Assembly (NCBI GenBank): GCA_037137755.1
Contig: JBAXJR010000003.1
Coordinates: 1-64,000, forward strand
Direction of reading: 5' to 3'
DNA length: 64,000 nt
Origin: Methanomicrobiales archaeon
GTDB taxonomy: Archaea; Halobacteriota; Methanomicrobia; Methanomicrobiales; Methanospirillaceae
Shown: piece by piece, positions 1 to 64,000 of the stretch
Layout of the letters: every line of letters begins with the position of its first letter
Position numbering within the stretch: position 1 is the stretch's first letter
The notes under the pieces: generated by a model
What the model saw: only the letters and a program-made list of their open reading frames with translations
Database searches by the model: none
Told to the model about the DNA's origin: nothing
Position numbers and translations under genes: made by a program

Positions 1-755
1 CAACGAATCACTAAAAATAGCGATGGCTTTTTATGCGGAGATCCTAATTGGACAGACTCGATACAGGATCCTATTATATAATGCGCATACGACTCCCCTT
101 CATGGTAATTATAACGCAAGGGCTGATCTAAAATTAAATCTCATGAAGCCACCTTGGGTCACACCCAACCAGTGAACATATCAATGTCCAACTTTTAATC
201 CCGCAATATCGTTGGATTCACCTTGTACTATGATAAGGTCACTGCATTGTTTGTATGCTGGTGTTACAGGTATGAATCATGTCTGTTTTCAGATAGGTTA
301 TACGGTGTAGCGAAAAAGTTTCTGAAATAGTATACCAAATCTACTGTAATATTACCCGGCAACGGGGTTTCAGTTCTAAATGTATCCATTTTCTCCACCC
401 TGTTCATCCAAGTCGGGATACATGTAAACCGTGTTGCGTGGTCAACACCGGCATAGATGTGTGACCCGATCTCAAACGGTTTATCCATTTCCCAGGTCTG
501 TATTACGATCTCTGGGTCCTGTGCTTTCCCGATGCAATTCAACCATGGTATTTTCATTCCACCTAACCGAAACCGGCACTATAAGGAGATTTCCCGCGTA
601 TTTTTTAGTCTATCTGGTAAGACGTGCTGATACACTCTGAAATCTGCACTAATTTCAGCTCAATTGTGCGTGGTACTGCAATAAACGAATCTTTATTGCA
701 TGGGAGATAAATTTTTATTATGCCTCCAATTCCTGACCGGATCCGTTCTATTGGC

Positions 756-1247
756 ATGAACGCCAAAATAAGGATCATTTCAATTTGTATCCTTTTGGTA
801 CCGGTTTATTTTTTTACAATTGGTGATTTTTATGGAAGCGGCTTCCAGACCCCGATTTTCAGGTACCAGGAGATATTTCTTGGATCCTTTGTGGTTTTTA
901 TCAGCAACGATGTATACAATGTCATTACCGGTTTTTTCCGGGGGACGATGATCCCCGTAGTTATATTGTGGTGCCTGGGCTTCTTGTTCCTGGTAGTGAA
1001 TTGTATTGTGGTATTTGTTGGCAGGACAGAATTTAAAAGAATTTTGAGAACGAGTGGTATGTTAATACTTATTTCAGGATTTTGTTTCATGGCTTCAATT
1101 ATCGTCCGTTACGGCCCTCTTTTTCATAATTCCACCGGTCTTGCTATCCCACTCGGGTTGCCGCTCATTTTTCTTATCGGGATTTGGATGTACAGGTGGA
1201 AGGATGATGATGAAAATACCGTTACCAATAACCCGCCTGTACCTTGA
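756..1247 (+). CDS. Hypothetical integral membrane protein (about 4-5 TM segments)
   Basis: ORF 720..1247 has several hydrophobic stretches and an acidic tail. The second ATG (756, MNAKIRII) is the more likely start. Confidence 0.7.
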   Translation: MNAKIRIISICILLVPVYFFTIGDFYGSGFQTPIFRYQEIFLGSFVVFISNDVYNVITGFFRGTMIPVVILWCLGFLFLVVNCIVVFVGRTEFKRILRTSGMLILISGFCFMASIIVRYGPLFHNSTGLAIPLGLPLIFLIGIWMYRWKDDDENTVTNNPPVP

Positions 1248-1623
1248 TACGGGTTTTAAATAATCAAATCTGGTCTGTTGACCCCCCGGGAGGTCCATAT
1301 TGCGCCGGGAGAAACCGGTTTTTATCTCAAAATGGTGCATTCCACTAAATTTCAGGCCCTGCTGCGTGGATTAACCGCGAGCTATTATACCTGCTAATTT
1401 GTCCCGCTTATTGTTTCGTGGTTCGCATTTTGTCCCCGGGTCCTTTATAGGATGTAAAAGATTCCTCCTGCTATTTCAGGAAATGAATGACCAGGTACCT
1501 CATCACCCTCCGGTTAAGGTAGTACCATGGAATAATTTCGAGATGATACGATAATTTCTAGGAAGATATAAAATCCGATGAGGGCGTTCTATTGTATTAT
1601 ATACAGATACTCACAGGTGAACA

Positions 1624-2235
1624 ATGGAATTTACCCCGGTCCAGTTAGATGCCCTGCAGGAACTTGCAAACATCGGAGCTGCCCATTCCGCAACGACGCT
1701 TTCAATGATGTTGAACTGTCATGTCAACATGAATGTGCCAGAGATAGACATTGTAGATATCTCCAACATGGGGCAGTTACTCACCGATGAAATAACTACG
1801 CTTGTCGTCTTCGAACTCCAGGGTGAGATGCCCCACGGTGGATTCCTGGTCCTTCATTTTCCAGGGGATTCCGCTATGCGGACTGCAAATATTCTGATGG
1901 GGTCTCCGGATTCAGCCACTCCCGGGGAAATGGACCAGAGTGCCATTCTCGAGGTTGGCAACATCATGATCTCTTCTTTCCTGAGCGCAACATCAGACCT
2001 GCTTGGGATCATGATGCTCCCATCTCCCCCCGTCCTTGTAGTTGATATGACACATGCGGTGATTGAATCGCTGATCGCAGGCATGACAATTGAGGTTGAT
2101 GACGTGGTCTTATTCCGGATCAACCTTGGTTCCGAGGAGCATAAGATCGCTGCGAATATCCTGATATTTCTCGAGATATCCACCCTTCAGATGGTGGCGG
2201 ATATGCTGGAAGAGATGATAAAACCGGAACAATGA
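1624..2235 (+). CDS. cheC: Chemotaxis phosphatase CheC (orphan, no che cluster in window)
   Basis: Two CheC motifs, DALQELANIG and SAILEVGNI. GGTGA RBS just upstream. Confidence 0.9.
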   Translation: MEFTPVQLDALQELANIGAAHSATTLSMMLNCHVNMNVPEIDIVDISNMGQLLTDEITTLVVFELQGEMPHGGFLVLHFPGDSAMRTANILMGSPDSATPGEMDQSAILEVGNIMISSFLSATSDLLGIMMLPSPPVLVVDMTHAVIESLIAGMTIEVDDVVLFRINLGSEEHKIAANILIFLEISTLQMVADMLEEMIKPEQ

Positions 2236-2410
2236 CAGAAAAACCCAAACGTTATTATCCCCGGTTAATAATTTTTAAAAACTGTTTATAATTTGCTTTT
2301 TTAAACCTATTGAGTTTTGAGTAATTACCCGGTTGTCCCCGGATAGTGAGGTTATTTTTTTATATGGTTATTGGAGCGACAGCAGAGATAGCCATGAGAC
2401 GCCACCCTGG

Positions 2411-2854
2411 TTAAGACGGGTTTACGAGATTTATAAATCCTGATAATGTGGTATTCATCATATCACTGACATACTGCTCGGGCGCAACCGGGATCACCTC
2501 ACGATAGCTGACCCATCCTAAAACAGATAACGCGGCCATGATAACTGAAAGGGCAAGCAGGATAACAATGATGACCGCGAGCACCTGCTTTAAACGCTTA
2601 TAGGGCCTGTAAACTACCCCTTTCAACGGGGTTTCAGGGCCATACTCAAGACCGTCAAGAATTTCCTTGCATTTCCTTGCATCATCGATCCGTTCCATTT
2701 TTAACAGAGTTACATAAATATTATTCCAGGCGTCACGGAATTTCGGGTCGACTTCAACTGCTTTACCGTAATAATCGAGCGCTTTTTCATAATTACCTTC
2801 TTTGAAGTAATCATTTCCCTGGTTTTTATATTCAACCGCTTTATTCGTTTTCAT
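2411..2854 (-). CDS. TPR protein with C-terminal transmembrane helix
   Basis: AVEYKNQGNDYFKEGNYEKALDYYGKAVEVDP is a canonical TPR. Hydrophobic VLAVIIVILLALSVIMAAL near the C-terminus. Confidence 0.85.
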   Translation of the reverse strand: MKTNKAVEYKNQGNDYFKEGNYEKALDYYGKAVEVDPKFRDAWNNIYVTLLKMERIDDARKCKEILDGLEYGPETPLKGVVYRPYKRLKQVLAVIIVILLALSVIMAALSVLGWVSYREVIPVAPEQYVSDMMNTTLSGFINLVNPS

Positions 2855-3168
2855 AATCGGTGTACTGAATTTGAGCTAATGTCCTCATCTGTTAATAATT
2901 ATTTTGATCGCACTGTAATAGAAAACCGTTGATTGAAACAAAATAAAATGGAATGCTCCTGGCCAGGGGGCATAACTATTGGGGGCGTTCGATTAAATCG
3001 CCGGGCTTTCTTTCCGTTGTACCCCGAACGGTCGGGTGTACCTGATATCAGCACCCATAAATTGTTCCTTGGCGTCGTTTCGTCACCTGTTGACGGGCAT
3101 AAGGTTTCGGGCCTCCGGGTCTGGTAAAGAAGTATATATGCTATGAAACGAATCACTCCCAAAATACC

Positions 3169-4644
3169 ATGAATAAACATACTATTGATATGCAAGCCAT
3201 CGCACGGGGCGCAATGGATAAGTATGGTTTTGATTCCCGGTTTCCCCAGTCAGTACAGGAGGAGGTTAATGCCATACAGGGACGGATTTTTGCGGAAGGT
3301 GACCTGGACGGGCGTGACCTGCGTGACCTTTTGTGGTCATCTATTGACAACTGGGACTCAATGGACCTTGACCAGCTGGAATATTGCGAAGGTGGGTCTG
3401 ACGGAGAGATACATGTCAGGATCGCGATAGCCGATGTAGACCTGTATGTCCCGAAACATTCGCAGGCTGACCAGTATGGAGCCCATAATGGTACCTCGGT
3501 ATACACGGGGATCGAGATCTTCCCGTTGTTCCCTGACAAATTATCACGGGGTATCACATCATTATTGCCTGACCAGGACCGGATGGCGGTTGTGATTGAA
3601 TATTCAGTACTTCCCGACGGGAATTTCAGGCCTGGTGATATTCACCGGGGACTTGTCCGGAATAAGGCAAAACTCGTCTACGAGGTGATAGGGGACTGGC
3701 TTGAGGGTGAGGCCCCGGTTCCACAGGCGGTCCGGGATGTCCCTGGGTTAGAAGAGCAGATCAGGCTGCAGAAAGAAGCAATGCAGCGCCTGAAAAAGCA
3801 CCGTATAGAAAATGGAGCACTCGATTTAGACACCCTGGAGGCGCATGCTGTTCTGGAAGAAGGTTCGGTAAAGGACCTTGTCATTCAGAAGCAGAATATG
3901 GCCCGGAACCTGATCGAGGAGTTCATGGTCGCCGCGAATGGGACCATGGTTTCATTCCTTGGAAACGCGGATCTTCCCATGATCCAGAGGATTGTACGTA
4001 TCCCTAAGAACTGGGAAGGGATCGTCCAGGTGGCTGCGTTGTACCATGATATGTTACCCGCTACTCCTGATTCGAAGGCCCTCTCCCTGTTCCTCGACCG
4101 GCGTAAAAAAATAGACCCTGAACGGTTTCCGGACCTCTCCCTGGCAGTCATTAAACTCCTTGGTCCCGGTGAATATGTGACCCTTGAACCAGGCCAGCCG
4201 CCATACGGTCACTTCGCACTAGCGGTAACCGATTATACCCATGCGACCGCCCCGAACCGCCGGTATGTTGACCTGGTCAACCAGCGTCTTGTAAAATCCG
4301 TCATCAACCGGTCAGCCAACCCCTATACCCCTGAAGAACTTGTCAGCCAGTCTGCATGGCTGACTGACCGAGAGAAGGCGTCAAAGAAAGTTGAACGGTT
4401 TATGCGAAAGGCTGCAGCGGCAGTGCTGCTGAAGGACCGTATCGGGGAGTCCTTCGAGGGATTAATTACCGGTGCAAAAGACCACGGTACGTATGTCCGC
4501 CTGATCGCACCTCCTGCTGAAGGGCGGATTGTCCGTGGCGAGCGGGGACTGTTCGTTGGCCAGAAAGTCCGTGTCCGCCTGGTAAAGACTGATCCCTTCA
4601 ATGGATTCGTTGACTTTGAATACAGTGGGGGTGCGAAAAAATAA
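3169..4644 (+). CDS. RNB-domain exoribonuclease (RNase II/R family) with C-terminal S1 domain
   Basis: Motifs SIDNWDSMDLDQ, IAIADV, LIEEFMVAAN and YTHATAPNRRYVDL, then an S1-like C-terminus. Confidence 0.92.
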   Translation: MNKHTIDMQAIARGAMDKYGFDSRFPQSVQEEVNAIQGRIFAEGDLDGRDLRDLLWSSIDNWDSMDLDQLEYCEGGSDGEIHVRIAIADVDLYVPKHSQADQYGAHNGTSVYTGIEIFPLFPDKLSRGITSLLPDQDRMAVVIEYSVLPDGNFRPGDIHRGLVRNKAKLVYEVIGDWLEGEAPVPQAVRDVPGLEEQIRLQKEAMQRLKKHRIENGALDLDTLEAHAVLEEGSVKDLVIQKQNMARNLIEEFMVAANGTMVSFLGNADLPMIQRIVRIPKNWEGIVQVAALYHDMLPATPDSKALSLFLDRRKKIDPERFPDLSLAVIKLLGPGEYVTLEPGQPPYGHFALAVTDYTHATAPNRRYVDLVNQRLVKSVINRSANPYTPEELVSQSAWLTDREKASKKVERFMRKAAAAVLLKDRIGESFEGLITGAKDHGTYVRLIAPPAEGRIVRGERGLFVGQKVRVRLVKTDPFNGFVDFEYSGGAKK

Positions 4645-4820
4645 CCGTGGAGGACCGGCATTTTCTCTCAATTTCCCCTTCATGTAATACCTGCCCTTAA
4701 CAATTTGCTGGTAAAGGAAATGTGATCTCCTGTGTTGTTCACCAGGCGTGGTACTAGTCTGGAGTTATCCCGGGATAACAGGAAGAATTTTGACCAAATC
4801 ACGTAAATTCTGAAATCCAA

Positions 4821-5393
4821 ATGATAATCCCCGTAGACTTCAAAGATTATTATTACCCCATCCTTCTCCTGGCAGGGATTCTCCTGTTTCTCTGCATTTT
4901 CCGGATCCGGCATATGTTGCTGGACATTCACAGGGGCCGCCGTGGGTTACAGCAGTTTCTTACCTGTCACGGAAAAGAGCGGTGGGGTCCCCCGGTAAGA
5001 GTGAAGGAATGGCGGCGCAACGCTATCCGTCATTTAATTGCGCAACGGGAGACCCTTGACAATGATATCTGGCAAATAAAAAACCGACGGAATAACCTTG
5101 CAGAAATGGAGCGTGAGGAGCGAAGAAAGTTGTCCGAACTCAACAGAGCACGGAAAAACGCGAAAATGGCAGGGAATACTGATCAATCCCTTTTTATAGG
5201 GTTCGAAATCTCCCGGAACAACGCAAAAACAGAGGATTTGAATAAAAGAATACTGGATAAAGAGGTTACAATACATTCGATGGAACAGGCATTGAAACAT
5301 GCAGATGGTTGTCTTACATCATACATGAAGGAGGAAAATCCCCGGTTGCCAGTTATGAGGTATATCCGGGGATTGTTTTTTGATTTACGGTGA
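4821..5393 (+). CDS. Hypothetical protein, N-terminal TM anchor plus coiled coil
   Basis: 190-aa ORF with PILLLAGILLFLCIF followed by charged heptad-like segments. Confidence 0.6.
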   Translation: MIIPVDFKDYYYPILLLAGILLFLCIFRIRHMLLDIHRGRRGLQQFLTCHGKERWGPPVRVKEWRRNAIRHLIAQRETLDNDIWQIKNRRNNLAEMEREERRKLSELNRARKNAKMAGNTDQSLFIGFEISRNNAKTEDLNKRILDKEVTIHSMEQALKHADGCLTSYMKEENPRLPVMRYIRGLFFDLR

Positions 5394-5463
5394 TATCACG
5401 CTGACCTTACATTCGTTCCCTGGTCCGTTTTGCCAGGTAACCTGGCATATAACCGGACACTAC

Positions 5464-5694
5464 CTATATACTTGCTGATGGTCCTGTTTTTCCTTGGTAT
5501 ATCGTCTGGCGTGCATCCCTGAAGTTGAATTTTTCAATGATAAGATGTGCTTCTTTTAATTTTCTTATTGCGTACCTGACCGTTCTTGGAGAGATGTTTG
5601 TCATCTTTACGATGTCCTTGTGAGTCATCGGGTCTCCCTTCTCAAGGAGGGATAGCACGGTCATTGATGATGGGGGTAGATGTATTTCTGGCAT
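5464..5694 (-). CDS. Small winged-helix transcriptional regulator
   Basis: MTHKDIVKMTNISPRTVRYAIRKLKEAHLI fits an HTH pattern. Confidence 0.85.
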   Translation of the reverse strand: MPEIHLPPSSMTVLSLLEKGDPMTHKDIVKMTNISPRTVRYAIRKLKEAHLIIEKFNFRDARQTIYQGKTGPSASI

Positions 5695-5841
5695 TCATAG
5701 AGGTTAACAGCGTTAACACTTAAGGTTGTCGATAGTTCCGATCCATTATCAAGGGCATCAGTGTGATACGGGGCAAATGGTGTCAATGATTCAGGGCTTA
5801 AGATCCCGTTTTCCGGCTATTAAACCAATAATAATGGGACC

Positions 5842-6399
5842 TCACAATTTTGCCATGATAAGGTAATGGTATGGCCCGGCCTCAACTGCCGAAACTATTC
5901 GAAAACCCGCAGACTCTATCAGGTTCATTGCTTTTTCTTTTGAAAACCGCTTTTCAAGAGGTGGACCAAATTCCATGGGTTGGTCTTTCCAGTCCAGGTC
6001 CACCAGTATCCCTCCTGGTTTCAGCATGATCCTTGCATTCTGAAGAACTTTTCCCGGGTCCTCGAAGTCGTGGAGATCAATGCCGAAAAAGACCATGTCT
6101 GCACATCCTTCAAATAGAACCGTGTCTTCCCCTGTGCATGTCGTGGCTACTAGATGGTCCAGATGTTCCTCCCTGGCCTGGATTGCCAGTTGGCTGACGG
6201 CTTCCTCGTTGATATCATAGGCATATACATGTCCTGAGGATCCGACGATATATGCAGCAGGGATAGAAAAAAAGCCCTCCCCGCATCCTATATCGATAAA
6301 TGTCATCCCTGCCCTTAGCCCTGCACCTGAAAGAATTACTTCCGGGTTCTGCCACTGCAGTCTTTCAGGGTCACTTGATTGAAAGCGACGTTTACTCAT
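5842..6399 (-). CDS. Class I SAM-dependent methyltransferase
   Basis: Motif I FIDIGCGEGFF, VYAYDI and LKPGG. The internal ATG (MSKRRF) is the likely start. Confidence 0.9.
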   Translation of the reverse strand: MSKRRFQSSDPERLQWQNPEVILSGAGLRAGMTFIDIGCGEGFFSIPAAYIVGSSGHVYAYDINEEAVSQLAIQAREEHLDHLVATTCTGEDTVLFEGCADMVFFGIDLHDFEDPGKVLQNARIMLKPGGILVDLDWKDQPMEFGPPLEKRFSKEKAMNLIESAGFRIVSAVEAGPYHYLIMAKL

Positions 6400-6606
6400 T
6401 GATACATCCCTGGTTGCAGGGTACGTCAGCATAAGGATTTATCAAATTATGCAGTTGACCCGTTCCAACACGCTTTTTCATGCATACCTGGTGCAGAAAT
6501 CCACTACCCTGGTTGTAACGGTACCACCATCCAGAATAACACAATATTGTCAAAAAGAATTCGTGGACTGTGATTGCAGATACCTTCATGTATCTTGAAT
6601 GCACGA

Positions 6607-6813
6607 ATGGCAACTATGTACGATATCGAGAGCACCAAGAAAATGGAAAACGGGATTGTAGTTTTCTACCAGCAGAAAGGTGAGAAAAAATATGAATCAT
6701 TCAACTACCAGGAACTAATAGACCTGAAAATCAATGCCCTTGACCTCCTGGATCACCCGTATCGATACAGCGTTGATATCGAAGTACACAAAGTATACGC
6801 AAAGGATGATTAA
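6607..6813 (+). CDS. Small hypothetical protein
   Basis: ATG-started 68-aa frame (MATMYDIESTKK...LIDLKINALDLL) with protein-like composition, followed by T-rich sequence. Confidence 0.6.
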   Translation: MATMYDIESTKKMENGIVVFYQQKGEKKYESFNYQELIDLKINALDLLDHPYRYSVDIEVHKVYAKDD

Positions 6814-7009
6814 ACAACCCGAAAAAATTTCATTCCCCCTTTTTCACGGGTCTACCTGGTATCGAATCAAAAAGTGAGGTTGTTTTTTAACCTGTCCGGG
6901 AATTTTTTTTTACGTGTAATTGGACCTGGCCCAGGTCTTTTTTCCCGGCTAAAAATTCCTGCGGGTTTTATACCCCCTGTATCCGGTAATAATGAACGCC
7001 CTTGATCAC

Positions 7010-7753
7010 CTATATTTCAATAATGAGGTCATCGCTGGCAACGATAAGGCCCGGGAAAGATGGATCAAATTGTTTCTTCACCCTTGCCCGGTCATCGGGA
7101 GTCTTGTAGACTTCAGCACCGAAATGCATCAGTGCAAGCTTTCTGGCATGCGATTCTTTTGCAATCCTGATCGCGGTTTCAGGGTTAAGGTGAGGCCAGT
7201 CAGGGCTTTGCTCTCCAGGCAACAACCCGCATTCCGTAATAAGCAGGTCCGCATCCTGCGCGAGAAGGACCGCATTCTTACAGAAACCTGTGTCCGTGCA
7301 ATATGTGATAACCCTGTTATCAATAACCAGCCGGAAACCGAAGCAGGGCACGGGGTGCAGGAGTAACCGGCATTCTATGGGAAAAGGATTATTATGCCTG
7401 CCTTCTCCGAATTCAAGAAAATTGACCTCGTAAGGTAATTTCGCAAATGGCACTGTAAAAGGCTCTCTGACGAGGGAGCTGAGTACCTCTTCTGTACCTG
7501 GTTGTCCGCAGATATTCAGTCCTTTCTGAAATGTAAATTTGACAAGCGTGTGAAGGCCCGTGATGTGGTCCAGGTGGAAATGGCTGACAAACAGGTAAAC
7601 GGGTTTTTCCTGGGTAATATAGCGATCTGCCTTGGCGATACCGTTACCGGCATCAAGGATAACATCGAATTTTTCAGACTGTATAAGCACCGAACAGGTA
7701 TTTCCTGTAACGGTATCATACCAGCCATTGGTTCCCAGAAAGGTCACGTTCAT
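7010..7753 (-). CDS. MBL-fold metallo-hydrolase, RNase Z-like
   Basis: FLGTNG, ILDAGNG, SHFHLDH (HxHxDH), YCTDT, LLITEC and LMHF. Confidence 0.9.
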   Translation of the reverse strand: MNVTFLGTNGWYDTVTGNTCSVLIQSEKFDVILDAGNGIAKADRYITQEKPVYLFVSHFHLDHITGLHTLVKFTFQKGLNICGQPGTEEVLSSLVREPFTVPFAKLPYEVNFLEFGEGRHNNPFPIECRLLLHPVPCFGFRLVIDNRVITYCTDTGFCKNAVLLAQDADLLITECGLLPGEQSPDWPHLNPETAIRIAKESHARKLALMHFGAEVYKTPDDRARVKKQFDPSFPGLIVASDDLIIEI

Positions 7754-7967
7754 CTAATCCTATCGTGTGGCGGGCATGGCAAAAAAGATTGAGATAGATG
7801 GATAGTGGATTATTACGCAACCTGAAGATTGATTCATTCAAAGATGGTAATACCGGAAGGGAGGATAATACATCACTTAGGATGAGAACGAATTAAAAGG
7901 CGTTATTCGCGCCAGCGAACCGTTCCGCAGAAGGTACCCTGGAAAAACCGGGTATGAAATTAATAGG

Positions 7968-8798
7968 TTATCCTGGCCGGCGGCCTATAATAAAGCCGGC
8001 GATAATTACTCCGGAAAAGACAATCCCCACTGGGAACGCAGCTTTGGTAGGTTGAGTCTGCATAACCGGGACAGCACACCTGATCTCTGTTTTTTCGAGG
8101 TCAACTGTAGCATTTGATAATCCCTGCCATGGAAGGTCATAACCAGGGTTGATTCTGATTGAATGCTGGTAGGCATCAATCGCTCCGGTACAGTTGCCCA
8201 TGTCAGCGAGGATTCCACCTTGTATATGGAGGTAATGTGCGTTATCCGGTTCAATAGCAAGTGCTTTATCAATTGTCGTAGCTGCTGCAATGAGATTCCC
8301 TGAGTTCCGGAGTGCATAGGCTTTCAGGGCATACGCCGTCGGGTACGAAGCGTTCAGCGTCAGGGCGGAGTTTGCATCAAGTATCGCGTCCTGGTTTTTC
8401 CCCATTGCCAGCAGGGCATAACCCCTGTTCACATACCTGACAGGCCGGGTATCATTCGGAATAGCCAGGGTGACCAAATCCACTGACTCCTGGTAATGTC
8501 CGGTTTTCCTCAGTGCATATGCCTGGAGACAGAGCAGTTCCGGTTCGTATGGATAGTTAGCGAGACCTTCATTGGTACTGGTAATGACGCCACTCCAGTT
8601 CCTTTCTGCCATCAGGGCCTTTCCCAGGTTTTCGTACCCTGTCGCATTCATTATCACGGGGACTTCTTTTGCGTTATCTGTGCTGGAATTCGCCAACCCG
8701 GTGACGGGAATGCAGAGAGATAGTATAAGAAGAAGTATTATGAAAGGAATTTTTGCATAGTTTGAGAAAAAGCAATTCTTTGTCCGACCGGGCGCCAT
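7968..8798 (-). CDS. Secreted/anchored TPR protein with C-terminal TM and basic tail
   Basis: Signal peptide (IPFIILLLILSLCIPVTGLA), multiple TPRs, and C-terminal TQPTKAAFP-hydrophobic helix-RR. Start uncertain (8798 or 8873). Confidence 0.8.
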   Translation of the reverse strand: MAPGRTKNCFFSNYAKIPFIILLLILSLCIPVTGLANSSTDNAKEVPVIMNATGYENLGKALMAERNWSGVITSTNEGLANYPYEPELLCLQAYALRKTGHYQESVDLVTLAIPNDTRPVRYVNRGYALLAMGKNQDAILDANSALTLNASYPTAYALKAYALRNSGNLIAAATTIDKALAIEPDNAHYLHIQGGILADMGNCTGAIDAYQHSIRINPGYDLPWQGLSNATVDLEKTEIRCAVPVMQTQPTKAAFPVGIVFSGVIIAGFIIGRRPG

Positions 8799-8923
8799 AG
8801 CATAGTATTGGATAACAGGGGTACTAATAGGTTTATTATCCGGAGTACCAGGCCAATGAATTGCAGGATTCATGCGGTATTTCCGGGAATTACCTGATAA
8901 ACGGTAATTATGACCTGATGATC

Positions 8924-10363
8924 TTATGTTGCGAGGGAATACATTGCCCGGGCATAAATTTTGGCAATCGTAATGAGTTCGTCACACCCGATTGATTCAT
9001 CAGCGGCGTGTATGTTATTGGTCTTCCCTGGGAAATACGGCCCGAATGCAACCATACCAGGTACCTTACGTGCATAGGTGCCACCTCCTATCGCGACAGG
9101 CTCCCCGGGATCACCTGTCATATCATGGTAGATTGTTGATAGTGTACTGATGAGATCCGATCCAGGTGGATAATAGAGTGGTGGCTGATGTTTCCTTATA
9201 CTGGTCAGGATTTCCTGGTCTTTCAGGCTCTTCTGGATATGCTCCATAACGTTGTCGAATGTATCAGTCACCGGGTACCTGATATCGACGGATAGTGTGA
9301 AATTTCTGCCCCCGTAGCGTATCACACCGGCATTCAGGGTGAGATGTCCTGATGGTTGGTCCGCCATGTCAAGGCCGAATAATACACCCGAGGTTTCCAT
9401 CCCGATTCTTTCCTCGAGGAACCTTACCATCCTGCTTGCTTCGGGAGGGTCTAGCTGCAGAGTTGACAGGAAAGAAACAACCTGCATGATTGCATTTTTT
9501 CCAAGCTGAGGTTTGGATCCATGGGCTGAGACCCCCGCTGACCTGATGATTATAAGGTCTCCATTTGCTTCTGCTGCAATCATAAACCCTGATACCTGCG
9601 AAAATTCTTTACATTTCCTGATGATTTCAAGAGGGTTACGGGTCCGTATCTCTGCTGCAGCCCTGTCCGGTACCATGTTGACTGCTTCACCGCCATTGAA
9701 CGAAACGAGGAAGTCCTTACTTGAATTTCTGCAATCAAAAGAGATCTTTCTGGTGAAATTGACCTGGAGAATACCCATCTCTGCAAATACTACCGGGAAA
9801 TCTGAATCAGGAGTAAAACCGCAGACCGGAGGTTTTTCCCTTGACAGGTACTGTGTGATATCCAGATCCCCTGTCTCTTCGTCCGTTCCAAAAATTACCC
9901 TGATACGCCTGGTGAGTGGCACACCACTATCCCGAATCGCTTTAAGGCTGTATAAGGCTGATAGAATGGGCCCTTTATCATCAAGGACTCCCCGGCCATA
10001 TATCCTGTTTTCATGAACCGTGGCACTAAATGGTGGGAACGTCCAGTGATCCCCCTCGGGAACTGTATCGAGGTGCCCGAGGACAGCTATGTAGTCCTCT
10101 CCCTCCCCATATTCCACAAATCCGATATAATTATCGAGATTTTCTGAAAAAAATTTCATAGAACGGGCGATTTCAAGGGTTGCCTGGAGGGCCGAAGCCG
10201 GACCCTGCCCACATGGTTTCCCTGGTTCCGGGTCTCCTGCGACACTTCGTATTTTTGTGATGCTCCGGACTGATTCTGTAAGTTGTTGACTGTCCTGTTC
10301 GATCAACCTGTCGAATACCGAATATATGTTACTCTTTTTTAAAGACATTGCCAGCACCAGCAT
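8924..10363 (-). CDS. pepV: M20 family dipeptidase, PepV/Sapep-like
   Basis: GHLDTVP, GRGVLDDKGP, GTDEET, GFTPDSDFP, SAHGS, GGGTYAR and HAADE. Start may be 10348. Confidence 0.88.
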   Translation of the reverse strand: MLVLAMSLKKSNIYSVFDRLIEQDSQQLTESVRSITKIRSVAGDPEPGKPCGQGPASALQATLEIARSMKFFSENLDNYIGFVEYGEGEDYIAVLGHLDTVPEGDHWTFPPFSATVHENRIYGRGVLDDKGPILSALYSLKAIRDSGVPLTRRIRVIFGTDEETGDLDITQYLSREKPPVCGFTPDSDFPVVFAEMGILQVNFTRKISFDCRNSSKDFLVSFNGGEAVNMVPDRAAAEIRTRNPLEIIRKCKEFSQVSGFMIAAEANGDLIIIRSAGVSAHGSKPQLGKNAIMQVVSFLSTLQLDPPEASRMVRFLEERIGMETSGVLFGLDMADQPSGHLTLNAGVIRYGGRNFTLSVDIRYPVTDTFDNVMEHIQKSLKDQEILTSIRKHQPPLYYPPGSDLISTLSTIYHDMTGDPGEPVAIGGGTYARKVPGMVAFGPYFPGKTNNIHAADESIGCDELITIAKIYARAMYSLAT

Positions 10364-10897
10364 TCAAAATTCTAAAAAACCATAACGTTCACGTGTTGAA
10401 CGACAGGGGGATACGTTATTCCACTCCTTTCTGTTCCTCATAGTAACCATATATAGTTACTGAAACTGGTGAATATCCAACGCTATTTGGCTTTATTCAT
10501 CTGTTCAACATCATATATCCGATATTTGGCGCCCGGAAAAATATTCCTGTCTGCCCAGGTATCGTTCCTGAAATCCTGTCCGGTTACCGGTACATTGTTT
10601 TGCGTACGATAACCCTCAATGAGCGCATGAAATGTTAGATCATACCTGCATGGCGTTATATCGGTACAGATCCGGTTGAGGTATGGTGTTTTAGAAAAAA
10701 TCAAATCCTTAAATTTATGGCTGGATAGTATAACGAAGTTATTAATGAGGTTAATTATTGCATTCTATTTAAGGCAGCGGGCACCTGACAACAGGTACGA
10801 CCATAATGTATTTACCTCATGAAGTGATTGATGAACCTGATTACTAACCGTCCCGATCGGCGTTTGACCCCTTAAAATACGGTAAAACGCCGATATA

Positions 10898-10932
10898 TTT
10901 ATATACTTAATATTATATTTACTATTTGAGGT
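10898..10932 (+). promoter_or_regulatory. TATA box (TTTATATA) and GAGGT ribosome-binding site of histone gene
   Basis: TTTATATA at 10898-10905 and GAGGT at 10928-10932, upstream of ATG 10940. Confidence 0.65.
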
Positions 10933-10939
10933 ATTTACA

Positions 10940-11146
10940 ATGGCAGATTTACCTATTGCGGCAGTTGTAAGAATTGCAAAGTCGAACGGAGCCGAAAGAG
11001 TCGGCAGTGATGCAGCAGCAGCACTTGTAAAGAAGACTGAAAAATATATTGCACACCTCACCAAAGAGGCAAACAAGCTTGCGATCCATGCAGGCAGGAA
11101 GACGCTGAAAGAAGAAGACATCGAGATGGCTGCAAAGTCATCCTGA
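10940..11146 (+). CDS. Archaeal histone (HMf-type histone fold)
   Basis: LPIAAVVRIAK..GAERV...A.HAGRKTLKEEDI signature, 68 aa. Confidence 0.96.
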   Translation: MADLPIAAVVRIAKSNGAERVGSDAAAALVKKTEKYIAHLTKEANKLAIHAGRKTLKEEDIEMAAKSS

Positions 11147-11360
11147 TTCTTTAATTTCAACTAATCCACACTTATCCGGATTGTCCCGGTCGCTTTTTTA
11201 TCTTCGTTATTTCAACAGGTCATTTTGGGGACGTCAATCTGATATCCCAGGGTCGGATGTCAATTCTATTTCAGCTGATGTTTTTTTGGGTACCCTGAAT
11301 TTAGGGCAATCATTTTAGCCAGAGGTCCCGGGCAGGTAAATTGCGGAAGAAAGCAGGTGT

Positions 11361-12317
11361 CTAATCCCTGCGGACTGCAAGGAGGGGTGTGAGCCCCGGT
11401 CCGGAGACTAACGAATTGATATCTGTACAGACCTGGAATGATCTTTTTGACAGCTCCGAACATACCAGGCCATTCATATCAGAAAATTCACCTGCCGGGC
11501 CTGACAGGACCCTTGTTCCGTCATAATGGAGGAAGGAGCCTTTTCCAGCGGCGAGCAGGGAATTTCCCGTTGATTTGATGTCAAAAATCGCTGAATCCAG
11601 GAAAAATGGCTCCATTCTTTCCTTACACACGTGGTATAATCCTCCGAAATCCAGGGAACGGCGGGCGCATCCAGCCGAAACAACCATATCGCCATTGATG
11701 CAGGGGTACGGTATAATACCGCTGACCGGTTGCCGCCCGTCAACGGTTACTACCCGGCCGGTTTCTCCATCAACCAGTTTCAACCCGCCCTGCAGCTCTC
11801 CCCTGTTAAAACCTACATAGATGGAATTTCCTGGTCCGGCAGCCATTGAAATCTGTGCAGCATCGAACAGCCACTCCCCCAGCGGCAGTACTTCCCAAAC
11901 ACCAGAATCGAGAGAAAACCGGTACAGGTTAAACGGAGATAACGCAATGATTTCGTCTTCCCGTATAATCATGCGGTAAGTCCTTTCTTTTGCGGGGACC
12001 GACCCGAATCCCGGCCTGTTCACGCGGGGTGGCGGGGTCCGGGTAGTCCCTTTGGCAAGTCCGGCAAAAGGGATGTCTGTCAGAAACTCCCAATCACCGG
12101 AGGTATTGACCCAGATATCCCCTTTCTCCATTGCAGCCAATACCCGGCCATCCGGAAGGAGAAAAAAATCGTCCACCGCACTAACAAACGGAGGGGTCTC
12201 CCTCTGGAACTCCCTGCTGTCCAGGTTAAAAGAGAACAGCGTACGTTCGAAATAGTGGAGCCAGAGTGTTGAGCCACTGAGATCAATCCGCTGCAGGTGT
12301 TGCCCAGGCCTTTCCAT
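11361..12317 (-). CDS. Hypothetical protein, probable beta-propeller/beta-rich
   Basis: 318-aa ORF with repeated short beta-strand motifs (DGRVLAA..KGDIWV, NSIYVG, GGLYHV, NSLLAAG). Confidence 0.6.
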   Translation of the reverse strand: MERPGQHLQRIDLSGSTLWLHYFERTLFSFNLDSREFQRETPPFVSAVDDFFLLPDGRVLAAMEKGDIWVNTSGDWEFLTDIPFAGLAKGTTRTPPPRVNRPGFGSVPAKERTYRMIIREDEIIALSPFNLYRFSLDSGVWEVLPLGEWLFDAAQISMAAGPGNSIYVGFNRGELQGGLKLVDGETGRVVTVDGRQPVSGIIPYPCINGDMVVSAGCARRSLDFGGLYHVCKERMEPFFLDSAIFDIKSTGNSLLAAGKGSFLHYDGTRVLSGPAGEFSDMNGLVCSELSKRSFQVCTDINSLVSGPGLTPLLAVRRD

Positions 12318-12394
12318 TGATTTCTCCGGTTACGGTTGTATTCCGTAACAACGGGGCGGGAAGTTCAACATAGGATTTGCCCGGTACCTTGTAT

Positions 12395-12772
12395 TCATTT
12401 TGGTAAAACCGTGGCGGGGGGAGTTATCCCGGGCCTTTCTTTCATTGAATATTCCAGGACCTTTGCGAGGTGGACCTGCCCATTCATGATCCGTTGCACT
12501 TCACGCCAGCTCACCACATAAATCCTGCCATGAAGGTTGAATACGAGGTCCTTCTTTTTCGCTTCCCGTACCGGGGAGAGCCATGCGCATCCCTCCTCAT
12601 CGCCTGCCTCATTGATAACTCCTGCTGACTGGCCCGATGACAGAAGGATACAATCAGATTTTATCAGGTACAATGTCCCTCCCCCTATTTCGAGAACGAT
12701 TGCTTCTCCGCTCATGTTCATAGTCCCGGCCCTGGTATACGAATCAGAGATAAGCTGTTTCATCACTCTCAC
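12395..12772 (-). CDS. Hypothetical protein
   Basis: 125-aa ORF co-oriented with its neighbours. No motif recognised. Confidence 0.6.
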   Translation of the reverse strand: MRVMKQLISDSYTRAGTMNMSGEAIVLEIGGGTLYLIKSDCILLSSGQSAGVINEAGDEEGCAWLSPVREAKKKDLVFNLHGRIYVVSWREVQRIMNGQVHLAKVLEYSMKERPGITPPATVLPK

Positions 12773-12962
12773 CTAATTAAAGATATAATCCCGCATTGCA
12801 CTAAAATATGGCGTCAGACACTGATTTTACACAAAATTCAGGCAATACAGAGATTGTAAAAAATGTGTCGGGGTCCCCCGGGTATCATACGTGTATCCTT
12901 CGAGTCCGTGAAGGTAGATCGACCATCATCCGGGATACGAAAAAATGTAATAACCCTGGAAT

Positions 12963-14699
12963 TCAGGTAATGACGAGATAGGCAATAAGTGACAGGAGGA
13001 ACGCCAGCAACAGCAGGGCGATACTGATGGGTCCAATCAGGGAGAGCATGGCATTTACAGCACTCGCAAGCTGTGCAATCCGCTGCGATCCGAATATGAC
13101 CACTTTTTCACATTCAACAGTACTACCCGCTACATCTGCTTCTGCCATATCGGCAAGTGCCTCTGTCAAGGCCTTTTCAACAAGGGGCATGATAGATTCA
13201 ACGGGGACATGGAGGCCTACAGGATTATTACCTGATATCGTGTTCACAACATGGGAATCTGTTGTCATCACCTCGAGTTCATCCACGGTTCCCGAAAAAC
13301 CCGCCCTGATTACCTCCCGTACCCCTTCAAGGATATTGTTCCCATCGAATAGCACGTAGGCCGTGACCTGGCCCCCTGCCGATACGGCGAGCACCTGGAT
13401 ACCCTGGTCTCCAAACCCTTCCTCACGGGAGTAAGGGACTGCCATGTGTGCCACACCGATCCTCAACGGGTGGGCTTCCATATCAGGATAACGCCTGAAT
13501 GCTTCTTTACTGGCGTTCATGTATTCCCGTGCAACCGCTGTTGCCGGATGGACTGGTGTCATATCTTTGGTACTGCAGTTATGGGCATCAACGAACAGGA
13601 TGTCCCGGCTCACACTATGCCCTTCTGCCATTATTGTCATCCCGATATTGAAATCAAGGTCTTCAGTCCGTAACGGTGAACGGGTACCCACAATGAGCAG
13701 TGCGTCACCAAACCGCTGGACGAGAAGCGAAACAGACCCGAACTGTATTCGTTCTGACCTGCTTGCGGTTGGCATGAACGTAAGGTCATTCATCGGCCCC
13801 CGCATTGCATCGACAATTTTCTGGATCTCATGTTCAGATACCAGGTTGAAATCATGGGTGGCACACCCGTGGGGGGCCATCACAATACCTTCAAATGCCT
13901 CCTGCAGGCAACGTGGAATGTTCCCGCCACCAATATCACCCATCGGGCCGGGGTGAACATTCGGTACGGTAAAGATGACGCTGTTTTTACCATTCTTCCT
14001 GAAAAACAGGCTTACCTGGGGGACATATACCTCCTCTCCAATCTCCCGGAAAAAGTCTTCCATCCCCTTCGATCCATCTGTGAGGTGAGCAATAAAGGCG
14101 TTCAGGAACGATAGCACCCTGATATTAAAGGCACGCTGAAGAGGTCTTTCGATCAGCCAGAGGAGCAGGATAAACATCAGGACAAAGACAATCCCGAGTA
14201 CAATCGCGAGTGTGAAGAACGGGGGCGGGAAGAGAAGGGTCCCAAGAATAATCGCTGTCGCCGCCTGGAATAATGCCGGGGGCAGCATATGGGCTACCCG
14301 GTAGTCAGAAATGGCAACAAGTACCATCAGCCGGATCCCGGAAATGAAACCAAGCGAGATTGCAAAGAACAGCGGGATCAGGCCGACTGAAAATATCATG
14401 GCGGACAGGGTAATAATTACCGAAAAAATGGTGCATGCGAGTGCAAGTAACGCTGACCTGTTCCAGGTCATTTGTTTGCCAAACAGGTTGATGTAAGGTT
14501 TCGTACAGAGAAATGCAATAATTGCCGGAATGGTAAATCCAAGGGTTCCCAGAAAGACGAAACCCCCGTATATCCTGGTGCTGGCGCCATCGATGATGAG
14601 GCCAAGGATTACCAGTATCAGGAGCGATACCGGCCAGGAAGGTGCATTAAAAAGATACCTGCTGAGCCCTTCAAGACGCACGTCCCCCGCGACTGCCAT
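12963..14699 (-). CDS. DUF2070 family membrane protein
   Basis: N-terminal TM bundle, then HPGPMG, HGCATHDFN, DAHN, FDGNN and TTDSH motifs, and a C-terminal TM. Confidence 0.88.
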   Translation of the reverse strand: MAVAGDVRLEGLSRYLFNAPSWPVSLLILVILGLIIDGASTRIYGGFVFLGTLGFTIPAIIAFLCTKPYINLFGKQMTWNRSALLALACTIFSVIITLSAMIFSVGLIPLFFAISLGFISGIRLMVLVAISDYRVAHMLPPALFQAATAIILGTLLFPPPFFTLAIVLGIVFVLMFILLLWLIERPLQRAFNIRVLSFLNAFIAHLTDGSKGMEDFFREIGEEVYVPQVSLFFRKNGKNSVIFTVPNVHPGPMGDIGGGNIPRCLQEAFEGIVMAPHGCATHDFNLVSEHEIQKIVDAMRGPMNDLTFMPTASRSERIQFGSVSLLVQRFGDALLIVGTRSPLRTEDLDFNIGMTIMAEGHSVSRDILFVDAHNCSTKDMTPVHPATAVAREYMNASKEAFRRYPDMEAHPLRIGVAHMAVPYSREEGFGDQGIQVLAVSAGGQVTAYVLFDGNNILEGVREVIRAGFSGTVDELEVMTTDSHVVNTISGNNPVGLHVPVESIMPLVEKALTEALADMAEADVAGSTVECEKVVIFGSQRIAQLASAVNAMLSLIGPISIALLLLAFLLSLIAYLVIT

Positions 14700-15359
14700 T
14701 TAGGAAAAACCTCCCAGTAATAGTTCGTAACGGCCTGCACCATGATGAATGACCTGTGTACTGGAATACCTGAGTGGGCGTGAATAGAATGGGGCATTCA
14801 GCGCAAGGCTCTCGTATTCTCCGCCTTCCCCGGCAAGGTGGATATGATGGCGGGCCGAGATTTTCATGAGCCGTTCAATAAGGTCGTTATCGATGTGGCT
14901 GCCAAGAAACTCTTCTGATAAGCCATCTGCCGCGGTCACCACGATGACAGCATCCATTCTCGCTGCTACTTCCTTGAGAAGCAATTCAGGGTCCATCTGC
15001 CAGAGTGGCGCAAAGACTTCGATATCCAGGCTCTCTGCAATTGCATGGACGCGGTCATTCTGGTACGCTGAATTCACAGCACCGACGGTAATACCATCTA
15101 TCTCCAGTTTTTCCAGGCCTTCTGAAAGGTCTTTTAATTCGTCTTCTTTCTCACCCTTTGTAAGAATTTCAGCATACACGATCCCGGAAAGACGCGCGAT
15201 AACCGGTACTGCGTCAAGGTTAGAGCTGTGAAACATGAAGGAGTCGGGGTTATCCGGCCGGACTGTGACGAGATGGGTGACCTGGATCCCCTGGTCAATT
15301 GCCTTCTGGACTGAAAGGATTGAATCTTTTCCGCCCGATGTTAGCGCTGCAAACCCCAT
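14700..15359 (-). CDS. Diphthine--ammonia ligase (Dph6, PP-loop)
   Basis: SGGKDS, SFMFH, PLWQ and GEGGEYES. Confidence 0.92.
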   Translation of the reverse strand: MGFAALTSGGKDSILSVQKAIDQGIQVTHLVTVRPDNPDSFMFHSSNLDAVPVIARLSGIVYAEILTKGEKEDELKDLSEGLEKLEIDGITVGAVNSAYQNDRVHAIAESLDIEVFAPLWQMDPELLLKEVAARMDAVIVVTAADGLSEEFLGSHIDNDLIERLMKISARHHIHLAGEGGEYESLALNAPFYSRPLRYSSTQVIHHGAGRYELLLGGFS

Positions 15360-15366
15360 GATAGTA

Positions 15367-16263
15367 TTACGTCGATCTCGTTGGTTCTAAAAGGCTTCCA
15401 AAAGACTGCGTGTAACGGGCTGCCATCTGCTCCCAGTCAGGCAGGTTTGTCTGGCAACCTACCTTTTCCACAGCGAAGGACGCGGTAATAGTGCCGATCT
15501 TACAGGCGGTATAGGATTCGTAACCACGGTAATATGCAGTCAGAAAACCTGCGCGGTACGCGTCACCAGCCCCGGTCGGGTCGGCCATTGTTACGGGAAA
15601 TGCTGGTATCCGGGAAGAATTCCCGTTCTCGTGAAGGACACTTCCCTCATTTCCCATGGTAATGACGACCATCGGGACACGGTTGATTATCTCCTGTTTA
15701 CCAGTACCGAGAATATTCTCCATCCCGGCGATCTCATGCTGGTTTGCAAATAAGACGTTGATAGTACCGAGGATTGCATCCAGTTGTTCTTTTGTATAAC
15801 GGTGAAGGTCCTGTCCCGGATCAAAGGTAGCAAATTCACTCCGTTCGGCGACCCTTACATTGAAACCCGGGTCTGCGGTAGCCATATGGACAAAAGGGAG
15901 TGCCGGTGCGTCCTCGCGTTCAAACGCCACGGATGCACCCCACTCGAAAAATGTGATCTGGTCGCCTGCATCATCGGTGAACATGAATGCCGTGGCGGTA
16001 TGGGCACCAGGTATGGTAAAAAACTGCCTGGAAATTCCAAGTTTTTCCATCCATTGCTCGTATTCGCTCCCCAAAAAATCACTCCCTACAGCGCTGACAA
16101 GGGTACAGTGCTCATCGAGTTTTGCTATCCCGGCAGCGATGTTTGCCGCCCCACCGCCAAAATACACCTTCCGGTCAAGGATATGGATAGAACCATTCAC
16201 TGGCGGGAACCGGGGGACACGGCAGATATGATCAATTGCCGTATGGCCGACCACCGAGATCAT
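15367..16263 (-). CDS. PfkB family carbohydrate/nucleoside kinase
   Basis: [13 protein letters not shown] and [13 protein letters not shown]. Confidence 0.93.
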
Positions 16264-16736
16264 TGTTCCTCATCGTCGGGGTCCCTTTCGTTTAGTTCTC
16301 CCGTTTCGCCTCTTCCCGGTGAATATGCTTTATTTCGTCCAGGTCTCCCTTTCTGTGGTTTTTTTGTGTCGATTAGTACGGGTTTGTTTTTATCTTCGTT
16401 TATTTCCTGCACGTCCTTTACCTGCAGCGGGATATCCCGGAGTGCCTTTCCAATCGTTGACTTTGCAATCCGTGATGCATGTTCGGGTGACTCGGCACGG
16501 AACACTTTCATATCAAGGAGGAGACCGACAAGCGCGGTGTCTGCGACAACGATGGCACTGTTCAGTTCCCCTTCGCAGAACGGGCAGGCGAGCATTCCTG
16601 CCTCAACTTCTACAAATTTGGCCTGGGGATTCAGGCGCTTTCCTGCCTCGCTGATTGCAATCCCTATTGCATCATCAAGGGTTTTCACGTCTTTTAGTAT
16701 CCAGGCCGATTCCAGAGTGACATTATAATCAGGCAT
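16260..16736 (-). CDS. DUF555 (UPF0212) protein with charged C-terminal extension
   Basis: [29 protein letters not shown], and [22 protein letters not shown]. Confidence 0.88.
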
Positions 16737-16797
16737 TTTTTACTTCATCTCCATTTTTTTAACAATATAATTCCCGGCTGAACCCTTTCGTCTCCTG

Positions 16798-17325
16798 CTA
16801 CCAGGCATCAAAATGCACGTGCTCACCCACGGCCATACGTTCTGTCAGCGTACCATGAGGTTTTCCTTTTCCCACCGTGAGTATTGCGACAGCCCTGATA
16901 TGCGGGGGGAGCCCGAGGATATCACGCACTTCGTCTTCATCGAATGCACCGACCCAGCAGGAATGGAGGCGCCGGGAATGGGCCGACAGCATTATGTACG
17001 TGCACGCGATGGTCGCGTCCTGAACGGCGTACAATATACCCCGTTCACCATACCGGGACATTGAACGCACATAATTGGCACAGACAACGATGAGGACCGG
17101 TGCGGCTTCCAGCTGCGGCTGATCGTATGCGGCCCCCATGAGTGCCTCCTTCTGGTCGGTTTCCCTGATGACCACTGCATCCCATGCTTCGAGATTCCCT
17201 GCACTCGGGGCGGTGCTGGCACTGTCGAGGAGGAACACGATATCGTCCTCGGATAGATCCTCGTCGAGATAATCCCTGACCGAGGTCCGGCTGATCAGGA
17301 AGTCTTGGAATTCAGATGAGTCCAT
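16798..17325 (-). CDS. Nitroreductase family protein
   Basis: RTSVRDY, APSAGNLE and SCWVGAF. Confidence 0.92.
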   Translation of the reverse strand: MDSSEFQDFLISRTSVRDYLDEDLSEDDIVFLLDSASTAPSAGNLEAWDAVVIRETDQKEALMGAAYDQPQLEAAPVLIVVCANYVRSMSRYGERGILYAVQDATIACTYIMLSAHSRRLHSCWVGAFDEDEVRDILGLPPHIRAVAILTVGKGKPHGTLTERMAVGEHVHFDAW

Positions 17326-17674
17326 GTTCGTTTAGTACCTGCCAGGACGCCTGTGCAACCGTTGTTGAACCTGTCACTGCCTCACTGATACGAAGGGAAG
17401 CGGGCCCGTACTGTTCACTCTCGACAAGGCTGATTGCTTCAGACAGGAGGTCGGTTGAGCGCCTGAAGCCTGACTGTTCGGTCGAACGCAGTGCCATCGC
17501 CAGTTCGCCACGTATTGCTTCCATGATCATAATGAGCATCCGTCTGCCACCTGCACGCTCTTTTTCGGGGAAACTTCCAACGGCAGCAACAAGTTGCGAA
17601 CAGACAATCAATTCACTTTTTGCCCGGTCTGCAAACTGATAGTTATTAATTGCAGCTTTAAGATCCATACTCAA
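17312..17674 (-). CDS. Hypothetical alpha-helical protein
   Basis: 120-aa ORF overlapping the nitroreductase start within the operon. Confidence 0.7.
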   Translation of the reverse strand: MSMDLKAAINNYQFADRAKSELIVCSQLVAAVGSFPEKERAGGRRMLIMIMEAIRGELAMALRSTEQSGFRRSTDLLSEAISLVESEQYGPASLRISEAVTGSTTVAQASWQVLNEHGLI

Positions 17675-17783
17675 TAGAAACTCCGCTGATTAATGATAGT
17701 ATGGATGCGGGAAAAAATGTTTCAGGAATAAAAGTTGCCCTGCCATGACCCGGGGCTTGTTACATTCCTGCACGTATTCCAAA

Positions 17784-18107
17784 TTATCGGGCTGACTTCT
17801 GCTTTGCGCCCATTATTGATACTTTTGCGCGGCGCATTGATTTCCGGACGATTGTGTCTGCCGGGTTTCCCATGTCGCGGCCCCTGCCGCCACGGCCTCC
17901 CCTGCCGCCCCTGCTGCCGCCCCTTCGTCCGCCGGGCCTGCCACCCTGGTCTCCGGCGAGCTGCTCAAGCTTCTTCAGTGTGGCGCCCGCCCTGAACCGC
18001 TGGTTGGGTCCTGGTCTCTTTACTTCACCTTCTGATTTCGGGACAAGCCTGATCTGGCCTTTAACGCCTTTGACCTGTACCCATTGTGTTGTTCCTGTCT
18101 TTCCCAT
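17784..18107 (-). CDS. DUF5350-like basic protein with RGG-rich segment
   Basis: N-terminus MGKTGTTQWVQVKGVKGQIRLVP...PGPNQRF, and GGRPGGRRGGSRGGRGGRGGRG. Confidence 0.8.
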   Translation of the reverse strand: MGKTGTTQWVQVKGVKGQIRLVPKSEGEVKRPGPNQRFRAGATLKKLEQLAGDQGGRPGGRRGGSRGGRGGRGGRGRDMGNPADTIVRKSMRRAKVSIMGAKQKSAR

Positions 18108-18207
18108 GAAACTCCTTTATGATTAAAGCAGGATTCTTCATAAAGTTTCGCCATTATTCCCCAGTAAACGGGGAAAATATGGAGTAAAAAAGACGGGTGG
18201 TACCGGG

Positions 18208-20046
18208 TTACGGAGATTTACCTACCCGTTCGATCTCCTTCCGCAGGAGCTCGCTTACTACTTTACCATCCGATGAGCCCCGTACTTCGGCCATAACGAC
18301 CCCCATGAGGGGTGCTAGGGCCGCATTCCCTTTCTCCTTCACGAAGGCAGTCCGTTCATCGACGATCTTTATAATAATCGCATGGAGCTGGTCTCGGCTG
18401 ACAGCAGGGGCGCACTTCTTTATTGCTTCTTCGCTGCCAGCCCCTTTTGCAACCATTTTTAATAGTTCAGGGATGGCTTCTTTGGCGGCTTTTCCTGATT
18501 CAACCGCATGCAGCACTTCAATGAACTGGTCATCGGAAATCATGGAGATATCTGCCCCATCCCTGTGGATCTCCTTGAGCGTTCCAAGGATAGTGCGGGC
18601 GGCAAGCGTCGGGTTTATTGTTTCTGAAACTGCCCTTTCAAAGAGCGGGAGCCGTTCAGAGAAAGCGATCTGCCGCGCAAGCCCTTCGTCGAGACCGAGT
18701 TCCGTGCTGAAACGGTGTGCCCGAACGGTAAGAAGTTCAGGCAGGGAAAGGTGGTCCCACGTGGATGGTTCGACGAGGACAGGAAGTACATCTGTCTCGG
18801 GATACATCCTTGCTGCCCCCGGCAATGGTCGCATATACGCGGTGTTTCCCTCGGCAAGCATCTTCCTCGTCTCTTCCGGGACCCCTTCCCGTGCAAGCCC
18901 GGCCCGTTTTATGACCTGCATGGCCGCACAATGTGCCTGCTTCGGCGTTGCGGCAACGAGGACGATGCAGTCATTATCAGTTGTCCCCAGTGTAGTATGG
19001 AGTGATTTCACTTCTTCAGCGGTAATCCCGTATGCCGGGAGCTCGTCAGTATGGAAAATCCCGCCTACCCCGCACTTTTTCGCATAATCCGACATCTCGG
19101 TACCGAGCCGTCTCCCGGGCTGGATCTCGTAGCCGACAAGGCCGGAAAACCCGTTGAGCCGGACTGCAAGGACCATTTTAGCTTTTTTAAGGATTGCAGA
19201 ACCGGTCCCCGAAAAGAGGCCTGTAACATCAACAGGCTCCGGTTGCACTGACGCCCCACGGGATACCAGCTGGTCCCTGATTAGGATCAGGTTCTGCTGC
19301 CGCTCTGCCTCGCGTTTCACAACCTCTGCAATGAGGTCAAGTTCCTGCACCCCTTTCACCTCGATCCGGGCCCCTCCCCGAATGGATATATTGACGTCCT
19401 GCCTGATCGTCCCGAGCCCGCGTTTTACCTGGCCGGTTGAACGGAGGACCATACCAAGGTACCCCGCCATCTCCCTGACTTCCTCAGGTGTGTGCATACA
19501 GGGTGATGTGGTAATCTCCACGAGGGGGATCCCAAGACGGTCGAGCGAGAAAACCTCACCCTCCACGCGCTGCGCTGCCTCCTCTTCTAGGCAGAGTGTT
19601 TCGATCCTGCCGCCATTTGGGAGTGTGCCGTTCACTGCAACCAGGGCCGTACGCTGGAAACCACTTGTGTTGGAACCGTCAATTACCAGTTTACGCATCA
19701 TATTGACCTGTTCAATCGGAGTCATGCCGAACATTTTTGCAATGGTAAGGCTGAGTAACAGGGCTTCCTGGTTGAGCGGGCACGGGGGCTCCTCGTCATT
19801 CTCGACAAGGCAGGTCGAATCATACGTATAATAGGTGAATTTTCTCTCCCGTTTCATCTCCTCGCGGGCTGCGTCATCGATCTCACCCATCTCGCTTTCG
19901 GTCGCACGGAGGTACCGGTGGTATTCACCCGAGTGCTCACCTGACTTCCGGAGCAGGGTCGGACACCTGCAGAAGAGTTTTTCCTTAGTATCGAGCTGCT
20001 GGTGGATCTCAATCCCTGCAAGGAGCCCGATCTTTTCATAGTCCAT
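18208..20046 (-). CDS. gatE: Glu-tRNA(Gln) amidotransferase subunit E
   Basis: GIEIHQQL, RKLVIDGSNTSGFQRT, RGLGTIRQDVN and RPLPGAARMYPETD. Confidence 0.98.
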   Translation of the reverse strand: MDYEKIGLLAGIEIHQQLDTKEKLFCRCPTLLRKSGEHSGEYHRYLRATESEMGEIDDAAREEMKRERKFTYYTYDSTCLVENDEEPPCPLNQEALLLSLTIAKMFGMTPIEQVNMMRKLVIDGSNTSGFQRTALVAVNGTLPNGGRIETLCLEEEAAQRVEGEVFSLDRLGIPLVEITTSPCMHTPEEVREMAGYLGMVLRSTGQVKRGLGTIRQDVNISIRGGARIEVKGVQELDLIAEVVKREAERQQNLILIRDQLVSRGASVQPEPVDVTGLFSGTGSAILKKAKMVLAVRLNGFSGLVGYEIQPGRRLGTEMSDYAKKCGVGGIFHTDELPAYGITAEEVKSLHTTLGTTDNDCIVLVAATPKQAHCAAMQVIKRAGLAREGVPEETRKMLAEGNTAYMRPLPGAARMYPETDVLPVLVEPSTWDHLSLPELLTVRAHRFSTELGLDEGLARQIAFSERLPLFERAVSETINPTLAARTILGTLKEIHRDGADISMISDDQFIEVLHAVESGKAAKEAIPELLKMVAKGAGSEEAIKKCAPAVSRDQLHAIIIKIVDERTAFVKEKGNAALAPLMGVVMAEVRGSSDGKVVSELLRKEIERVGKSP

Positions 20047-21271
20047 GGCGTGACCTCCTCATGCATTCTCCTTTCAGAGAAGAGGAAAGGAGCAGACGCT
20101 GCTTCTCCGGGTCCTTTTCATTGCCGAGTACCCACATCATTTTAACGAGGGCAACCTCCGGCAGTATATCGGCGCCTTCGATTACTCCTATTTTCAGGAG
20201 ATCCCGGCCGGTATCGTAAACCCGGTCACAGACCCGCCCGTTTAGGCACTGAGATGTCATCATTGTCACGGTTCCTTCATCGGCTAGCGTTTTGAGGGTG
20301 GGTATCCATTCAGTGCTTACGTGACCAAGACCGGTACCCGCAAGGACAAGCCCGTGTACCTCCCCAGCTTCCGGGAGCACAGATGGTGGCATTCCCGGGT
20401 AAAAGTAAAGAAGTCTGCAGGACTCATCGAGGGCCTGCCTGACAAACGGTTCACTGGTTCTCCTCTTCATCGCTTCCTGTGAAAGGTCCACCTTCAGTGA
20501 CGGGTAATCCACGTACCCCAGGGGGGGTATACCGATACTCTGGAATGCATCACGTCTTGAGGTATGCATCTTCCTGACCCTGGTTGCCCGGTGTATTGCA
20601 CACCGGTCATCGCTTGTCGACGCATGCATTACTACGGCGACTTCCCCGAGAGGACTGACTGCAGCAGTTGCGCTGCATACTGCATTCATGGTATTATCAC
20701 TGCTCGGCCGATCAGCTGACCTTTGGGAGCCCACAAATATGACCGGGACCGGGGTATCAATCATGAAACTGACCGCGGCCGAGCTGAAAGACATGGTATC
20801 GGTACCATGGGTCACGATTACACCCATAGCCCCGTCCTTGATCTCGTTATATATTGCGTTGGCAAGTTCCTGCCATATTGCAGGAGTCATATTTTCAGAG
20901 AGGATGGTGTACAGCTGCCTTGTCCGATACCTGCCAATCCCGGAAAGACCTGGAATTGCCCTTAAAATATCATCGGCATCGAACTGGCTTGTAACGGCTC
21001 CGGTGCGGTAATCAATCCTGCTTGCAATTGTCCCGCCAGTTGAGATAATCGAAAGGGATGGGAGGGAATCATCCTGCGTGGTTGAAATTTCGGGTCGCTT
21101 TACCGTAACTGGTCGTTCAAGGAACCTGCAGGTCTCCCTGCTCACACCGATGTTATACCCGCTATCAAGCTTGATTACCGCTTTTCCATCCCGGTCGGTA
21201 ATATATGTCCCGTTAAGGTGGGTGCCCCCATACGTGCAGTCCACCAGGTCACCCGTTTTTAGTTGTTCCAT
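20036..21271 (-). CDS. gatD: Glu-tRNA(Gln) amidotransferase subunit D
   Basis: KLDSGYNIG, STGGTIASRIDY, HGTDT, GSQRSADRPSSD and KMHTSRRDAF. Confidence 0.98.
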   Translation of the reverse strand: MEQLKTGDLVDCTYGGTHLNGTYITDRDGKAVIKLDSGYNIGVSRETCRFLERPVTVKRPEISTTQDDSLPSLSIISTGGTIASRIDYRTGAVTSQFDADDILRAIPGLSGIGRYRTRQLYTILSENMTPAIWQELANAIYNEIKDGAMGVIVTHGTDTMSFSSAAVSFMIDTPVPVIFVGSQRSADRPSSDNTMNAVCSATAAVSPLGEVAVVMHASTSDDRCAIHRATRVRKMHTSRRDAFQSIGIPPLGYVDYPSLKVDLSQEAMKRRTSEPFVRQALDESCRLLYFYPGMPPSVLPEAGEVHGLVLAGTGLGHVSTEWIPTLKTLADEGTVTMMTSQCLNGRVCDRVYDTGRDLLKIGVIEGADILPEVALVKMMWVLGNEKDPEKQRLLLSSSLKGECMRRSRHGL

Positions 21272-22749
21272 TATTGTGCAAGCCTCTCTGCTTTTGTTAA
21301 CATCGATTCAATAGCATGGCTGAGGCGGAGTTTTTTCGATTCAATATTTTTTTGGTCCATGTTCAGCTTCTCTCTTGCAAGCGCAATTCCTTCCGCCGTC
21401 GCTGAAGGTGCAGGTCCGCCCGGGTGGTTCCGTGCGGCAACACTACCTTCAACAGATAGTGCATCAACGACCTGTTTTTCAGTAAGACCCCTTTCTGATA
21501 ATGTTTTTCCGGTGATCTCCCGTGCAGCATCATCAAGGGTATTGTTGTCTATTGATCCAGCTTTTACCGCCCTGCCGACGATGCTGTGGGCGGTCCGGAA
21601 TGGCATGTTAAACTCCCGGACCAGAAGGTCTGCCACATCCGTAGCAGTTGACATCCCCCTCCCCGCCTCGGCTCTCATCCGGTCGGTATTGAACCTGGCG
21701 CCTGACAGTATGCCGGGCAGCAGGTGAAGGCTCATCGTAGTGTCCCGTGTCCCCCGCCAGAGGTGCGGAGTCAGCTCCTGGAGGTCACGGTTATAGCTCA
21801 TGGGCAGGCCCTTGGTGATGATAAGTGCCGCGGTAAATGCCCCGGCAACCGAGCCTGCCTTCGCCCTCATAATTTCTGCGGTGTCCGGGTTTTTCTTTTG
21901 CGGCATAATTGAACTTGTTGAACAGAATGAATCCTCGAGGCTGACAAAACCGGTGAATGAAGAGCTCCAGAGCACCAGCTCTTCACAAAGCCTGCTTATC
22001 GTGGCCATCAAAATCGAGAAGGCCGCGAGGACTTCGAGGGCAAAATCGCGGGTTGCTACTGCATCCATGGTATTCAAAACAATCCCCTCAAATCCGAGCA
22101 GCGAAGCAGTATAGTCCCGGTCTATCCGGTACCCCGTGGACGCAAACGCAGCTGCACCTAGCGGAGACCTGTTTACACGGGCATATGCCTCGTTCAACCG
22201 GTCAAAATCCCGGGAAAAAGCCTGTTCATATGCGAGGAGATGGTGGGCGAGTGTCGTTGGCTGGGCATGCTGGAAGTGGGTAAACCCGGGCATAAATGAC
22301 TCGCGGTGTTGTTGTGCGCACCCGAGAAGGACTTCCCTGACTTTAACCAGTGAATTCATCTGGTCGATAAGTTCGTCCCGTAAGTGGAGCCTGATACAGG
22401 CGGCTACCTCATCGTTTCTTGAGCGCCCAATATGGAGTCTTCCTCCAGCCTCTTCGCCCGCCGCAGCAATAAGCACGGACTCTATGCCTGCATGGATGTC
22501 CTCAAAATGTTCAGAAAAGGCCTCTTCAGGTACCCCCGTAACCTGCATACCGAGCAGCACCCTCATGATAGCTGCGGCATTATCCTGGCCAATCACGTTC
22601 TGCCGTTTCAGCATCAGGAGGTGGGCAATATCCACAAGCAGATCTGCCTCTGCGATACTCCGGTCTGCATCCATTGAGGAAAGGAACTGCTTGATTCCCT
22701 GCGCCCTTTCACCCGACAGTCGTCCACGTCTGACTACATCTTCCTGCAT
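21271..22749 (-). CDS. argH: Argininosuccinate lyase
   Basis: GRSRND, MPGFTHFQHAQP, SSIMPQKKNPD and YNRDLQE. Confidence 0.97.
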   Translation of the reverse strand: MQEDVVRRGRLSGERAQGIKQFLSSMDADRSIAEADLLVDIAHLLMLKRQNVIGQDNAAAIMRVLLGMQVTGVPEEAFSEHFEDIHAGIESVLIAAAGEEAGGRLHIGRSRNDEVAACIRLHLRDELIDQMNSLVKVREVLLGCAQQHRESFMPGFTHFQHAQPTTLAHHLLAYEQAFSRDFDRLNEAYARVNRSPLGAAAFASTGYRIDRDYTASLLGFEGIVLNTMDAVATRDFALEVLAAFSILMATISRLCEELVLWSSSFTGFVSLEDSFCSTSSIMPQKKNPDTAEIMRAKAGSVAGAFTAALIITKGLPMSYNRDLQELTPHLWRGTRDTTMSLHLLPGILSGARFNTDRMRAEAGRGMSTATDVADLLVREFNMPFRTAHSIVGRAVKAGSIDNNTLDDAAREITGKTLSERGLTEKQVVDALSVEGSVAARNHPGGPAPSATAEGIALAREKLNMDQKNIESKKLRLSHAIESMLTKAERLAQ

Positions 22750-22792
22750 CGAAAGTAATCACTCCTGATTATAAATTGGCCGCAGGATGAGA

Positions 22793-23326
22793 TTAAAGCC
22801 ACGCTTTTCTTGAGGCGAGCTCGATTGCCCGCTGGACTGATTCCTTCGGAATTATCGTGGCAACGGGAATATGGACAAGCTGTTCAATAACACTGCTGAC
22901 GATTGGAGCACAGACAATTGCTACTGCACCTTCCCGTTCTGCCCTGACCGCAGCGACGATTGCGTCCTCCATGGTATGCACAGGATATTCACGGATCGTA
23001 ATATGGTGTCCTTCTACGTCAGCAGTCCGCTCAACTACAATATCGAGTACCGGGCGAGCTGCGATAAGACCAATAAACTCCTCCTCGTTATGCCGGTAAT
23101 ATCGCCGTAGCGCACGGACTATAGCCCTCAATGTGGATAAGTTCGGGGAGCGTTTACCATGAAGGATTTTATAGAGGGAACTCTGGGCTATACCACTTTC
23201 AAGGGAGAGCTCCCGGATCGTTATTCTCAAATCCTTTCGAAGAATATCATTAAGAACAACGACAAACTCTTCATCTGATAACAGGGCTGCCCTCATGAGC
23301 TTGTCAACAGGGTCCATCTGTACCAT
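22793..23326 (-). CDS. XRE-type HTH transcriptional regulator with C-terminal ligand-type domain
   Basis: HTH TIRELSLESGIAQSSLYKIL..RSPNLSTL. Divergent from the ABC operon. ATG at 23326 is the likely start. Confidence 0.85.
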   Translation of the reverse strand: MVQMDPVDKLMRAALLSDEEFVVVLNDILRKDLRITIRELSLESGIAQSSLYKILHGKRSPNLSTLRAIVRALRRYYRHNEEEFIGLIAARPVLDIVVERTADVEGHHITIREYPVHTMEDAIVAAVRAEREGAVAIVCAPIVSSVIEQLVHIPVATIIPKESVQRAIELASRKAWL

Positions 23327-23526
23327 AGTAGTGATACAATAAGGACAATTTAATATTAAAATATTCGTTTTGTGCCAGTGATAATATATAATACTCAATT
23401 TTTATGGACATTTATAACCTGCTTATTATCCAATTGTAAAATATTATGGGTTTAATCAATACTATTGTATCCATTTTTTATCCTTAAAATGAATATATAA
23501 ATATTGACAGGTCGACATTTTCTCTT

Positions 23527-24777
23527 ATGAAGAAGATCGCTTCCCTTATTGTCTGCATCACCCTTGCAATGGTCCTTCTTATTGCAGGATGCACACAACC
23601 AGTAACTCCCCCAACAAATGTTACCCCCCAGGTAACAACTCCTGCCGGCACTGGCGCCACAGAAGTCGATGTCATGTATGCAGGAGGTGTAGGGCCGATG
23701 CCGGTCCTCCTCTCAACGAACCAGGTAGATGGCTACATCGCATGGCAGCCGTACGTATCCGTTGCAACGGTATCAGGTATCGGGCAGCTTGTCACCTATA
23801 CCAAGGACTTCCCCCCGGTTCCGGAATGGAATAACCACCCCTGCTGTGTCCTCACTGTCCGTGATGAACTGTATGCAAGCAACCCTGATTTTGTTAATGC
23901 CATGGCAGCCCAGACAATCCTCGCTGACCAGTGGATTACCGATCATCCAAACGAGGCAGCTGCTGACATGTCTACCTGGATTATCGGGAACGACACTATT
24001 AAGTTTGGTGACCAGTCTGTCCCGGCATTCAGTGTCTTAAAAGATGCGATCCCCACGGTACGGTACACAACTGAGCCCACCCCGGAATGGATTAACGGAA
24101 CTGAAAATTTCGTTAATGCCCAGATCAGCCTCGGTTATATCACCGGCTCACTGAAAAACACCAGTGCCGAAAACAGGGATGCCCTGCTGTTCAATTTCAA
24201 GCCGTACAGGGACGCGAAACAGATGATTGCTGACAAGAAGATCGTCACCCCTGCCAAACTGAACAAACAGGTCGGAATCGGGTACCTAAAGGGTGATATG
24301 CACGGTGGTTCTCTCATTATAGCAGTCAAGGAATGGAAATACTTCAACGACACCTACGGCATCGCAATCAAGCCACGAGACCCCACGGCAACAAAACCGG
24401 AAATCTGCGATCTTATTGTCAACGGTGTGACAGTTGCTGAACTGAAACTCGTTTCGGCAGATGCCGGGCCACAACTGATGCAGATGGAAGCGACAGATAT
24501 TGTCGGAATGGGTTATGCCGGGGTCCCCCCTGCAATCGGGTCTATTGACAAAGGGTCCGCGATAAAAGTACTGATGCCCATTAACACGGAGGGATCAGGA
24601 CTTGTCGCAACAAAGGGTTCCCCTGCCCACGACTGGAACAGCTTCATCAGCTATGCGCAACAGCGTTCTGCAAGTGGAAAACCATTAAAGATTGCAGCGC
24701 CGTCCAAAGGGTCCATCCAGGACGTAATGTTGCAATACTCCCTGAAATCAAGCGGTGTGACAATAAAATTTGTCTGA
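23527..24777 (+). CDS. NitT/TauT-type ABC substrate-binding lipoprotein (apparently circularly permuted)
   Basis: Lipobox LIAGC and T/P linker. Motifs DGYIAWQPY, HPCC, GIGYL..DMH, GYAGVPP, NTEGSG and PSKGSIQD. Confidence 0.88.
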   Translation: MKKIASLIVCITLAMVLLIAGCTQPVTPPTNVTPQVTTPAGTGATEVDVMYAGGVGPMPVLLSTNQVDGYIAWQPYVSVATVSGIGQLVTYTKDFPPVPEWNNHPCCVLTVRDELYASNPDFVNAMAAQTILADQWITDHPNEAAADMSTWIIGNDTIKFGDQSVPAFSVLKDAIPTVRYTTEPTPEWINGTENFVNAQISLGYITGSLKNTSAENRDALLFNFKPYRDAKQMIADKKIVTPAKLNKQVGIGYLKGDMHGGSLIIAVKEWKYFNDTYGIAIKPRDPTATKPEICDLIVNGVTVAELKLVSADAGPQLMQMEATDIVGMGYAGVPPAIGSIDKGSAIKVLMPINTEGSGLVATKGSPAHDWNSFISYAQQRSASGKPLKIAAPSKGSIQDVMLQYSLKSSGVTIKFV

Positions 24778-24866
24778 CACCAACCTGTTTTTACGGGATT
24801 CACACCATGGTACGTTCATTTCCACGGATATATCCGACATCGCGTTCTCATCGTAACCGGGATGCC

Positions 24867-24887
24867 CATGTTCCGGTCCGGAACATG
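24867..24887. repeat. Perfect 10-bp inverted repeat between SBP and permease genes
   Basis: CATGTTCCGG-T-CCGGAACATG read directly from the sequence. Confidence 0.8.
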
Positions 24888-24963
24888 ATGTTCATACTAT
24901 CCTTTCCTATTTCGGGATCTTCCGTGAAAGAAGGTTCATCTGGCTGCAGGGAGAAATAACACC

Positions 24964-25773
24964 ATGCAAATGCCCCCCGAGCACCAACGATGGTGGCATT
25001 GGATCCTCTCAAAATCCATCCTTTTAAAAATTGCGCTTCCGGTTATCATTATTATCAGCTGGGAAGTGCTCTCGGTACTTATCGATAACCCATTTATCCT
25101 CCCTTCGATAGAATCTGTCCTGCTCGTGCTGTCGAGGCCATTTGCCGATATCCTGGGAAGCGGGAGCCTCATTGGCAACGCAATGGTCAGTCTCGGGAGA
25201 GTATTAATTGGATTTTTTGTTGCAGCCGTGCTCGCAATCCCTCTTGGTATTGCAATGGCCCGGAATGGTAAGGCCCACGATTTTTTTGATTCCACGATAC
25301 AGGTATTCCGTCCAATTCCCCCGCTCGCCTGGGTCCCTCTTGCCCTTGCATGGTTCAGGATTGGCCTCTTGTCCATGGTATTTATAATCGCAATCGGTGC
25401 TTTTTTTCCCATCCTGCTTAATACACTCGACGGGGTGAAAAGCATAAAAAAGACATGGATCGAAGCTGCTCAGACGCTCGGTGCAAAAGAAAGGCAGGTC
25501 CTGGTCAACGTGGTCCTCCCTGGTGCAGCCCCTACCATATGGACCGGTCTCCGGGTAGGGTTCGGCATTGCATGGATGTGTGTCGTCGCAGCAGAGATGA
25601 TGCCCGGGACTAATTCTGGAATCGGGTATCTCATTATTACTTCCTATAATTGGGGCCAGGTGCAGGTAATCATTGCAGGTATTGTTGTTATAGGGGTTAT
25701 CGGGCTTGGAATTGATTATCTCTTTAAATTTGTTGAGAAGAAGAAATTCATGTGGAGGGAGTTAGACCGATGA
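24964..25773 (+). CDS. NitT/TauT ABC transporter permease
   Basis: RPIPPLAWVP, EAA loop IEAAQTLGA, and GLRVGFGIAWMCVVAAEM. Confidence 0.95.
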   Translation: MQMPPEHQRWWHWILSKSILLKIALPVIIIISWEVLSVLIDNPFILPSIESVLLVLSRPFADILGSGSLIGNAMVSLGRVLIGFFVAAVLAIPLGIAMARNGKAHDFFDSTIQVFRPIPPLAWVPLALAWFRIGLLSMVFIIAIGAFFPILLNTLDGVKSIKKTWIEAAQTLGAKERQVLVNVVLPGAAPTIWTGLRVGFGIAWMCVVAAEMMPGTNSGIGYLIITSYNWGQVQVIIAGIVVIGVIGLGIDYLFKFVEKKKFMWRELDR

Positions 25774-26525
25774 CACTTCTTGTTGAAAATATCAGCAAAG
25801 AATTCGAGCAACGTGATGTCCGCTCGGCTGCACTCGTATCCATAAATCTCGAAGTACAGCAGAAAGAATTCACCTGCGTCCTCGGACCTTCCGGATGTGG
25901 GAAGACCACATTACTTCGTATCATAGCGGGTCTCGAGAAACCGACTACGGGAGAGGTCTTTATCGGAGGGGAAAGAGTCACTGGGCCTACACCCCGAATG
26001 GCGATGATTTTCCAGGACTATTCGTTGTTTCCCTGGCGGACTGTCCTTGACAATATTTCATTTGGCCTTGAGATGCAAGGGATGGCTGAAGAGGAACGTC
26101 ACAAGATTGCCGGCCATTATCTTGACCTGATCGGTCTTTGCGGATTTGGAAAAAATTTTCCCTACGAACTTTCCGGAGGTATGCGCCAGCGCGTTGCCGT
26201 TGCCCGTGCACTTGCAATTGACCCGTCTGTCCTGTTGATGGATGAACCGTTCGGGGCGCTTGATGCCCAGACAAGGAACATGCTCCAGAAGCAATTGCTT
26301 GAAATATGGGATAAAACGAAAAAAACCGTCCTTTTCGTGACGCACAGTGTTGATGAAGCCGTTTTTATGGCAGACCGGATAGTCGTGCTCACGAACAGGC
26401 CTGGAACGGTGAAAGAAGTCGTGAATATCGATCTTCCCCGCCCGCGAGACAGGACCAGTCAGGACTTCGCGAAGGTCCGCCGTTATGTGCTCGGTCTGAT
26501 CGATGAACCCCAGCTCATCCAGTAA
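25770..26525 (+). CDS. NitT/TauT ABC transporter ATP-binding protein
   Basis: GPSGCGKT, LSGGMRQR and MDEPFGALD. ATGA overlap with the permease stop. Confidence 0.96.
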   Translation: MTLLVENISKEFEQRDVRSAALVSINLEVQQKEFTCVLGPSGCGKTTLLRIIAGLEKPTTGEVFIGGERVTGPTPRMAMIFQDYSLFPWRTVLDNISFGLEMQGMAEEERHKIAGHYLDLIGLCGFGKNFPYELSGGMRQRVAVARALAIDPSVLLMDEPFGALDAQTRNMLQKQLLEIWDKTKKTVLFVTHSVDEAVFMADRIVVLTNRPGTVKEVVNIDLPRPRDRTSQDFAKVRRYVLGLIDEPQLIQ

Positions 26526-26585
26526 GATTTAATAGCAAATATCTCCTTTTTATAAAGAACGAATAGATCAAAGGAGTTCTGAGCC

Positions 26586-27113
26586 ATGGTACGAAAACCG
26601 GGAAAGATGTATAGAAACATTTCAAAGAAGGCATATACACGCCGTAAATACATGGGCGGTGTGCCTGGAAGTAAAATTGTCCAGTTCGAGATGGGAAACC
26701 TTTCATCCGAGTTTCCACTCGAGGCCCACCTTGTTGTAACAGAGAGCTGCCAGATCAGGCATACTGCACTTGAAGCGGCACGTATTGCAATAAACAGGCG
26801 CCTGATGAAAGAGGTTGGAAGAATGAACTTCCACTTTAAAATCAGGGTATACCCACACCACGTGCTCCGCGAAAACAAGCAGGCAACCGGTGCCGGTGCA
26901 GACAGGGTATCAGAAGGGATGCGGCTTTCTTTTGGGAAACCCGTAGGGACTGCTGCGCGCGTAGAATCGAAGCAGAAGATTTTCACGATTTATACGACAC
27001 CCCAGTACATGGAAAAGGCGAAGGATGCACTCCGGCATGGAGGTCACAAGCTCCCCTCACCTTCTTATATACTCATTGACCAGGAACTGGTCATTAATGA
27101 ATCATCAGAATAA
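26586..27113 (+). CDS. rpl10e: 50S ribosomal protein L10e (uL16)
   Basis: [18 protein letters not shown] and [25 protein letters not shown]. Confidence 0.97.
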
Positions 27114-27632
27114 TTTATTTTTTTAACCGATTTTATGAATAAATATTCATGGAACTGCGTTTATCTTTTCGACGCTCTGATTTGGGAAAGAGGCTATCAG
27201 GGAATTCAGAACTTAAGGTGAGAAATACAACCTGCAGGGATGCGGGGTTTAAATTGTCAACCTTGAGGAAACTGACCTTTGTACTATATCTATATTTTAT
27301 TCGTCATAGATGTTTGACCTACACGATCAGTTCTGGAAGGCCTTCTTTAATATCGTAAAACCGGACAATGAAAAAAAGAATACGGATGATTACCGGATTA
27401 ATTGCATGCACATCTTTCAACCCTGGTCGGGAAAACATTTGACCTCATTTTGGGAGCTCATCACAAAGGATCCGTTTACATCTTTTTCTTAAAAACAAGG
27501 TTGCATCAACAGGTAAACCGAATAATACGACCCTGCAAATTTCAGAATTCATAAACTAGTTATTTAAGGATAACGAATAAGCCTTATATATTCTATCATT
27601 GGTGGAGAGACAACTCAAAAAGAGGAATCGTT

Positions 27633-29381
27633 ATGATATCTGTTTTGCTCGTAGATGATGATCCTGCCCTGTTGGAAATTACCCGTATCTATCTCACGAG
27701 GAATAAGGAGATGGTGATGGATGCGGCACAGTCTGCGGCGGAAGGGCTTGAAAAACTTAAGACAAAGACATACGATGTGATTGTATCCGATTACGATATG
27801 CCGGTTATGACGGGAATTGAATTTTTAAAAACCCTCAGGCTAGCCGGGGATCAGACACCCTTCATCATCTTCACCGGAAAAGGGCAGGAACAGGTGGCGA
27901 TGGATGCGATCAATAATGGTGCCGATTTCTATCTCATACGTGCAGGTGACCCGAAAAATGAGTTTATTGCTCTGACCCACAAGATCAGGAAGGCGGTTGA
28001 GCAGCACCAGGCAGAACTGGCGATCAAGGAATCCGAGGAACGTCTGCGAAAACTTCTCTATTCTCTCCCGTCCGGTGTCATGGTAATTGATGCAGAAACC
28101 CATGTTGTTGTGCAGGTAAACCCTGCAGCACTCCATATGATGGAAGCAACGGAACCTGATATTTTAGGTAAATCATGTTTTGGCATTGTCTGTCCCTCCG
28201 AAGAACTTCAATGCCCGATTACTGATCTCGGGCAAAAATTTGATAGTATTGAACGTCTGCTGATACGGAAAGATCACAGCGCCATACCCGTATTGAAAAG
28301 TGTTGCACGGATTACGCTAGGAAAACGCCCGGTACTGGTAGAGAGTTTTATCGACCTCTCTGAACAGAAGAAGGTTGAGCGCGAACTCCACGAAAGCCGG
28401 GAGAAATACCGTACACTGGTCGAAGAGATCCATGACATGATCTGGCTGATCGATGCGAAAGGGCTGTTCAAGTACGTGAGCCCCCGGAGCTTCAGCCTGC
28501 TTGGATACCACCCTGAAGAGTTGATTGGCCATATGCCATCTGAATTCATCTCGTTCGAGGATGCGAACTTTATCCGCGATATGTTCATAAAAAATTTTAA
28601 GGAGCATAAGGAGCTGCACCTGATTGAGACCCATACCCGCCGCAAGGATGGAAGGGTCGTCGTTCTTGAATCAAGTGCCATTCCATACTATGCCAAGAAT
28701 GGCTCCCTTCTCGGGTACCGGGGGGTCAGCCGTGATATAACGGAAATCAAAAAAGGTGAGGAGGTACGGGCCCTGCACGCTGCAATCGTGACCTCTTCTG
28801 ACGATGCAATTATCAGCGAGGACTTAAATCACCTGATTACGACCTGGAACCGGGGCGCCGAGAGGATCTATGGATTTGCCCGGGAAGAAATGATCGGTAC
28901 CGACCTGCACGAAATCGTTCCTGATGAGGAAATGGGAGCCCTTCATGATATTGTTGACCAGGTCGTCAAAGGTGAACATGTTGAACATTTCAACACATTC
29001 CGGATAAAAAAAACCGGGGGCCATGTTGAAATTTCACTCTCACTCTCTCCAATTCTTGACCACCGGAACAACATCATCGGGATTGCCACCATTGCCAGGG
29101 ATCTCACGAAACAACGTGAAACAGAGAAAGCCCTGCTGGCCTATATCTCTGAGACTGCCATGAGGTTGAAGAACCCCGTTGAACTAATCGGGGACCGCCT
29201 GGCAGATATCCGGGACCAGGTCAAGGCCGGTGATGTAACACCCGATGAGCTCCTCCTCCAGCTCCAGATCCAGATCAAAAATACAGAACAGATTGTTTCG
29301 AACCTGCGTGAACTGAACATGGCAATTTCAACGGGTTTTACCAACATACCTGAAGCATACCAGAAATACCTGAAAAGATAG
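27633..29381 (+). CDS. REC-PAS-PAS-PAS sensor ending in a His-less HisKA-like helical domain (no HATPase)
   Basis: REC motifs LLVDDD/VSDYDMP. Three PAS/PAC units. C-terminus AYISETAMRLKNPV...AYQKYLKR with no N/G1/G2 kinase boxes. Confidence 0.9.
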   Translation: MISVLLVDDDPALLEITRIYLTRNKEMVMDAAQSAAEGLEKLKTKTYDVIVSDYDMPVMTGIEFLKTLRLAGDQTPFIIFTGKGQEQVAMDAINNGADFYLIRAGDPKNEFIALTHKIRKAVEQHQAELAIKESEERLRKLLYSLPSGVMVIDAETHVVVQVNPAALHMMEATEPDILGKSCFGIVCPSEELQCPITDLGQKFDSIERLLIRKDHSAIPVLKSVARITLGKRPVLVESFIDLSEQKKVERELHESREKYRTLVEEIHDMIWLIDAKGLFKYVSPRSFSLLGYHPEELIGHMPSEFISFEDANFIRDMFIKNFKEHKELHLIETHTRRKDGRVVVLESSAIPYYAKNGSLLGYRGVSRDITEIKKGEEVRALHAAIVTSSDDAIISEDLNHLITTWNRGAERIYGFAREEMIGTDLHEIVPDEEMGALHDIVDQVVKGEHVEHFNTFRIKKTGGHVEISLSLSPILDHRNNIIGIATIARDLTKQRETEKALLAYISETAMRLKNPVELIGDRLADIRDQVKAGDVTPDELLLQLQIQIKNTEQIVSNLRELNMAISTGFTNIPEAYQKYLKR

Positions 29382-29388
29382 AGCTAAC

Positions 29389-29949
29389 ATGGGATTTTCT
29401 GCCGATACGCTGAACGAGAACCGGATCGTCCTACTGCTTGCTGACTCGCGCAGGCTGAAGCAGACGAATACCGCGGTAATCAAGGAGCTGACTAGCACAG
29501 GCTACAGCGTAATGCTGGTATCTGTCACACTCCCTAACATCGTGATCCGGCGGACGTACGAAGCGGCAGGAATTGACATGTCAAAAGTGTTCGTCGTCGA
29601 TGCAGTGACAAAATACTCTGGAGGCCAGACGGTTTCTGACGACCCTCACTGTAAATATATTTCCAACCCGGGAAATCTCACTGATATCGGCATAGTCATC
29701 ACTGAGGGGCTCAAGATCCTCCCGGGGGATAAGAAGTGCCTGTTCGTTGATGATATCTCAACAATGCTCCTCTATTCCCCCTCAGTCACCATATCAAAGT
29801 TTATTCATTTTATCACGAACAAGCTCCGGTTATTTGATGTAGCTGGCGTGTTCCTCGCTGTCGAGAAAGGGCTTGACCCGGCCCTGCTGACGCAGATCTC
29901 AACATTTGCCGATTTGGTTGAGTCAGTTGAAGAGGCTGAGAAGACGTAA
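29389..29949 (+). CDS. Small inactive KaiC/RecA-fold protein (iKaiC/DUF835-like)
   Basis: Alternating beta/alpha pattern, FVVDA and Walker-B-like LFVDDISTMLLY, ISTFAD. No Walker A. Confidence 0.75.
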   Translation: MGFSADTLNENRIVLLLADSRRLKQTNTAVIKELTSTGYSVMLVSVTLPNIVIRRTYEAAGIDMSKVFVVDAVTKYSGGQTVSDDPHCKYISNPGNLTDIGIVITEGLKILPGDKKCLFVDDISTMLLYSPSVTISKFIHFITNKLRLFDVAGVFLAVEKGLDPALLTQISTFADLVESVEEAEKT

Positions 29950-30142
29950 AATCCGGGTTAATGATTGTTTGGGCAGAGGAAATCCCCTGTTAAAATCCTG
30001 TGAAAATCAGAAAGTGGAACTACGTCTATAATGAAAATAACCGACGAGTGTTCTCGCATTACTATTGCTGCATGTTGGGTGGCACAACATTCAGTCAGGT
30101 CGTTAATAAACTGTTATTTTATAACAAACCAGTTACAATTCA

Positions 30143-31255
30143 TCATACCCTTGAAGCGATCTCAGCTGCACTTAGGGACCTGTTGTAGAATGCGGCTTCG
30201 TCAATGGTGCCTTTAAAGAATTTCTGGCCACCTGCATCAGACCCGATATAAATGTCCTCAGAGGTTTTCTTTAGTTTTCCGGTAACCGGTGTTTCTCCCT
30301 TGAGAACCCCATTCACATAGAGTTTTAGGGAGGCACCGTCATACGTGAGGGCGAGATGGGTCCATGAATTGAGCAGCACCGGCCCACCCCCCCAGTTTAC
30401 TTTGTGGAGGACCTTGTCCGCGGTATAAATCGAACCCTGCCACCCGTTATATTTGTCCTGGCCTATGCCCTCTCCGTCCCAGTCCCTCTTCTGGATGATT
30501 TTCGTCGTATTCTGCTCCGTTGGGTTTACCCAGGCTTCAAACGCTATCGCGTTCTCCGGTGCTTCAGATGCGGATCCCTGTATACGGACACTACTGTCAA
30601 TACCATTGAAAAGAAGTGCTTTTCCCTGTTTTCCATTTACCCAGGTTGCATTTGTGATGATGCCCGTATACCCTTTCCCGGAGAGGTCTGCAGTGGTAGT
30701 CCCCGCTCCATCGTTAAATGACCAGAACCCTGATGTACCATTTGGAATACCGCCAGGGGATGTCTGTGATCCCCCTGCATCAATGTTCCACTTTGCGATG
30801 AGGAGATGTGAATTCTCGTCCACCAGCCGTACTGTAATCGCACCCGGAGGGAATTGTCCTATGGCAGGTGATAATAATTCTGAAAGGTTGTTAGTAATGT
30901 AGAAACCACTCGCAGTTTTGAACACATAGAGCGTGTCACCTGGGCGGAACTGGTTCGTTTGCGAGAGTGGAACTGCCCGTGTACTCCCCGTGGATGAATC
31001 GATATACACCCCCATTACATATTGTCCCTGGCTGCTCAGGTTCAGGCTTGCAGTATCGCCGCCCCTGTTATACAACTTAACTACATTTTTCCCGGAAATG
31101 TTCTGGCTTGTGATATCCGGAGCGATAAATGCGGATTTTGGTGTGAGATCGATAAGGCCGAGAAAAAGTGAGGCAACAATCGCGGCCACTGCGATTACCA
31201 GGATAACGATCAGGAACGAACCGATAATTTCGTTGATTGCGTGATCGTTTTTCAT
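30143..31255 (-). CDS. Type IV pilin-like protein with C-terminal LamG (ConA-like) domain
   Basis: Class III signal HA/INEIIGSFLIVILVIAVAAIVA. LamG motifs FEAWVNP, WTHLALTYDG..LKLYVNG and FKGTIDE..FYNRSLS. Confidence 0.9.
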   Translation of the reverse strand: MKNDHAINEIIGSFLIVILVIAVAAIVASLFLGLIDLTPKSAFIAPDITSQNISGKNVVKLYNRGGDTASLNLSSQGQYVMGVYIDSSTGSTRAVPLSQTNQFRPGDTLYVFKTASGFYITNNLSELLSPAIGQFPPGAITVRLVDENSHLLIAKWNIDAGGSQTSPGGIPNGTSGFWSFNDGAGTTTADLSGKGYTGIITNATWVNGKQGKALLFNGIDSSVRIQGSASEAPENAIAFEAWVNPTEQNTTKIIQKRDWDGEGIGQDKYNGWQGSIYTADKVLHKVNWGGGPVLLNSWTHLALTYDGASLKLYVNGVLKGETPVTGKLKKTSEDIYIGSDAGGQKFFKGTIDEAAFYNRSLSAAEIASRV

Positions 31256-31322
31256 GATCTGTGACTCATTGTATGATTATTGGTTGATACGGGGTGGTGA
31301 TATTATGGTCCGGGGACTAAGC

Positions 31323-32342
31323 TCATGGAAGCCCGGCCGCAAACCGGGAAGCCACCTCGGCTGGACCCATTGCACTTTCATAGGTATTTAGTCCCCTGAT
31401 ATTCCCATTGAACTTCCTGAGCATACTTGCAGAATCCGGCCACTGAATACCAGCCGGCCCTCCTACCTGGTATGGACCGGTTGGTGTCCGGAGGCCGGTG
31501 GTGTCAGGACCTCCCGGGTTTGAACCATACTCCTGCACACCATTTACGAAGATTGACATCGTACCCGGTGTCTGGTTGTAAATGCCGACGACATAAAACC
31601 ATGTCCCCATTGATGGATGCGTGGTTGATTGAATATATGTCATACCTCCTGATTTTTTCTCACGGGCAAATTCGAATTTTGTGTCAGTCTGATCGTGTTG
31701 AAGCTGGTACTGGCGGTTATTATCCGAGTTCCCATTCACTACGATGGTCGCCCATTGTGCATCAGGTGGTGGACTAGCCGGGGCTATGTTCCATTTTATC
31801 CACGCTTCAACGGTGAATCCCGGGTACCTGGGGTATGGTGAAGGTGCTCCACCACCGGAGAGGTATATCGTATGCTGGGCGATGAGGATATTTGAGGTCG
31901 CATCAACAATGTTCACCGTCCAGGTCCCGTTTAAAAAACCAGTATTATTCTTAACCGGAAATGTGGAATCTGTAACCCATGATCCTGATGCGTTCCGGAA
32001 TAAGTAAAGGGAGTTCCCCGGCTTCCAACCATTTGGAGCGGTCCCGGGTAACGGGATAAAATTGTACGTTACCGATCCATTCGTCAATGAAAATTTCACC
32101 GGTAACCCTGAAGCTTTCGATGGGGCTAGTGACACAGTCTCTCCCTGGGAGAGGAATAACTCAACAGCAGAGGCATTCGTGATATTGACAGGGGTAGCCT
32201 GGGTGACAATGTAGGGGGTTTTCGGGAGCGGGACTGCCCAGCCGAGAAAAAGAGCCCCTATGATGGCAGCAAGAGCGATTACGAGTATGACAGCGAGGAC
32301 TGCGCTGATTATTTCAGATATTCCGCTCTCACTGTGATGCAT
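31323..32342 (-). CDS. Type IV pilin-like protein with LamG-like C-terminal domain
   Basis: SG/ISEIISAVLAVILVIALAAII, FTVEAWIK, WFYVVGIY..MSIFVNG and FNGNIRGL..Y. Confidence 0.88.
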   Translation of the reverse strand: MHHSESGISEIISAVLAVILVIALAAIIGALFLGWAVPLPKTPYIVTQATPVNITNASAVELFLSQGETVSLAPSKASGLPVKFSLTNGSVTYNFIPLPGTAPNGWKPGNSLYLFRNASGSWVTDSTFPVKNNTGFLNGTWTVNIVDATSNILIAQHTIYLSGGGAPSPYPRYPGFTVEAWIKWNIAPASPPPDAQWATIVVNGNSDNNRQYQLQHDQTDTKFEFAREKKSGGMTYIQSTTHPSMGTWFYVVGIYNQTPGTMSIFVNGVQEYGSNPGGPDTTGLRTPTGPYQVGGPAGIQWPDSASMLRKFNGNIRGLNTYESAMGPAEVASRFAAGLP

Positions 32343-32498
32343 AAAACGATATTTGGTGCTTATTGCTTAATATGGAATGTGTCGTGGTTATTCTTTTAAC
32401 AGGGGATACTACGATTGGAATAGACCGATCCCTGCTCAAATTGCGTTATAATGGGATTCCCCCTTACTCGAAACGTTAACTGACGATGAAAAACCCTG

Positions 32499-33538
32499 TC
32501 AGGATATTGGAAGTCCGGCGGCAAACCGTGAAGCCACTTCAGGTGAGCCCATTGCCCTCTCATAGGTATTTAGTCCGCGGATATCCCCGTTAAAAATTCG
32601 CGTATTGGCAACCCCTTCAAAAGTAATTCCTCGGGGTCCTCCCCTCTGGACTGGCCCTGTTGATGACCGAAGGCCGGAACTATCTAAATGTTGGGATGCC
32701 TCCAGGTGACCATTCACGAAGATTTCCACATCCCCTGGTGTCTGGTTATAGACCCCGGTGACATAGTACCAGGTTCCGGAAACCGGCTGTGTGGTTGAAA
32801 ATATCCATGTTCCCCAGCTCCCCTGTGTAACGGTTGCAAAGTCTACTTCAAAGTGCAGATCCAGCCGATCGTGCTCAATTTGGTACTGGCGGTTACTATT
32901 CGTGTCCCCATTGATAACGATGGTCGTATAAGTCTGGTTTTCCAGATTAGTTGGGATTGGATCCGAAATATCTGGTTTGTTTATCCACTTTACCCATGCC
33001 TCGACAGTAAACCCCGGGTACACCGGGTAAGGTGCAGGTGTTAAACCGCCGGTAAGAGCTATTGTATGCTGAGCGATGAGGATTTTTGAGGTCGCATCAA
33101 TAATGCTCACCTTCCAGGTGCCATTTGAAAAACCGGTATTGTTCTTGACCAATGACGGGGAATCTGTGACCCATGACCCTGTTGCATTCCTGAATAAGAA
33201 GAGGGAGTTCCCGGGCTTCCAGCCATTCAGTGCAGCCCCTGGTAACGGGACAAAATTGTAGGTAACCGATCCGTTTTCGTCAATGAAAACTTTACCGGTG
33301 ACCCTGATGCCGTGGCAGGTGCGAGCGAAACCGTCTCTCCCTGCTCGAGGAATAACTGAACAGCGGAGGCGTCCGTGATGTTGATCGGTGTTGCCTGGGT
33401 GGCAATATAGGGGGTTTTCGGGAGCGGGACTACACATCCGAGAAAAATAGCCCCGATGATGGCAGCAAGAGCGATGACGAGTATGACAGCAAGGACTGCG
33501 CTGATAATCTCCGATACTCCGCTCTCACTGTTGTGCAT
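32499..33538 (-). pseudogene. Frameshifted pilin-LamG paralog
   Basis: ORFs 33227..33538 and 32499..33437 together align to 31323..32342. There is a 2-nt insertion in the T4 run at 33274-33277 (ACGAAAACGGA vs ACGAATGGA on the coding strand). Confidence 0.88.
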
Positions 33539-33708
33539 AAAACGATATTTGGTGCTTATTGCTTAATATGGGATGTAAGGATGAGGTTCTTTTTATTGCG
33601 AAACCTAGAGATTGCAACAACGGTTTGTGTCTGAAATTACGCTACGTTAGCTGAATCAGTACTGCCAAAAGTGCTTTATCAGAAGTGGACATTTTTCTGA
33701 ATCTGGTA

Positions 33709-35520
33709 TTACGTGGGGTGATCTTGGATGTTATAATGGGTTTGTATCTCGGCCTGAGTCTTTACGTAATCAAAGGTCTGAACTCCGTATATGGATCCGT
33801 TGAAAACACGTTGCTGTTGAGAAGGAGGGGGATTTGGCCAATTGATGCCCGACGGTCCTCCAATCTGTTGGTTACCTGAATAAGCCCTTAGACCTGAACT
33901 GTCAACGGATCTCGAGCTCTGTGGAGAATTGTTTACGTAAATTGTCATAGTTCCAGGTGACGTGGGGTTGTATACCCCTGTAATAAGATACCATACTCCT
34001 TTGATTGGGTTTGTGGTGGAAAATACCTGAATTCCTTGACCCCCCGCCAATACTGTTGCAATGTTAAATTCAAATTTAGTATTGTCCTGGTCGTGTTCAA
34101 GATGGTACTGGCGATTAAAGTTCGAATTGCCCTTCACAACAATAGTCGCAAAGGTCTGGTTATCTAAAGGTGTAGAGGGTTTGTTTATCCATTTTACCCA
34201 TGCCCAAATTGTGAACCCTGTACATCGATTACCAAAATCTATGTTATTTGCATAACAAGGAGATGTATCTTTGAGATGAACATTCCTCCAAACACCTCCA
34301 CTTGGATATGTTTGTATCCATCCTGATTGAGAGATTTCTTCAATATCATATTTGGTATCAACATCAGGTCCCGTATAAATGAGTCCGGTTATAATATAGT
34401 CCCCATTCACATTTGTAATGGCAGATCCGGCGATGGAATTATTGCTTGTCCATCGAACATTTATCCGCCAGTCAGCCAGCCCCGGCTCATTCACATCTCT
34501 ACTCCCATCACCATCAATGTCATTCCATTTCGTTCCTGATATATATCCGCAGGATGGTAGGGAAACTGTGATTTGTTTTATAATTGAATTTGAGTTACAC
34601 GCATTTGATACGGTAAGATTGACATTATAGGTTCCGGGACTCACAAAGGTATATGAGGGACTTTGTAGTGAAGATGTTCCATTATCCCCGAAATTCCAGC
34701 TCCTGCTTGTTGGACTGCCGGTTGATTGGTCTGTGAATTTGACAGTTAAAGGGGCGGTACCTGAGGATATATTGGGATTGAATGCTGCTGATGGTTTTGT
34801 GCAGACGGCATTTACAGTAATATAATTCGGTTCGATTTTCGAATTTGAACAACCTGCATTCGAGGCAGTAAGTCGGATATTATAGACACCTGGTAATGTG
34901 AAGACTTGTCTCGGGGATTGGGCCGTGCTAAACTGGGTCCAACTGCCACCTCCTGTTTGGTTTTCCCAGATCCACGAGCTAGGATTATTGGTTGAAGTGT
35001 CAGTAAACTGGACCGTGAGTGGTTGGTCTCCTGTAAGTGGTACCCCATAAAAATTAGCAACAGGGGGTGAACATGGAATCGTAAAAGGAATTGGTCCGAC
35101 TGATCTCTGGCCGAGTAATGTCGGAGAATTAGTCCCAGTATAATATACACTTATTAATCCCGGTGGATTTGTAGAATTTACAGTGATTATCCGTCCAATT
35201 GACCATTTTTTATCTGGATTTGAATTAACCGTGAAATCTGTTATATTCTTTCCATCAATAAATACCGCATAATTTCCATCTGATATTTCATCTCCTCCGA
35301 TATGGGTGATACTTATTGAATAGGAGGGTACGCCATTGACCAGATTGGTAGTATTAACAACCGAAAACTTTACCTGTGGGACTTTGTCTGCTGATGGACT
35401 TGATATTAGTCCTGCTGCAATAACGGCTACAACAAGAACGATCATTGAAATTAGGATTAACGCACCAATTAATTCCGACACGCCTAATTCCGATATATGG
35501 CAATTTTTCTTATCCTTCAT
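33709..35520 (-). CDS. Type IV pilin-like protein with 2x PKD, SdrD-B-like and LamG-like domains
   Basis: LG/VSELIGALILISMIVLVVAVIA. PKD motifs PLTVQFTDTS..WIW and PLTVKFTDQS..WNFGD. ISGTKWNDIDGDG..EPGL, then FTIWAWVK. Confidence 0.9.
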   Translation of the reverse strand: MKDKKNCHISELGVSELIGALILISMIVLVVAVIAAGLISSPSADKVPQVKFSVVNTTNLVNGVPSYSISITHIGGDEISDGNYAVFIDGKNITDFTVNSNPDKKWSIGRIITVNSTNPPGLISVYYTGTNSPTLLGQRSVGPIPFTIPCSPPVANFYGVPLTGDQPLTVQFTDTSTNNPSSWIWENQTGGGSWTQFSTAQSPRQVFTLPGVYNIRLTASNAGCSNSKIEPNYITVNAVCTKPSAAFNPNISSGTAPLTVKFTDQSTGSPTSRSWNFGDNGTSSLQSPSYTFVSPGTYNVNLTVSNACNSNSIIKQITVSLPSCGYISGTKWNDIDGDGSRDVNEPGLADWRINVRWTSNNSIAGSAITNVNGDYIITGLIYTGPDVDTKYDIEEISQSGWIQTYPSGGVWRNVHLKDTSPCYANNIDFGNRCTGFTIWAWVKWINKPSTPLDNQTFATIVVKGNSNFNRQYHLEHDQDNTKFEFNIATVLAGGQGIQVFSTTNPIKGVWYLITGVYNPTSPGTMTIYVNNSPQSSRSVDSSGLRAYSGNQQIGGPSGINWPNPPPSQQQRVFNGSIYGVQTFDYVKTQAEIQTHYNIQDHPT

Positions 35521-35689
35521 TTCCCCTCATTTCATGATCGTGTTAGATTTCAGCGTAATTGATTATGGCTTGAAATAATCGTCACTGTTGTAACCCTTTA
35601 TGAGTAAAAGATAAAAAGCTATTTTTGGTGATGAATGTTCGTAATCTTATTTTTGATTGATTACAGCTTTTCCTTTTCAAAAAATACCA

Positions 35690-36118
35690 TTACACAAAAT
35701 TCGTCTTGGCCAGTAGAATTTTATTGGAAGGTCCATTATAGTATAATTCGACAACTTTAAGTGAAGGCTGATAATAAATAACAATGGTAGGGTTTTCGAA
35801 AGACCAATCTTCTTTTGTTTCTATTAATAATCCTCCCGCAGAATTATGATAGTATAAGGGAGGTACTGGATTTCCGTCAATTATTACTTGAAATTCCCCC
35901 CATTTTAGTGTATCTCCCCCCATATGAGTTATCGTAACATTATTCGATGCATTGGAAATAGATACACTTAATTCCGGTATTTTTTCTGGGCGAGGCTGGG
36001 AAATTATAACAGTGGTTACAACCATCATAAGCATTACAACAAGTGATACGAGAAGAATTGCGCCTATTAGTTCCGATACACCAGATTCTAATTCAATTTC
36101 ATCTTTTTTGATTTTCAT
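35690..36118 (-). CDS. Type IV pilin (archaeal Pilin_N/DUF1628 type)
   Basis: SG/VSELIGAILLVSLVVMLM and VTITHMGGDTL. Confidence 0.88.
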   Translation of the reverse strand: MKIKKDEIELESGVSELIGAILLVSLVVMLMMVVTTVIISQPRPEKIPELSVSISNASNNVTITHMGGDTLKWGEFQVIIDGNPVPPLYYHNSAGGLLIETKEDWSFENPTIVIYYQPSLKVVELYYNGPSNKILLAKTNFV

Positions 36119-36167
36119 TATTTATTCCAGTCGTCTATTTCATCAATTTTGTAAATTCATTGTAATA

Positions 36168-37499
36168 TTAATTAAACTGGTAAGATGTTGGAGAGAGTGA
36201 TACAGTCGCGACACTACTTTGGACGTCTAATATTATATCATACCCAGAATTATCATTTATGTTCATTGTCACTATATTTCCATTCCGTGGTAGAACAGTA
36301 ATTCTATCCTTAGCATCACTATCTTGTCTTATCTTCAAAAATGTATTAAACCACATCTTTGCTACCGCATCATCATTCGAGCGGTCATCTGTCGTAATAA
36401 TAATTGTGACCGATTTCGCGTTAGGAGCTCCTGATGTTTGAGGATTGACGAGGTTATTCAAATTCACAGTTGGTTTTTGTAAATAGGTCAGCACCTCAAC
36501 CAGAGAAGAACCGCCAATAATAGAAGGTGCTGTTTTACTGATTGTGATGTTATTAATAGTTACTCGCGTTAAACTTTGGTTTGTTAGATCTTTCTTAATT
36601 GTAATAGAAGGAACTAATTTTACAACTGCCCCTGTATCCTGTTGTAAGAATACACCCCCATACTGGTAAATATAATTTTGAGTGATCCAGTAATTATTGT
36701 TAGAGTGATACTCAAGGGATCCCATTTTCGATGTCGGTACAATCACCCCTGTTTTTTGGAGATATCCTGTGGGCATATTTGTTACGGTATTATCATTGGG
36801 TTGGAAAGATAAGCTAAAAGGGTAGACAAATGACTCCTTTATGCCATAAGCACTGTTTGTCAGATCTACTTGGTAATATTGATTAGGAGCAATAGAATAT
36901 TGAATAGTCAGATTGTTTACAGTTATAATATTATTTTTCAATATTGTTATTGTTAGTGCGGTTGATGGTCCTGGTATGGTTTTTAATTGAGCTTTCCAAA
37001 TGCCATTTGTCGGTGTGATATTTACAGAAACCGGATTAGAAATATTATTACTCGTCAGAAAATTTACGAAAAGATGGTTTGGTTCAATTTGCACTAATGG
37101 TGATGGAGTGTAACTTGGTGATCCAGTTTCATCATATAGTGCATCAGCAGTCACATTTATTGAATCCCTGTCCGTAACAACCATCGTGCCCCCTGACGTT
37201 ACAGGCTGGAAGAGTGGCATATTTACAAACGAGCCCTGTGAAGAGCCGGGATTTGTCCCGAGCGTAAACGGGGAACTGACCTGGGTATTGTATTGGCCAT
37301 TAATCCAGAGCGAGTCTACCGTGGATTTATAGTCGAGGAACTGGTTCTGGACGACGTCCATGTGCGCAATTTCAAGGTCCCTTCCCGTTGCAGGTACCAC
37401 GTAGGTGAGGTACAACGATGCTATTATCGCTATCAATGCAATAATCAGCACAAAGCCGATTACTTCCGAAATCGCGTCATCTCGCCGGGAATCCACCAT
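36168..37499 (-). CDS. Large pilin-like protein (class III signal peptide)
   Basis: DA/ISEVIGFVLIIALIAIIASLYL..VP, EIAHM..V.NQF and GSLEY.SNNNYW..QNYIYQYGGVFLQQ. Confidence 0.82.
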   Translation of the reverse strand: MVDSRRDDAISEVIGFVLIIALIAIIASLYLTYVVPATGRDLEIAHMDVVQNQFLDYKSTVDSLWINGQYNTQVSSPFTLGTNPGSSQGSFVNMPLFQPVTSGGTMVVTDRDSINVTADALYDETGSPSYTPSPLVQIEPNHLFVNFLTSNNISNPVSVNITPTNGIWKAQLKTIPGPSTALTITILKNNIITVNNLTIQYSIAPNQYYQVDLTNSAYGIKESFVYPFSLSFQPNDNTVTNMPTGYLQKTGVIVPTSKMGSLEYHSNNNYWITQNYIYQYGGVFLQQDTGAVVKLVPSITIKKDLTNQSLTRVTINNITISKTAPSIIGGSSLVEVLTYLQKPTVNLNNLVNPQTSGAPNAKSVTIIITTDDRSNDDAVAKMWFNTFLKIRQDSDAKDRITVLPRNGNIVTMNINDNSGYDIILDVQSSVATVSLSPTSYQFN

Positions 37500-37784
37500 G
37501 ATCTATTTTAACATTCTGATTTATTCTTAATAAAAGATTCCTATCGTCCCATTTAGCAGGGAAATCAATTCCTCCCAAACAGCATTATCCGATTACCGGC
37601 ATGGTTCTCTTGTGGAGAAATTGGATTTTTTAATTCCACAAATCGTCCAGAAAAATCGGAAGTATGATTTCCTGCTATCCTGGAGGAAAACCGGGTCATT
37701 ATGGTATCTGTAACGAGCCGAATGCTTAATGGTAAGGTATCCACTATAGTGCAACGTCGTATTCATTTTAAGCGGGGTTTCTTC

Positions 37785-38258
37785 ATGAAAATAACCGTAA
37801 AGGGGTTAATATTAGTTTTAATCCTTCTATCTGGTAATCTTATTTTCGGCTGTATGGGTTTAAGTACAGATGATCAATTCAAACATGAGTGGCAAAACTC
37901 TGAATCCAGTATCAGTAAAGAACTCGATCAGGTTCAGATGGCTATTGCTCACGGCGATAAAGCAATTGATTACAATGCGTTATCGTACCATAGCGGGGAA
38001 ATTGTAAAAATTACTGATAAAGAATCAGCGATAATTTCTGATATCCCTGTGAGTGATAAGTATTCTGAAGCAAAAAGGGAGTATCTCTCCGCATTAACTG
38101 ATTTACGATCCGGGTATGTTCAAATCTTCATCATATCCGACAGCGAGGATAAAGAAATGTTAGTGGATTTGATCTCATCAGGTCCTTACCTGAAGAATTA
38201 TATCGAAAAGCGGGACAGGGTCAAGACAATTATTGAACTGGCCGAAAAGAATCAATGA
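37785..38258 (+). CDS. Hypothetical helical lipoprotein/secreted protein
   Basis: MKITVKGLILVLILLSGNLIFGC signal with lipobox-like Cys, helical-bundle composition. Confidence 0.7.
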   Translation: MKITVKGLILVLILLSGNLIFGCMGLSTDDQFKHEWQNSESSISKELDQVQMAIAHGDKAIDYNALSYHSGEIVKITDKESAIISDIPVSDKYSEAKREYLSALTDLRSGYVQIFIISDSEDKEMLVDLISSGPYLKNYIEKRDRVKTIIELAEKNQ

Positions 38259-38850
38259 AAAAGATCTGGTGTGGTGTATCCTGGTCCCGGTAACCGGTAC
38301 TTCTGATGATCATATTGTTTTGTCACATAAGCAGCGGCACCGAGGTTTGGCTCTGGATGATCCATCTGGAAAAGAATGGCAGACTACGGAAACAAGCTGA
38401 AGGAAATGGAAAGTTTCCCGCGTGGATCAAATTCCATGGGGGAGCCCCTGATTCAGAAATTACTGGTACTAATACACTTAATTGTACTGATGATAGTCTA
38501 TACTACGGAAAATTAGATCTCACGTACAATTTCAAATGCATGAGTGACACAGGCCCGGCCACTCACTGTGAAGTTCCAGAATTCCGTACGAAAAATCCGG
38601 AAGTCTTAAAATAGTCCCTGATTAGTCAATGCAGGTATGGAACCCCTTGAATATCCTTATGGAACTTTCCGTACGATGTACGGGAACTAGGTGGTTTTTA
38701 GCTGGGGGTGACACGTTCCAGGGAATTTAGTATATCCTATTCTTTCGCACAGGTCTTGATCGGAGCAGGAATGAAAAAGGATTTCGATACCAGTTCTACC
38801 TGGGACATGCTGTTCATCTCAACGATAAGCAGTTTTTGAAAAAAAGAAAA

Positions 38851-40437
38851 TCATTTAAATTCTACATTAAATGTACGATCGGTAACGACATTAATGACTG
38901 TGGCGTTAACAATAACGCCATCCCCTGCTGCTGGATATACCTTTGCGTCGGTGTCAATTTGGTACCAATAAACTTGTTTGTTCGAGTTCGGTTTCAAGTA
39001 GAATGTCTGGCTGTTGCCATAAATGACGTTGACCGCCCATGAATTGCCCAGAGGTGAAGCCATAAGGCTGTCTGCATAAACATCACCTAATCCTTGACCC
39101 CCACTTTTGCTTCCACTAATAGTAAGTGGTGAGACATAGGTGTATGTCGTGGATGCAGTACCGCCGAGTGTAGTAACAACAACGTTTACCATCCCAATTG
39201 CATGGGCGGGCGTTATCGCAGTTATCGTAGTATCGCTAACGACAGAGAAACTGATTGCATTTGTGCCGCCAAAGGTTAATGCAGTAGTGCCGGTAAAGCC
39301 AGTCCCACTGATCGTTACAGCTTGGCCGCCCGCTGTCGGGCCCGAATTTGGTGAGATGCTTGTTAACGTAGGGGTTGTTGTAAAGGTATATATGTCAGCA
39401 GACGAAGTGGCGGATGTGCCGCTGGGTGTAGTGACTGTGATATCAATGGTTCCGGCAACATGGGCCGGGGCGGTCGCAGTGATCTGTGTGGCGCTATTAA
39501 CCGTGAACGAGGTTGCGGCTGTGCCACCAAAGGATACTGCAGTTGCACCGGTAAAGCCAGTCCCTGTGATAATTACCGGTGTGCCGCCTGTTATTGATCC
39601 GGAAGTAGGAGAGACGCTGGTTACCACCGGTGCTGCAATGTAGGTAAATACACCTGTCCCGGTTGCAGTACCATTAAGCGTAGTGATGACAACGTTAACG
39701 GTTCCGAGTGCATGGGGAGGTGTTGTCGCAGTGATCGAAGTACCACTGACAACCGTGACACTGGTAGCAGATGTGCCACCAAAGGTTACTGAAGTCGCTC
39801 CGAAAAGATTCGTCCCGGTTATGGTTACAGGTGTTCCGCCCGATATCGGTCCTGAAGCAGGGGTGATGCCTGTGAATGTCGGAGCAGGAGATATTGTTGT
39901 TGTAGGTGTCGGTTCGGCCACACCTACGCCGGTATTCTTCGTATAAATGAGCACATCGTCAGTCTTGTCAACCACATCGAACCTCCATACCCCGACAGGT
40001 AGTCCCGTGCCTTTCCGGGCGGTTGTTTCATTTTTTGTGACCCCTAGGAGACCTGATTTATTGTACACAAACAGGGTATCCCCCGGTTTCCAGGTCTCCG
40101 GGCCATCGGCCGGGTCCGGGAAGGGAATAACAGTGGCGCCTGAAGGGGTCGTGAACTGGAAATCCACCGGCATCCCGTTATTGGTAGCTAAGGTGTGGTT
40201 CAGGTAGGCCGCATCACCGTTCATGTGGGACACTGAAAGGTACCAGTTGTCAGGCGAGACATTTTTTGCCTCGGTCTGGACAGCGATATAAGCAGATTTT
40301 GGATAAAAGATTGCAAGGCCGAACACGATACTGGCGACAATGGCGGAAACGGCGATTACCAGGATCACCATCAGGATAACGCTGACCGTTTCATCAAGTC
40401 CTCGATCATTCAAACAGCGGAATGCAGGGCGCTTCAT
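38851..40437 (-). CDS. Type IV pilin-like protein with three IPT/TIG domains
   Basis: RG/LDETVSVILMVILVIAVSAIVA. Three repeats of P...I.P.SG...GG..V.I.GT.F.G.T.V.FGG. Confidence 0.9.
   Translation of the reverse strand: MKRPAFRCLNDRGLDETVSVILMVILVIAVSAIVASIVFGLAIFYPKSAYIAVQTEAKNVSPDNWYLSVSHMNGDAAYLNHTLATNNGMPVDFQFTTPSGATVIPFPDPADGPETWKPGDTLFVYNKSGLLGVTKNETTARKGTGLPVGVWRFDVVDKTDDVLIYTKNTGVGVAEPTPTTTISPAPTFTGITPASGPISGGTPVTITGTNLFGATSVTFGGTSATSVTVVSGTSITATTPPHALGTVNVVITTLNGTATGTGVFTYIAAPVVTSVSPTSGSITGGTPVIITGTGFTGATAVSFGGTAATSFTVNSATQITATAPAHVAGTIDITVTTPSGTSATSSADIYTFTTTPTLTSISPNSGPTAGGQAVTISGTGFTGTTALTFGGTNAISFSVVSDTTITAITPAHAIGMVNVVVTTLGGTASTTYTYVSPLTISGSKSGGQGLGDVYADSLMASPLGNSWAVNVIYGNSQTFYLKPNSNKQVYWYQIDTDAKVYPAAGDGVIVNATVINVVTDRTFNVEFK
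39130..39890 (-). repeat. Three intragenic IPT/TIG repeats (about 250 bp each)
   Basis: Repeated protein motif and shared DNA words such as CCGGTAAAGCCAGTCCC near 39290 and 39548. Confidence 0.8.
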
Positions 40438-40780
40438 ATCTCAAGACAGTAGTAGCACTTGCAGCGTATATAAACCAGATCTTTAAAAAAGTTGTATGGT
40501 GCTACCGGGTGGCATCAGGGGGATGCTACAAATAGTCGTGCGGAAGTCTTTCCTTCATTCCCAACCCAACAATGTCTATTTACCTGGGATTTCCCGAAAA
40601 TTATTCGATTCCATGTAACCAAAATAATTACCAACAATAATTATTTACCATTTTAATCGTATTACCTAATACTTTATTATCCATTATCCTATACTATCTC
40701 ATACGCAGGATCGGAGGAATGAAAATACGTTCGGTATTTTCATAGTTGATGGCCGAAAACCGGTAGCAACGGGTGAAGAT

Positions 40781-41086
40781 ATGAAACAGAAAAGATTACG
40801 ATCGGGAAAGACCGGGAATTACACCAGCGTGCATGAACCGGGTACAGAATACCTGCCCCGGTCCGGCCCGGTTATCGTTGTGGATGCAACAGGCCGGATG
40901 GTGCTTCCCAAAAAAATACGGGACCGTTTTAACGCGAAACGATTTGAGGTACTGGAAAAGGAGGGGCATATCGAGTTGATCCCTATCAAACCGCTGGACA
41001 CACTATTTGGGATATTACCTGGAATCGATATAGAAAAATTGTACCTGGAACACGATCGGGAATGTGAAGAGGAGGACAAAGGGTGA
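40781..41086 (+). CDS. AbrB/MazE/SpoVT-family antitoxin (VapB-like)
   Basis: VDATGRMVLPKKIRDRF AbrB motif. GTGA overlap with the PIN gene. Confidence 0.85.
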   Translation: MKQKRLRSGKTGNYTSVHEPGTEYLPRSGPVIVVDATGRMVLPKKIRDRFNAKRFEVLEKEGHIELIPIKPLDTLFGILPGIDIEKLYLEHDRECEEEDKG

Positions 41087-41478
41087 CCAACTCCGGAATC
41101 CTTGTTGATACCTGGGCCTGGCTTGAGATGATGGGTGGGTCCCCAAGGGGAGACCGTGCACGTGACATCATTCTCAACAGTTCACCTGTCTCTCTATCTG
41201 TCCTGACGCTCTATGAACTCCGGTACCGCCTGGAACAGATTAAAAACCGTGAGTTTGCAATAATGGTTATTAAACAGATAACCGATCAGGCAGAAGTTAT
41301 ACCCATAGATGATCAGATTGGACTCCTTGGCGGTACCATAAAGATTCAACAAATCTCAGAGAAAAAAACAATGGGCGCAGTTGATTGCCTGATCCTTGCA
41401 ACAGCCCGTGTCCATAACCAGCAAATCCTTACTGGTGATAAACATTTTGCGGGTATTCCGGAGGCTATTTGTTTATGA
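41083..41478 (+). CDS. PIN-domain toxin (VapC-like)
   Basis: LVDTWAW, TLYEL, VDCLILATA and ILTGDKHF. Confidence 0.92.
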   Translation: MTNSGILVDTWAWLEMMGGSPRGDRARDIILNSSPVSLSVLTLYELRYRLEQIKNREFAIMVIKQITDQAEVIPIDDQIGLLGGTIKIQQISEKKTMGAVDCLILATARVHNQQILTGDKHFAGIPEAICL

Positions 41479-41555
41479 ACGTTAAATCCTGAAAATATAG
41501 CCCAGGTTACTATCTCTCCCTGGAGGTAGCCGATAACAATAATTCAGGGGATATT

Positions 41556-41909
41556 TTATTGAAAACTGTCCGGTTTCATCGTATCAAGGAGGGCACGGAT
41601 CTGCGGTTCGAGTTCTGGTAATTTGTGTTGTATAACATCCCAGACAATATCATAATTGATGGAAAAGTATCCATGAATGATTTTATCGCGAAGCCCGGCC
41701 ATGAATTTCCAGGGGATATGGGGTGACTCACCTTTAACTATATCCGGAACATTTTTTGAAGCTTCGCCAATAATCTCCAATGAACGGGTTATCGCATGCT
41801 CCATCGTTCTGTCTGTAGTGAGTTCTTCAAACGTAATGGTATCACGAATGGACCGGAGATATTCGATCTCGTCAAGGATGTGTTGGATATACACCCATTC
41901 ATCCTTCAA
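41556..41909 (-). CDS. HEPN (DUF86/HepT-like) RNase toxin
   Basis: LEIIGEA, IPW..MAG and RDKIIHGY (RX4HXY). Confidence 0.92.
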   Translation of the reverse strand: MKDEWVYIQHILDEIEYLRSIRDTITFEELTTDRTMEHAITRSLEIIGEASKNVPDIVKGESPHIPWKFMAGLRDKIIHGYFSINYDIVWDVIQHKLPELEPQIRALLDTMKPDSFQ

Positions 41910-42222
41910 TCCAGATCACCTCACTCTCCACACGGGATCGGATATAATGGTCTATTCCTTTGACAGTCAGCAGATCGACTTTTCGTGAAAACAGGTCTTC
42001 GAGGTAAAACGCGAGCTTCATGAAATTATCAAAGGTTGCCTGCCCGTGTGCGAATTCGACGAGAACGTCAACATCACTTGTTCGTTTCTGCTCGCCGCGG
42101 GCAAACGAACCGAAGATGCCGATCCGTTTCACACCAAAGTCTGCACGCAAACCTGGCAGGGCCTGTTTAAGTCGGGAAAAGATCGGGCTTCTTCTCCTTT
42201 GAATTGTGAGCGGTGATTGCAA
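41899..42222 (-). CDS. Minimal nucleotidyltransferase (MNT/MntA-like) antitoxin
   Basis: GSFARGEQKRTSDVD (GSX10DXD) and KVDL. Overlaps the HEPN start. Confidence 0.92.
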   Translation of the reverse strand: MQSPLTIQRRRSPIFSRLKQALPGLRADFGVKRIGIFGSFARGEQKRTSDVDVLVEFAHGQATFDNFMKLAFYLEDLFSRKVDLLTVKGIDHYIRSRVESEVIWIEG

Positions 42223-42785
42223 AGATATTCTCTCTTATTAATGTGTGAGGTACTGGCACACAAAAGGCTTGTGGCGGGTGTAGGTGAGGTTCGTTTTGAG
42301 CGTTTCGATAGTTCTTCCATGTGATGGATTGACTCTCACGTAAATCGGGTGGTAAACTACAGATTTTGACTTCAACCGGATCGGAAGATGAAACCTGTTA
42401 AACAACATCCTGATAATGTCAGCACATACATTTTTTCACACAGGATATATGGGAAAAAAGTGAGTTCTGATGAAAATAAGGATAATTCGGCCTCTTTTAC
42501 TGCTAATAGGGTGGTTTTAAAAAATAATTCGTATCAAAAGCTGATGCGGTATTTCTTCAGGGCTGGTATTCCCGATAAATCGGTCGAAATTAACCCCGAT
42601 CTGCCTAATCTCTCCAGGTTATCCCGGTCTTAAAAAATCGATAAATATTGGTTTATTCAGGAGAAATAGGCGTTAAAATGGCGTTATTTACACTTATGTC
42701 AGGATAACCTGTTCTTATGGAGAGACATCAGGTATGAATCCTCTTTAACAATAAAAACGAAAAAATATAATTATTTCCTGTAATT

Positions 42786-43094
42786 TCACTTTCTCTCATC
42801 CGGTGCAACATATTTCGGGTGGAAATAGCGCCAGAGCAGGCCTGACAGGGCAATGACAATCAGGATGATACCTAAAGCCAGCCATATGGGCACGAATCCG
42901 ACATTCTGCGGAATAGCAACAGAAGGCAAAGCAAATGGAGGTGATGTCGTGGGTACAAAGGTTGTTACTGAAGTCTGCACAGTCCCAGAAGGGTAAACAC
43001 CGGTCGAATTACCTGGAACCAGAGCTGATACCGGCATGAAAAGAAGTGAAATCGCACTCAGGAAGATTAGAATATGATATACTTGGATCTTCAT
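42786..43094 (-). CDS. Small secreted, membrane-anchored T/P-rich protein
   Basis: Signal peptide ending PVSA, S/T/P-rich linker, C-terminal TM and WRYFHPK tail. Confidence 0.7.
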   Translation of the reverse strand: MKIQVYHILIFLSAISLLFMPVSALVPGNSTGVYPSGTVQTSVTTFVPTTSPPFALPSVAIPQNVGFVPIWLALGIILIVIALSGLLWRYFHPKYVAPDERK

Positions 43095-43227
43095 TACCTT
43101 TCATTTGGAAGGTCATTCGTATATTTCTATCTCTTCAATACGATTTGAAAAAAAGATCCTTGGATTTGTGATACAACAGTAATAATTATACGTTTCGTGA
43201 CTCTCATTTCATATACGGAATTTTCAT

Positions 43228-44472
43228 ATGACAAAAAAAAAGGGTAATACAGAGACGGGAGTTTCCGATCTGATAGGTACCATTCTTATCGTCATCCTCG
43301 TTATCGGCCTGGCCGCTGTTATTGCGGCATTTCTCATGCCGAATTTGCTGCACAAATCTGCCTATATCGCGAGCGAAGTGACTGCCTCACCGATCACCCA
43401 GCCAAGCGGACAGCAGGTGGAAGTCATCCGGCTCCTCCCGAAAAATGGAGATCCCTTTTACATTATCGGGCAGAAAAAATCCCCAGGAGGCTACCCGATT
43501 TCGGTGAGGGCCATATCTCCGGATGGACGAAATATCGGTGTGAACTGCACTGACCTGACCGGGAACCTTTACGGAAAAGAACTGTACGTGTACCCGGCAA
43601 ACCGGCCGGGTTCGGGACCTTGTGATATGTGTATTAATGACACACGGCCCACAGGTTCAATGAGGCCTATGGTAAATGGTGTCTGGACAATTCAACTTGT
43701 CGACGAGGAGTCGCATATTCTCGTGATGTCAAATGCTGATGGCAAAATTACGAAAGGTACAACCTCCCTGCCGAAGGTGGGAGGCATGCTTGGAAGTAAT
43801 GTGTATTATTCCAATTGCAGTACCCTTACACCTACCCCTGACTCAAATGCACCGACCAGTACCACGTTAGGTCCGGGCAATATGTCGTACCGGACATTTG
43901 ATGGTAGTACCCAGTATATGAAGTACCTGGATAACCCCGCCCTTGATTTTAACGGGGATATGGCAATTTCCCTCTGGTTCAATCCCAGCGATAATTCATC
44001 TACGCGACAGATCATTGGGAAAGGGCAGGCACCGAGTTATGGAAACCCTGCCACTGCAGTAAATGAGGACGACAATTACCAGGTTTTCCAGATTGGAAAC
44101 CAGCTATTGTTTGAATGGAATAATAAAGCATCACCCTACCTGCACTACCAGGCCATGACACCCCCGACCGTCCTGGCAAACCAGTGGAATTATCTGACTG
44201 TGAATGTGGAGGGCGGGAAGCTGAAAATTTATAATAATGGAGGTGCTCCCTTGGATCTTGTCTACTATAACAATAATAACCACGTTTCTCCCCCAATGTT
44301 GTCCCCCCCAACCGTGGACTTAAAGACCAACGATTATAATATGTATATCGGAAATCAATACCAAAGTGGATCGCCATATTCTTATGTTGGAGACATTGGT
44401 AGTATGGCACTTTATGACCATGCACTCAACGCCTATGAAATACAGCAGAACCTTTTGACCTATTCTGCATAA
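43228..44472 (+). CDS. Type IV pilin-like protein with C-terminal LamG domain
   Basis: TG/VSDLIGTILIVILVIGLAAVIA, FDGSTQY..ISLWFNP, WNYLTV..LKIYNNG and GDIGSMALYDHAL. Confidence 0.9.
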   Translation: MTKKKGNTETGVSDLIGTILIVILVIGLAAVIAAFLMPNLLHKSAYIASEVTASPITQPSGQQVEVIRLLPKNGDPFYIIGQKKSPGGYPISVRAISPDGRNIGVNCTDLTGNLYGKELYVYPANRPGSGPCDMCINDTRPTGSMRPMVNGVWTIQLVDEESHILVMSNADGKITKGTTSLPKVGGMLGSNVYYSNCSTLTPTPDSNAPTSTTLGPGNMSYRTFDGSTQYMKYLDNPALDFNGDMAISLWFNPSDNSSTRQIIGKGQAPSYGNPATAVNEDDNYQVFQIGNQLLFEWNNKASPYLHYQAMTPPTVLANQWNYLTVNVEGGKLKIYNNGGAPLDLVYYNNNNHVSPPMLSPPTVDLKTNDYNMYIGNQYQSGSPYSYVGDIGSMALYDHALNAYEIQQNLLTYSA

Positions 44473-44625
44473 TATCCCATTTTTTTTAAAAAAATGGCAA
44501 TAACGGCATGAATGACAGTTTAAAAGGATAAATATTTTTATTTTTATTTTTTCTTGCTGATTGAAAAAAATCCAAAATATTAAATATATGCATCCTCTTT
44601 TATCACGGGTCTCTCTTCGAGATGA

Positions 44626-44954
44626 TCATTGCTCAGGAAATATGCACAAAGCCCTCCCTGCGGATACAATAACGAGGAATACATTTACCCAGAGTAAAAC
44701 TCCCAGGTTCCGCATGAACGCACACCATAAAATCGCCACAAAACAGATCAGGAATAAGAAAATCCAGGTCCTTAATTGCGTTGTCGTGACAAAGGTGAAA
44801 ATCCCGATGAGGGCGGCAATCGTGACGAGCGTGTAACTCATCCAGACCATTTGCTCTGTTACTAACAGGAATTATGCCCACAGGATGGCAACAAAGCAGA
44901 TCAGTAGAACATTATCCAGGTCCGCTTATGTGGTATCGCAGCTGAAGGATTCAT
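44626..44954 (-). pseudogene. Decayed small membrane protein with internal duplication
   Basis: MNPSAAIPHKRTWIMF/frameshift/LICFVAILWA* is followed in frame by ...RTWIFLFLICFVAILWCAF, giving two copies of one motif. Confidence 0.6.
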
Positions 44955-45043
44955 ACGCCCCATCTGGGGATATCATACTTAACTATGTGTTTCATGACAT
45001 GGTCAGTTCATGACTGTCGACCCCCCCAAAAAATAGCAATAGA

Positions 45044-46969
45044 TCAGATGAAGAAATTGAAGATAATCACCGCAATAATGAGCATGATTGCTGCATGTTT
45101 AAGACCGGCACTGAGTGAGGCCTCTCCCATCTGACCAGCTATAATCCCTGAGAAGAACGCCTGTACCAGGCACCCGTGATACATCAGCCGGGATATGGTA
45201 TACATCGAGGCGGAACTAAAGCCGGCAAAGGCACCTGTTGCCGGGAGCCCCTTGGTATCGATGTTCCCCATTACGGGTATGAACTGGGTCGTGATAACGG
45301 CCACAACGAAAACAAAGACGATGAATGCAAGGTAAATGACTGCCGTATAGATGAACATCTCTGACATGCGTTCCTTTTTAAGGGTCTCCGACATCCGCGC
45401 ATCGCTCCCTGCGATGGTCAGCACGTCACTGATCGAACCACTCATCTTGGTCGCCTTGCTGATTAACGTAACAGTACGTGCAATCATCGGTGTCGAAATC
45501 CGCTGTTCAAATCTCATCAGTGCATCTGTAAAATTCGCGCCCCAGTCCATGTCCCGCTTGATCCGCTTTATCTCGTATGACAGGAGACCCAGCTTGGTAT
45601 TGACCATGATCGAGATCGCCTGCGATATGGTCAGCCCGACCTGGTTGATCCCGGCCATCCTGTCAAGAAAATCAGGGATCGATGCCTCAATCCCCTGGAT
45701 ATTGCGTCTCCAGAGCTCGTAAAAAATACCAAACGGGATCAGCACGATAAGAACGGCAATCACGACATGGTCATCAACCATATCGATGAACCGTTCAAAA
45801 CCGGCGGGAGGAAGACTCAGGTATACCGTGATGAGATAAACCGCTGCAACCGGGACCGTAACAAGCAGGGTCAGCTTGTAATTCATTATGAACGTCCGGG
45901 CTGGGTCCCGAATAAATTCCTTCACATTCCTGATACGGTCATAATGGAGGAGTTTTTCAAAAAATTTTCCCTCTCCCTCCTTCTTTTCGATCCTGACATC
46001 AGAATATTCCGAAAGTTCCTGTGTCCTGGTAAACCGGTTCACTGATTCAGACTTGATCGAGATCATGTCGATAAGGATGATAAATACCAGGGAGCCGATA
46101 GGGAGCAGGAGGTAAATGACAAGACCCATCTGGGTAACCGCGGCGCCACCCATCATCCCCATGACCACCATGATGATGATCAGGAACAGGGGCCCTGCGA
46201 CAAAAAGGGTAACATAGGACTCTGATATCAGCGACAGGAACTGGAGAAATTCTTTCTGTTCGAAACGGGCCTCTTCCTGGTACAACCGCACCCGGCCTGC
46301 AAGGAAGCTGGTCAGGTCCCCGCCGGTCTCGATAATTGATATCATGTCCTCGAGGAACTGTTTCATCTTTTGTGACGGGGTCGTTTCCATCAGGTGCCGG
46401 AGTGCCGTCACGACATCCATGCCAAAGAAATCGGCGTCCCTGATGACCTGCCTGAACTCGAGTGCGACTTCACCGTAAACTGGGGCATTTTCTGATATTG
46501 AACGAAAAATGACGAGTAGTTGCCCGCCACCTTTCCTCATTGCAAACATATACGCGACCGCATTATGCAGGGTGAGGTTAATCTTGGTCGCACGGTTGCC
46601 CTTCCTCATCGCCGGGTATTTCATGGCGATAAAATAAATCAGCAATGACCCGATAATAAATGAAATAACTGCCCCGATAAGGGAAATGGCCTCATTTGGA
46701 ACAGAAATCATAAGGGAATTAGGTAACGTGATTTTATACGCATTGTAAATGCCCGTATAACCAGACGGCATGCTCATGGTGAGAGTCAATGAAACAAAAA
46801 AACCGAACACCGCAAAAATAATACCGCCGAACAGCGAGACAAGCAATCCATAAAATGCATACCGCTCAGGGGTCATCGCCATGCGGGCGGAGACGAGATT
46901 TGCACTCAGGCGGGAGTATTTCTCTGAATCACGGGGGACCAACCGGTGTGCGACAGAATAAAAATTCAT
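45044..46969 (-). CDS. Type IV pilus platform protein (T2SSF/TadC/FlaJ-like, two domains)
   Basis: YGEVALEF...G.D...AL...TPS, IPDFLDRMA..G, multiple TMs and GQMGEASLSAGLKH. Confidence 0.92.
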   Translation of the reverse strand: MNFYSVAHRLVPRDSEKYSRLSANLVSARMAMTPERYAFYGLLVSLFGGIIFAVFGFFVSLTLTMSMPSGYTGIYNAYKITLPNSLMISVPNEAISLIGAVISFIIGSLLIYFIAMKYPAMRKGNRATKINLTLHNAVAYMFAMRKGGGQLLVIFRSISENAPVYGEVALEFRQVIRDADFFGMDVVTALRHLMETTPSQKMKQFLEDMISIIETGGDLTSFLAGRVRLYQEEARFEQKEFLQFLSLISESYVTLFVAGPLFLIIIMVVMGMMGGAAVTQMGLVIYLLLPIGSLVFIILIDMISIKSESVNRFTRTQELSEYSDVRIEKKEGEGKFFEKLLHYDRIRNVKEFIRDPARTFIMNYKLTLLVTVPVAAVYLITVYLSLPPAGFERFIDMVDDHVVIAVLIVLIPFGIFYELWRRNIQGIEASIPDFLDRMAGINQVGLTISQAISIMVNTKLGLLSYEIKRIKRDMDWGANFTDALMRFEQRISTPMIARTVTLISKATKMSGSISDVLTIAGSDARMSETLKKERMSEMFIYTAVIYLAFIVFVFVVAVITTQFIPVMGNIDTKGLPATGAFAGFSSASMYTISRLMYHGCLVQAFFSGIIAGQMGEASLSAGLKHAAIMLIIAVIIFNFFI

Positions 46970-49137
46970 ACTCCTCGCTTCAGGAAGGCCTTTAAATCAC
47001 CGATTGATTCAATGACCCCGGCTGGATCAATATTATACGCCTGGAACAGTTGTGAGACACTGATATAATCGCGCATTCCCTGTTCTTTCATTGCGATCAG
47101 GATCATCTTGCGGATCCTGATCTCATCATCGAGCTGCTCACGACTCCATCCACGTTTTTCGGCAATATCCGCATAGACCTGGGAGCGGCCCTGGTAACTG
47201 AATCTGTCTGCCACCGGATCATAGGTGAAGACCGTGTTAACGCGGAGACTTCCGGTCACCGGGTCTGCACCGGCGATTTCCACAATCTCCTGGACCCTCC
47301 TGATCCGTTCCTGCCCCCGGTATACCAGGGCCTGGACACTGATCACATTCAGTGCCTGGAGCATGTTCCGCGGGACATTCAGGGGTTCACTCTCAAGGCG
47401 GTGGATGGCTGCGTCCACGTTCCCGGCATGGAGCGTTGAAAAGGTGGTGTGGCCGGTGTTCATTGCCTGGAACAGGGTCTGTGCCTCAACACCCCGCACT
47501 TCACCGACGATGATATACTCAGGCCGCTGTCTCATTGCCGCCCTGAGAAGGTCGAACATGGAGATCATGCTCGCGCCTTCAGCGATCGAGTCCCTCGTTA
47601 CGCTGGCAATCCAGTTCTCGTGGTAGAGGGTGATCTCTCTCGTGTCCTCGATACTGACCACCTTTGCCATCGGCGGGATAAACAGTGATGCAGCATTCAG
47701 TGAAGTAGTCTTCCCTGATGCGGTACCCCCGATGAAAAGAAGGCTTTTGTTGTTCTCGATCGCCATCCAGAAATAGACGAGCTGGTCTTCGTTAAACGTG
47801 CCAATCTCCAGCAGCTCGATAGGGGAGAACGGTTCCTCGCGGAACTTGCGTATCGTAAAGGAAGTGCCCCTTGTGGTAACTTCTTTCCCGAATGTCAGCT
47901 GAAGTCTCGATCCTTCGGGCAATGTTGCATCGATAATCGGGGAACCTGTTGAGATATGTTTTCCGGATCGCTGGGCGAGAGTAATTGCAAGGGAATCGAG
48001 AATTTCTGCTTTGAATGTGATATTTGTCTTGATGTTCCGGTAGTTCCGGTGATAGAGGAATAATGGGATCATGGTCCCGTCGCATGAAATATCCTCGATA
48101 TAGGGATCTTTCATCAGGGCCTCAATACGTCCCCAGCCGAGGAAGTTCCGAACAAGGTAATATTGCAGTTTAAAGAGCGTGTTCAGGTCCGGATTAATAC
48201 CATACTCGTGGAATAAATCATCCATCTTCTCAAGGAGCAGCTCACGCTTGTCCCTGGCCAGTTCATCATCATCGAGGATCAGGACATTCCGGAGGTCGGC
48301 ATGCACCCGCTCGATCAGTTCGTACTGGAATTCCGACAGGACCGGCTCAAACAGGAGATATTCATTCTGGTTGGTCTTTTCATTCAATGCAATGACGACC
48401 AGGGATTCCCCGACGTCAACCCAGTAGTGGTCAATCTCGCGGTAACCGCCAGGAAGTTCAGGGGCAACAAGGGGCCCTTCCTTCACGGGATCGTAGTGGG
48501 GAATGAATTTTTTTACTTTTTTACTTTTTCCAGAAGTGCCCTCTTTAGCGGCCTTGTCTTTCTTCCCTGACTCCTCATCAACATGAAATGCCCTCTTTAA
48601 TGAATCAAGGCTGGTTGTTTTTTTCCTCCCGGTCAGGGCCATTTCATCCGGGAGTAATTCAGGGACGGTTGAGGGTGTGCTCCCGGTAACATTAGCCGCA
48701 GGTAAATCGACCGTCGTATTTTGTACCGCTGTTGATGATGTCCCCTTTCCTTTACTACGATGTAAGAGGCCAGAGATCGTGTCGATAACTGATGGCCCCT
48801 TATTTTTGGCATTCGTGACCTTTTCCACCGCAGGTTTAACCGGGCTGTTTGTGCCGGCAGGGGAGATTATTACCGGTGATGGGGATTTGGGCGGCGTCTT
48901 TGATTTTATTCCCGTTTTTTTGGGTCCTAAAATAAAAGCGGAGACCTGGTCGATGAGTGAGGTACGCCTGGCAGGGGGACGGACGGCCTTGACCGTATCA
49001 GGCTTAACCGGGTTGCCGGGATTGAACGGGGGTACAGTTGCAGGGGACGAGGTTTTTTGGACAGCATCCGCTTGTTTTCCCGAACTGCTATCTCCCTTTA
49101 TTATCTTTTTAAGTTTATCCAGTCCCGGGAGCGTCAT
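46966..49137 (-). CDS. Type IV pilus assembly ATPase (PilB/FlaI/VirB11-like) with long low-complexity N-terminus
   Basis: IEDISCDG, FTIRKF, Walker A GGTASGKTT, SIEDTRE, RQRPEYIIVGEVRG and TGH..STLHA. Confidence 0.96.
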   Translation of the reverse strand: MTLPGLDKLKKIIKGDSSSGKQADAVQKTSSPATVPPFNPGNPVKPDTVKAVRPPARRTSLIDQVSAFILGPKKTGIKSKTPPKSPSPVIISPAGTNSPVKPAVEKVTNAKNKGPSVIDTISGLLHRSKGKGTSSTAVQNTTVDLPAANVTGSTPSTVPELLPDEMALTGRKKTTSLDSLKRAFHVDEESGKKDKAAKEGTSGKSKKVKKFIPHYDPVKEGPLVAPELPGGYREIDHYWVDVGESLVVIALNEKTNQNEYLLFEPVLSEFQYELIERVHADLRNVLILDDDELARDKRELLLEKMDDLFHEYGINPDLNTLFKLQYYLVRNFLGWGRIEALMKDPYIEDISCDGTMIPLFLYHRNYRNIKTNITFKAEILDSLAITLAQRSGKHISTGSPIIDATLPEGSRLQLTFGKEVTTRGTSFTIRKFREEPFSPIELLEIGTFNEDQLVYFWMAIENNKSLLFIGGTASGKTTSLNAASLFIPPMAKVVSIEDTREITLYHENWIASVTRDSIAEGASMISMFDLLRAAMRQRPEYIIVGEVRGVEAQTLFQAMNTGHTTFSTLHAGNVDAAIHRLESEPLNVPRNMLQALNVISVQALVYRGQERIRRVQEIVEIAGADPVTGSLRVNTVFTYDPVADRFSYQGRSQVYADIAEKRGWSREQLDDEIRIRKMILIAMKEQGMRDYISVSQLFQAYNIDPAGVIESIGDLKAFLKRGV

Positions 49138-49440
49138 GCCACCTCTCCTGTCACTTAATTCTTTCTATTTAGTTGTAGAGGAATCGCTATAAAAGGATAT
49201 GTAAGGTCATACACCTTTGGAAGGAGGTGGAACGTCCTAAAATACCTTAATAATTCAGAACGCTGTGATATTTTTCGATTATGCCGCAAAATTTTTATGT
49301 TGGAGTTCATTCCTGGTGACACCGCAGGATACCTGGCCGATTCCTCATAGTATGCCTGTATTCCATTCGCAGGCCGGTAATTTTTTTCGGGTCTTCCGGG
49401 AAAACATTAACAGTGCGAAGGACAAATTATAAATATAACT

Positions 49441-50280
49441 ATGGGACAGGCAGAAATTCACGACCTTTCAACAAAAAAAATGCCTACAGGCATCTCATCA
49501 CTTGACCCGATGATGGAGGGGGGGATCCCTCCCGGTACCGTCGTACTCCTGCTTTCGGAAATCGGTGCCGGTAGTTATGAATTTATCTACAGTTCCGTTC
49601 TTTCCATTTCTTCAAAGAAAAATAAAGCCCCTGTTTCTGATACGATACTTCTTCCGTCCAGTATCAGGTACGTGACTTTCACCAAGATGAGTGATGATGT
49701 AAAACGTGAGATGAAATTATCGTTTTACGACGACCTGCTCGAAGGTATAGACTCCATACAATTTGAGGACCTGTCTCAGCTCTATTTTGATGCCAGTGTC
49801 GTACCGATAGACTGGTACAGCAAGGGGGATATTGTTTCACGACTCCAGAACCGTAACAACCGCGATATCCTCTCACAGTTATCATTAACGTTCGGCCCCG
49901 GGGCAGATAACAACCTGATCGTCCTCGACTCGCTCACAGACCTTGCGACGCAATATGCAGGGACTGTCCGGTGGGGCGATCTTATGGCGTTCATGCGCGG
50001 GCTCCAGCGGATAGCAAAAAAACTGAATACAACGATATACCTGCCTCTTGCACAGGGTATACTGGATGTTAAAAATGAGCGTGAAATCGCAGATATCGCC
50101 GATGCGGTAATCCTTTTCCACTGGGAAGAGAGCTCGGCAGCCCGGCGGCAGCGGGTAATGTATTTCGAAAAATTCCGGGGCCTGATGTCACACCTCGAAG
50201 AAAAAGACCTGGTAAAGTTTTCAGTCAGGATCTCCGCTGCCATCGGGTTTGAAGTGAGTAATATCAGGGTGATCATATGA
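49441..50280 (+). CDS. RAD55/KaiC-like protein with degenerate Walker A
   Basis: PTGISSLD..GGIPPG, P-loop SEIGAGSY (no Lys), IVLDSL and IADAVILF. Confidence 0.85.
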   Translation: MGQAEIHDLSTKKMPTGISSLDPMMEGGIPPGTVVLLLSEIGAGSYEFIYSSVLSISSKKNKAPVSDTILLPSSIRYVTFTKMSDDVKREMKLSFYDDLLEGIDSIQFEDLSQLYFDASVVPIDWYSKGDIVSRLQNRNNRDILSQLSLTFGPGADNNLIVLDSLTDLATQYAGTVRWGDLMAFMRGLQRIAKKLNTTIYLPLAQGILDVKNEREIADIADAVILFHWEESSAARRQRVMYFEKFRGLMSHLEEKDLVKFSVRISAAIGFEVSNIRVII

Positions 50281-50975
50281 GCGGGGGCCGGGTGAACATC
50301 GGTATTGAAGGACTTGACCAGATGATGGGTGGGGGGCTGGTCCCAGGTAGTATCGCCGCGATTATCGGCTCTTATGGTACCGGTAAGACATCCTTCGCAC
50401 TCCAGTTCTTATGGGAGGGTGTAAAGCTCGGGGAACATACAATTTACATCAGCCTCGAAGAACGTGAAGAACGGATCTTTGAATATATGGCGCAGAAAGG
50501 CTGGGACTACAAACCAGCCGTTAATAAGTTAATCACGGTATTAAAACTCGATCCATCGGATTTCAACCTTGCCATCAACCGGATTAAAAATGAACTCCCT
50601 GAACTTATCCGGACTGTTGGTGCAACACGGGTAGTAATTGACCCTATATCACTGTTTGAAGACCTTTTCGAGAGCAACTCCACAAGACGGCAGGAAATGT
50701 TCCGGTTTGTTGAAGGACTGCGAGACCAGCAGTGTACTGTTGTCATGACCAGCGAAACTGACCGGGACAACCCGTATGCAAGCCGTCACAACCTTATCGA
50801 GTACCTGTGTGACACCGTTATTATCCTGAGATATGTCAGGCCAAGTGACCTGACCGATGTCCACCTTGCACTTGAAGTGGTAAAAATGCGGTTATCGAGC
50901 CATTCGAGAGAAATTAAACCCTATGAGATCCTCCAGGACAGGATCCTCGTTCATAGCGAGGCAAATGTCTTCTGA
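50277..50975 (+). CDS. KaiC-domain ATPase (single domain)
   Basis: GIEGLD..GG, GSYGTGKT, YISLEE, VVIDP and EVVKMR...H. Confidence 0.92.
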   Translation: MSGGRVNIGIEGLDQMMGGGLVPGSIAAIIGSYGTGKTSFALQFLWEGVKLGEHTIYISLEEREERIFEYMAQKGWDYKPAVNKLITVLKLDPSDFNLAINRIKNELPELIRTVGATRVVIDPISLFEDLFESNSTRRQEMFRFVEGLRDQQCTVVMTSETDRDNPYASRHNLIEYLCDTVIILRYVRPSDLTDVHLALEVVKMRLSSHSREIKPYEILQDRILVHSEANVF

Positions 50976-51000
50976 TCTCCTGTTTTTTTAAGTTGACGGA

Positions 51001-51570
51001 TTATATCCGATCGGGTGGAATACTATCATCCATGAATGTTGAGAGGTTAGAGATCATTATAGGGTCAAGTCCTTTAATGACGGCAAGGAAGATGCCGGGT
51101 GTATCAATCAGCCGGAGACGGTTGGAGATATAATGAATAAATTTTGAGATACTTGCTGACGGGAGATAGATCAGCATGGTACTGACCGAGTCGAACACTA
51201 TACAGGGTTATTTATCCGAAAATTCGTTCAGTACCCAGATTATTGCGATACCCAGATCGGTCAGGTTTGAGAGGCTGCTGATAAACCGCACATTCGCTTC
51301 AACCTGGGGTGTTGTCCCGATCGCATAGGTTGTTTTGGCGTCTATGAAAAACATCTTCGATAGATCGAATCCTCCCCTTACGTAATTCTTTTTGAGGACT
51401 TCAGTGGGCTGGTAGGTGGTAATGATAATTACGTGGTAGCCCTTGTCCACCATCGCTTTCACGATATCGGTATTCTCCGTTTTCAACCGGTTGGCGGTGA
51501 TCAGCCGGAGGAGCAGATATTTTCCGCGGGAGATGTCCCCCGCCAGTGTCTCTATCGAATCCAGGCACAC
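51001..51570 (-). pseudogene. Inactive-KaiC-like gene with in-frame stop; paralog of 29389..29949
   Basis: ORFs 51208..51570 and 51001..51198 are in the same frame, split by TAA at 51208-51210. NLTDLGI, FDSVSTMLIY.PS..ISKFIH..N.LRL and KGLDP match the intact paralog. Confidence 0.9.
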
Positions 51571-52198
51571 CTGCTGATAAATTCCCGGTATGCCACCGGT
51601 TTCTCTTGGTTATCGGTTACAATCGCCTGGTTCAGTTCCTGGAGGTTTTCAATGATTTGTTCCTGTGTTTTTAACCTGGAGCTGGAGGCGTATTTTGAGG
51701 TCATCAGGAGGCCCTTCATTCCCGACCTGTTTTACAAGTTCCTTCAGGTTATCATGGACTATCTCTATCGGGTGACGCAGCCGGTTGGCGGATTCAGTAA
51801 TATAGGCAATCAGGATCCCGTGGTTCGCTTCGATAACCTTTTTTTGACTCGACGAGTTCCTGCTGGTACTTATCCTTTGTTGCAGATATCACGGCGACAA
51901 TTGCCGTGACCAGGATGAACCTCATGGCACGGAGGAGAGGGGGCCAGGTCAGTTCTCCTACTACCTCGAAACTGACTACTATATGCATCACCCCGAGTAC
52001 AATTGCAAGGAATACTGCCCGTTCGTGGTACCAGATGGCGGCAAGTACGAGGAGAATATAAAATACATGGGTATAAGCCGCCTCGATTCCCCAGTAGAGG
52101 TGAATCGTCTATTCAAGGAGCAGGCAGAAGAGGACAAGCAGGACCATGGTGATTTTTTTATTTTCCGGATCCCTAATCCAGTTGAATATTCGATTCAC
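51570..52198 (-). pseudogene. Decayed membrane sensor with His-less HisKA-like C-terminus; paralog of the C-terminus of 27633..29381
   Basis: Reconstructed: TM region (YTHVFYILLVLAAIWY) with one TAG, a frameshift in the T-run near 51840, AYITESANRLRHPIE...LQLQVKNT, a second frameshift near 51662, then EQIIENLQELNQAI...AYREFISR. Confidence 0.85.
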
Positions 52199-52571
52199 AG
52201 CATTAATCTCCGTAGTATCTTCTCTGATCAATCAATCGGTACTACGGGCATTTTAGTCCTTTGATACCATTCACCGGGTACTACGCACCGGGTATTTCAT
52301 TACGAAGATGAAAGGGAGGATTACGTTCATCCGTTAAAAATTCAACAACCCCAAGGGTCGATATCCTGGAAAAATCACGGATTGATGAAAATTTTCGTAG
52401 TAAGGCATTCATAAGGGGTACATTGAACCTTCCAGGTGGACAAAATCCCGGGAAAAATGATCGGGAGCAAAAACCGATCACATATCTTTTTTAAAGGAGC
52501 AGATGAGAACCTGTAGGTGAATTGAGGAGTACCGGCCCGGCATCCATGCAAGCCCGATAGTCTGAACCGGA

Positions 52572-53411
52572 ATGAATACCAAAGCAATCGATCAGGCACT
52601 CTATAGTCGCATCGTGAAGGCGACCTGTAATGCCATCAGGCAGGCGCAAATATTTCTCCCTGCTGATGTGAAGTCTGCAATTAATTACGCGATGGAACAG
52701 GAAACCAGTCCCGTAGCAAAAAGTGAGCTCCGCAATATCCTTGATAACCTTTCGCGCGCTGAAGAGTCGAAACTCCCGATATGCCAGGATACCGGGGTAC
52801 CGGTCATATATCTCACACTCCCCCCGGAAGTCCCCTATTGCACCGGGCTGTTTGATGCCATCAGGGATGGTGTCCGGATGGCTACGAATATAGTCCCGCT
52901 CCGCCCGAACGTGGTGGACCCGGTAAGCAGGGAAAATACCGGGGACAATACCGGTACTGGTATGCCGTCTGTTCATGTAAGCCCCGGAAGTCAGCTCACC
53001 ATCACCGTGCTGCCGAAAGGGGCAGGTGCAGAGAACATGTCACGGATAGCAATGCTCCTCCCGTCAGAAAAGGCCGGTATCCCGAAGTTTGTCGCCGAAA
53101 CGATGCTCATCGCAGGGGGCCGGCCCTGCCCGCCGGTAATCCTTGGTGTTGGTATCGGTGGTACTTTTGACCAGGTGGCATCACTTGCCAAAGAAGCATT
53201 GCTTCTCCCGGTGGACACCATGGACCCGTTCGAGCAGGAACTGTGTGATACCGTGAACAAACTGGGAATCGGTCCGATGGGCCTTGGTGGAAATACCACT
53301 GCCCTGGCGGTGAAGGTAAAACGTGCATCCTGTCACACGGCATCCCTACCCGTTGCGGTGAACGTGCAGTGCTGGGCGTCACGGCGTGCCACAGTGGTGG
53401 TGCCCCTGTGA
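52572..53411 (+). CDS. Fe-S fumarate hydratase (class I, two-subunit) alpha subunit
   Basis: PICQDTG, KGAGAEN, CPP..GVGIGG, GIGPMGLGG, CHTASLPVAVNVQCW. Confidence 0.93.
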   Translation: MNTKAIDQALYSRIVKATCNAIRQAQIFLPADVKSAINYAMEQETSPVAKSELRNILDNLSRAEESKLPICQDTGVPVIYLTLPPEVPYCTGLFDAIRDGVRMATNIVPLRPNVVDPVSRENTGDNTGTGMPSVHVSPGSQLTITVLPKGAGAENMSRIAMLLPSEKAGIPKFVAETMLIAGGRPCPPVILGVGIGGTFDQVASLAKEALLLPVDTMDPFEQELCDTVNKLGIGPMGLGGNTTALAVKVKRASCHTASLPVAVNVQCWASRRATVVVPL

Positions 53412-53953
53412 GTACCATTGCGTTACGCACACCGCTTGGTGAGGAAGTCCTGTCCCTTCTGGCCGGCGACAGGGTTACCCTGTCAGGACTTGTCTATACC
53501 GCCCGCGATGAAGCCCACCTGATGATGGAGGAACGCGGGATCCCGTTCGACCCCAAAGGCGCTGCGATTTACCACTGCGGCCCGATAATAATCGATGGAA
53601 AGGTCGTTGCCGCAGGGCCGACCACCTCGGCACGGATGAACAACCTGTCAGGTTTCCTCCTGGATAACGGTGTCAGGGCATTGATTGGAAAGGGTGGGAT
53701 GGGCGAAAAAGTTCGTGGGCAACTCAAAGGACGGGGTGTTTACCTGGCGTTTACGGGCGGTTGTGCAGCCCTCGCCGCATCATGCATGAAATACCGGGGT
53801 ATCTACTACGAGGAGCTTGGCATGGCAGAAGCAGTCTGGGAGCTCGAATTTGACAAGGTGCCGCTGGTGGTCGGTATCGATTCGAAGGGTAACGATCTCT
53901 TTTCAGATGTGAGCTGCAAAGCAAAACTACAATTCAGTTCGCTATTCAAATAA
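53408..53953 (+). CDS. Fumarate hydratase beta subunit
   Basis: TARDEAH, HCGP, GPTTSARM, GKGGM and ELGMAEAVW. GTGA overlap with the alpha subunit. Confidence 0.93.
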   Translation: MSTIALRTPLGEEVLSLLAGDRVTLSGLVYTARDEAHLMMEERGIPFDPKGAAIYHCGPIIIDGKVVAAGPTTSARMNNLSGFLLDNGVRALIGKGGMGEKVRGQLKGRGVYLAFTGGCAALAASCMKYRGIYYEELGMAEAVWELEFDKVPLVVGIDSKGNDLFSDVSCKAKLQFSSLFK

Positions 53954-53989
53954 CCTTAGGAATTTAAGTACAAGGAATAGGACACCCGC

Positions 53990-54262
53990 ATGAAGATCGA
54001 GATCGACGAGTCCCGTTGTAAAGGCTGCAACCTCTGCACCGTTGGATGCCCTTACAAGATATTCCAGGCAGGCAAAAAACCGAACCGGAAAGGTATTCTT
54101 GTGCCCCTGCTCGACCGGCCTGAACGCTGTACGAACTGCAGGCTCCGGCACCTGCACGGCAGGGTGCTGTGCGGGGTCTGCCAGATGACATGCCCTGACC
54201 AGGCAATCAGGTTCCGGGAAGAAAACCCCGGCGAGACCGTGAAGGTGGCGATTGAATATTGA
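53990..54262 (+). CDS. korD: 2-oxoacid:ferredoxin oxidoreductase delta subunit (ferredoxin)
   Basis: CKGCNLC...CP and CTNC...CGVCQMTCPDQAI, directly before korA. Confidence 0.85.
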   Translation: MKIEIDESRCKGCNLCTVGCPYKIFQAGKKPNRKGILVPLLDRPERCTNCRLRHLHGRVLCGVCQMTCPDQAIRFREENPGETVKVAIEY

Positions 54263-55359
54263 GCAAGACTGAATTCATGCAGGGAAATATTGCCTGTGCG
54301 GAAGGTGCCCTTGCCGCGGGGTGCCGGTTCTTCGGTGGGTACCCGATTACACCCTCTACCGAAGTAGCCGAGCATATGGCCGTAAAACTGCCGAAAATCA
54401 ATGGGACGTTCATCCAGATGGAGGATGAGATCGCATCCATGGCCTCGATAATAGGGGCTTCGTGGACCGGTGCACGGGCAATGACCGCTACGAGTGGCCC
54501 TGGATTTTCTCTCATGATGGAAAACATCGGCTACGCGGTGATGACGGAAACTCCCTGCGTTGTAGTAAATATCCAGCGTGGCGGTCCGAGTACCGGCCAG
54601 CCTACCATGGCTGCAGCAGGTGACATGATGCAGTGCCGGTTCGGGTCACATGGTGACTACAGTGCAATCGCCCTCTGTCCATCCAGCGTCCAGGAGATGT
54701 ATGAACTCACGGTGAAGGCCTTTAACCTGGCTGACAGGTTCAGGGTTCCGGTATTCCTGATGGCAGACGAAATTATCGGGCATATGCGTGAACGGATTGT
54801 CATCCCGGACAATGTTGAACATACGCCCAGGAGACCACTCACTCCCGGTATTCTGCCGTTCCACCCCGAAGGTGACCTTGTACCTGGGTTCCCTGAGTTC
54901 GGGAAAGGGTTCGGAGTCCATGTCACCGGCCTTACCCATGATGAACGGGGGTACCCGTGTGCCACGAACCCGAAACTTCATGAACAACTTGTTATGCGCC
55001 TTTTCAATAAGATCGAGAATGCCCGGAAGGAGATTGCCGACTATGTTGTTACGAATCCGGATGCCGAAACGGTTTTCGTCACGTACGGTTCACCTGCCCG
55101 CTCCGTGGAACAGGTTCTCCATGATACGAAAAATAAAAAAATCGGGCATCTCCGCCTGAAGATGGTATGGCCTTTTCCGGAGCATGCAATAGCCGAGTTC
55201 CCGAACGCGGCACGATTCATCATCCCGGAACTGAACCTCGGGCAAATCGCGCGTGAATTTGACCGCCATACTAGGGTCCCCGTAATCCAGGTCCCGAAAC
55301 TAGGCGGAGACCTTCACCTGCCCGCAGAACTGAAAAAACTGGCTGGAGTTGGTGCATGA
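54259..55359 (+). CDS. korA: 2-oxoglutarate:ferredoxin oxidoreductase alpha subunit
   Basis: GYPITPSTE, QMEDEI, TATSGPGFSLM and QRGGPSTGQPT. Adjacent sucCD suggests 2-oxoglutarate specificity. Confidence 0.9.
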   Translation: MSKTEFMQGNIACAEGALAAGCRFFGGYPITPSTEVAEHMAVKLPKINGTFIQMEDEIASMASIIGASWTGARAMTATSGPGFSLMMENIGYAVMTETPCVVVNIQRGGPSTGQPTMAAAGDMMQCRFGSHGDYSAIALCPSSVQEMYELTVKAFNLADRFRVPVFLMADEIIGHMRERIVIPDNVEHTPRRPLTPGILPFHPEGDLVPGFPEFGKGFGVHVTGLTHDERGYPCATNPKLHEQLVMRLFNKIENARKEIADYVVTNPDAETVFVTYGSPARSVEQVLHDTKNKKIGHLRLKMVWPFPEHAIAEFPNAARFIIPELNLGQIAREFDRHTRVPVIQVPKLGGDLHLPAELKKLAGVGA

Positions 55360-56144
55360 CGTACGAGGACTGGTTCCGGCAGGACCGCCTGCCGCATATC
55401 TATTGCGCAGGATGCGGGAATGGGACAATCATAAACTGCACCCTCGAAGCCATTGATGAAATGGGCTGGAAAAAGGAAGAAACCGTCTTTGTTTCCGGTA
55501 TCGGCTGTTCATCAAGGGCCCCCGGGTACATTGTCACTGACTCCCTCCATACCACCCACGGCAGGGCCCTCCCGTTTGCAACAGGGGTCAAAATGGCGAA
55601 GCCCGGGTTCCACGTCGTTGTGTTCACCGGTGACGGGGACCTTGCGGCAATCGGGGGTAACCACTTTATCCACGCGTGCCGGAGAAACATCGATATTACG
55701 GTTGTCTGTATGAATAACCAGATTTACGGGATGACTGGGGGGCAGGGAAGTCCGACCACTCCGATGGGGGCTCTCTCTACCACTACGCCGTTTGGCTCGG
55801 CCGAACCAGCCTTCGATCTCTGCGAACTTGCCATCGCCGCGGGTGCGAATTACGTTGCCCGCTGGACTTCCTACCATGTGAAAGAACTCACAAAATCAGT
55901 AAAGGTTGGAATGGAAACACCCGGAATGTCTTTTATAGAAGCAATGGTCCAATGCCCGACAAATTATGGCAGGCGAAACAAATTCAAACAGGTCCTCGAC
56001 CAGGTTGAGTACCTGCGGTCGCATTCGATGCTCAGACAGAAATATCTCCTGCATGAAGAGAGGGGAGAACCTGTTCCTGATGCTACGATTGTCGTCGGGG
56101 AATTTGTAAACCGGAACCGTCCGGTCATGGGGTTACCACGATGA
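55356..56144 (+). CDS. korB: 2-oxoglutarate:ferredoxin oxidoreductase beta subunit
   Basis: CAGCG, SGIGCS, HGRA, TPP motif GDGD..IGGNH and YGMTGGQ. Confidence 0.9.
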   Translation: MTYEDWFRQDRLPHIYCAGCGNGTIINCTLEAIDEMGWKKEETVFVSGIGCSSRAPGYIVTDSLHTTHGRALPFATGVKMAKPGFHVVVFTGDGDLAAIGGNHFIHACRRNIDITVVCMNNQIYGMTGGQGSPTTPMGALSTTTPFGSAEPAFDLCELAIAAGANYVARWTSYHVKELTKSVKVGMETPGMSFIEAMVQCPTNYGRRNKFKQVLDQVEYLRSHSMLRQKYLLHEERGEPVPDATIVVGEFVNRNRPVMGLPR

Positions 56145-56683
56145 GACACGAAGTACGGTTTTCAGGTTTTGGTGGCCAGGGAATTATCCTGTCTGCCGTT
56201 ATCATTGGGCGTGCCGCCGTGATGTATGACAATAAGTTTGCTGTCCAGACCCAGGTATATGGGCCCGAAGCGCGGGGTGGTGCATCGATGAGCGCTGTAA
56301 TAATCGACGATGAGCCTATTCTTTTCCCAAAAGTCACTGTTCCGGATATCTACGTGATCATGTCACAGGAAGGGTTCGAAAAGTACGGTGCCTCCGCCCC
56401 GGAGGGTGCGGTAATGATTCTCGATTCCACGCTGGTCCATTCGAGGCCGGCCTGTACCTACATCGAGGTAGCGGCAACGAAAGAGGCCAGGGAAAAACTG
56501 GGGCGGGATATTGTTGCCAATATCGTAATGCTCGGTGCACTGGTAGCTGCGACACATGTCGTATCTGAAACAGCAATCGAGCGTGCAATCCTGGACAGTG
56601 TTCCAAAAGGAACTGAAAAGCTGAACCAGAGTGCCCTGACCCGCGGGTTTGAACTTATTAAAGAGAGAGGAACGTCAGCATGA
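56141..56683 (+). CDS. korC: 2-oxoglutarate:ferredoxin oxidoreductase gamma subunit
   Basis: GFGGQG, YGPEARGG and ANIVMLG. Confidence 0.9.
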   Translation: MRHEVRFSGFGGQGIILSAVIIGRAAVMYDNKFAVQTQVYGPEARGGASMSAVIIDDEPILFPKVTVPDIYVIMSQEGFEKYGASAPEGAVMILDSTLVHSRPACTYIEVAATKEAREKLGRDIVANIVMLGALVAATHVVSETAIERAILDSVPKGTEKLNQSALTRGFELIKERGTSA

Positions 56684-57765
56684 AGATACTCGAGTATGAA
56701 GCAAAAAAGGTGCTCGCAGAATCGGGCATAACCATTCCGAGGAGTGTTCTCATCAGGTCACCTGATGAACTTGCAGCGCACCTCTCGGCACTACCGGATA
56801 ACCTTGTCTTAAAAGCACAGGTGGATGTTGGTGGAAGAGGGAAGGCAGGGGGAATCCTGATGGCAGATAAGGTCCATGCAATGATGACCGCGAAAGACCT
56901 GTTTTCGCGTGAAATTAAACATATCCCTGTTAAGGAAGTGCTGGTCGAGGAACGGCTCGATATCAGGCATGAATATTACCTGTCTATTGCCGTCGACAGG
57001 TCTACAAAACGTTCGCTTATCCTCTTTGCCGATGCGGGTGGGGTGGAGATTGAAAAGACTGCAAAAGAGAACCCGGACGCAATCCGGCGGGCGTCACTCC
57101 CCCTTATCATGCATGATGTACCGCAGTTCATGGTACGGGACCTCCTTGGGGGTGCACCGAAGGAACTCGGCCCGGTAATTAACCAGCTGTACCATGTATT
57201 CCAGAAGAAAGACGCATTACTCGCAGAGATCAATCCCCTCGTTACGACACCCGAAGGGGTGGTTGCAGCAGATGCCAAGCTGATTGTCGATGATAATGCC
57301 CTGAAAAGGCAGGGTATCACGATAAACCGTGACCTCAGTGAACGGGAACGTGAGGCGGAACGGTTCGGGTTTTCCTATGTCGAACTTGAAGGGACAATTG
57401 GTGTTATCGGCAATGGTGCAGGACTTACGATGTCAACCCTCGACCTGATTGAGTATTATGGTGGCAGGGCCGCCAACTTCCTTGATGTTGGTGGCGGGGC
57501 CGAACAGGAGCGCGTAATGAATGCAGTCCGGCTGGTGGCCAGCGTCCCGTCTGTGAAAGCGATTGTCGTGAACCTGTTAGGGGGTATCACCCGGTGTGAC
57601 GAAGTTGCAAAAGGGATCATCAGCGCGGGAATAACACAACCCGTCATTGTCCGCTTGGCCGGGACAAATGAAGCCGAAGGCCGGAAACTACTTTCAGACA
57701 AAGGGTACCAGATGCCCGACACCATGGAGCAAGTGGTCAAAGCTGCTGTGGAGATGACACGATGA
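56680..57765 (+). CDS. sucC: Succinyl-CoA synthetase beta subunit
   Basis: LEYEAK, KAQV..GGRGKAGG, EINPL, GNGAGL and NFLDVGG. Confidence 0.96.
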   Translation: MKILEYEAKKVLAESGITIPRSVLIRSPDELAAHLSALPDNLVLKAQVDVGGRGKAGGILMADKVHAMMTAKDLFSREIKHIPVKEVLVEERLDIRHEYYLSIAVDRSTKRSLILFADAGGVEIEKTAKENPDAIRRASLPLIMHDVPQFMVRDLLGGAPKELGPVINQLYHVFQKKDALLAEINPLVTTPEGVVAADAKLIVDDNALKRQGITINRDLSEREREAERFGFSYVELEGTIGVIGNGAGLTMSTLDLIEYYGGRAANFLDVGGGAEQERVMNAVRLVASVPSVKAIVVNLLGGITRCDEVAKGIISAGITQPVIVRLAGTNEAEGRKLLSDKGYQMPDTMEQVVKAAVEMTR

Positions 57766-58628
57766 TCTTCGGAGACAAAAAAACAGGCGTAATCGTCACC
57801 GGGGCCACGGGTCACCAGGGGGCCTTCCATATCGCCCTGATGAACGAGTACGCAAAGAGCGTGGGCGGCAGGGGAGTCGTCGCCGGTGTAACACCTGGTA
57901 AGGCTGGGCAGGAAGTCCATGGCGTACCGGTTTACAACAGTATCCGTGATGCGATGAAAGAACATGATGCCGGTGCAAGCGTCCTGTTTGTCCCTGCCTT
58001 CGCAGCCGGGGACTCGATCATGGAATCCGCGAGCGCCGGCCTTTCACTTGTGGTTGCCATTACCGAGCATATCCCGGTCCATGATACCATGAAAGCCATT
58101 TCCTATGCAAAAATGAATGATTGTGACGTAATCGGCCCGAACTGCCCGGGGCTCCTTTCACCCGGGGAGATAAAGATGGGTATTATGCCGGCACAATTAT
58201 TTACTCGGGGTCACATTGGCGTGATTTCGCGAAGCGGAACCCTTACCTACGAAATAGTAGATGAACTTACCCGGGCAGGGCTCGGCCAGAGTACCGTTGT
58301 CGGGATTGGAGGGGACCCTGTTATCGGCCAGACCTTTACCGATGTCCTTGCCAGGTTTTCAGAAGACCGGGAGACAAAAGCGGTCGTTATTATCGGGGAA
58401 GTTGGGGGCGCTCTCGAAGAGGAAGGCGCAAAGTCTGCCGAAATCCCGATTGTTGCCTACATCGCAGGAATATCCGCGCCCCCTGAAAAGCGGATGGGGC
58501 ATGCAGGCGCTATTATCGAGGGTGGAGAAGGCGATGCACGGTCGAAGATTGAACGACTGAAGGCGATGGGAGTCCCGGTTGCATCACGTCCATCAGAAGT
58601 GCCACGGCTGATCCACAACCTGATCTGA
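57762..58628 (+). CDS. sucD: Succinyl-CoA synthetase alpha subunit
   Basis: [22 protein letters not shown] and RMGHAGA. Confidence 0.96.
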
Positions 58629-58812
58629 TTTTTTATGGCAAAATATTGGGGACTTCCTGGCAAACCTGGTTTCAATGGTCCGGGACTGCCAGGCACTGCA
58701 CAAATGGGGAACATAAAATAATGAGAATAGGTACACGTATCATTACGTGAGTCCGCATGGCTTGGGAGACGAGAGTTGATGGATACTATTGAGCGGTACG
58801 CAGGTGAGATAC

Positions 58813-59532
58813 ATGGTCCAGGCAGATGAATACGATCAGGGTTCCGGGCCGGGACAATACCTGGTACCGGGGGAGATACTACTCCGGTCTTCCATCTCTG
58901 TTGGCATCAAGAAATTCATCTTTAATGCGTACATTACAGATCGGCGGATATTTCTGGTAGACCAGAACGAAAAAAAACCCGGTATAATCTCAAAGGATAT
59001 CCCGCGTGACGTTGTGATGGGCAGCCATCTCGAATCCCCGGGGACCCCCGACCCGTTCCTTGTCCTCACCATCCGGACATCAGAAGACGAAACGAGGACA
59101 ATGAAAATTGCATTTGTCCAGGAAGGTAATGACCGTACCGCAGAGATCGAGGAATGGATCAGTCTCCTTCACGGGAGGCCGTTAAGGCCGGTAAAATCAG
59201 TCATGCGCCACCGCGAAGCCCCTGTCACGGTCCATAAGGATGATTCCCCCCGGGGAAAACCACACGAGAAACAGGTCCCGCCTCAACATACGGTCCATGA
59301 GGCACATGGTTATGGGACAATTCACCAACGAGGCCTCGATAAATCCTGGCCGTTAGAACCTGATAATGTTCCGGTGGCAGCACCCGCATACCCTGTGGAT
59401 GAACGACCCGCTGCAGGGACTGTTCAGGATACAGGTGAAATAGCATTCTGCCACCACTGCGGGAAAAGAGCCCCCCCTGGGGCAAATTTCTGTCCGTTTT
59501 GCGGGACCAAGCTGCATCGCGCTGGCAGTTAG
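58813..59532 (+). CDS. Protein with PH-like N-terminal domain and C-terminal zinc ribbon
   Basis: AYITDRRIFL and EEWISLL, a disordered linker, then FCHHCG...FCPFCG. GGTGA RBS before ATG 58813. Confidence 0.8.
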   Translation: MVQADEYDQGSGPGQYLVPGEILLRSSISVGIKKFIFNAYITDRRIFLVDQNEKKPGIISKDIPRDVVMGSHLESPGTPDPFLVLTIRTSEDETRTMKIAFVQEGNDRTAEIEEWISLLHGRPLRPVKSVMRHREAPVTVHKDDSPRGKPHEKQVPPQHTVHEAHGYGTIHQRGLDKSWPLEPDNVPVAAPAYPVDERPAAGTVQDTGEIAFCHHCGKRAPPGANFCPFCGTKLHRAGS

Positions 59533-59605
59533 ACCTGACCCGGGTAACAAGGTCTGGTTATACCCTGATTATCCCTGTTTTTTAAAAGTGCTACAAAGGT
59601 TCTTC

Positions 59606-60664
59606 CTATCTATTTCCTTTCCGGGCGGTTACCATCCTGACATACGTATCCTTGTGGTAATCGTCCCTGATATCCCGGTCATCTATTATTGCAAGACCGT
59701 TTTCCTTCAATGCATCTCTGTATGCAGGTGTCAGGAACGCCTGTTCCTTGGTAAATCCCCCGTGCAGCTTGCTAACCCCCTGGAACGTCCATAACTTATA
59801 TTCAAGGAACTGGAGCGGGTCACGGGGGAGACCTCCCGGGGATTGGATATTCACAAAATACCCACCTTCGTTCAGGGCATTGCTGATTTTAGGTAGCAGT
59901 TCAATGGATTTTCCACTTGGATTGGAAGAGGAGATAATCAGGTCATATCCTTCACCAAATGAGTCAATGAAAAAATCTCCTGGTATCAGGTGCACGTTCT
60001 TCGCGTTGTACTGTTCTAGATAATGTTCTGTAAGCGTGACGACGTGGGGTAAGTCAAACACCCACGCCTCAATATCCGGGCGCTGTGTTCCAACAGCGAT
60101 TGCATAGAGGCCATGTCCGCCTCCAAGGTCCAGTACCCGCCTGACCCGGGAAAAACCGGGGAGATCTATTATTGCACGGATCACCGCCTGCAACCTCCCG
60201 GAGACGGCATTCTCTGCCATCGCAGGAAGTGAGTACTCCCGGAAAAAATTCTCTTTATCGTACTCCTTTGGCCCGTTATGGATAATCCGGGCAAGTGGAG
60301 TCCAGAGGTCCCGTCTCATCTGTGCAAGCTGCCTGATATAATGGACCTGTGAATAGGGGGAACTGCTGGTCAGGTATGTTGATGTCACACCTGTATCTGA
60401 GTAAATCCCGTTATTTTCGGTCAGCAGTCCTTCCACTGCCAGGGCTTCGCAGAGCAGGGTACACATTTCAACATCGGAAGAAATACGGACCGCCAGTTCC
60501 GGCGTGGTCACCGGGGTTGTACACACGTCAAAAACCCCCAGTTCGACTGCAGCACTGATAAGCGAGAACTCCCTCATACCCCGTATCGCTGTATCCAGTT
60601 TTTCAAACAATAGTCCGGGGTCTTCCGGGGGTTCCGTTATGAAGAATGATCGCGTTTCATTCAA
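59606..60664 (-). CDS. O-methyltransferase family (Methyltransf_2) with N-terminal dimerisation wHTH
   Basis: SAAVELGVFD, VLDLGGGHG, FDLP.V and GDFF. Confidence 0.9.
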   Translation of the reverse strand: MNETRSFFITEPPEDPGLLFEKLDTAIRGMREFSLISAAVELGVFDVCTTPVTTPELAVRISSDVEMCTLLCEALAVEGLLTENNGIYSDTGVTSTYLTSSSPYSQVHYIRQLAQMRRDLWTPLARIIHNGPKEYDKENFFREYSLPAMAENAVSGRLQAVIRAIIDLPGFSRVRRVLDLGGGHGLYAIAVGTQRPDIEAWVFDLPHVVTLTEHYLEQYNAKNVHLIPGDFFIDSFGEGYDLIISSSNPSGKSIELLPKISNALNEGGYFVNIQSPGGLPRDPLQFLEYKLWTFQGVSKLHGGFTKEQAFLTPAYRDALKENGLAIIDDRDIRDDYHKDTYVRMVTARKGNR

Positions 60665-60909
60665 TTCATTCCACCTGAAAGGTGATCTGCACCTGCTACA
60701 GGTTATAGTATCTTATCTGGCGGGATTGGTATAGGGACTATAAAACCGCTATTCCGATATGGTATCATGTGCACAAGAAATTTCCCGGTGGGTCTTTTGT
60801 TCCCTGGTAACGCCGCCACAATGGGGGCCACGGTCTTTTTCAGGCAACGGGTGTGCACAAGGAACCGGTCAACTACAAACCTATAATATACTCTGATTGA
60901 GAACTTTTA

Positions 60910-62736
60910 ATGAATATGTCCGGCCTGCTTTCCCCGAATTATTTTAAGGGTGTCATGAAGTCGATGGGGGTCGTCTTCGGTGACATTGGGACAAGTCCGA
61001 TATACACGCTTACCGTTATTTTCATACTGGTCCAGCCCAACATCCAGAACCTGGTCGGGATAATTTCGCTCATTATCTGGACCCTGACTATTCTTGTAAC
61101 GATCCAGTATGCATGGCTGGCAATGCAGCTGGGTAGGAAAGGCGAGGGAGGCACGATCGTGTTAAAGGAGATCATCCTCCCGATGCTTAAATCGGGTAGG
61201 GCCATCGCATTCTTTTCCCTTCTGGCAATTATTGGGGTATCTCTCCTGATTGGTGACGCGGTAATCACGCCTGCTATCAGTATTCTTTCAGCCGTGGAAG
61301 GCCTGAGGCTTATACCGGGAATTGGCGGGATTAACCAGAGTATCCTGGTTATTATTGCTGCGTTCATTGCGATCATACTCTTTTCCTTCCAGAAGAAAGG
61401 AACCGAAAAAGTTGCCTGGGCATTCGGGCCGATAATGGTCATATGGTTTACGATACTTGCAGTACTCGGGCTTTTCTACATCCTGCAGGCACCCGAAATT
61501 CTGCAGGCTCTAAATCCCTACTATGGAATCCATTTTATGGTATCGAATGGCATTACCGCCTTCTTCATCCTTTCACAGGTATTACTCTGTGCCACGGGAG
61601 GAGAAGCGTTATTTGCCGATATGGGCCAGCTGGGGAGAGATCCGATCCTCAAGGCATGGGGGGTCGTGTTTTGTGCCCTTGCAATTAATTATCTTGGCCA
61701 GGGTGCCTATCTTCTCCATCACCCGGAAGCGAAAAATATCCTTTTTGAGATGGCATATACTACTGCCCCCCTGCTCTATATCCCATTCCTGCTCCTTGCC
61801 GTTGTCGCTACGGTAATTGCCTCACAGGCGGTAATTTCCGGTATATTTTCCATTGTGTACCAGGGAATTACCACGCGTATTATTCCGCTCTTAAAAATTG
61901 ACTACACGTCGGCTGAGCTCCGATCGCAAATCTATATCGATTCCATAAACTGGTTCATGCTGCTTGCCGTGCTGTATATCCTGTTCCAGTTTGAATATTC
62001 CGAGCGCCTGGCTGCAGCATACGGGCTTGCCGTGATGGGGACGATGACCTTAACCGGTATTATGATCACCGCGATTTTCCTGCTAAAGAAGCAGTATATC
62101 CGTACTGCCATCGCATTTAGCGTACTCCTGGTGGACCTCGTATTCCTGTTCTCAACGACCTTCAAAATTCCGAACGGCGGGTACTGGTCATTGCTAATCG
62201 CGGCTATCCCGTTCACCCTGATCATGATATATATAAAAGGGCAGAAGCGGCTTTTTGCCGCAATGAACCCAATGGACCTCCCTGAATTCCGGGAACGATA
62301 TAATCATGTGTATACCCATGTGAAAAAAATCAAGGGGACCGCTCTCTTTTTCGCACGGGACGTCCAGAAGATCCCGAGTTATATCTCCCATACCATCTTC
62401 AATAACAACATCTTATACGATGACAATATTATCATCAGTCTTCACCAGCTCGACAACCCGTTCGGGGTGAACGGAAGTTTTGAGGAAGACCTGGAACCAG
62501 GGCTCCGGGTCTTCCGGATTGAATACGGGTATATGGAGATTATCAACATGCCGAAAATCCTCCGCGATGCCGATATAAGGGAGAAAACGATATTTTACGG
62601 GCTAGAGGAGATCGTCACTGATAACCTTGTATGGAAAATATTCTCTGCAATCAAACGGCTTTCCCCGTCATTTGTGCAATTCTACAAGTTACCCTCCCAT
62701 AAGATTCACGGTGTGGTAACCCGTATTGAAATGTAA
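60910..62736 (+). CDS. kup: KUP/HAK/KT potassium transporter
   Basis: GVVFGDIGTSPIY, GEGG, GDAVITPAISILSAVEG, EALFADMG and IASQAVISG. Confidence 0.96.
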   Translation: MNMSGLLSPNYFKGVMKSMGVVFGDIGTSPIYTLTVIFILVQPNIQNLVGIISLIIWTLTILVTIQYAWLAMQLGRKGEGGTIVLKEIILPMLKSGRAIAFFSLLAIIGVSLLIGDAVITPAISILSAVEGLRLIPGIGGINQSILVIIAAFIAIILFSFQKKGTEKVAWAFGPIMVIWFTILAVLGLFYILQAPEILQALNPYYGIHFMVSNGITAFFILSQVLLCATGGEALFADMGQLGRDPILKAWGVVFCALAINYLGQGAYLLHHPEAKNILFEMAYTTAPLLYIPFLLLAVVATVIASQAVISGIFSIVYQGITTRIIPLLKIDYTSAELRSQIYIDSINWFMLLAVLYILFQFEYSERLAAAYGLAVMGTMTLTGIMITAIFLLKKQYIRTAIAFSVLLVDLVFLFSTTFKIPNGGYWSLLIAAIPFTLIMIYIKGQKRLFAAMNPMDLPEFRERYNHVYTHVKKIKGTALFFARDVQKIPSYISHTIFNNNILYDDNIIISLHQLDNPFGVNGSFEEDLEPGLRVFRIEYGYMEIINMPKILRDADIREKTIFYGLEEIVTDNLVWKIFSAIKRLSPSFVQFYKLPSHKIHGVVTRIEM

Positions 62737-62767
62737 GGGAAGTATTTTTTTGGAGGTCTAACGAGAG

Positions 62768-63835
62768 ATGGACAAGTCCCAGGCCCGGTGGATATGGATA
62801 TCCGTAGCATTTTCAACCGTAGTACTGCTAATCGTCCTCGCCACGACCTTCGATGCAAATACACTCCTGGCAATTCTCAAACTCAATCTCTGGTTCCTGT
62901 TACTTGCCCTCCTGTTACGGGTAGCCTCCTTGTTGTTCTGGGCCCTGCGTGTCAGGACAATGTCAGGATCGCTTGGGTACAAGGTGAAATTCTCACACTG
63001 CTTCAACCTCGTTATCGCCAATCTCCTTGCCGGTGCAATTACCCCCGGGCAGGCAGGTGGGGAACCGGTCAGGATCCATGAATTATACAGGGCTGATGTT
63101 AAAATCGGCGATGCAACTGCGGTTGTTCTCATGGAACGTGTCCTCGATGGCGTGGTCCTGGTCATTATGGGAGTACTGGCGATGCTCCTCCTCCAGAGTA
63201 TCTGGAGAGGCTTGAACATCGCCCTGATTATAGGTATGTTTGTCGGCCTTGCCGTAATGATCGGGCTGATACTGCTGCTTTTCTACTCGGCAAGGAGACC
63301 TGAGCGTGTTAAAGTGTTTCTGACCCGTTTAATCACCTGGGCCGGTACCCGCTGGCAGGGAAAGACTATGCAGAAGGTTACGCGGTATGCTGACATGGAA
63401 ATGGACAATTTCTTTGCAAGCCTGCACCGTTTTACTACGAGCGGGCGGAAAGGTCTCATGTATGGTACGGTATTCACCACGTTATTCTGGGCATCCGAAT
63501 TTTTCGTTGCCTCCCTTCTCCTGCTCTCTCTTGGACAGTCTCCGTTTGTCGCTGAGTCCTACCTTTTCCAGTTGATTATCGCTATCGTTATGATGATCCC
63601 ACTGACACCAGGTTCATCGGGAATCGCAGAACTCTCGGCAACTTCACTCTATGCCCTGATTGTACCTGCATCGGTACTCGGGCTATTCGTACTTCTTTGG
63701 CGGTTACTCCTGTTCTATTTTAATATCATTGTCGGCCTTATGGCAAGCCTGAATATATTCAGGCGGGAACTTCGCATTAAAGATGAAAAAACAGCAGCAT
63801 CTGATCTACTGGTCCAGGAAACTGCCGATAAATAG
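62768..63835 (+). CDS. UPF0104 / lysylphosphatidylglycerol-synthase TM-like (flippase-like) membrane protein
   Basis: ITPGQAGGEPVR, ERVLD, IPLTPGSSGIAE and LLWRLL.Y. Confidence 0.9.
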   Translation: MDKSQARWIWISVAFSTVVLLIVLATTFDANTLLAILKLNLWFLLLALLLRVASLLFWALRVRTMSGSLGYKVKFSHCFNLVIANLLAGAITPGQAGGEPVRIHELYRADVKIGDATAVVLMERVLDGVVLVIMGVLAMLLLQSIWRGLNIALIIGMFVGLAVMIGLILLLFYSARRPERVKVFLTRLITWAGTRWQGKTMQKVTRYADMEMDNFFASLHRFTTSGRKGLMYGTVFTTLFWASEFFVASLLLLSLGQSPFVAESYLFQLIIAIVMMIPLTPGSSGIAELSATSLYALIVPASVLGLFVLLWRLLLFYFNIIVGLMASLNIFRRELRIKDEKTAASDLLVQETADK

Positions 63836-64000
63836 ACACGATGGGGTTCAACCAACTCCTTTCCCGACGCCTACTATGATATTCTTCGGCTGGGTTCAAA
63901 TAAAGAATTCACGAAAATTCCAGAAGTCTGGTCCTGGAATAACATAATCTACAACTATATCTGGATTTAAGGGGATTTCAAAGATGACTGTTTCAGGTTA

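Follow-up and report, generated by a model that had tools for sequence, protein, structure and literature searches.

A two-gene cassette of Methanomicrobiales joins a HATPase-less, HisKA-like sensor tail to an inactive KaiC-fold protein

In the window, a 64,000-nucleotide stretch of a Methanomicrobiales archaeon (contig JBAXJR010000003.1, positions 1 to 64,000), a sensor gene that ends in a HisKA-like helical tail, with neither the phospho-acceptor His nor a HATPase domain, is followed directly by a gene for a KaiC-fold protein that has no Walker A motif. The two genes form a real cassette that is specific to the order Methanomicrobiales. We consider it fairly probable that their products are a binding-based sensor-receiver pair, in which a hairpin that is the relic of a kinase docks onto a dedicated KaiC-fold receiver with a dead active site and joins the sensors to the KaiC network. 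Both HATPase-less HisKA-like sensors and inactive KaiC domains (iKaiC) are known as classes; we did not find their pairing in print.

The features are listed in Table 1. The sequence-only reading of this stretch had described the sensor as a REC domain and three PAS domains followed by a helical tail of ~87 aa, with no HATPase domain, and the open reading frame and Pfam agree with this exactly. As it had also stated, the conserved Lys of the REC domain is replaced by Arg; the acidic pocket, the phospho-Asp and the Thr are retained. The 87-aa tail had no family match in Pfam, and its structure was predicted to be a long hairpin followed by a short third helix. The residue at the His position of the H-box-like motif is Met510 (codon 29160-29162), as had been noticed, and the register behind this assignment was tested with an H-box matrix, described below.

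Table 1. Features of the cassette, of its degraded second copy and of the candidate target in the window
Feature	Coordinates	Strand	Basis
Sensor gene, 582 aa, REC-PAS-PAS-PAS-tail, without HATPase	27633..29381	+	ORF + Pfam
REC domain; D8-D10, phospho-Asp53 and Thr81 intact; Lys replaced by Arg103 (27939-27941)	27633..27998	+	Pfam + motif inspection
Three PAS domains, about aa 136-231, 257-369, 391-493	28038..29111	+	Pfam
Predicted docking tail: two long helices + short third; degenerate H-box E507-x-x-M510-R511-x-x-N514-P515	29118..29378	+	alignment, model, register test
Partner gene, 186 aa, DUF7504 inactive KaiC-fold protein	29389..29949	+	Pfam, fold, motif
Candidate downstream target: degenerate KaiC-like gene 49441-50280 + TIGR03880 KaiC_arch_3 ATPase 50277-50975	49441..50975	+	context
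Pseudogene, second partner; in-frame TAA 51210-51208	51001..51570	-	ORF/translation
Pseudogene, membrane-input sensor with homologous tail (His position occupied by Asn); two frameshifts, near 51845 and near 51665, and an in-frame TAG at 52111-52109	51552..52198	-	ORF/translation

The tail is confined to a narrow group of organisms. It is present in 92 of 201 Methanomicrobiales genomes, with up to 8 copies per genome, and a search of 1.84 billion representatives with the tail profile matched only 169 clusters. With a profile of 102 tails, matches were obtained in 35 of the 61 Methanomicrobiales genomes searched and in 1 of 240 from elsewhere in the phylum. That sole match outside the order, in genome G220, was rejected as unrelated, because the protein is a long coiled coil that lacks the R/P motif. 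Of 234 matches 150 were listed, 110 loci taken from these gave 117 hits, and removal of one duplicate and of one copy cut at the locus edge left 115 genomic tails. The tail ends no more than 8 aa before the stop in all 115 and no more than 19 aa before the C-terminus in all of the 150 best representatives. At the His position, the genomic tails have Met (52), Leu (46) or another residue (17), and none has His; His occupies the site in 3 of the 147 representatives that cover it among the best 150, and in 1 of 239 paired tails. The Arg at H+1 and the Pro at H+5 are invariant in the 115 genomic tails and the Glu at H-3 is found in 111, whereas H+4 is Asn or Thr in 71 and neither in 44. No HATPase_c (PF02518) or HisKA Pfam entry was detected in 95 longer homologues, and the G-box motif was absent from the 150 representative tail proteins.

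The domains in front of the tail vary. The 150 representatives comprise 76 proteins with PAS domains only, 31 with membrane segments, 14 with REC and 29 that are the tail alone or short, many of them fragments; a GAF input was found in 3 of 36 tail proteins scanned with Pfam. This agrees with the idea, put forward in the sequence-only reading, of interchangeable inputs on a conserved tail. The same reading had anticipated that a profile search with the tails would return varied sensors without HATPase or His and with an iKaiC gene downstream, and it had named tails that continue into a HATPase domain or usually keep His as evidence against itself. The search returned the former pattern, His being absent from the 115 genomic tails and rare (3/147) among the representatives. 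Judged from its sequence, the cassette sensor is not a histidine kinase. UniRef labels two tail proteins 'histidine kinase', and Methanomicrobiales proteins that carry the tail under this label or that of 'PAS S-box protein' cannot be kinases.

For 106 of the 115 genomic tails, the next gene downstream is the partner, complete in 105 cases and truncated by the end of the contig in 1; the gaps range from -4 to 33 bp. The remaining tails are in reversed order (1), lie beside another pair (3) or have no partner (5). A further 19, more diverged tails include 11 whose partner is intact, 1 whose partner is broken and 7 without one, and four truncated REC-tail genes of one genus (g31) also lack a partner. 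The reverse search started from loci found by the partner alone, of which 144 were distinct after 25 duplicates had been dropped. A tail lies directly upstream of the partner in 142 of these; one of the other two has no room for it and one is in reversed order. The dedicated downstream iKaiC gene that had been proposed is therefore borne out in both directions, at counts beyond chance, and the missing linkage that would have spoken against it is seen in part of the diverged tails (7/19). At the level of genomes, the close partner subfamily is found in 85, all 85 of which have a tail, and 7 of the 92 tail genomes lack a close partner. In 31 other genomes there is only a distant partner paralogue, in unrelated settings. 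Tail and partner were separate ORFs in all 117 hits, with no fusion in one chain. Trees were built from 154 pairs; of the 52 well-supported tail splits, 41 were identical in the partner tree and 50 were compatible with it, an agreement that physical linkage alone would produce, among kin that are not independent. Since the splits of the two trees agree, these sequences indicate that both genes are duplicated together, with exchange of the input domains.

The partner ORF begins 7 bp past the stop codon of the sensor. Its product scores above the Pfam cut-off for DUF7504 (29.9 bits versus 27) and matches the DUF7504 cluster with an Atlas value of 0.97. The predicted structure (pLDDT 92.7) was matched by Foldseek to FlaH (4yds, E=3.8e-7), PH0284 (2dr3, TM 0.74) and KaiC. 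A Walker A motif was found in 0 of 245 partner ORFs; a Walker-B-like Asp121 is still present. The gene for a RecA/KaiC-fold protein of ~186 aa without Walker A that had been recognised 7 bp downstream from the letters alone is thus confirmed. Pfam gave no match to DUF835 or MEDS in the partner, and no obvious output domain was found on it. His140 (29806-29808) is conserved in 239 of 239 tail-linked partners and in 120 of 120 outside relatives. We considered this residue as a substitute phospho-acceptor and rejected it: it is outside the predicted interface, it is family-wide (120/120), and the position is Arg in 23 of 23 relatives from KaiC operons. His140 belongs to a second conserved face (P94, L97, F138, H140 and K145), located away from the predicted interface, which suggests a further binding partner.

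This second face bears on a reading in which the pair is constitutive, the partner serving as a structural subunit or as a chaperone, to stabilise the sensor or to localise it, while the signal exits elsewhere, for example through sensor oligomerisation. A fixed 1:1 complex would be in keeping with the single partner of each sensor, the translationally tight spacing and the joint duplication, and also with the lack of an output domain on the partner. However, the second conserved face speaks against it, and we regard a constitutive pair as quite unlikely. We treat the partner as a receiver.

Direct binding of the tail to the partner, and the site of binding, were modelled. The complex was predicted from one partner and two tails, and the interface with the partner was scored. 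The score was 0.83 and that of the best control was 0.00; of 157 solved complexes, 116 attain the score mark, as do 2 of 215 mismatched pairs, figures that are roughly applicable to this prediction, with its own alignments and three chains. Contacts agreed between runs by at least 92%, and the pLDDT of the partner was at least 88. PDB sequence searches with the tail and partner alignments gave nothing below E=0.01, so that neither chain had a sequence relative of solved structure, and recall of a similar solved complex is unlikely. Co-folding of the tail with the 29389 product, which had been suggested as a check, predicted a contact; the proposed docking of the tail onto a pseudo-ATPase is modelled and not measured. 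None of the three outcomes that the sequence-only reading had named as speaking against it prevailed.

On the tail, the predicted contact comprises the degenerate H-box, the next three helical turns, with contacts at H+7, H+11/12 and H+15, and helix 2. On the partner, it comprises aa 20-24, 47-55, 73-80, 124-132 and 158-166, which are the loops after strands 1-5. In the RecA fold, the loops after strands 1-5 hold the nucleotide site. The degenerate H-box is predicted to sit on this former nucleotide face of the partner. P25, R21, E17 and N67, the four tail residues with the highest conservation, all fall within the predicted interface. Conservation is higher in the interface than in the rest of the partner (p=0.0005) and is borderline for the tail (p=0.06). 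When tail-linked partners were compared with 120 outside relatives, 7 of the 21 residues specific to the tail-linked proteins were in the interface (Fisher p=0.02), versus 5 of 27 family-wide residues (p=0.38).

Inter-protein covariation (mean-field DCA on 239 pairs, Neff 115, a shallow set) showed no enrichment at the interface, with 1 of the top 10 and 5 of the top 100 ranks located there, where 4.4 were expected. This null result, together with the tails that have no partner nearby, is what would be seen if the genes were merely co-transcribed or co-regulated and their proteins made no contact. Such a reading leaves unexplained the near-perfect two-way linkage, kept across many duplications and input swaps, and the complex score of 0.83 versus 0.00, and we judge it very improbable.

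The tail is likely, on weak sequence signals, to derive from a HisKA/DHp domain whose hairpin was kept after the loss of the His and of the ATP-binding domain. A canonical H-box matrix, built from 9 H-boxes of these genomes, placed the Met register best in 190 of 235 tails, a weak signal that a local methanogen-type matrix did not pick; with the canonical matrix, the tail median ranked among the highest 0.15% of genome windows. In the Atlas, the closest clusters that bear a name are HisKA (0.94), with 154-157 of 256 features, where same-family matches typically have 170. PF00512 matched 12 of 102 tails at E<=0.1, the best at 0.0028. In hhalign, the tail matched local HisKA with a probability of 8% and a score of 18.7, the highest-scoring of 30 block-shuffles reaching 18.2. 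The HisKA likeness that had been read from the letters therefore stands for the H-box register and is weak for the domain as a whole. An origin from HisKA_2/HWE kinases, with which the tail has in common E at H-3, R at H+1, K and N, was tried and rejected: a HisKA_2 matrix picked the His register in only 73 of 235 tails, and hhalign found no match to HisKA_2.

The weak profile match to HisKA would also be expected of a convergent helical hairpin that resembles an H-box by chance, in which case the cassette would be real and would belong to the KaiC network only. Fold searches with the tail point the same way, having returned generic hairpins only (top Z 9.9), with no DHp among the 50 matches listed, and the best PDB sequence match to a kinase-type chain had E=0.95. 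However, the tail follows a PAS linker, the usual place of a DHp domain, its nearest Atlas neighbours are HisKA, and the H-box register was picked in most tails, with a His exactly there in the three representatives that have one. We consider convergence unlikely and continue with a hairpin of kinase origin.

The sequence-only reading had called the system phosphotransfer-independent. Among 28 distinct tail-fused RECs, the phospho-Asp is kept in 27 and the Lys in 19; Arg replaces the Lys in 8, all of them in the window's own clade, and 1 is cut. Because most tail-fused RECs keep the phospho-Asp, the cassette would be phosphate-free only at the output step from tail to partner, and the claim fits this step but not the REC inputs. 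REC-bearing members may be branches downstream of ordinary kinases.

The tail might instead act within ordinary two-component signalling: it could dephosphorylate RECs, sequester them, or form pairs with real kinases as a decoy. The partner would then be a cap that closes or frees the docking face, and the signal would end elsewhere. A phosphatase role has been suggested for HATPase-less HisKA proteins (Galperin 2018, PMC5847659), and H+4, described as the phosphatase position (bioRxiv 10.64898/2026.02.27.708494), is Asn or Thr in 71 of the 115 tails. The model does place the partner over the regulator-docking face. The source genome encodes at least 41 intact kinases by motif and 48 RECs, and among the 56 loci that span at least 9 kb, other REC, PAS or kinase genes are the commonest neighbours of the cassette (26 loci). 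Against this, H+4 varies freely (44/115 have another residue) whereas H+1 is always Arg and H+5 always Pro, the cassette is not accompanied by a REC-only gene, and the His-less DivL has no phosphatase activity (PMC4211667). A role of this kind appears rather unlikely to us.

We return to the sensor-receiver pair. In this scheme, a former histidine kinase would have lost its ATP-binding domain and phospho-His and retained the DHp hairpin as a docking handle. The partner would be the dedicated receiver, using its former nucleotide face to bind the hairpin at the docking site of response regulators. The input would be a ligand or redox change in PAS or GAF, a membrane cue, or phosphorylation of the fused REC by another kinase. 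This signal would run down the coiled coil and alter the hairpin, and the partner would be bound or released; we infer this signal-dependent switching. The His140-side face of the partner would then contact downstream machinery, most likely the active KaiC-family ATPase pair. A further step, which we put forward tentatively as possible rather than probable, is a docking-only two-component system whose cognate receivers converge on the active KaiC pair and steer pilus or archaellum behaviour. If true, it would be a physical adaptor between bacterial-type sensors and the archaeal KaiC network.

The KaiC-family ATPase pair in the window is, by gene context, the best candidate for the target of the partner, because relatives of the partner outside the order occupy KaiC operons. 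One family of these relatives (f8) is in an operon with homologues of the 49441 gene (33% identity) and of the 50277 gene (37%), and a 49441 homologue is present in 22 of 23 KaiC-operon loci of outside relatives. Three other outside relatives have no KaiC or tail genes nearby. The 49441 gene is present in 84 of the 85 cassette genomes, and the KaiC pair is also found in 54 genomes without the cassette. No conserved third gene accompanies the cassette, no neighbour class exceeding 32 of 213 downstream positions. Pilin-like genes occur in 7 of the 56 loci of at least 9 kb, and the KaiC pair with a pilus ATPase in 5, so that the link to type IV pili drawn in the sequence-only reading applies to a minority of loci. 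The pilus/KaiC site is occupied by three different tail types. A promoter scan, made with the bacterial consensus, gave no excess over shuffles.

Inactivated KaiC-like domains (iKaiC: DUF835, MEDS and arCOG02452) were reportedly proposed as signalling hubs by Makarova et al. in mBio in 2017. The partner resembles these domains in being a KaiC fold without Walker A, and their fusions use the same input domains as the cassette. In contrast to the fused iKaiC regulators, the cassette has its iKaiC as a protein of its own, which the sensor would contact through a DHp-like handle, and the two genes duplicate together. The partner also has the fold of FlaH/ArlH, PH0284 and CirA (TM-score up to 0.74, for PH0284), of which CirA affects motility gene expression, but these keep an intact Walker A, whereas the partner lacks it and ends before the C-terminal strands.

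On the sensor side, the closest class is that of the HATPase-less HisKA-like sensors of Methanomicrobia and Archaeoglobi, including REC-(PAS)n-HisKA regulators, for which the available text of Galperin 2018 (PMC5847659) reports a conserved His and gives the partners as unknown. Cassette sensors share with it the PAS, GAF or REC inputs, the C-terminal HisKA-like hairpin without HATPase, the several copies per genome and the frequent misannotation as kinases. They differ in that the His, kept in that class, is missing from 115 of 115 tails and that a partner gene is present. The same paper describes REC-PAS-PAS-DUF835 and iKaiC-REC fusions, which tie the same inputs to iKaiC (PMC5847659). Loss of the His has precedents. 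In DivL, a histidine pseudokinase of Caulobacter, the His is replaced, there is no kinase or phosphatase activity, and the regulator-docking face of the DHp domain serves for binding only (PMC4211667). The predicted contacts of the tail match this face, but DivL has retained a CA domain and its ligand is a phosphorylated REC protein, whereas the cassette has no CA domain and its predicted ligand is a KaiC-fold pseudo-ATPase. RdmS and MsmS, MA_type 2 kinases of Methanosarcina acetivorans, are PAS/GAF sensors without the H-box His or autokinase activity (PMC11784639). Unlike the cassette sensors, these two retain an ATP-binding domain and have ATPase activity, and the accessible text of that paper mentions no iKaiC partner.

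In the literature searched, we found no description of the tail-iKaiC pair and no mention of DUF7504, and a dark-matter review goes no further than citing the KaiC paper; an earlier mention of the pair in Makarova 2017 or in Table S2 of Galperin is possible. The cassette addresses two published open questions, namely the partners of HATPase-less HisKA-like sensors and the input to iKaiC hubs. Because it names a partner and predicted interface residues, and is present in cultured, named methanogens, both become testable with two small soluble proteins.

The source genome has one further copy each of tail and partner by whole-genome tblastn, only at 51001-52198, with 45% (tail) and 43% (partner) identity to the first locus. 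The sequence-only reading had not noticed that this copy is broken. The homology, the membrane character of the input domain and the Asn in place of the His are confirmed, but the copy carries four lesions, namely an in-frame TAG and two frameshifts in the sensor and an in-frame TAA in the partner. Four sequencing runs of four studies, none of them flagged as a possible source of the assembly, were compared with it, and their matching contigs were identical letter for letter and without gaps (X5 over 50900-52073 and X6 over 50900-52349). An assembly error is thereby excluded, and because independent runs carry the unchanged letters, the second locus is a real pseudogene. Intact orthologues exist in three relatives (L198, L310 and L311), as 214-aa membrane-tail proteins with Asn at the His position. 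In a single RNA run, a fraction of 0.11 of the words of the second locus was present.

On its upstream side, the intact sensor-partner pair is preceded by a regulator and an NMT1-type ABC transporter region (22793-26525) that look unrelated to it. On the other side lies a run of pilin-like genes, and the copy at 32499-33538 (minus strand) is divided between two reading frames and looks frameshifted. Further along the window, genes for a pilus ATPase and TadC-like proteins (45044-49137) adjoin a pair of overlapping KaiC-fold genes, of which the degenerate KaiC-like gene is present in 138 of the 201 Methanomicrobiales genomes searched.

Features of the window and diadenylate cyclase (DAC) proteins of genome G000
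Feature	Location	Strand	Remarks
HTH/PrpR_N-like regulator, divergent from NMT1-type ABC transporter operon	window 22793-26525		upstream of intact pair
Archaeal type IV pilin-like gene run, LamG and PKD domains	window 30143-36118	minus	convergent with intact pair
Degenerate KaiC-like gene and KaiC_arch_3 ATPase	window 49441-50975		overlapping
Degenerate-REC-PAS-PAS-DAC protein (L371)	G000:C41:17069-18796		DisA_N, PF02457, E=3.5e-20 (the only one of the two paralogues scanned)
Degenerate-REC-PAS-PAS-DAC protein, paralogue of L371 product	G000:C79:604-2331

KaiC-fold genes are also clustered in family f8, outside the order, where a four-gene operon (loci L337-L360, L369, L370) encodes a KaiC, a DUF7504-like protein, a degenerate KaiC and a KaiC_arch_3-like protein. 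In the DUF7504-like member, the position of the invariant partner residue His140 is occupied by Arg. Next after the distant DUF7504 paralogue at L168 and L172 comes a gene whose product, from its motifs, looks like a fusion of a degenerate KaiC domain and a small GTPase. The two paralogous DAC proteins are a methanogen example of a diadenylate cyclase domain controlled by REC and PAS domains.

Among the sensors, truncated tails that lack the third helix (L162-L165, L151) sit on REC-only or membrane proteins, and no partner gene was found near them; these members are possibly decaying or repurposed. At L099 and L256 the gene order is reversed relative to the usual one, with the partner upstream of the sensor. 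The H-box His, rare among the tails, is retained in the database representatives P0119, P0211 and P0215, which are useful natural controls for phospho-acceptor tests. One record with a partner locus (L294) is labelled Dehalococcoidia, and its contig is probably misbinned.
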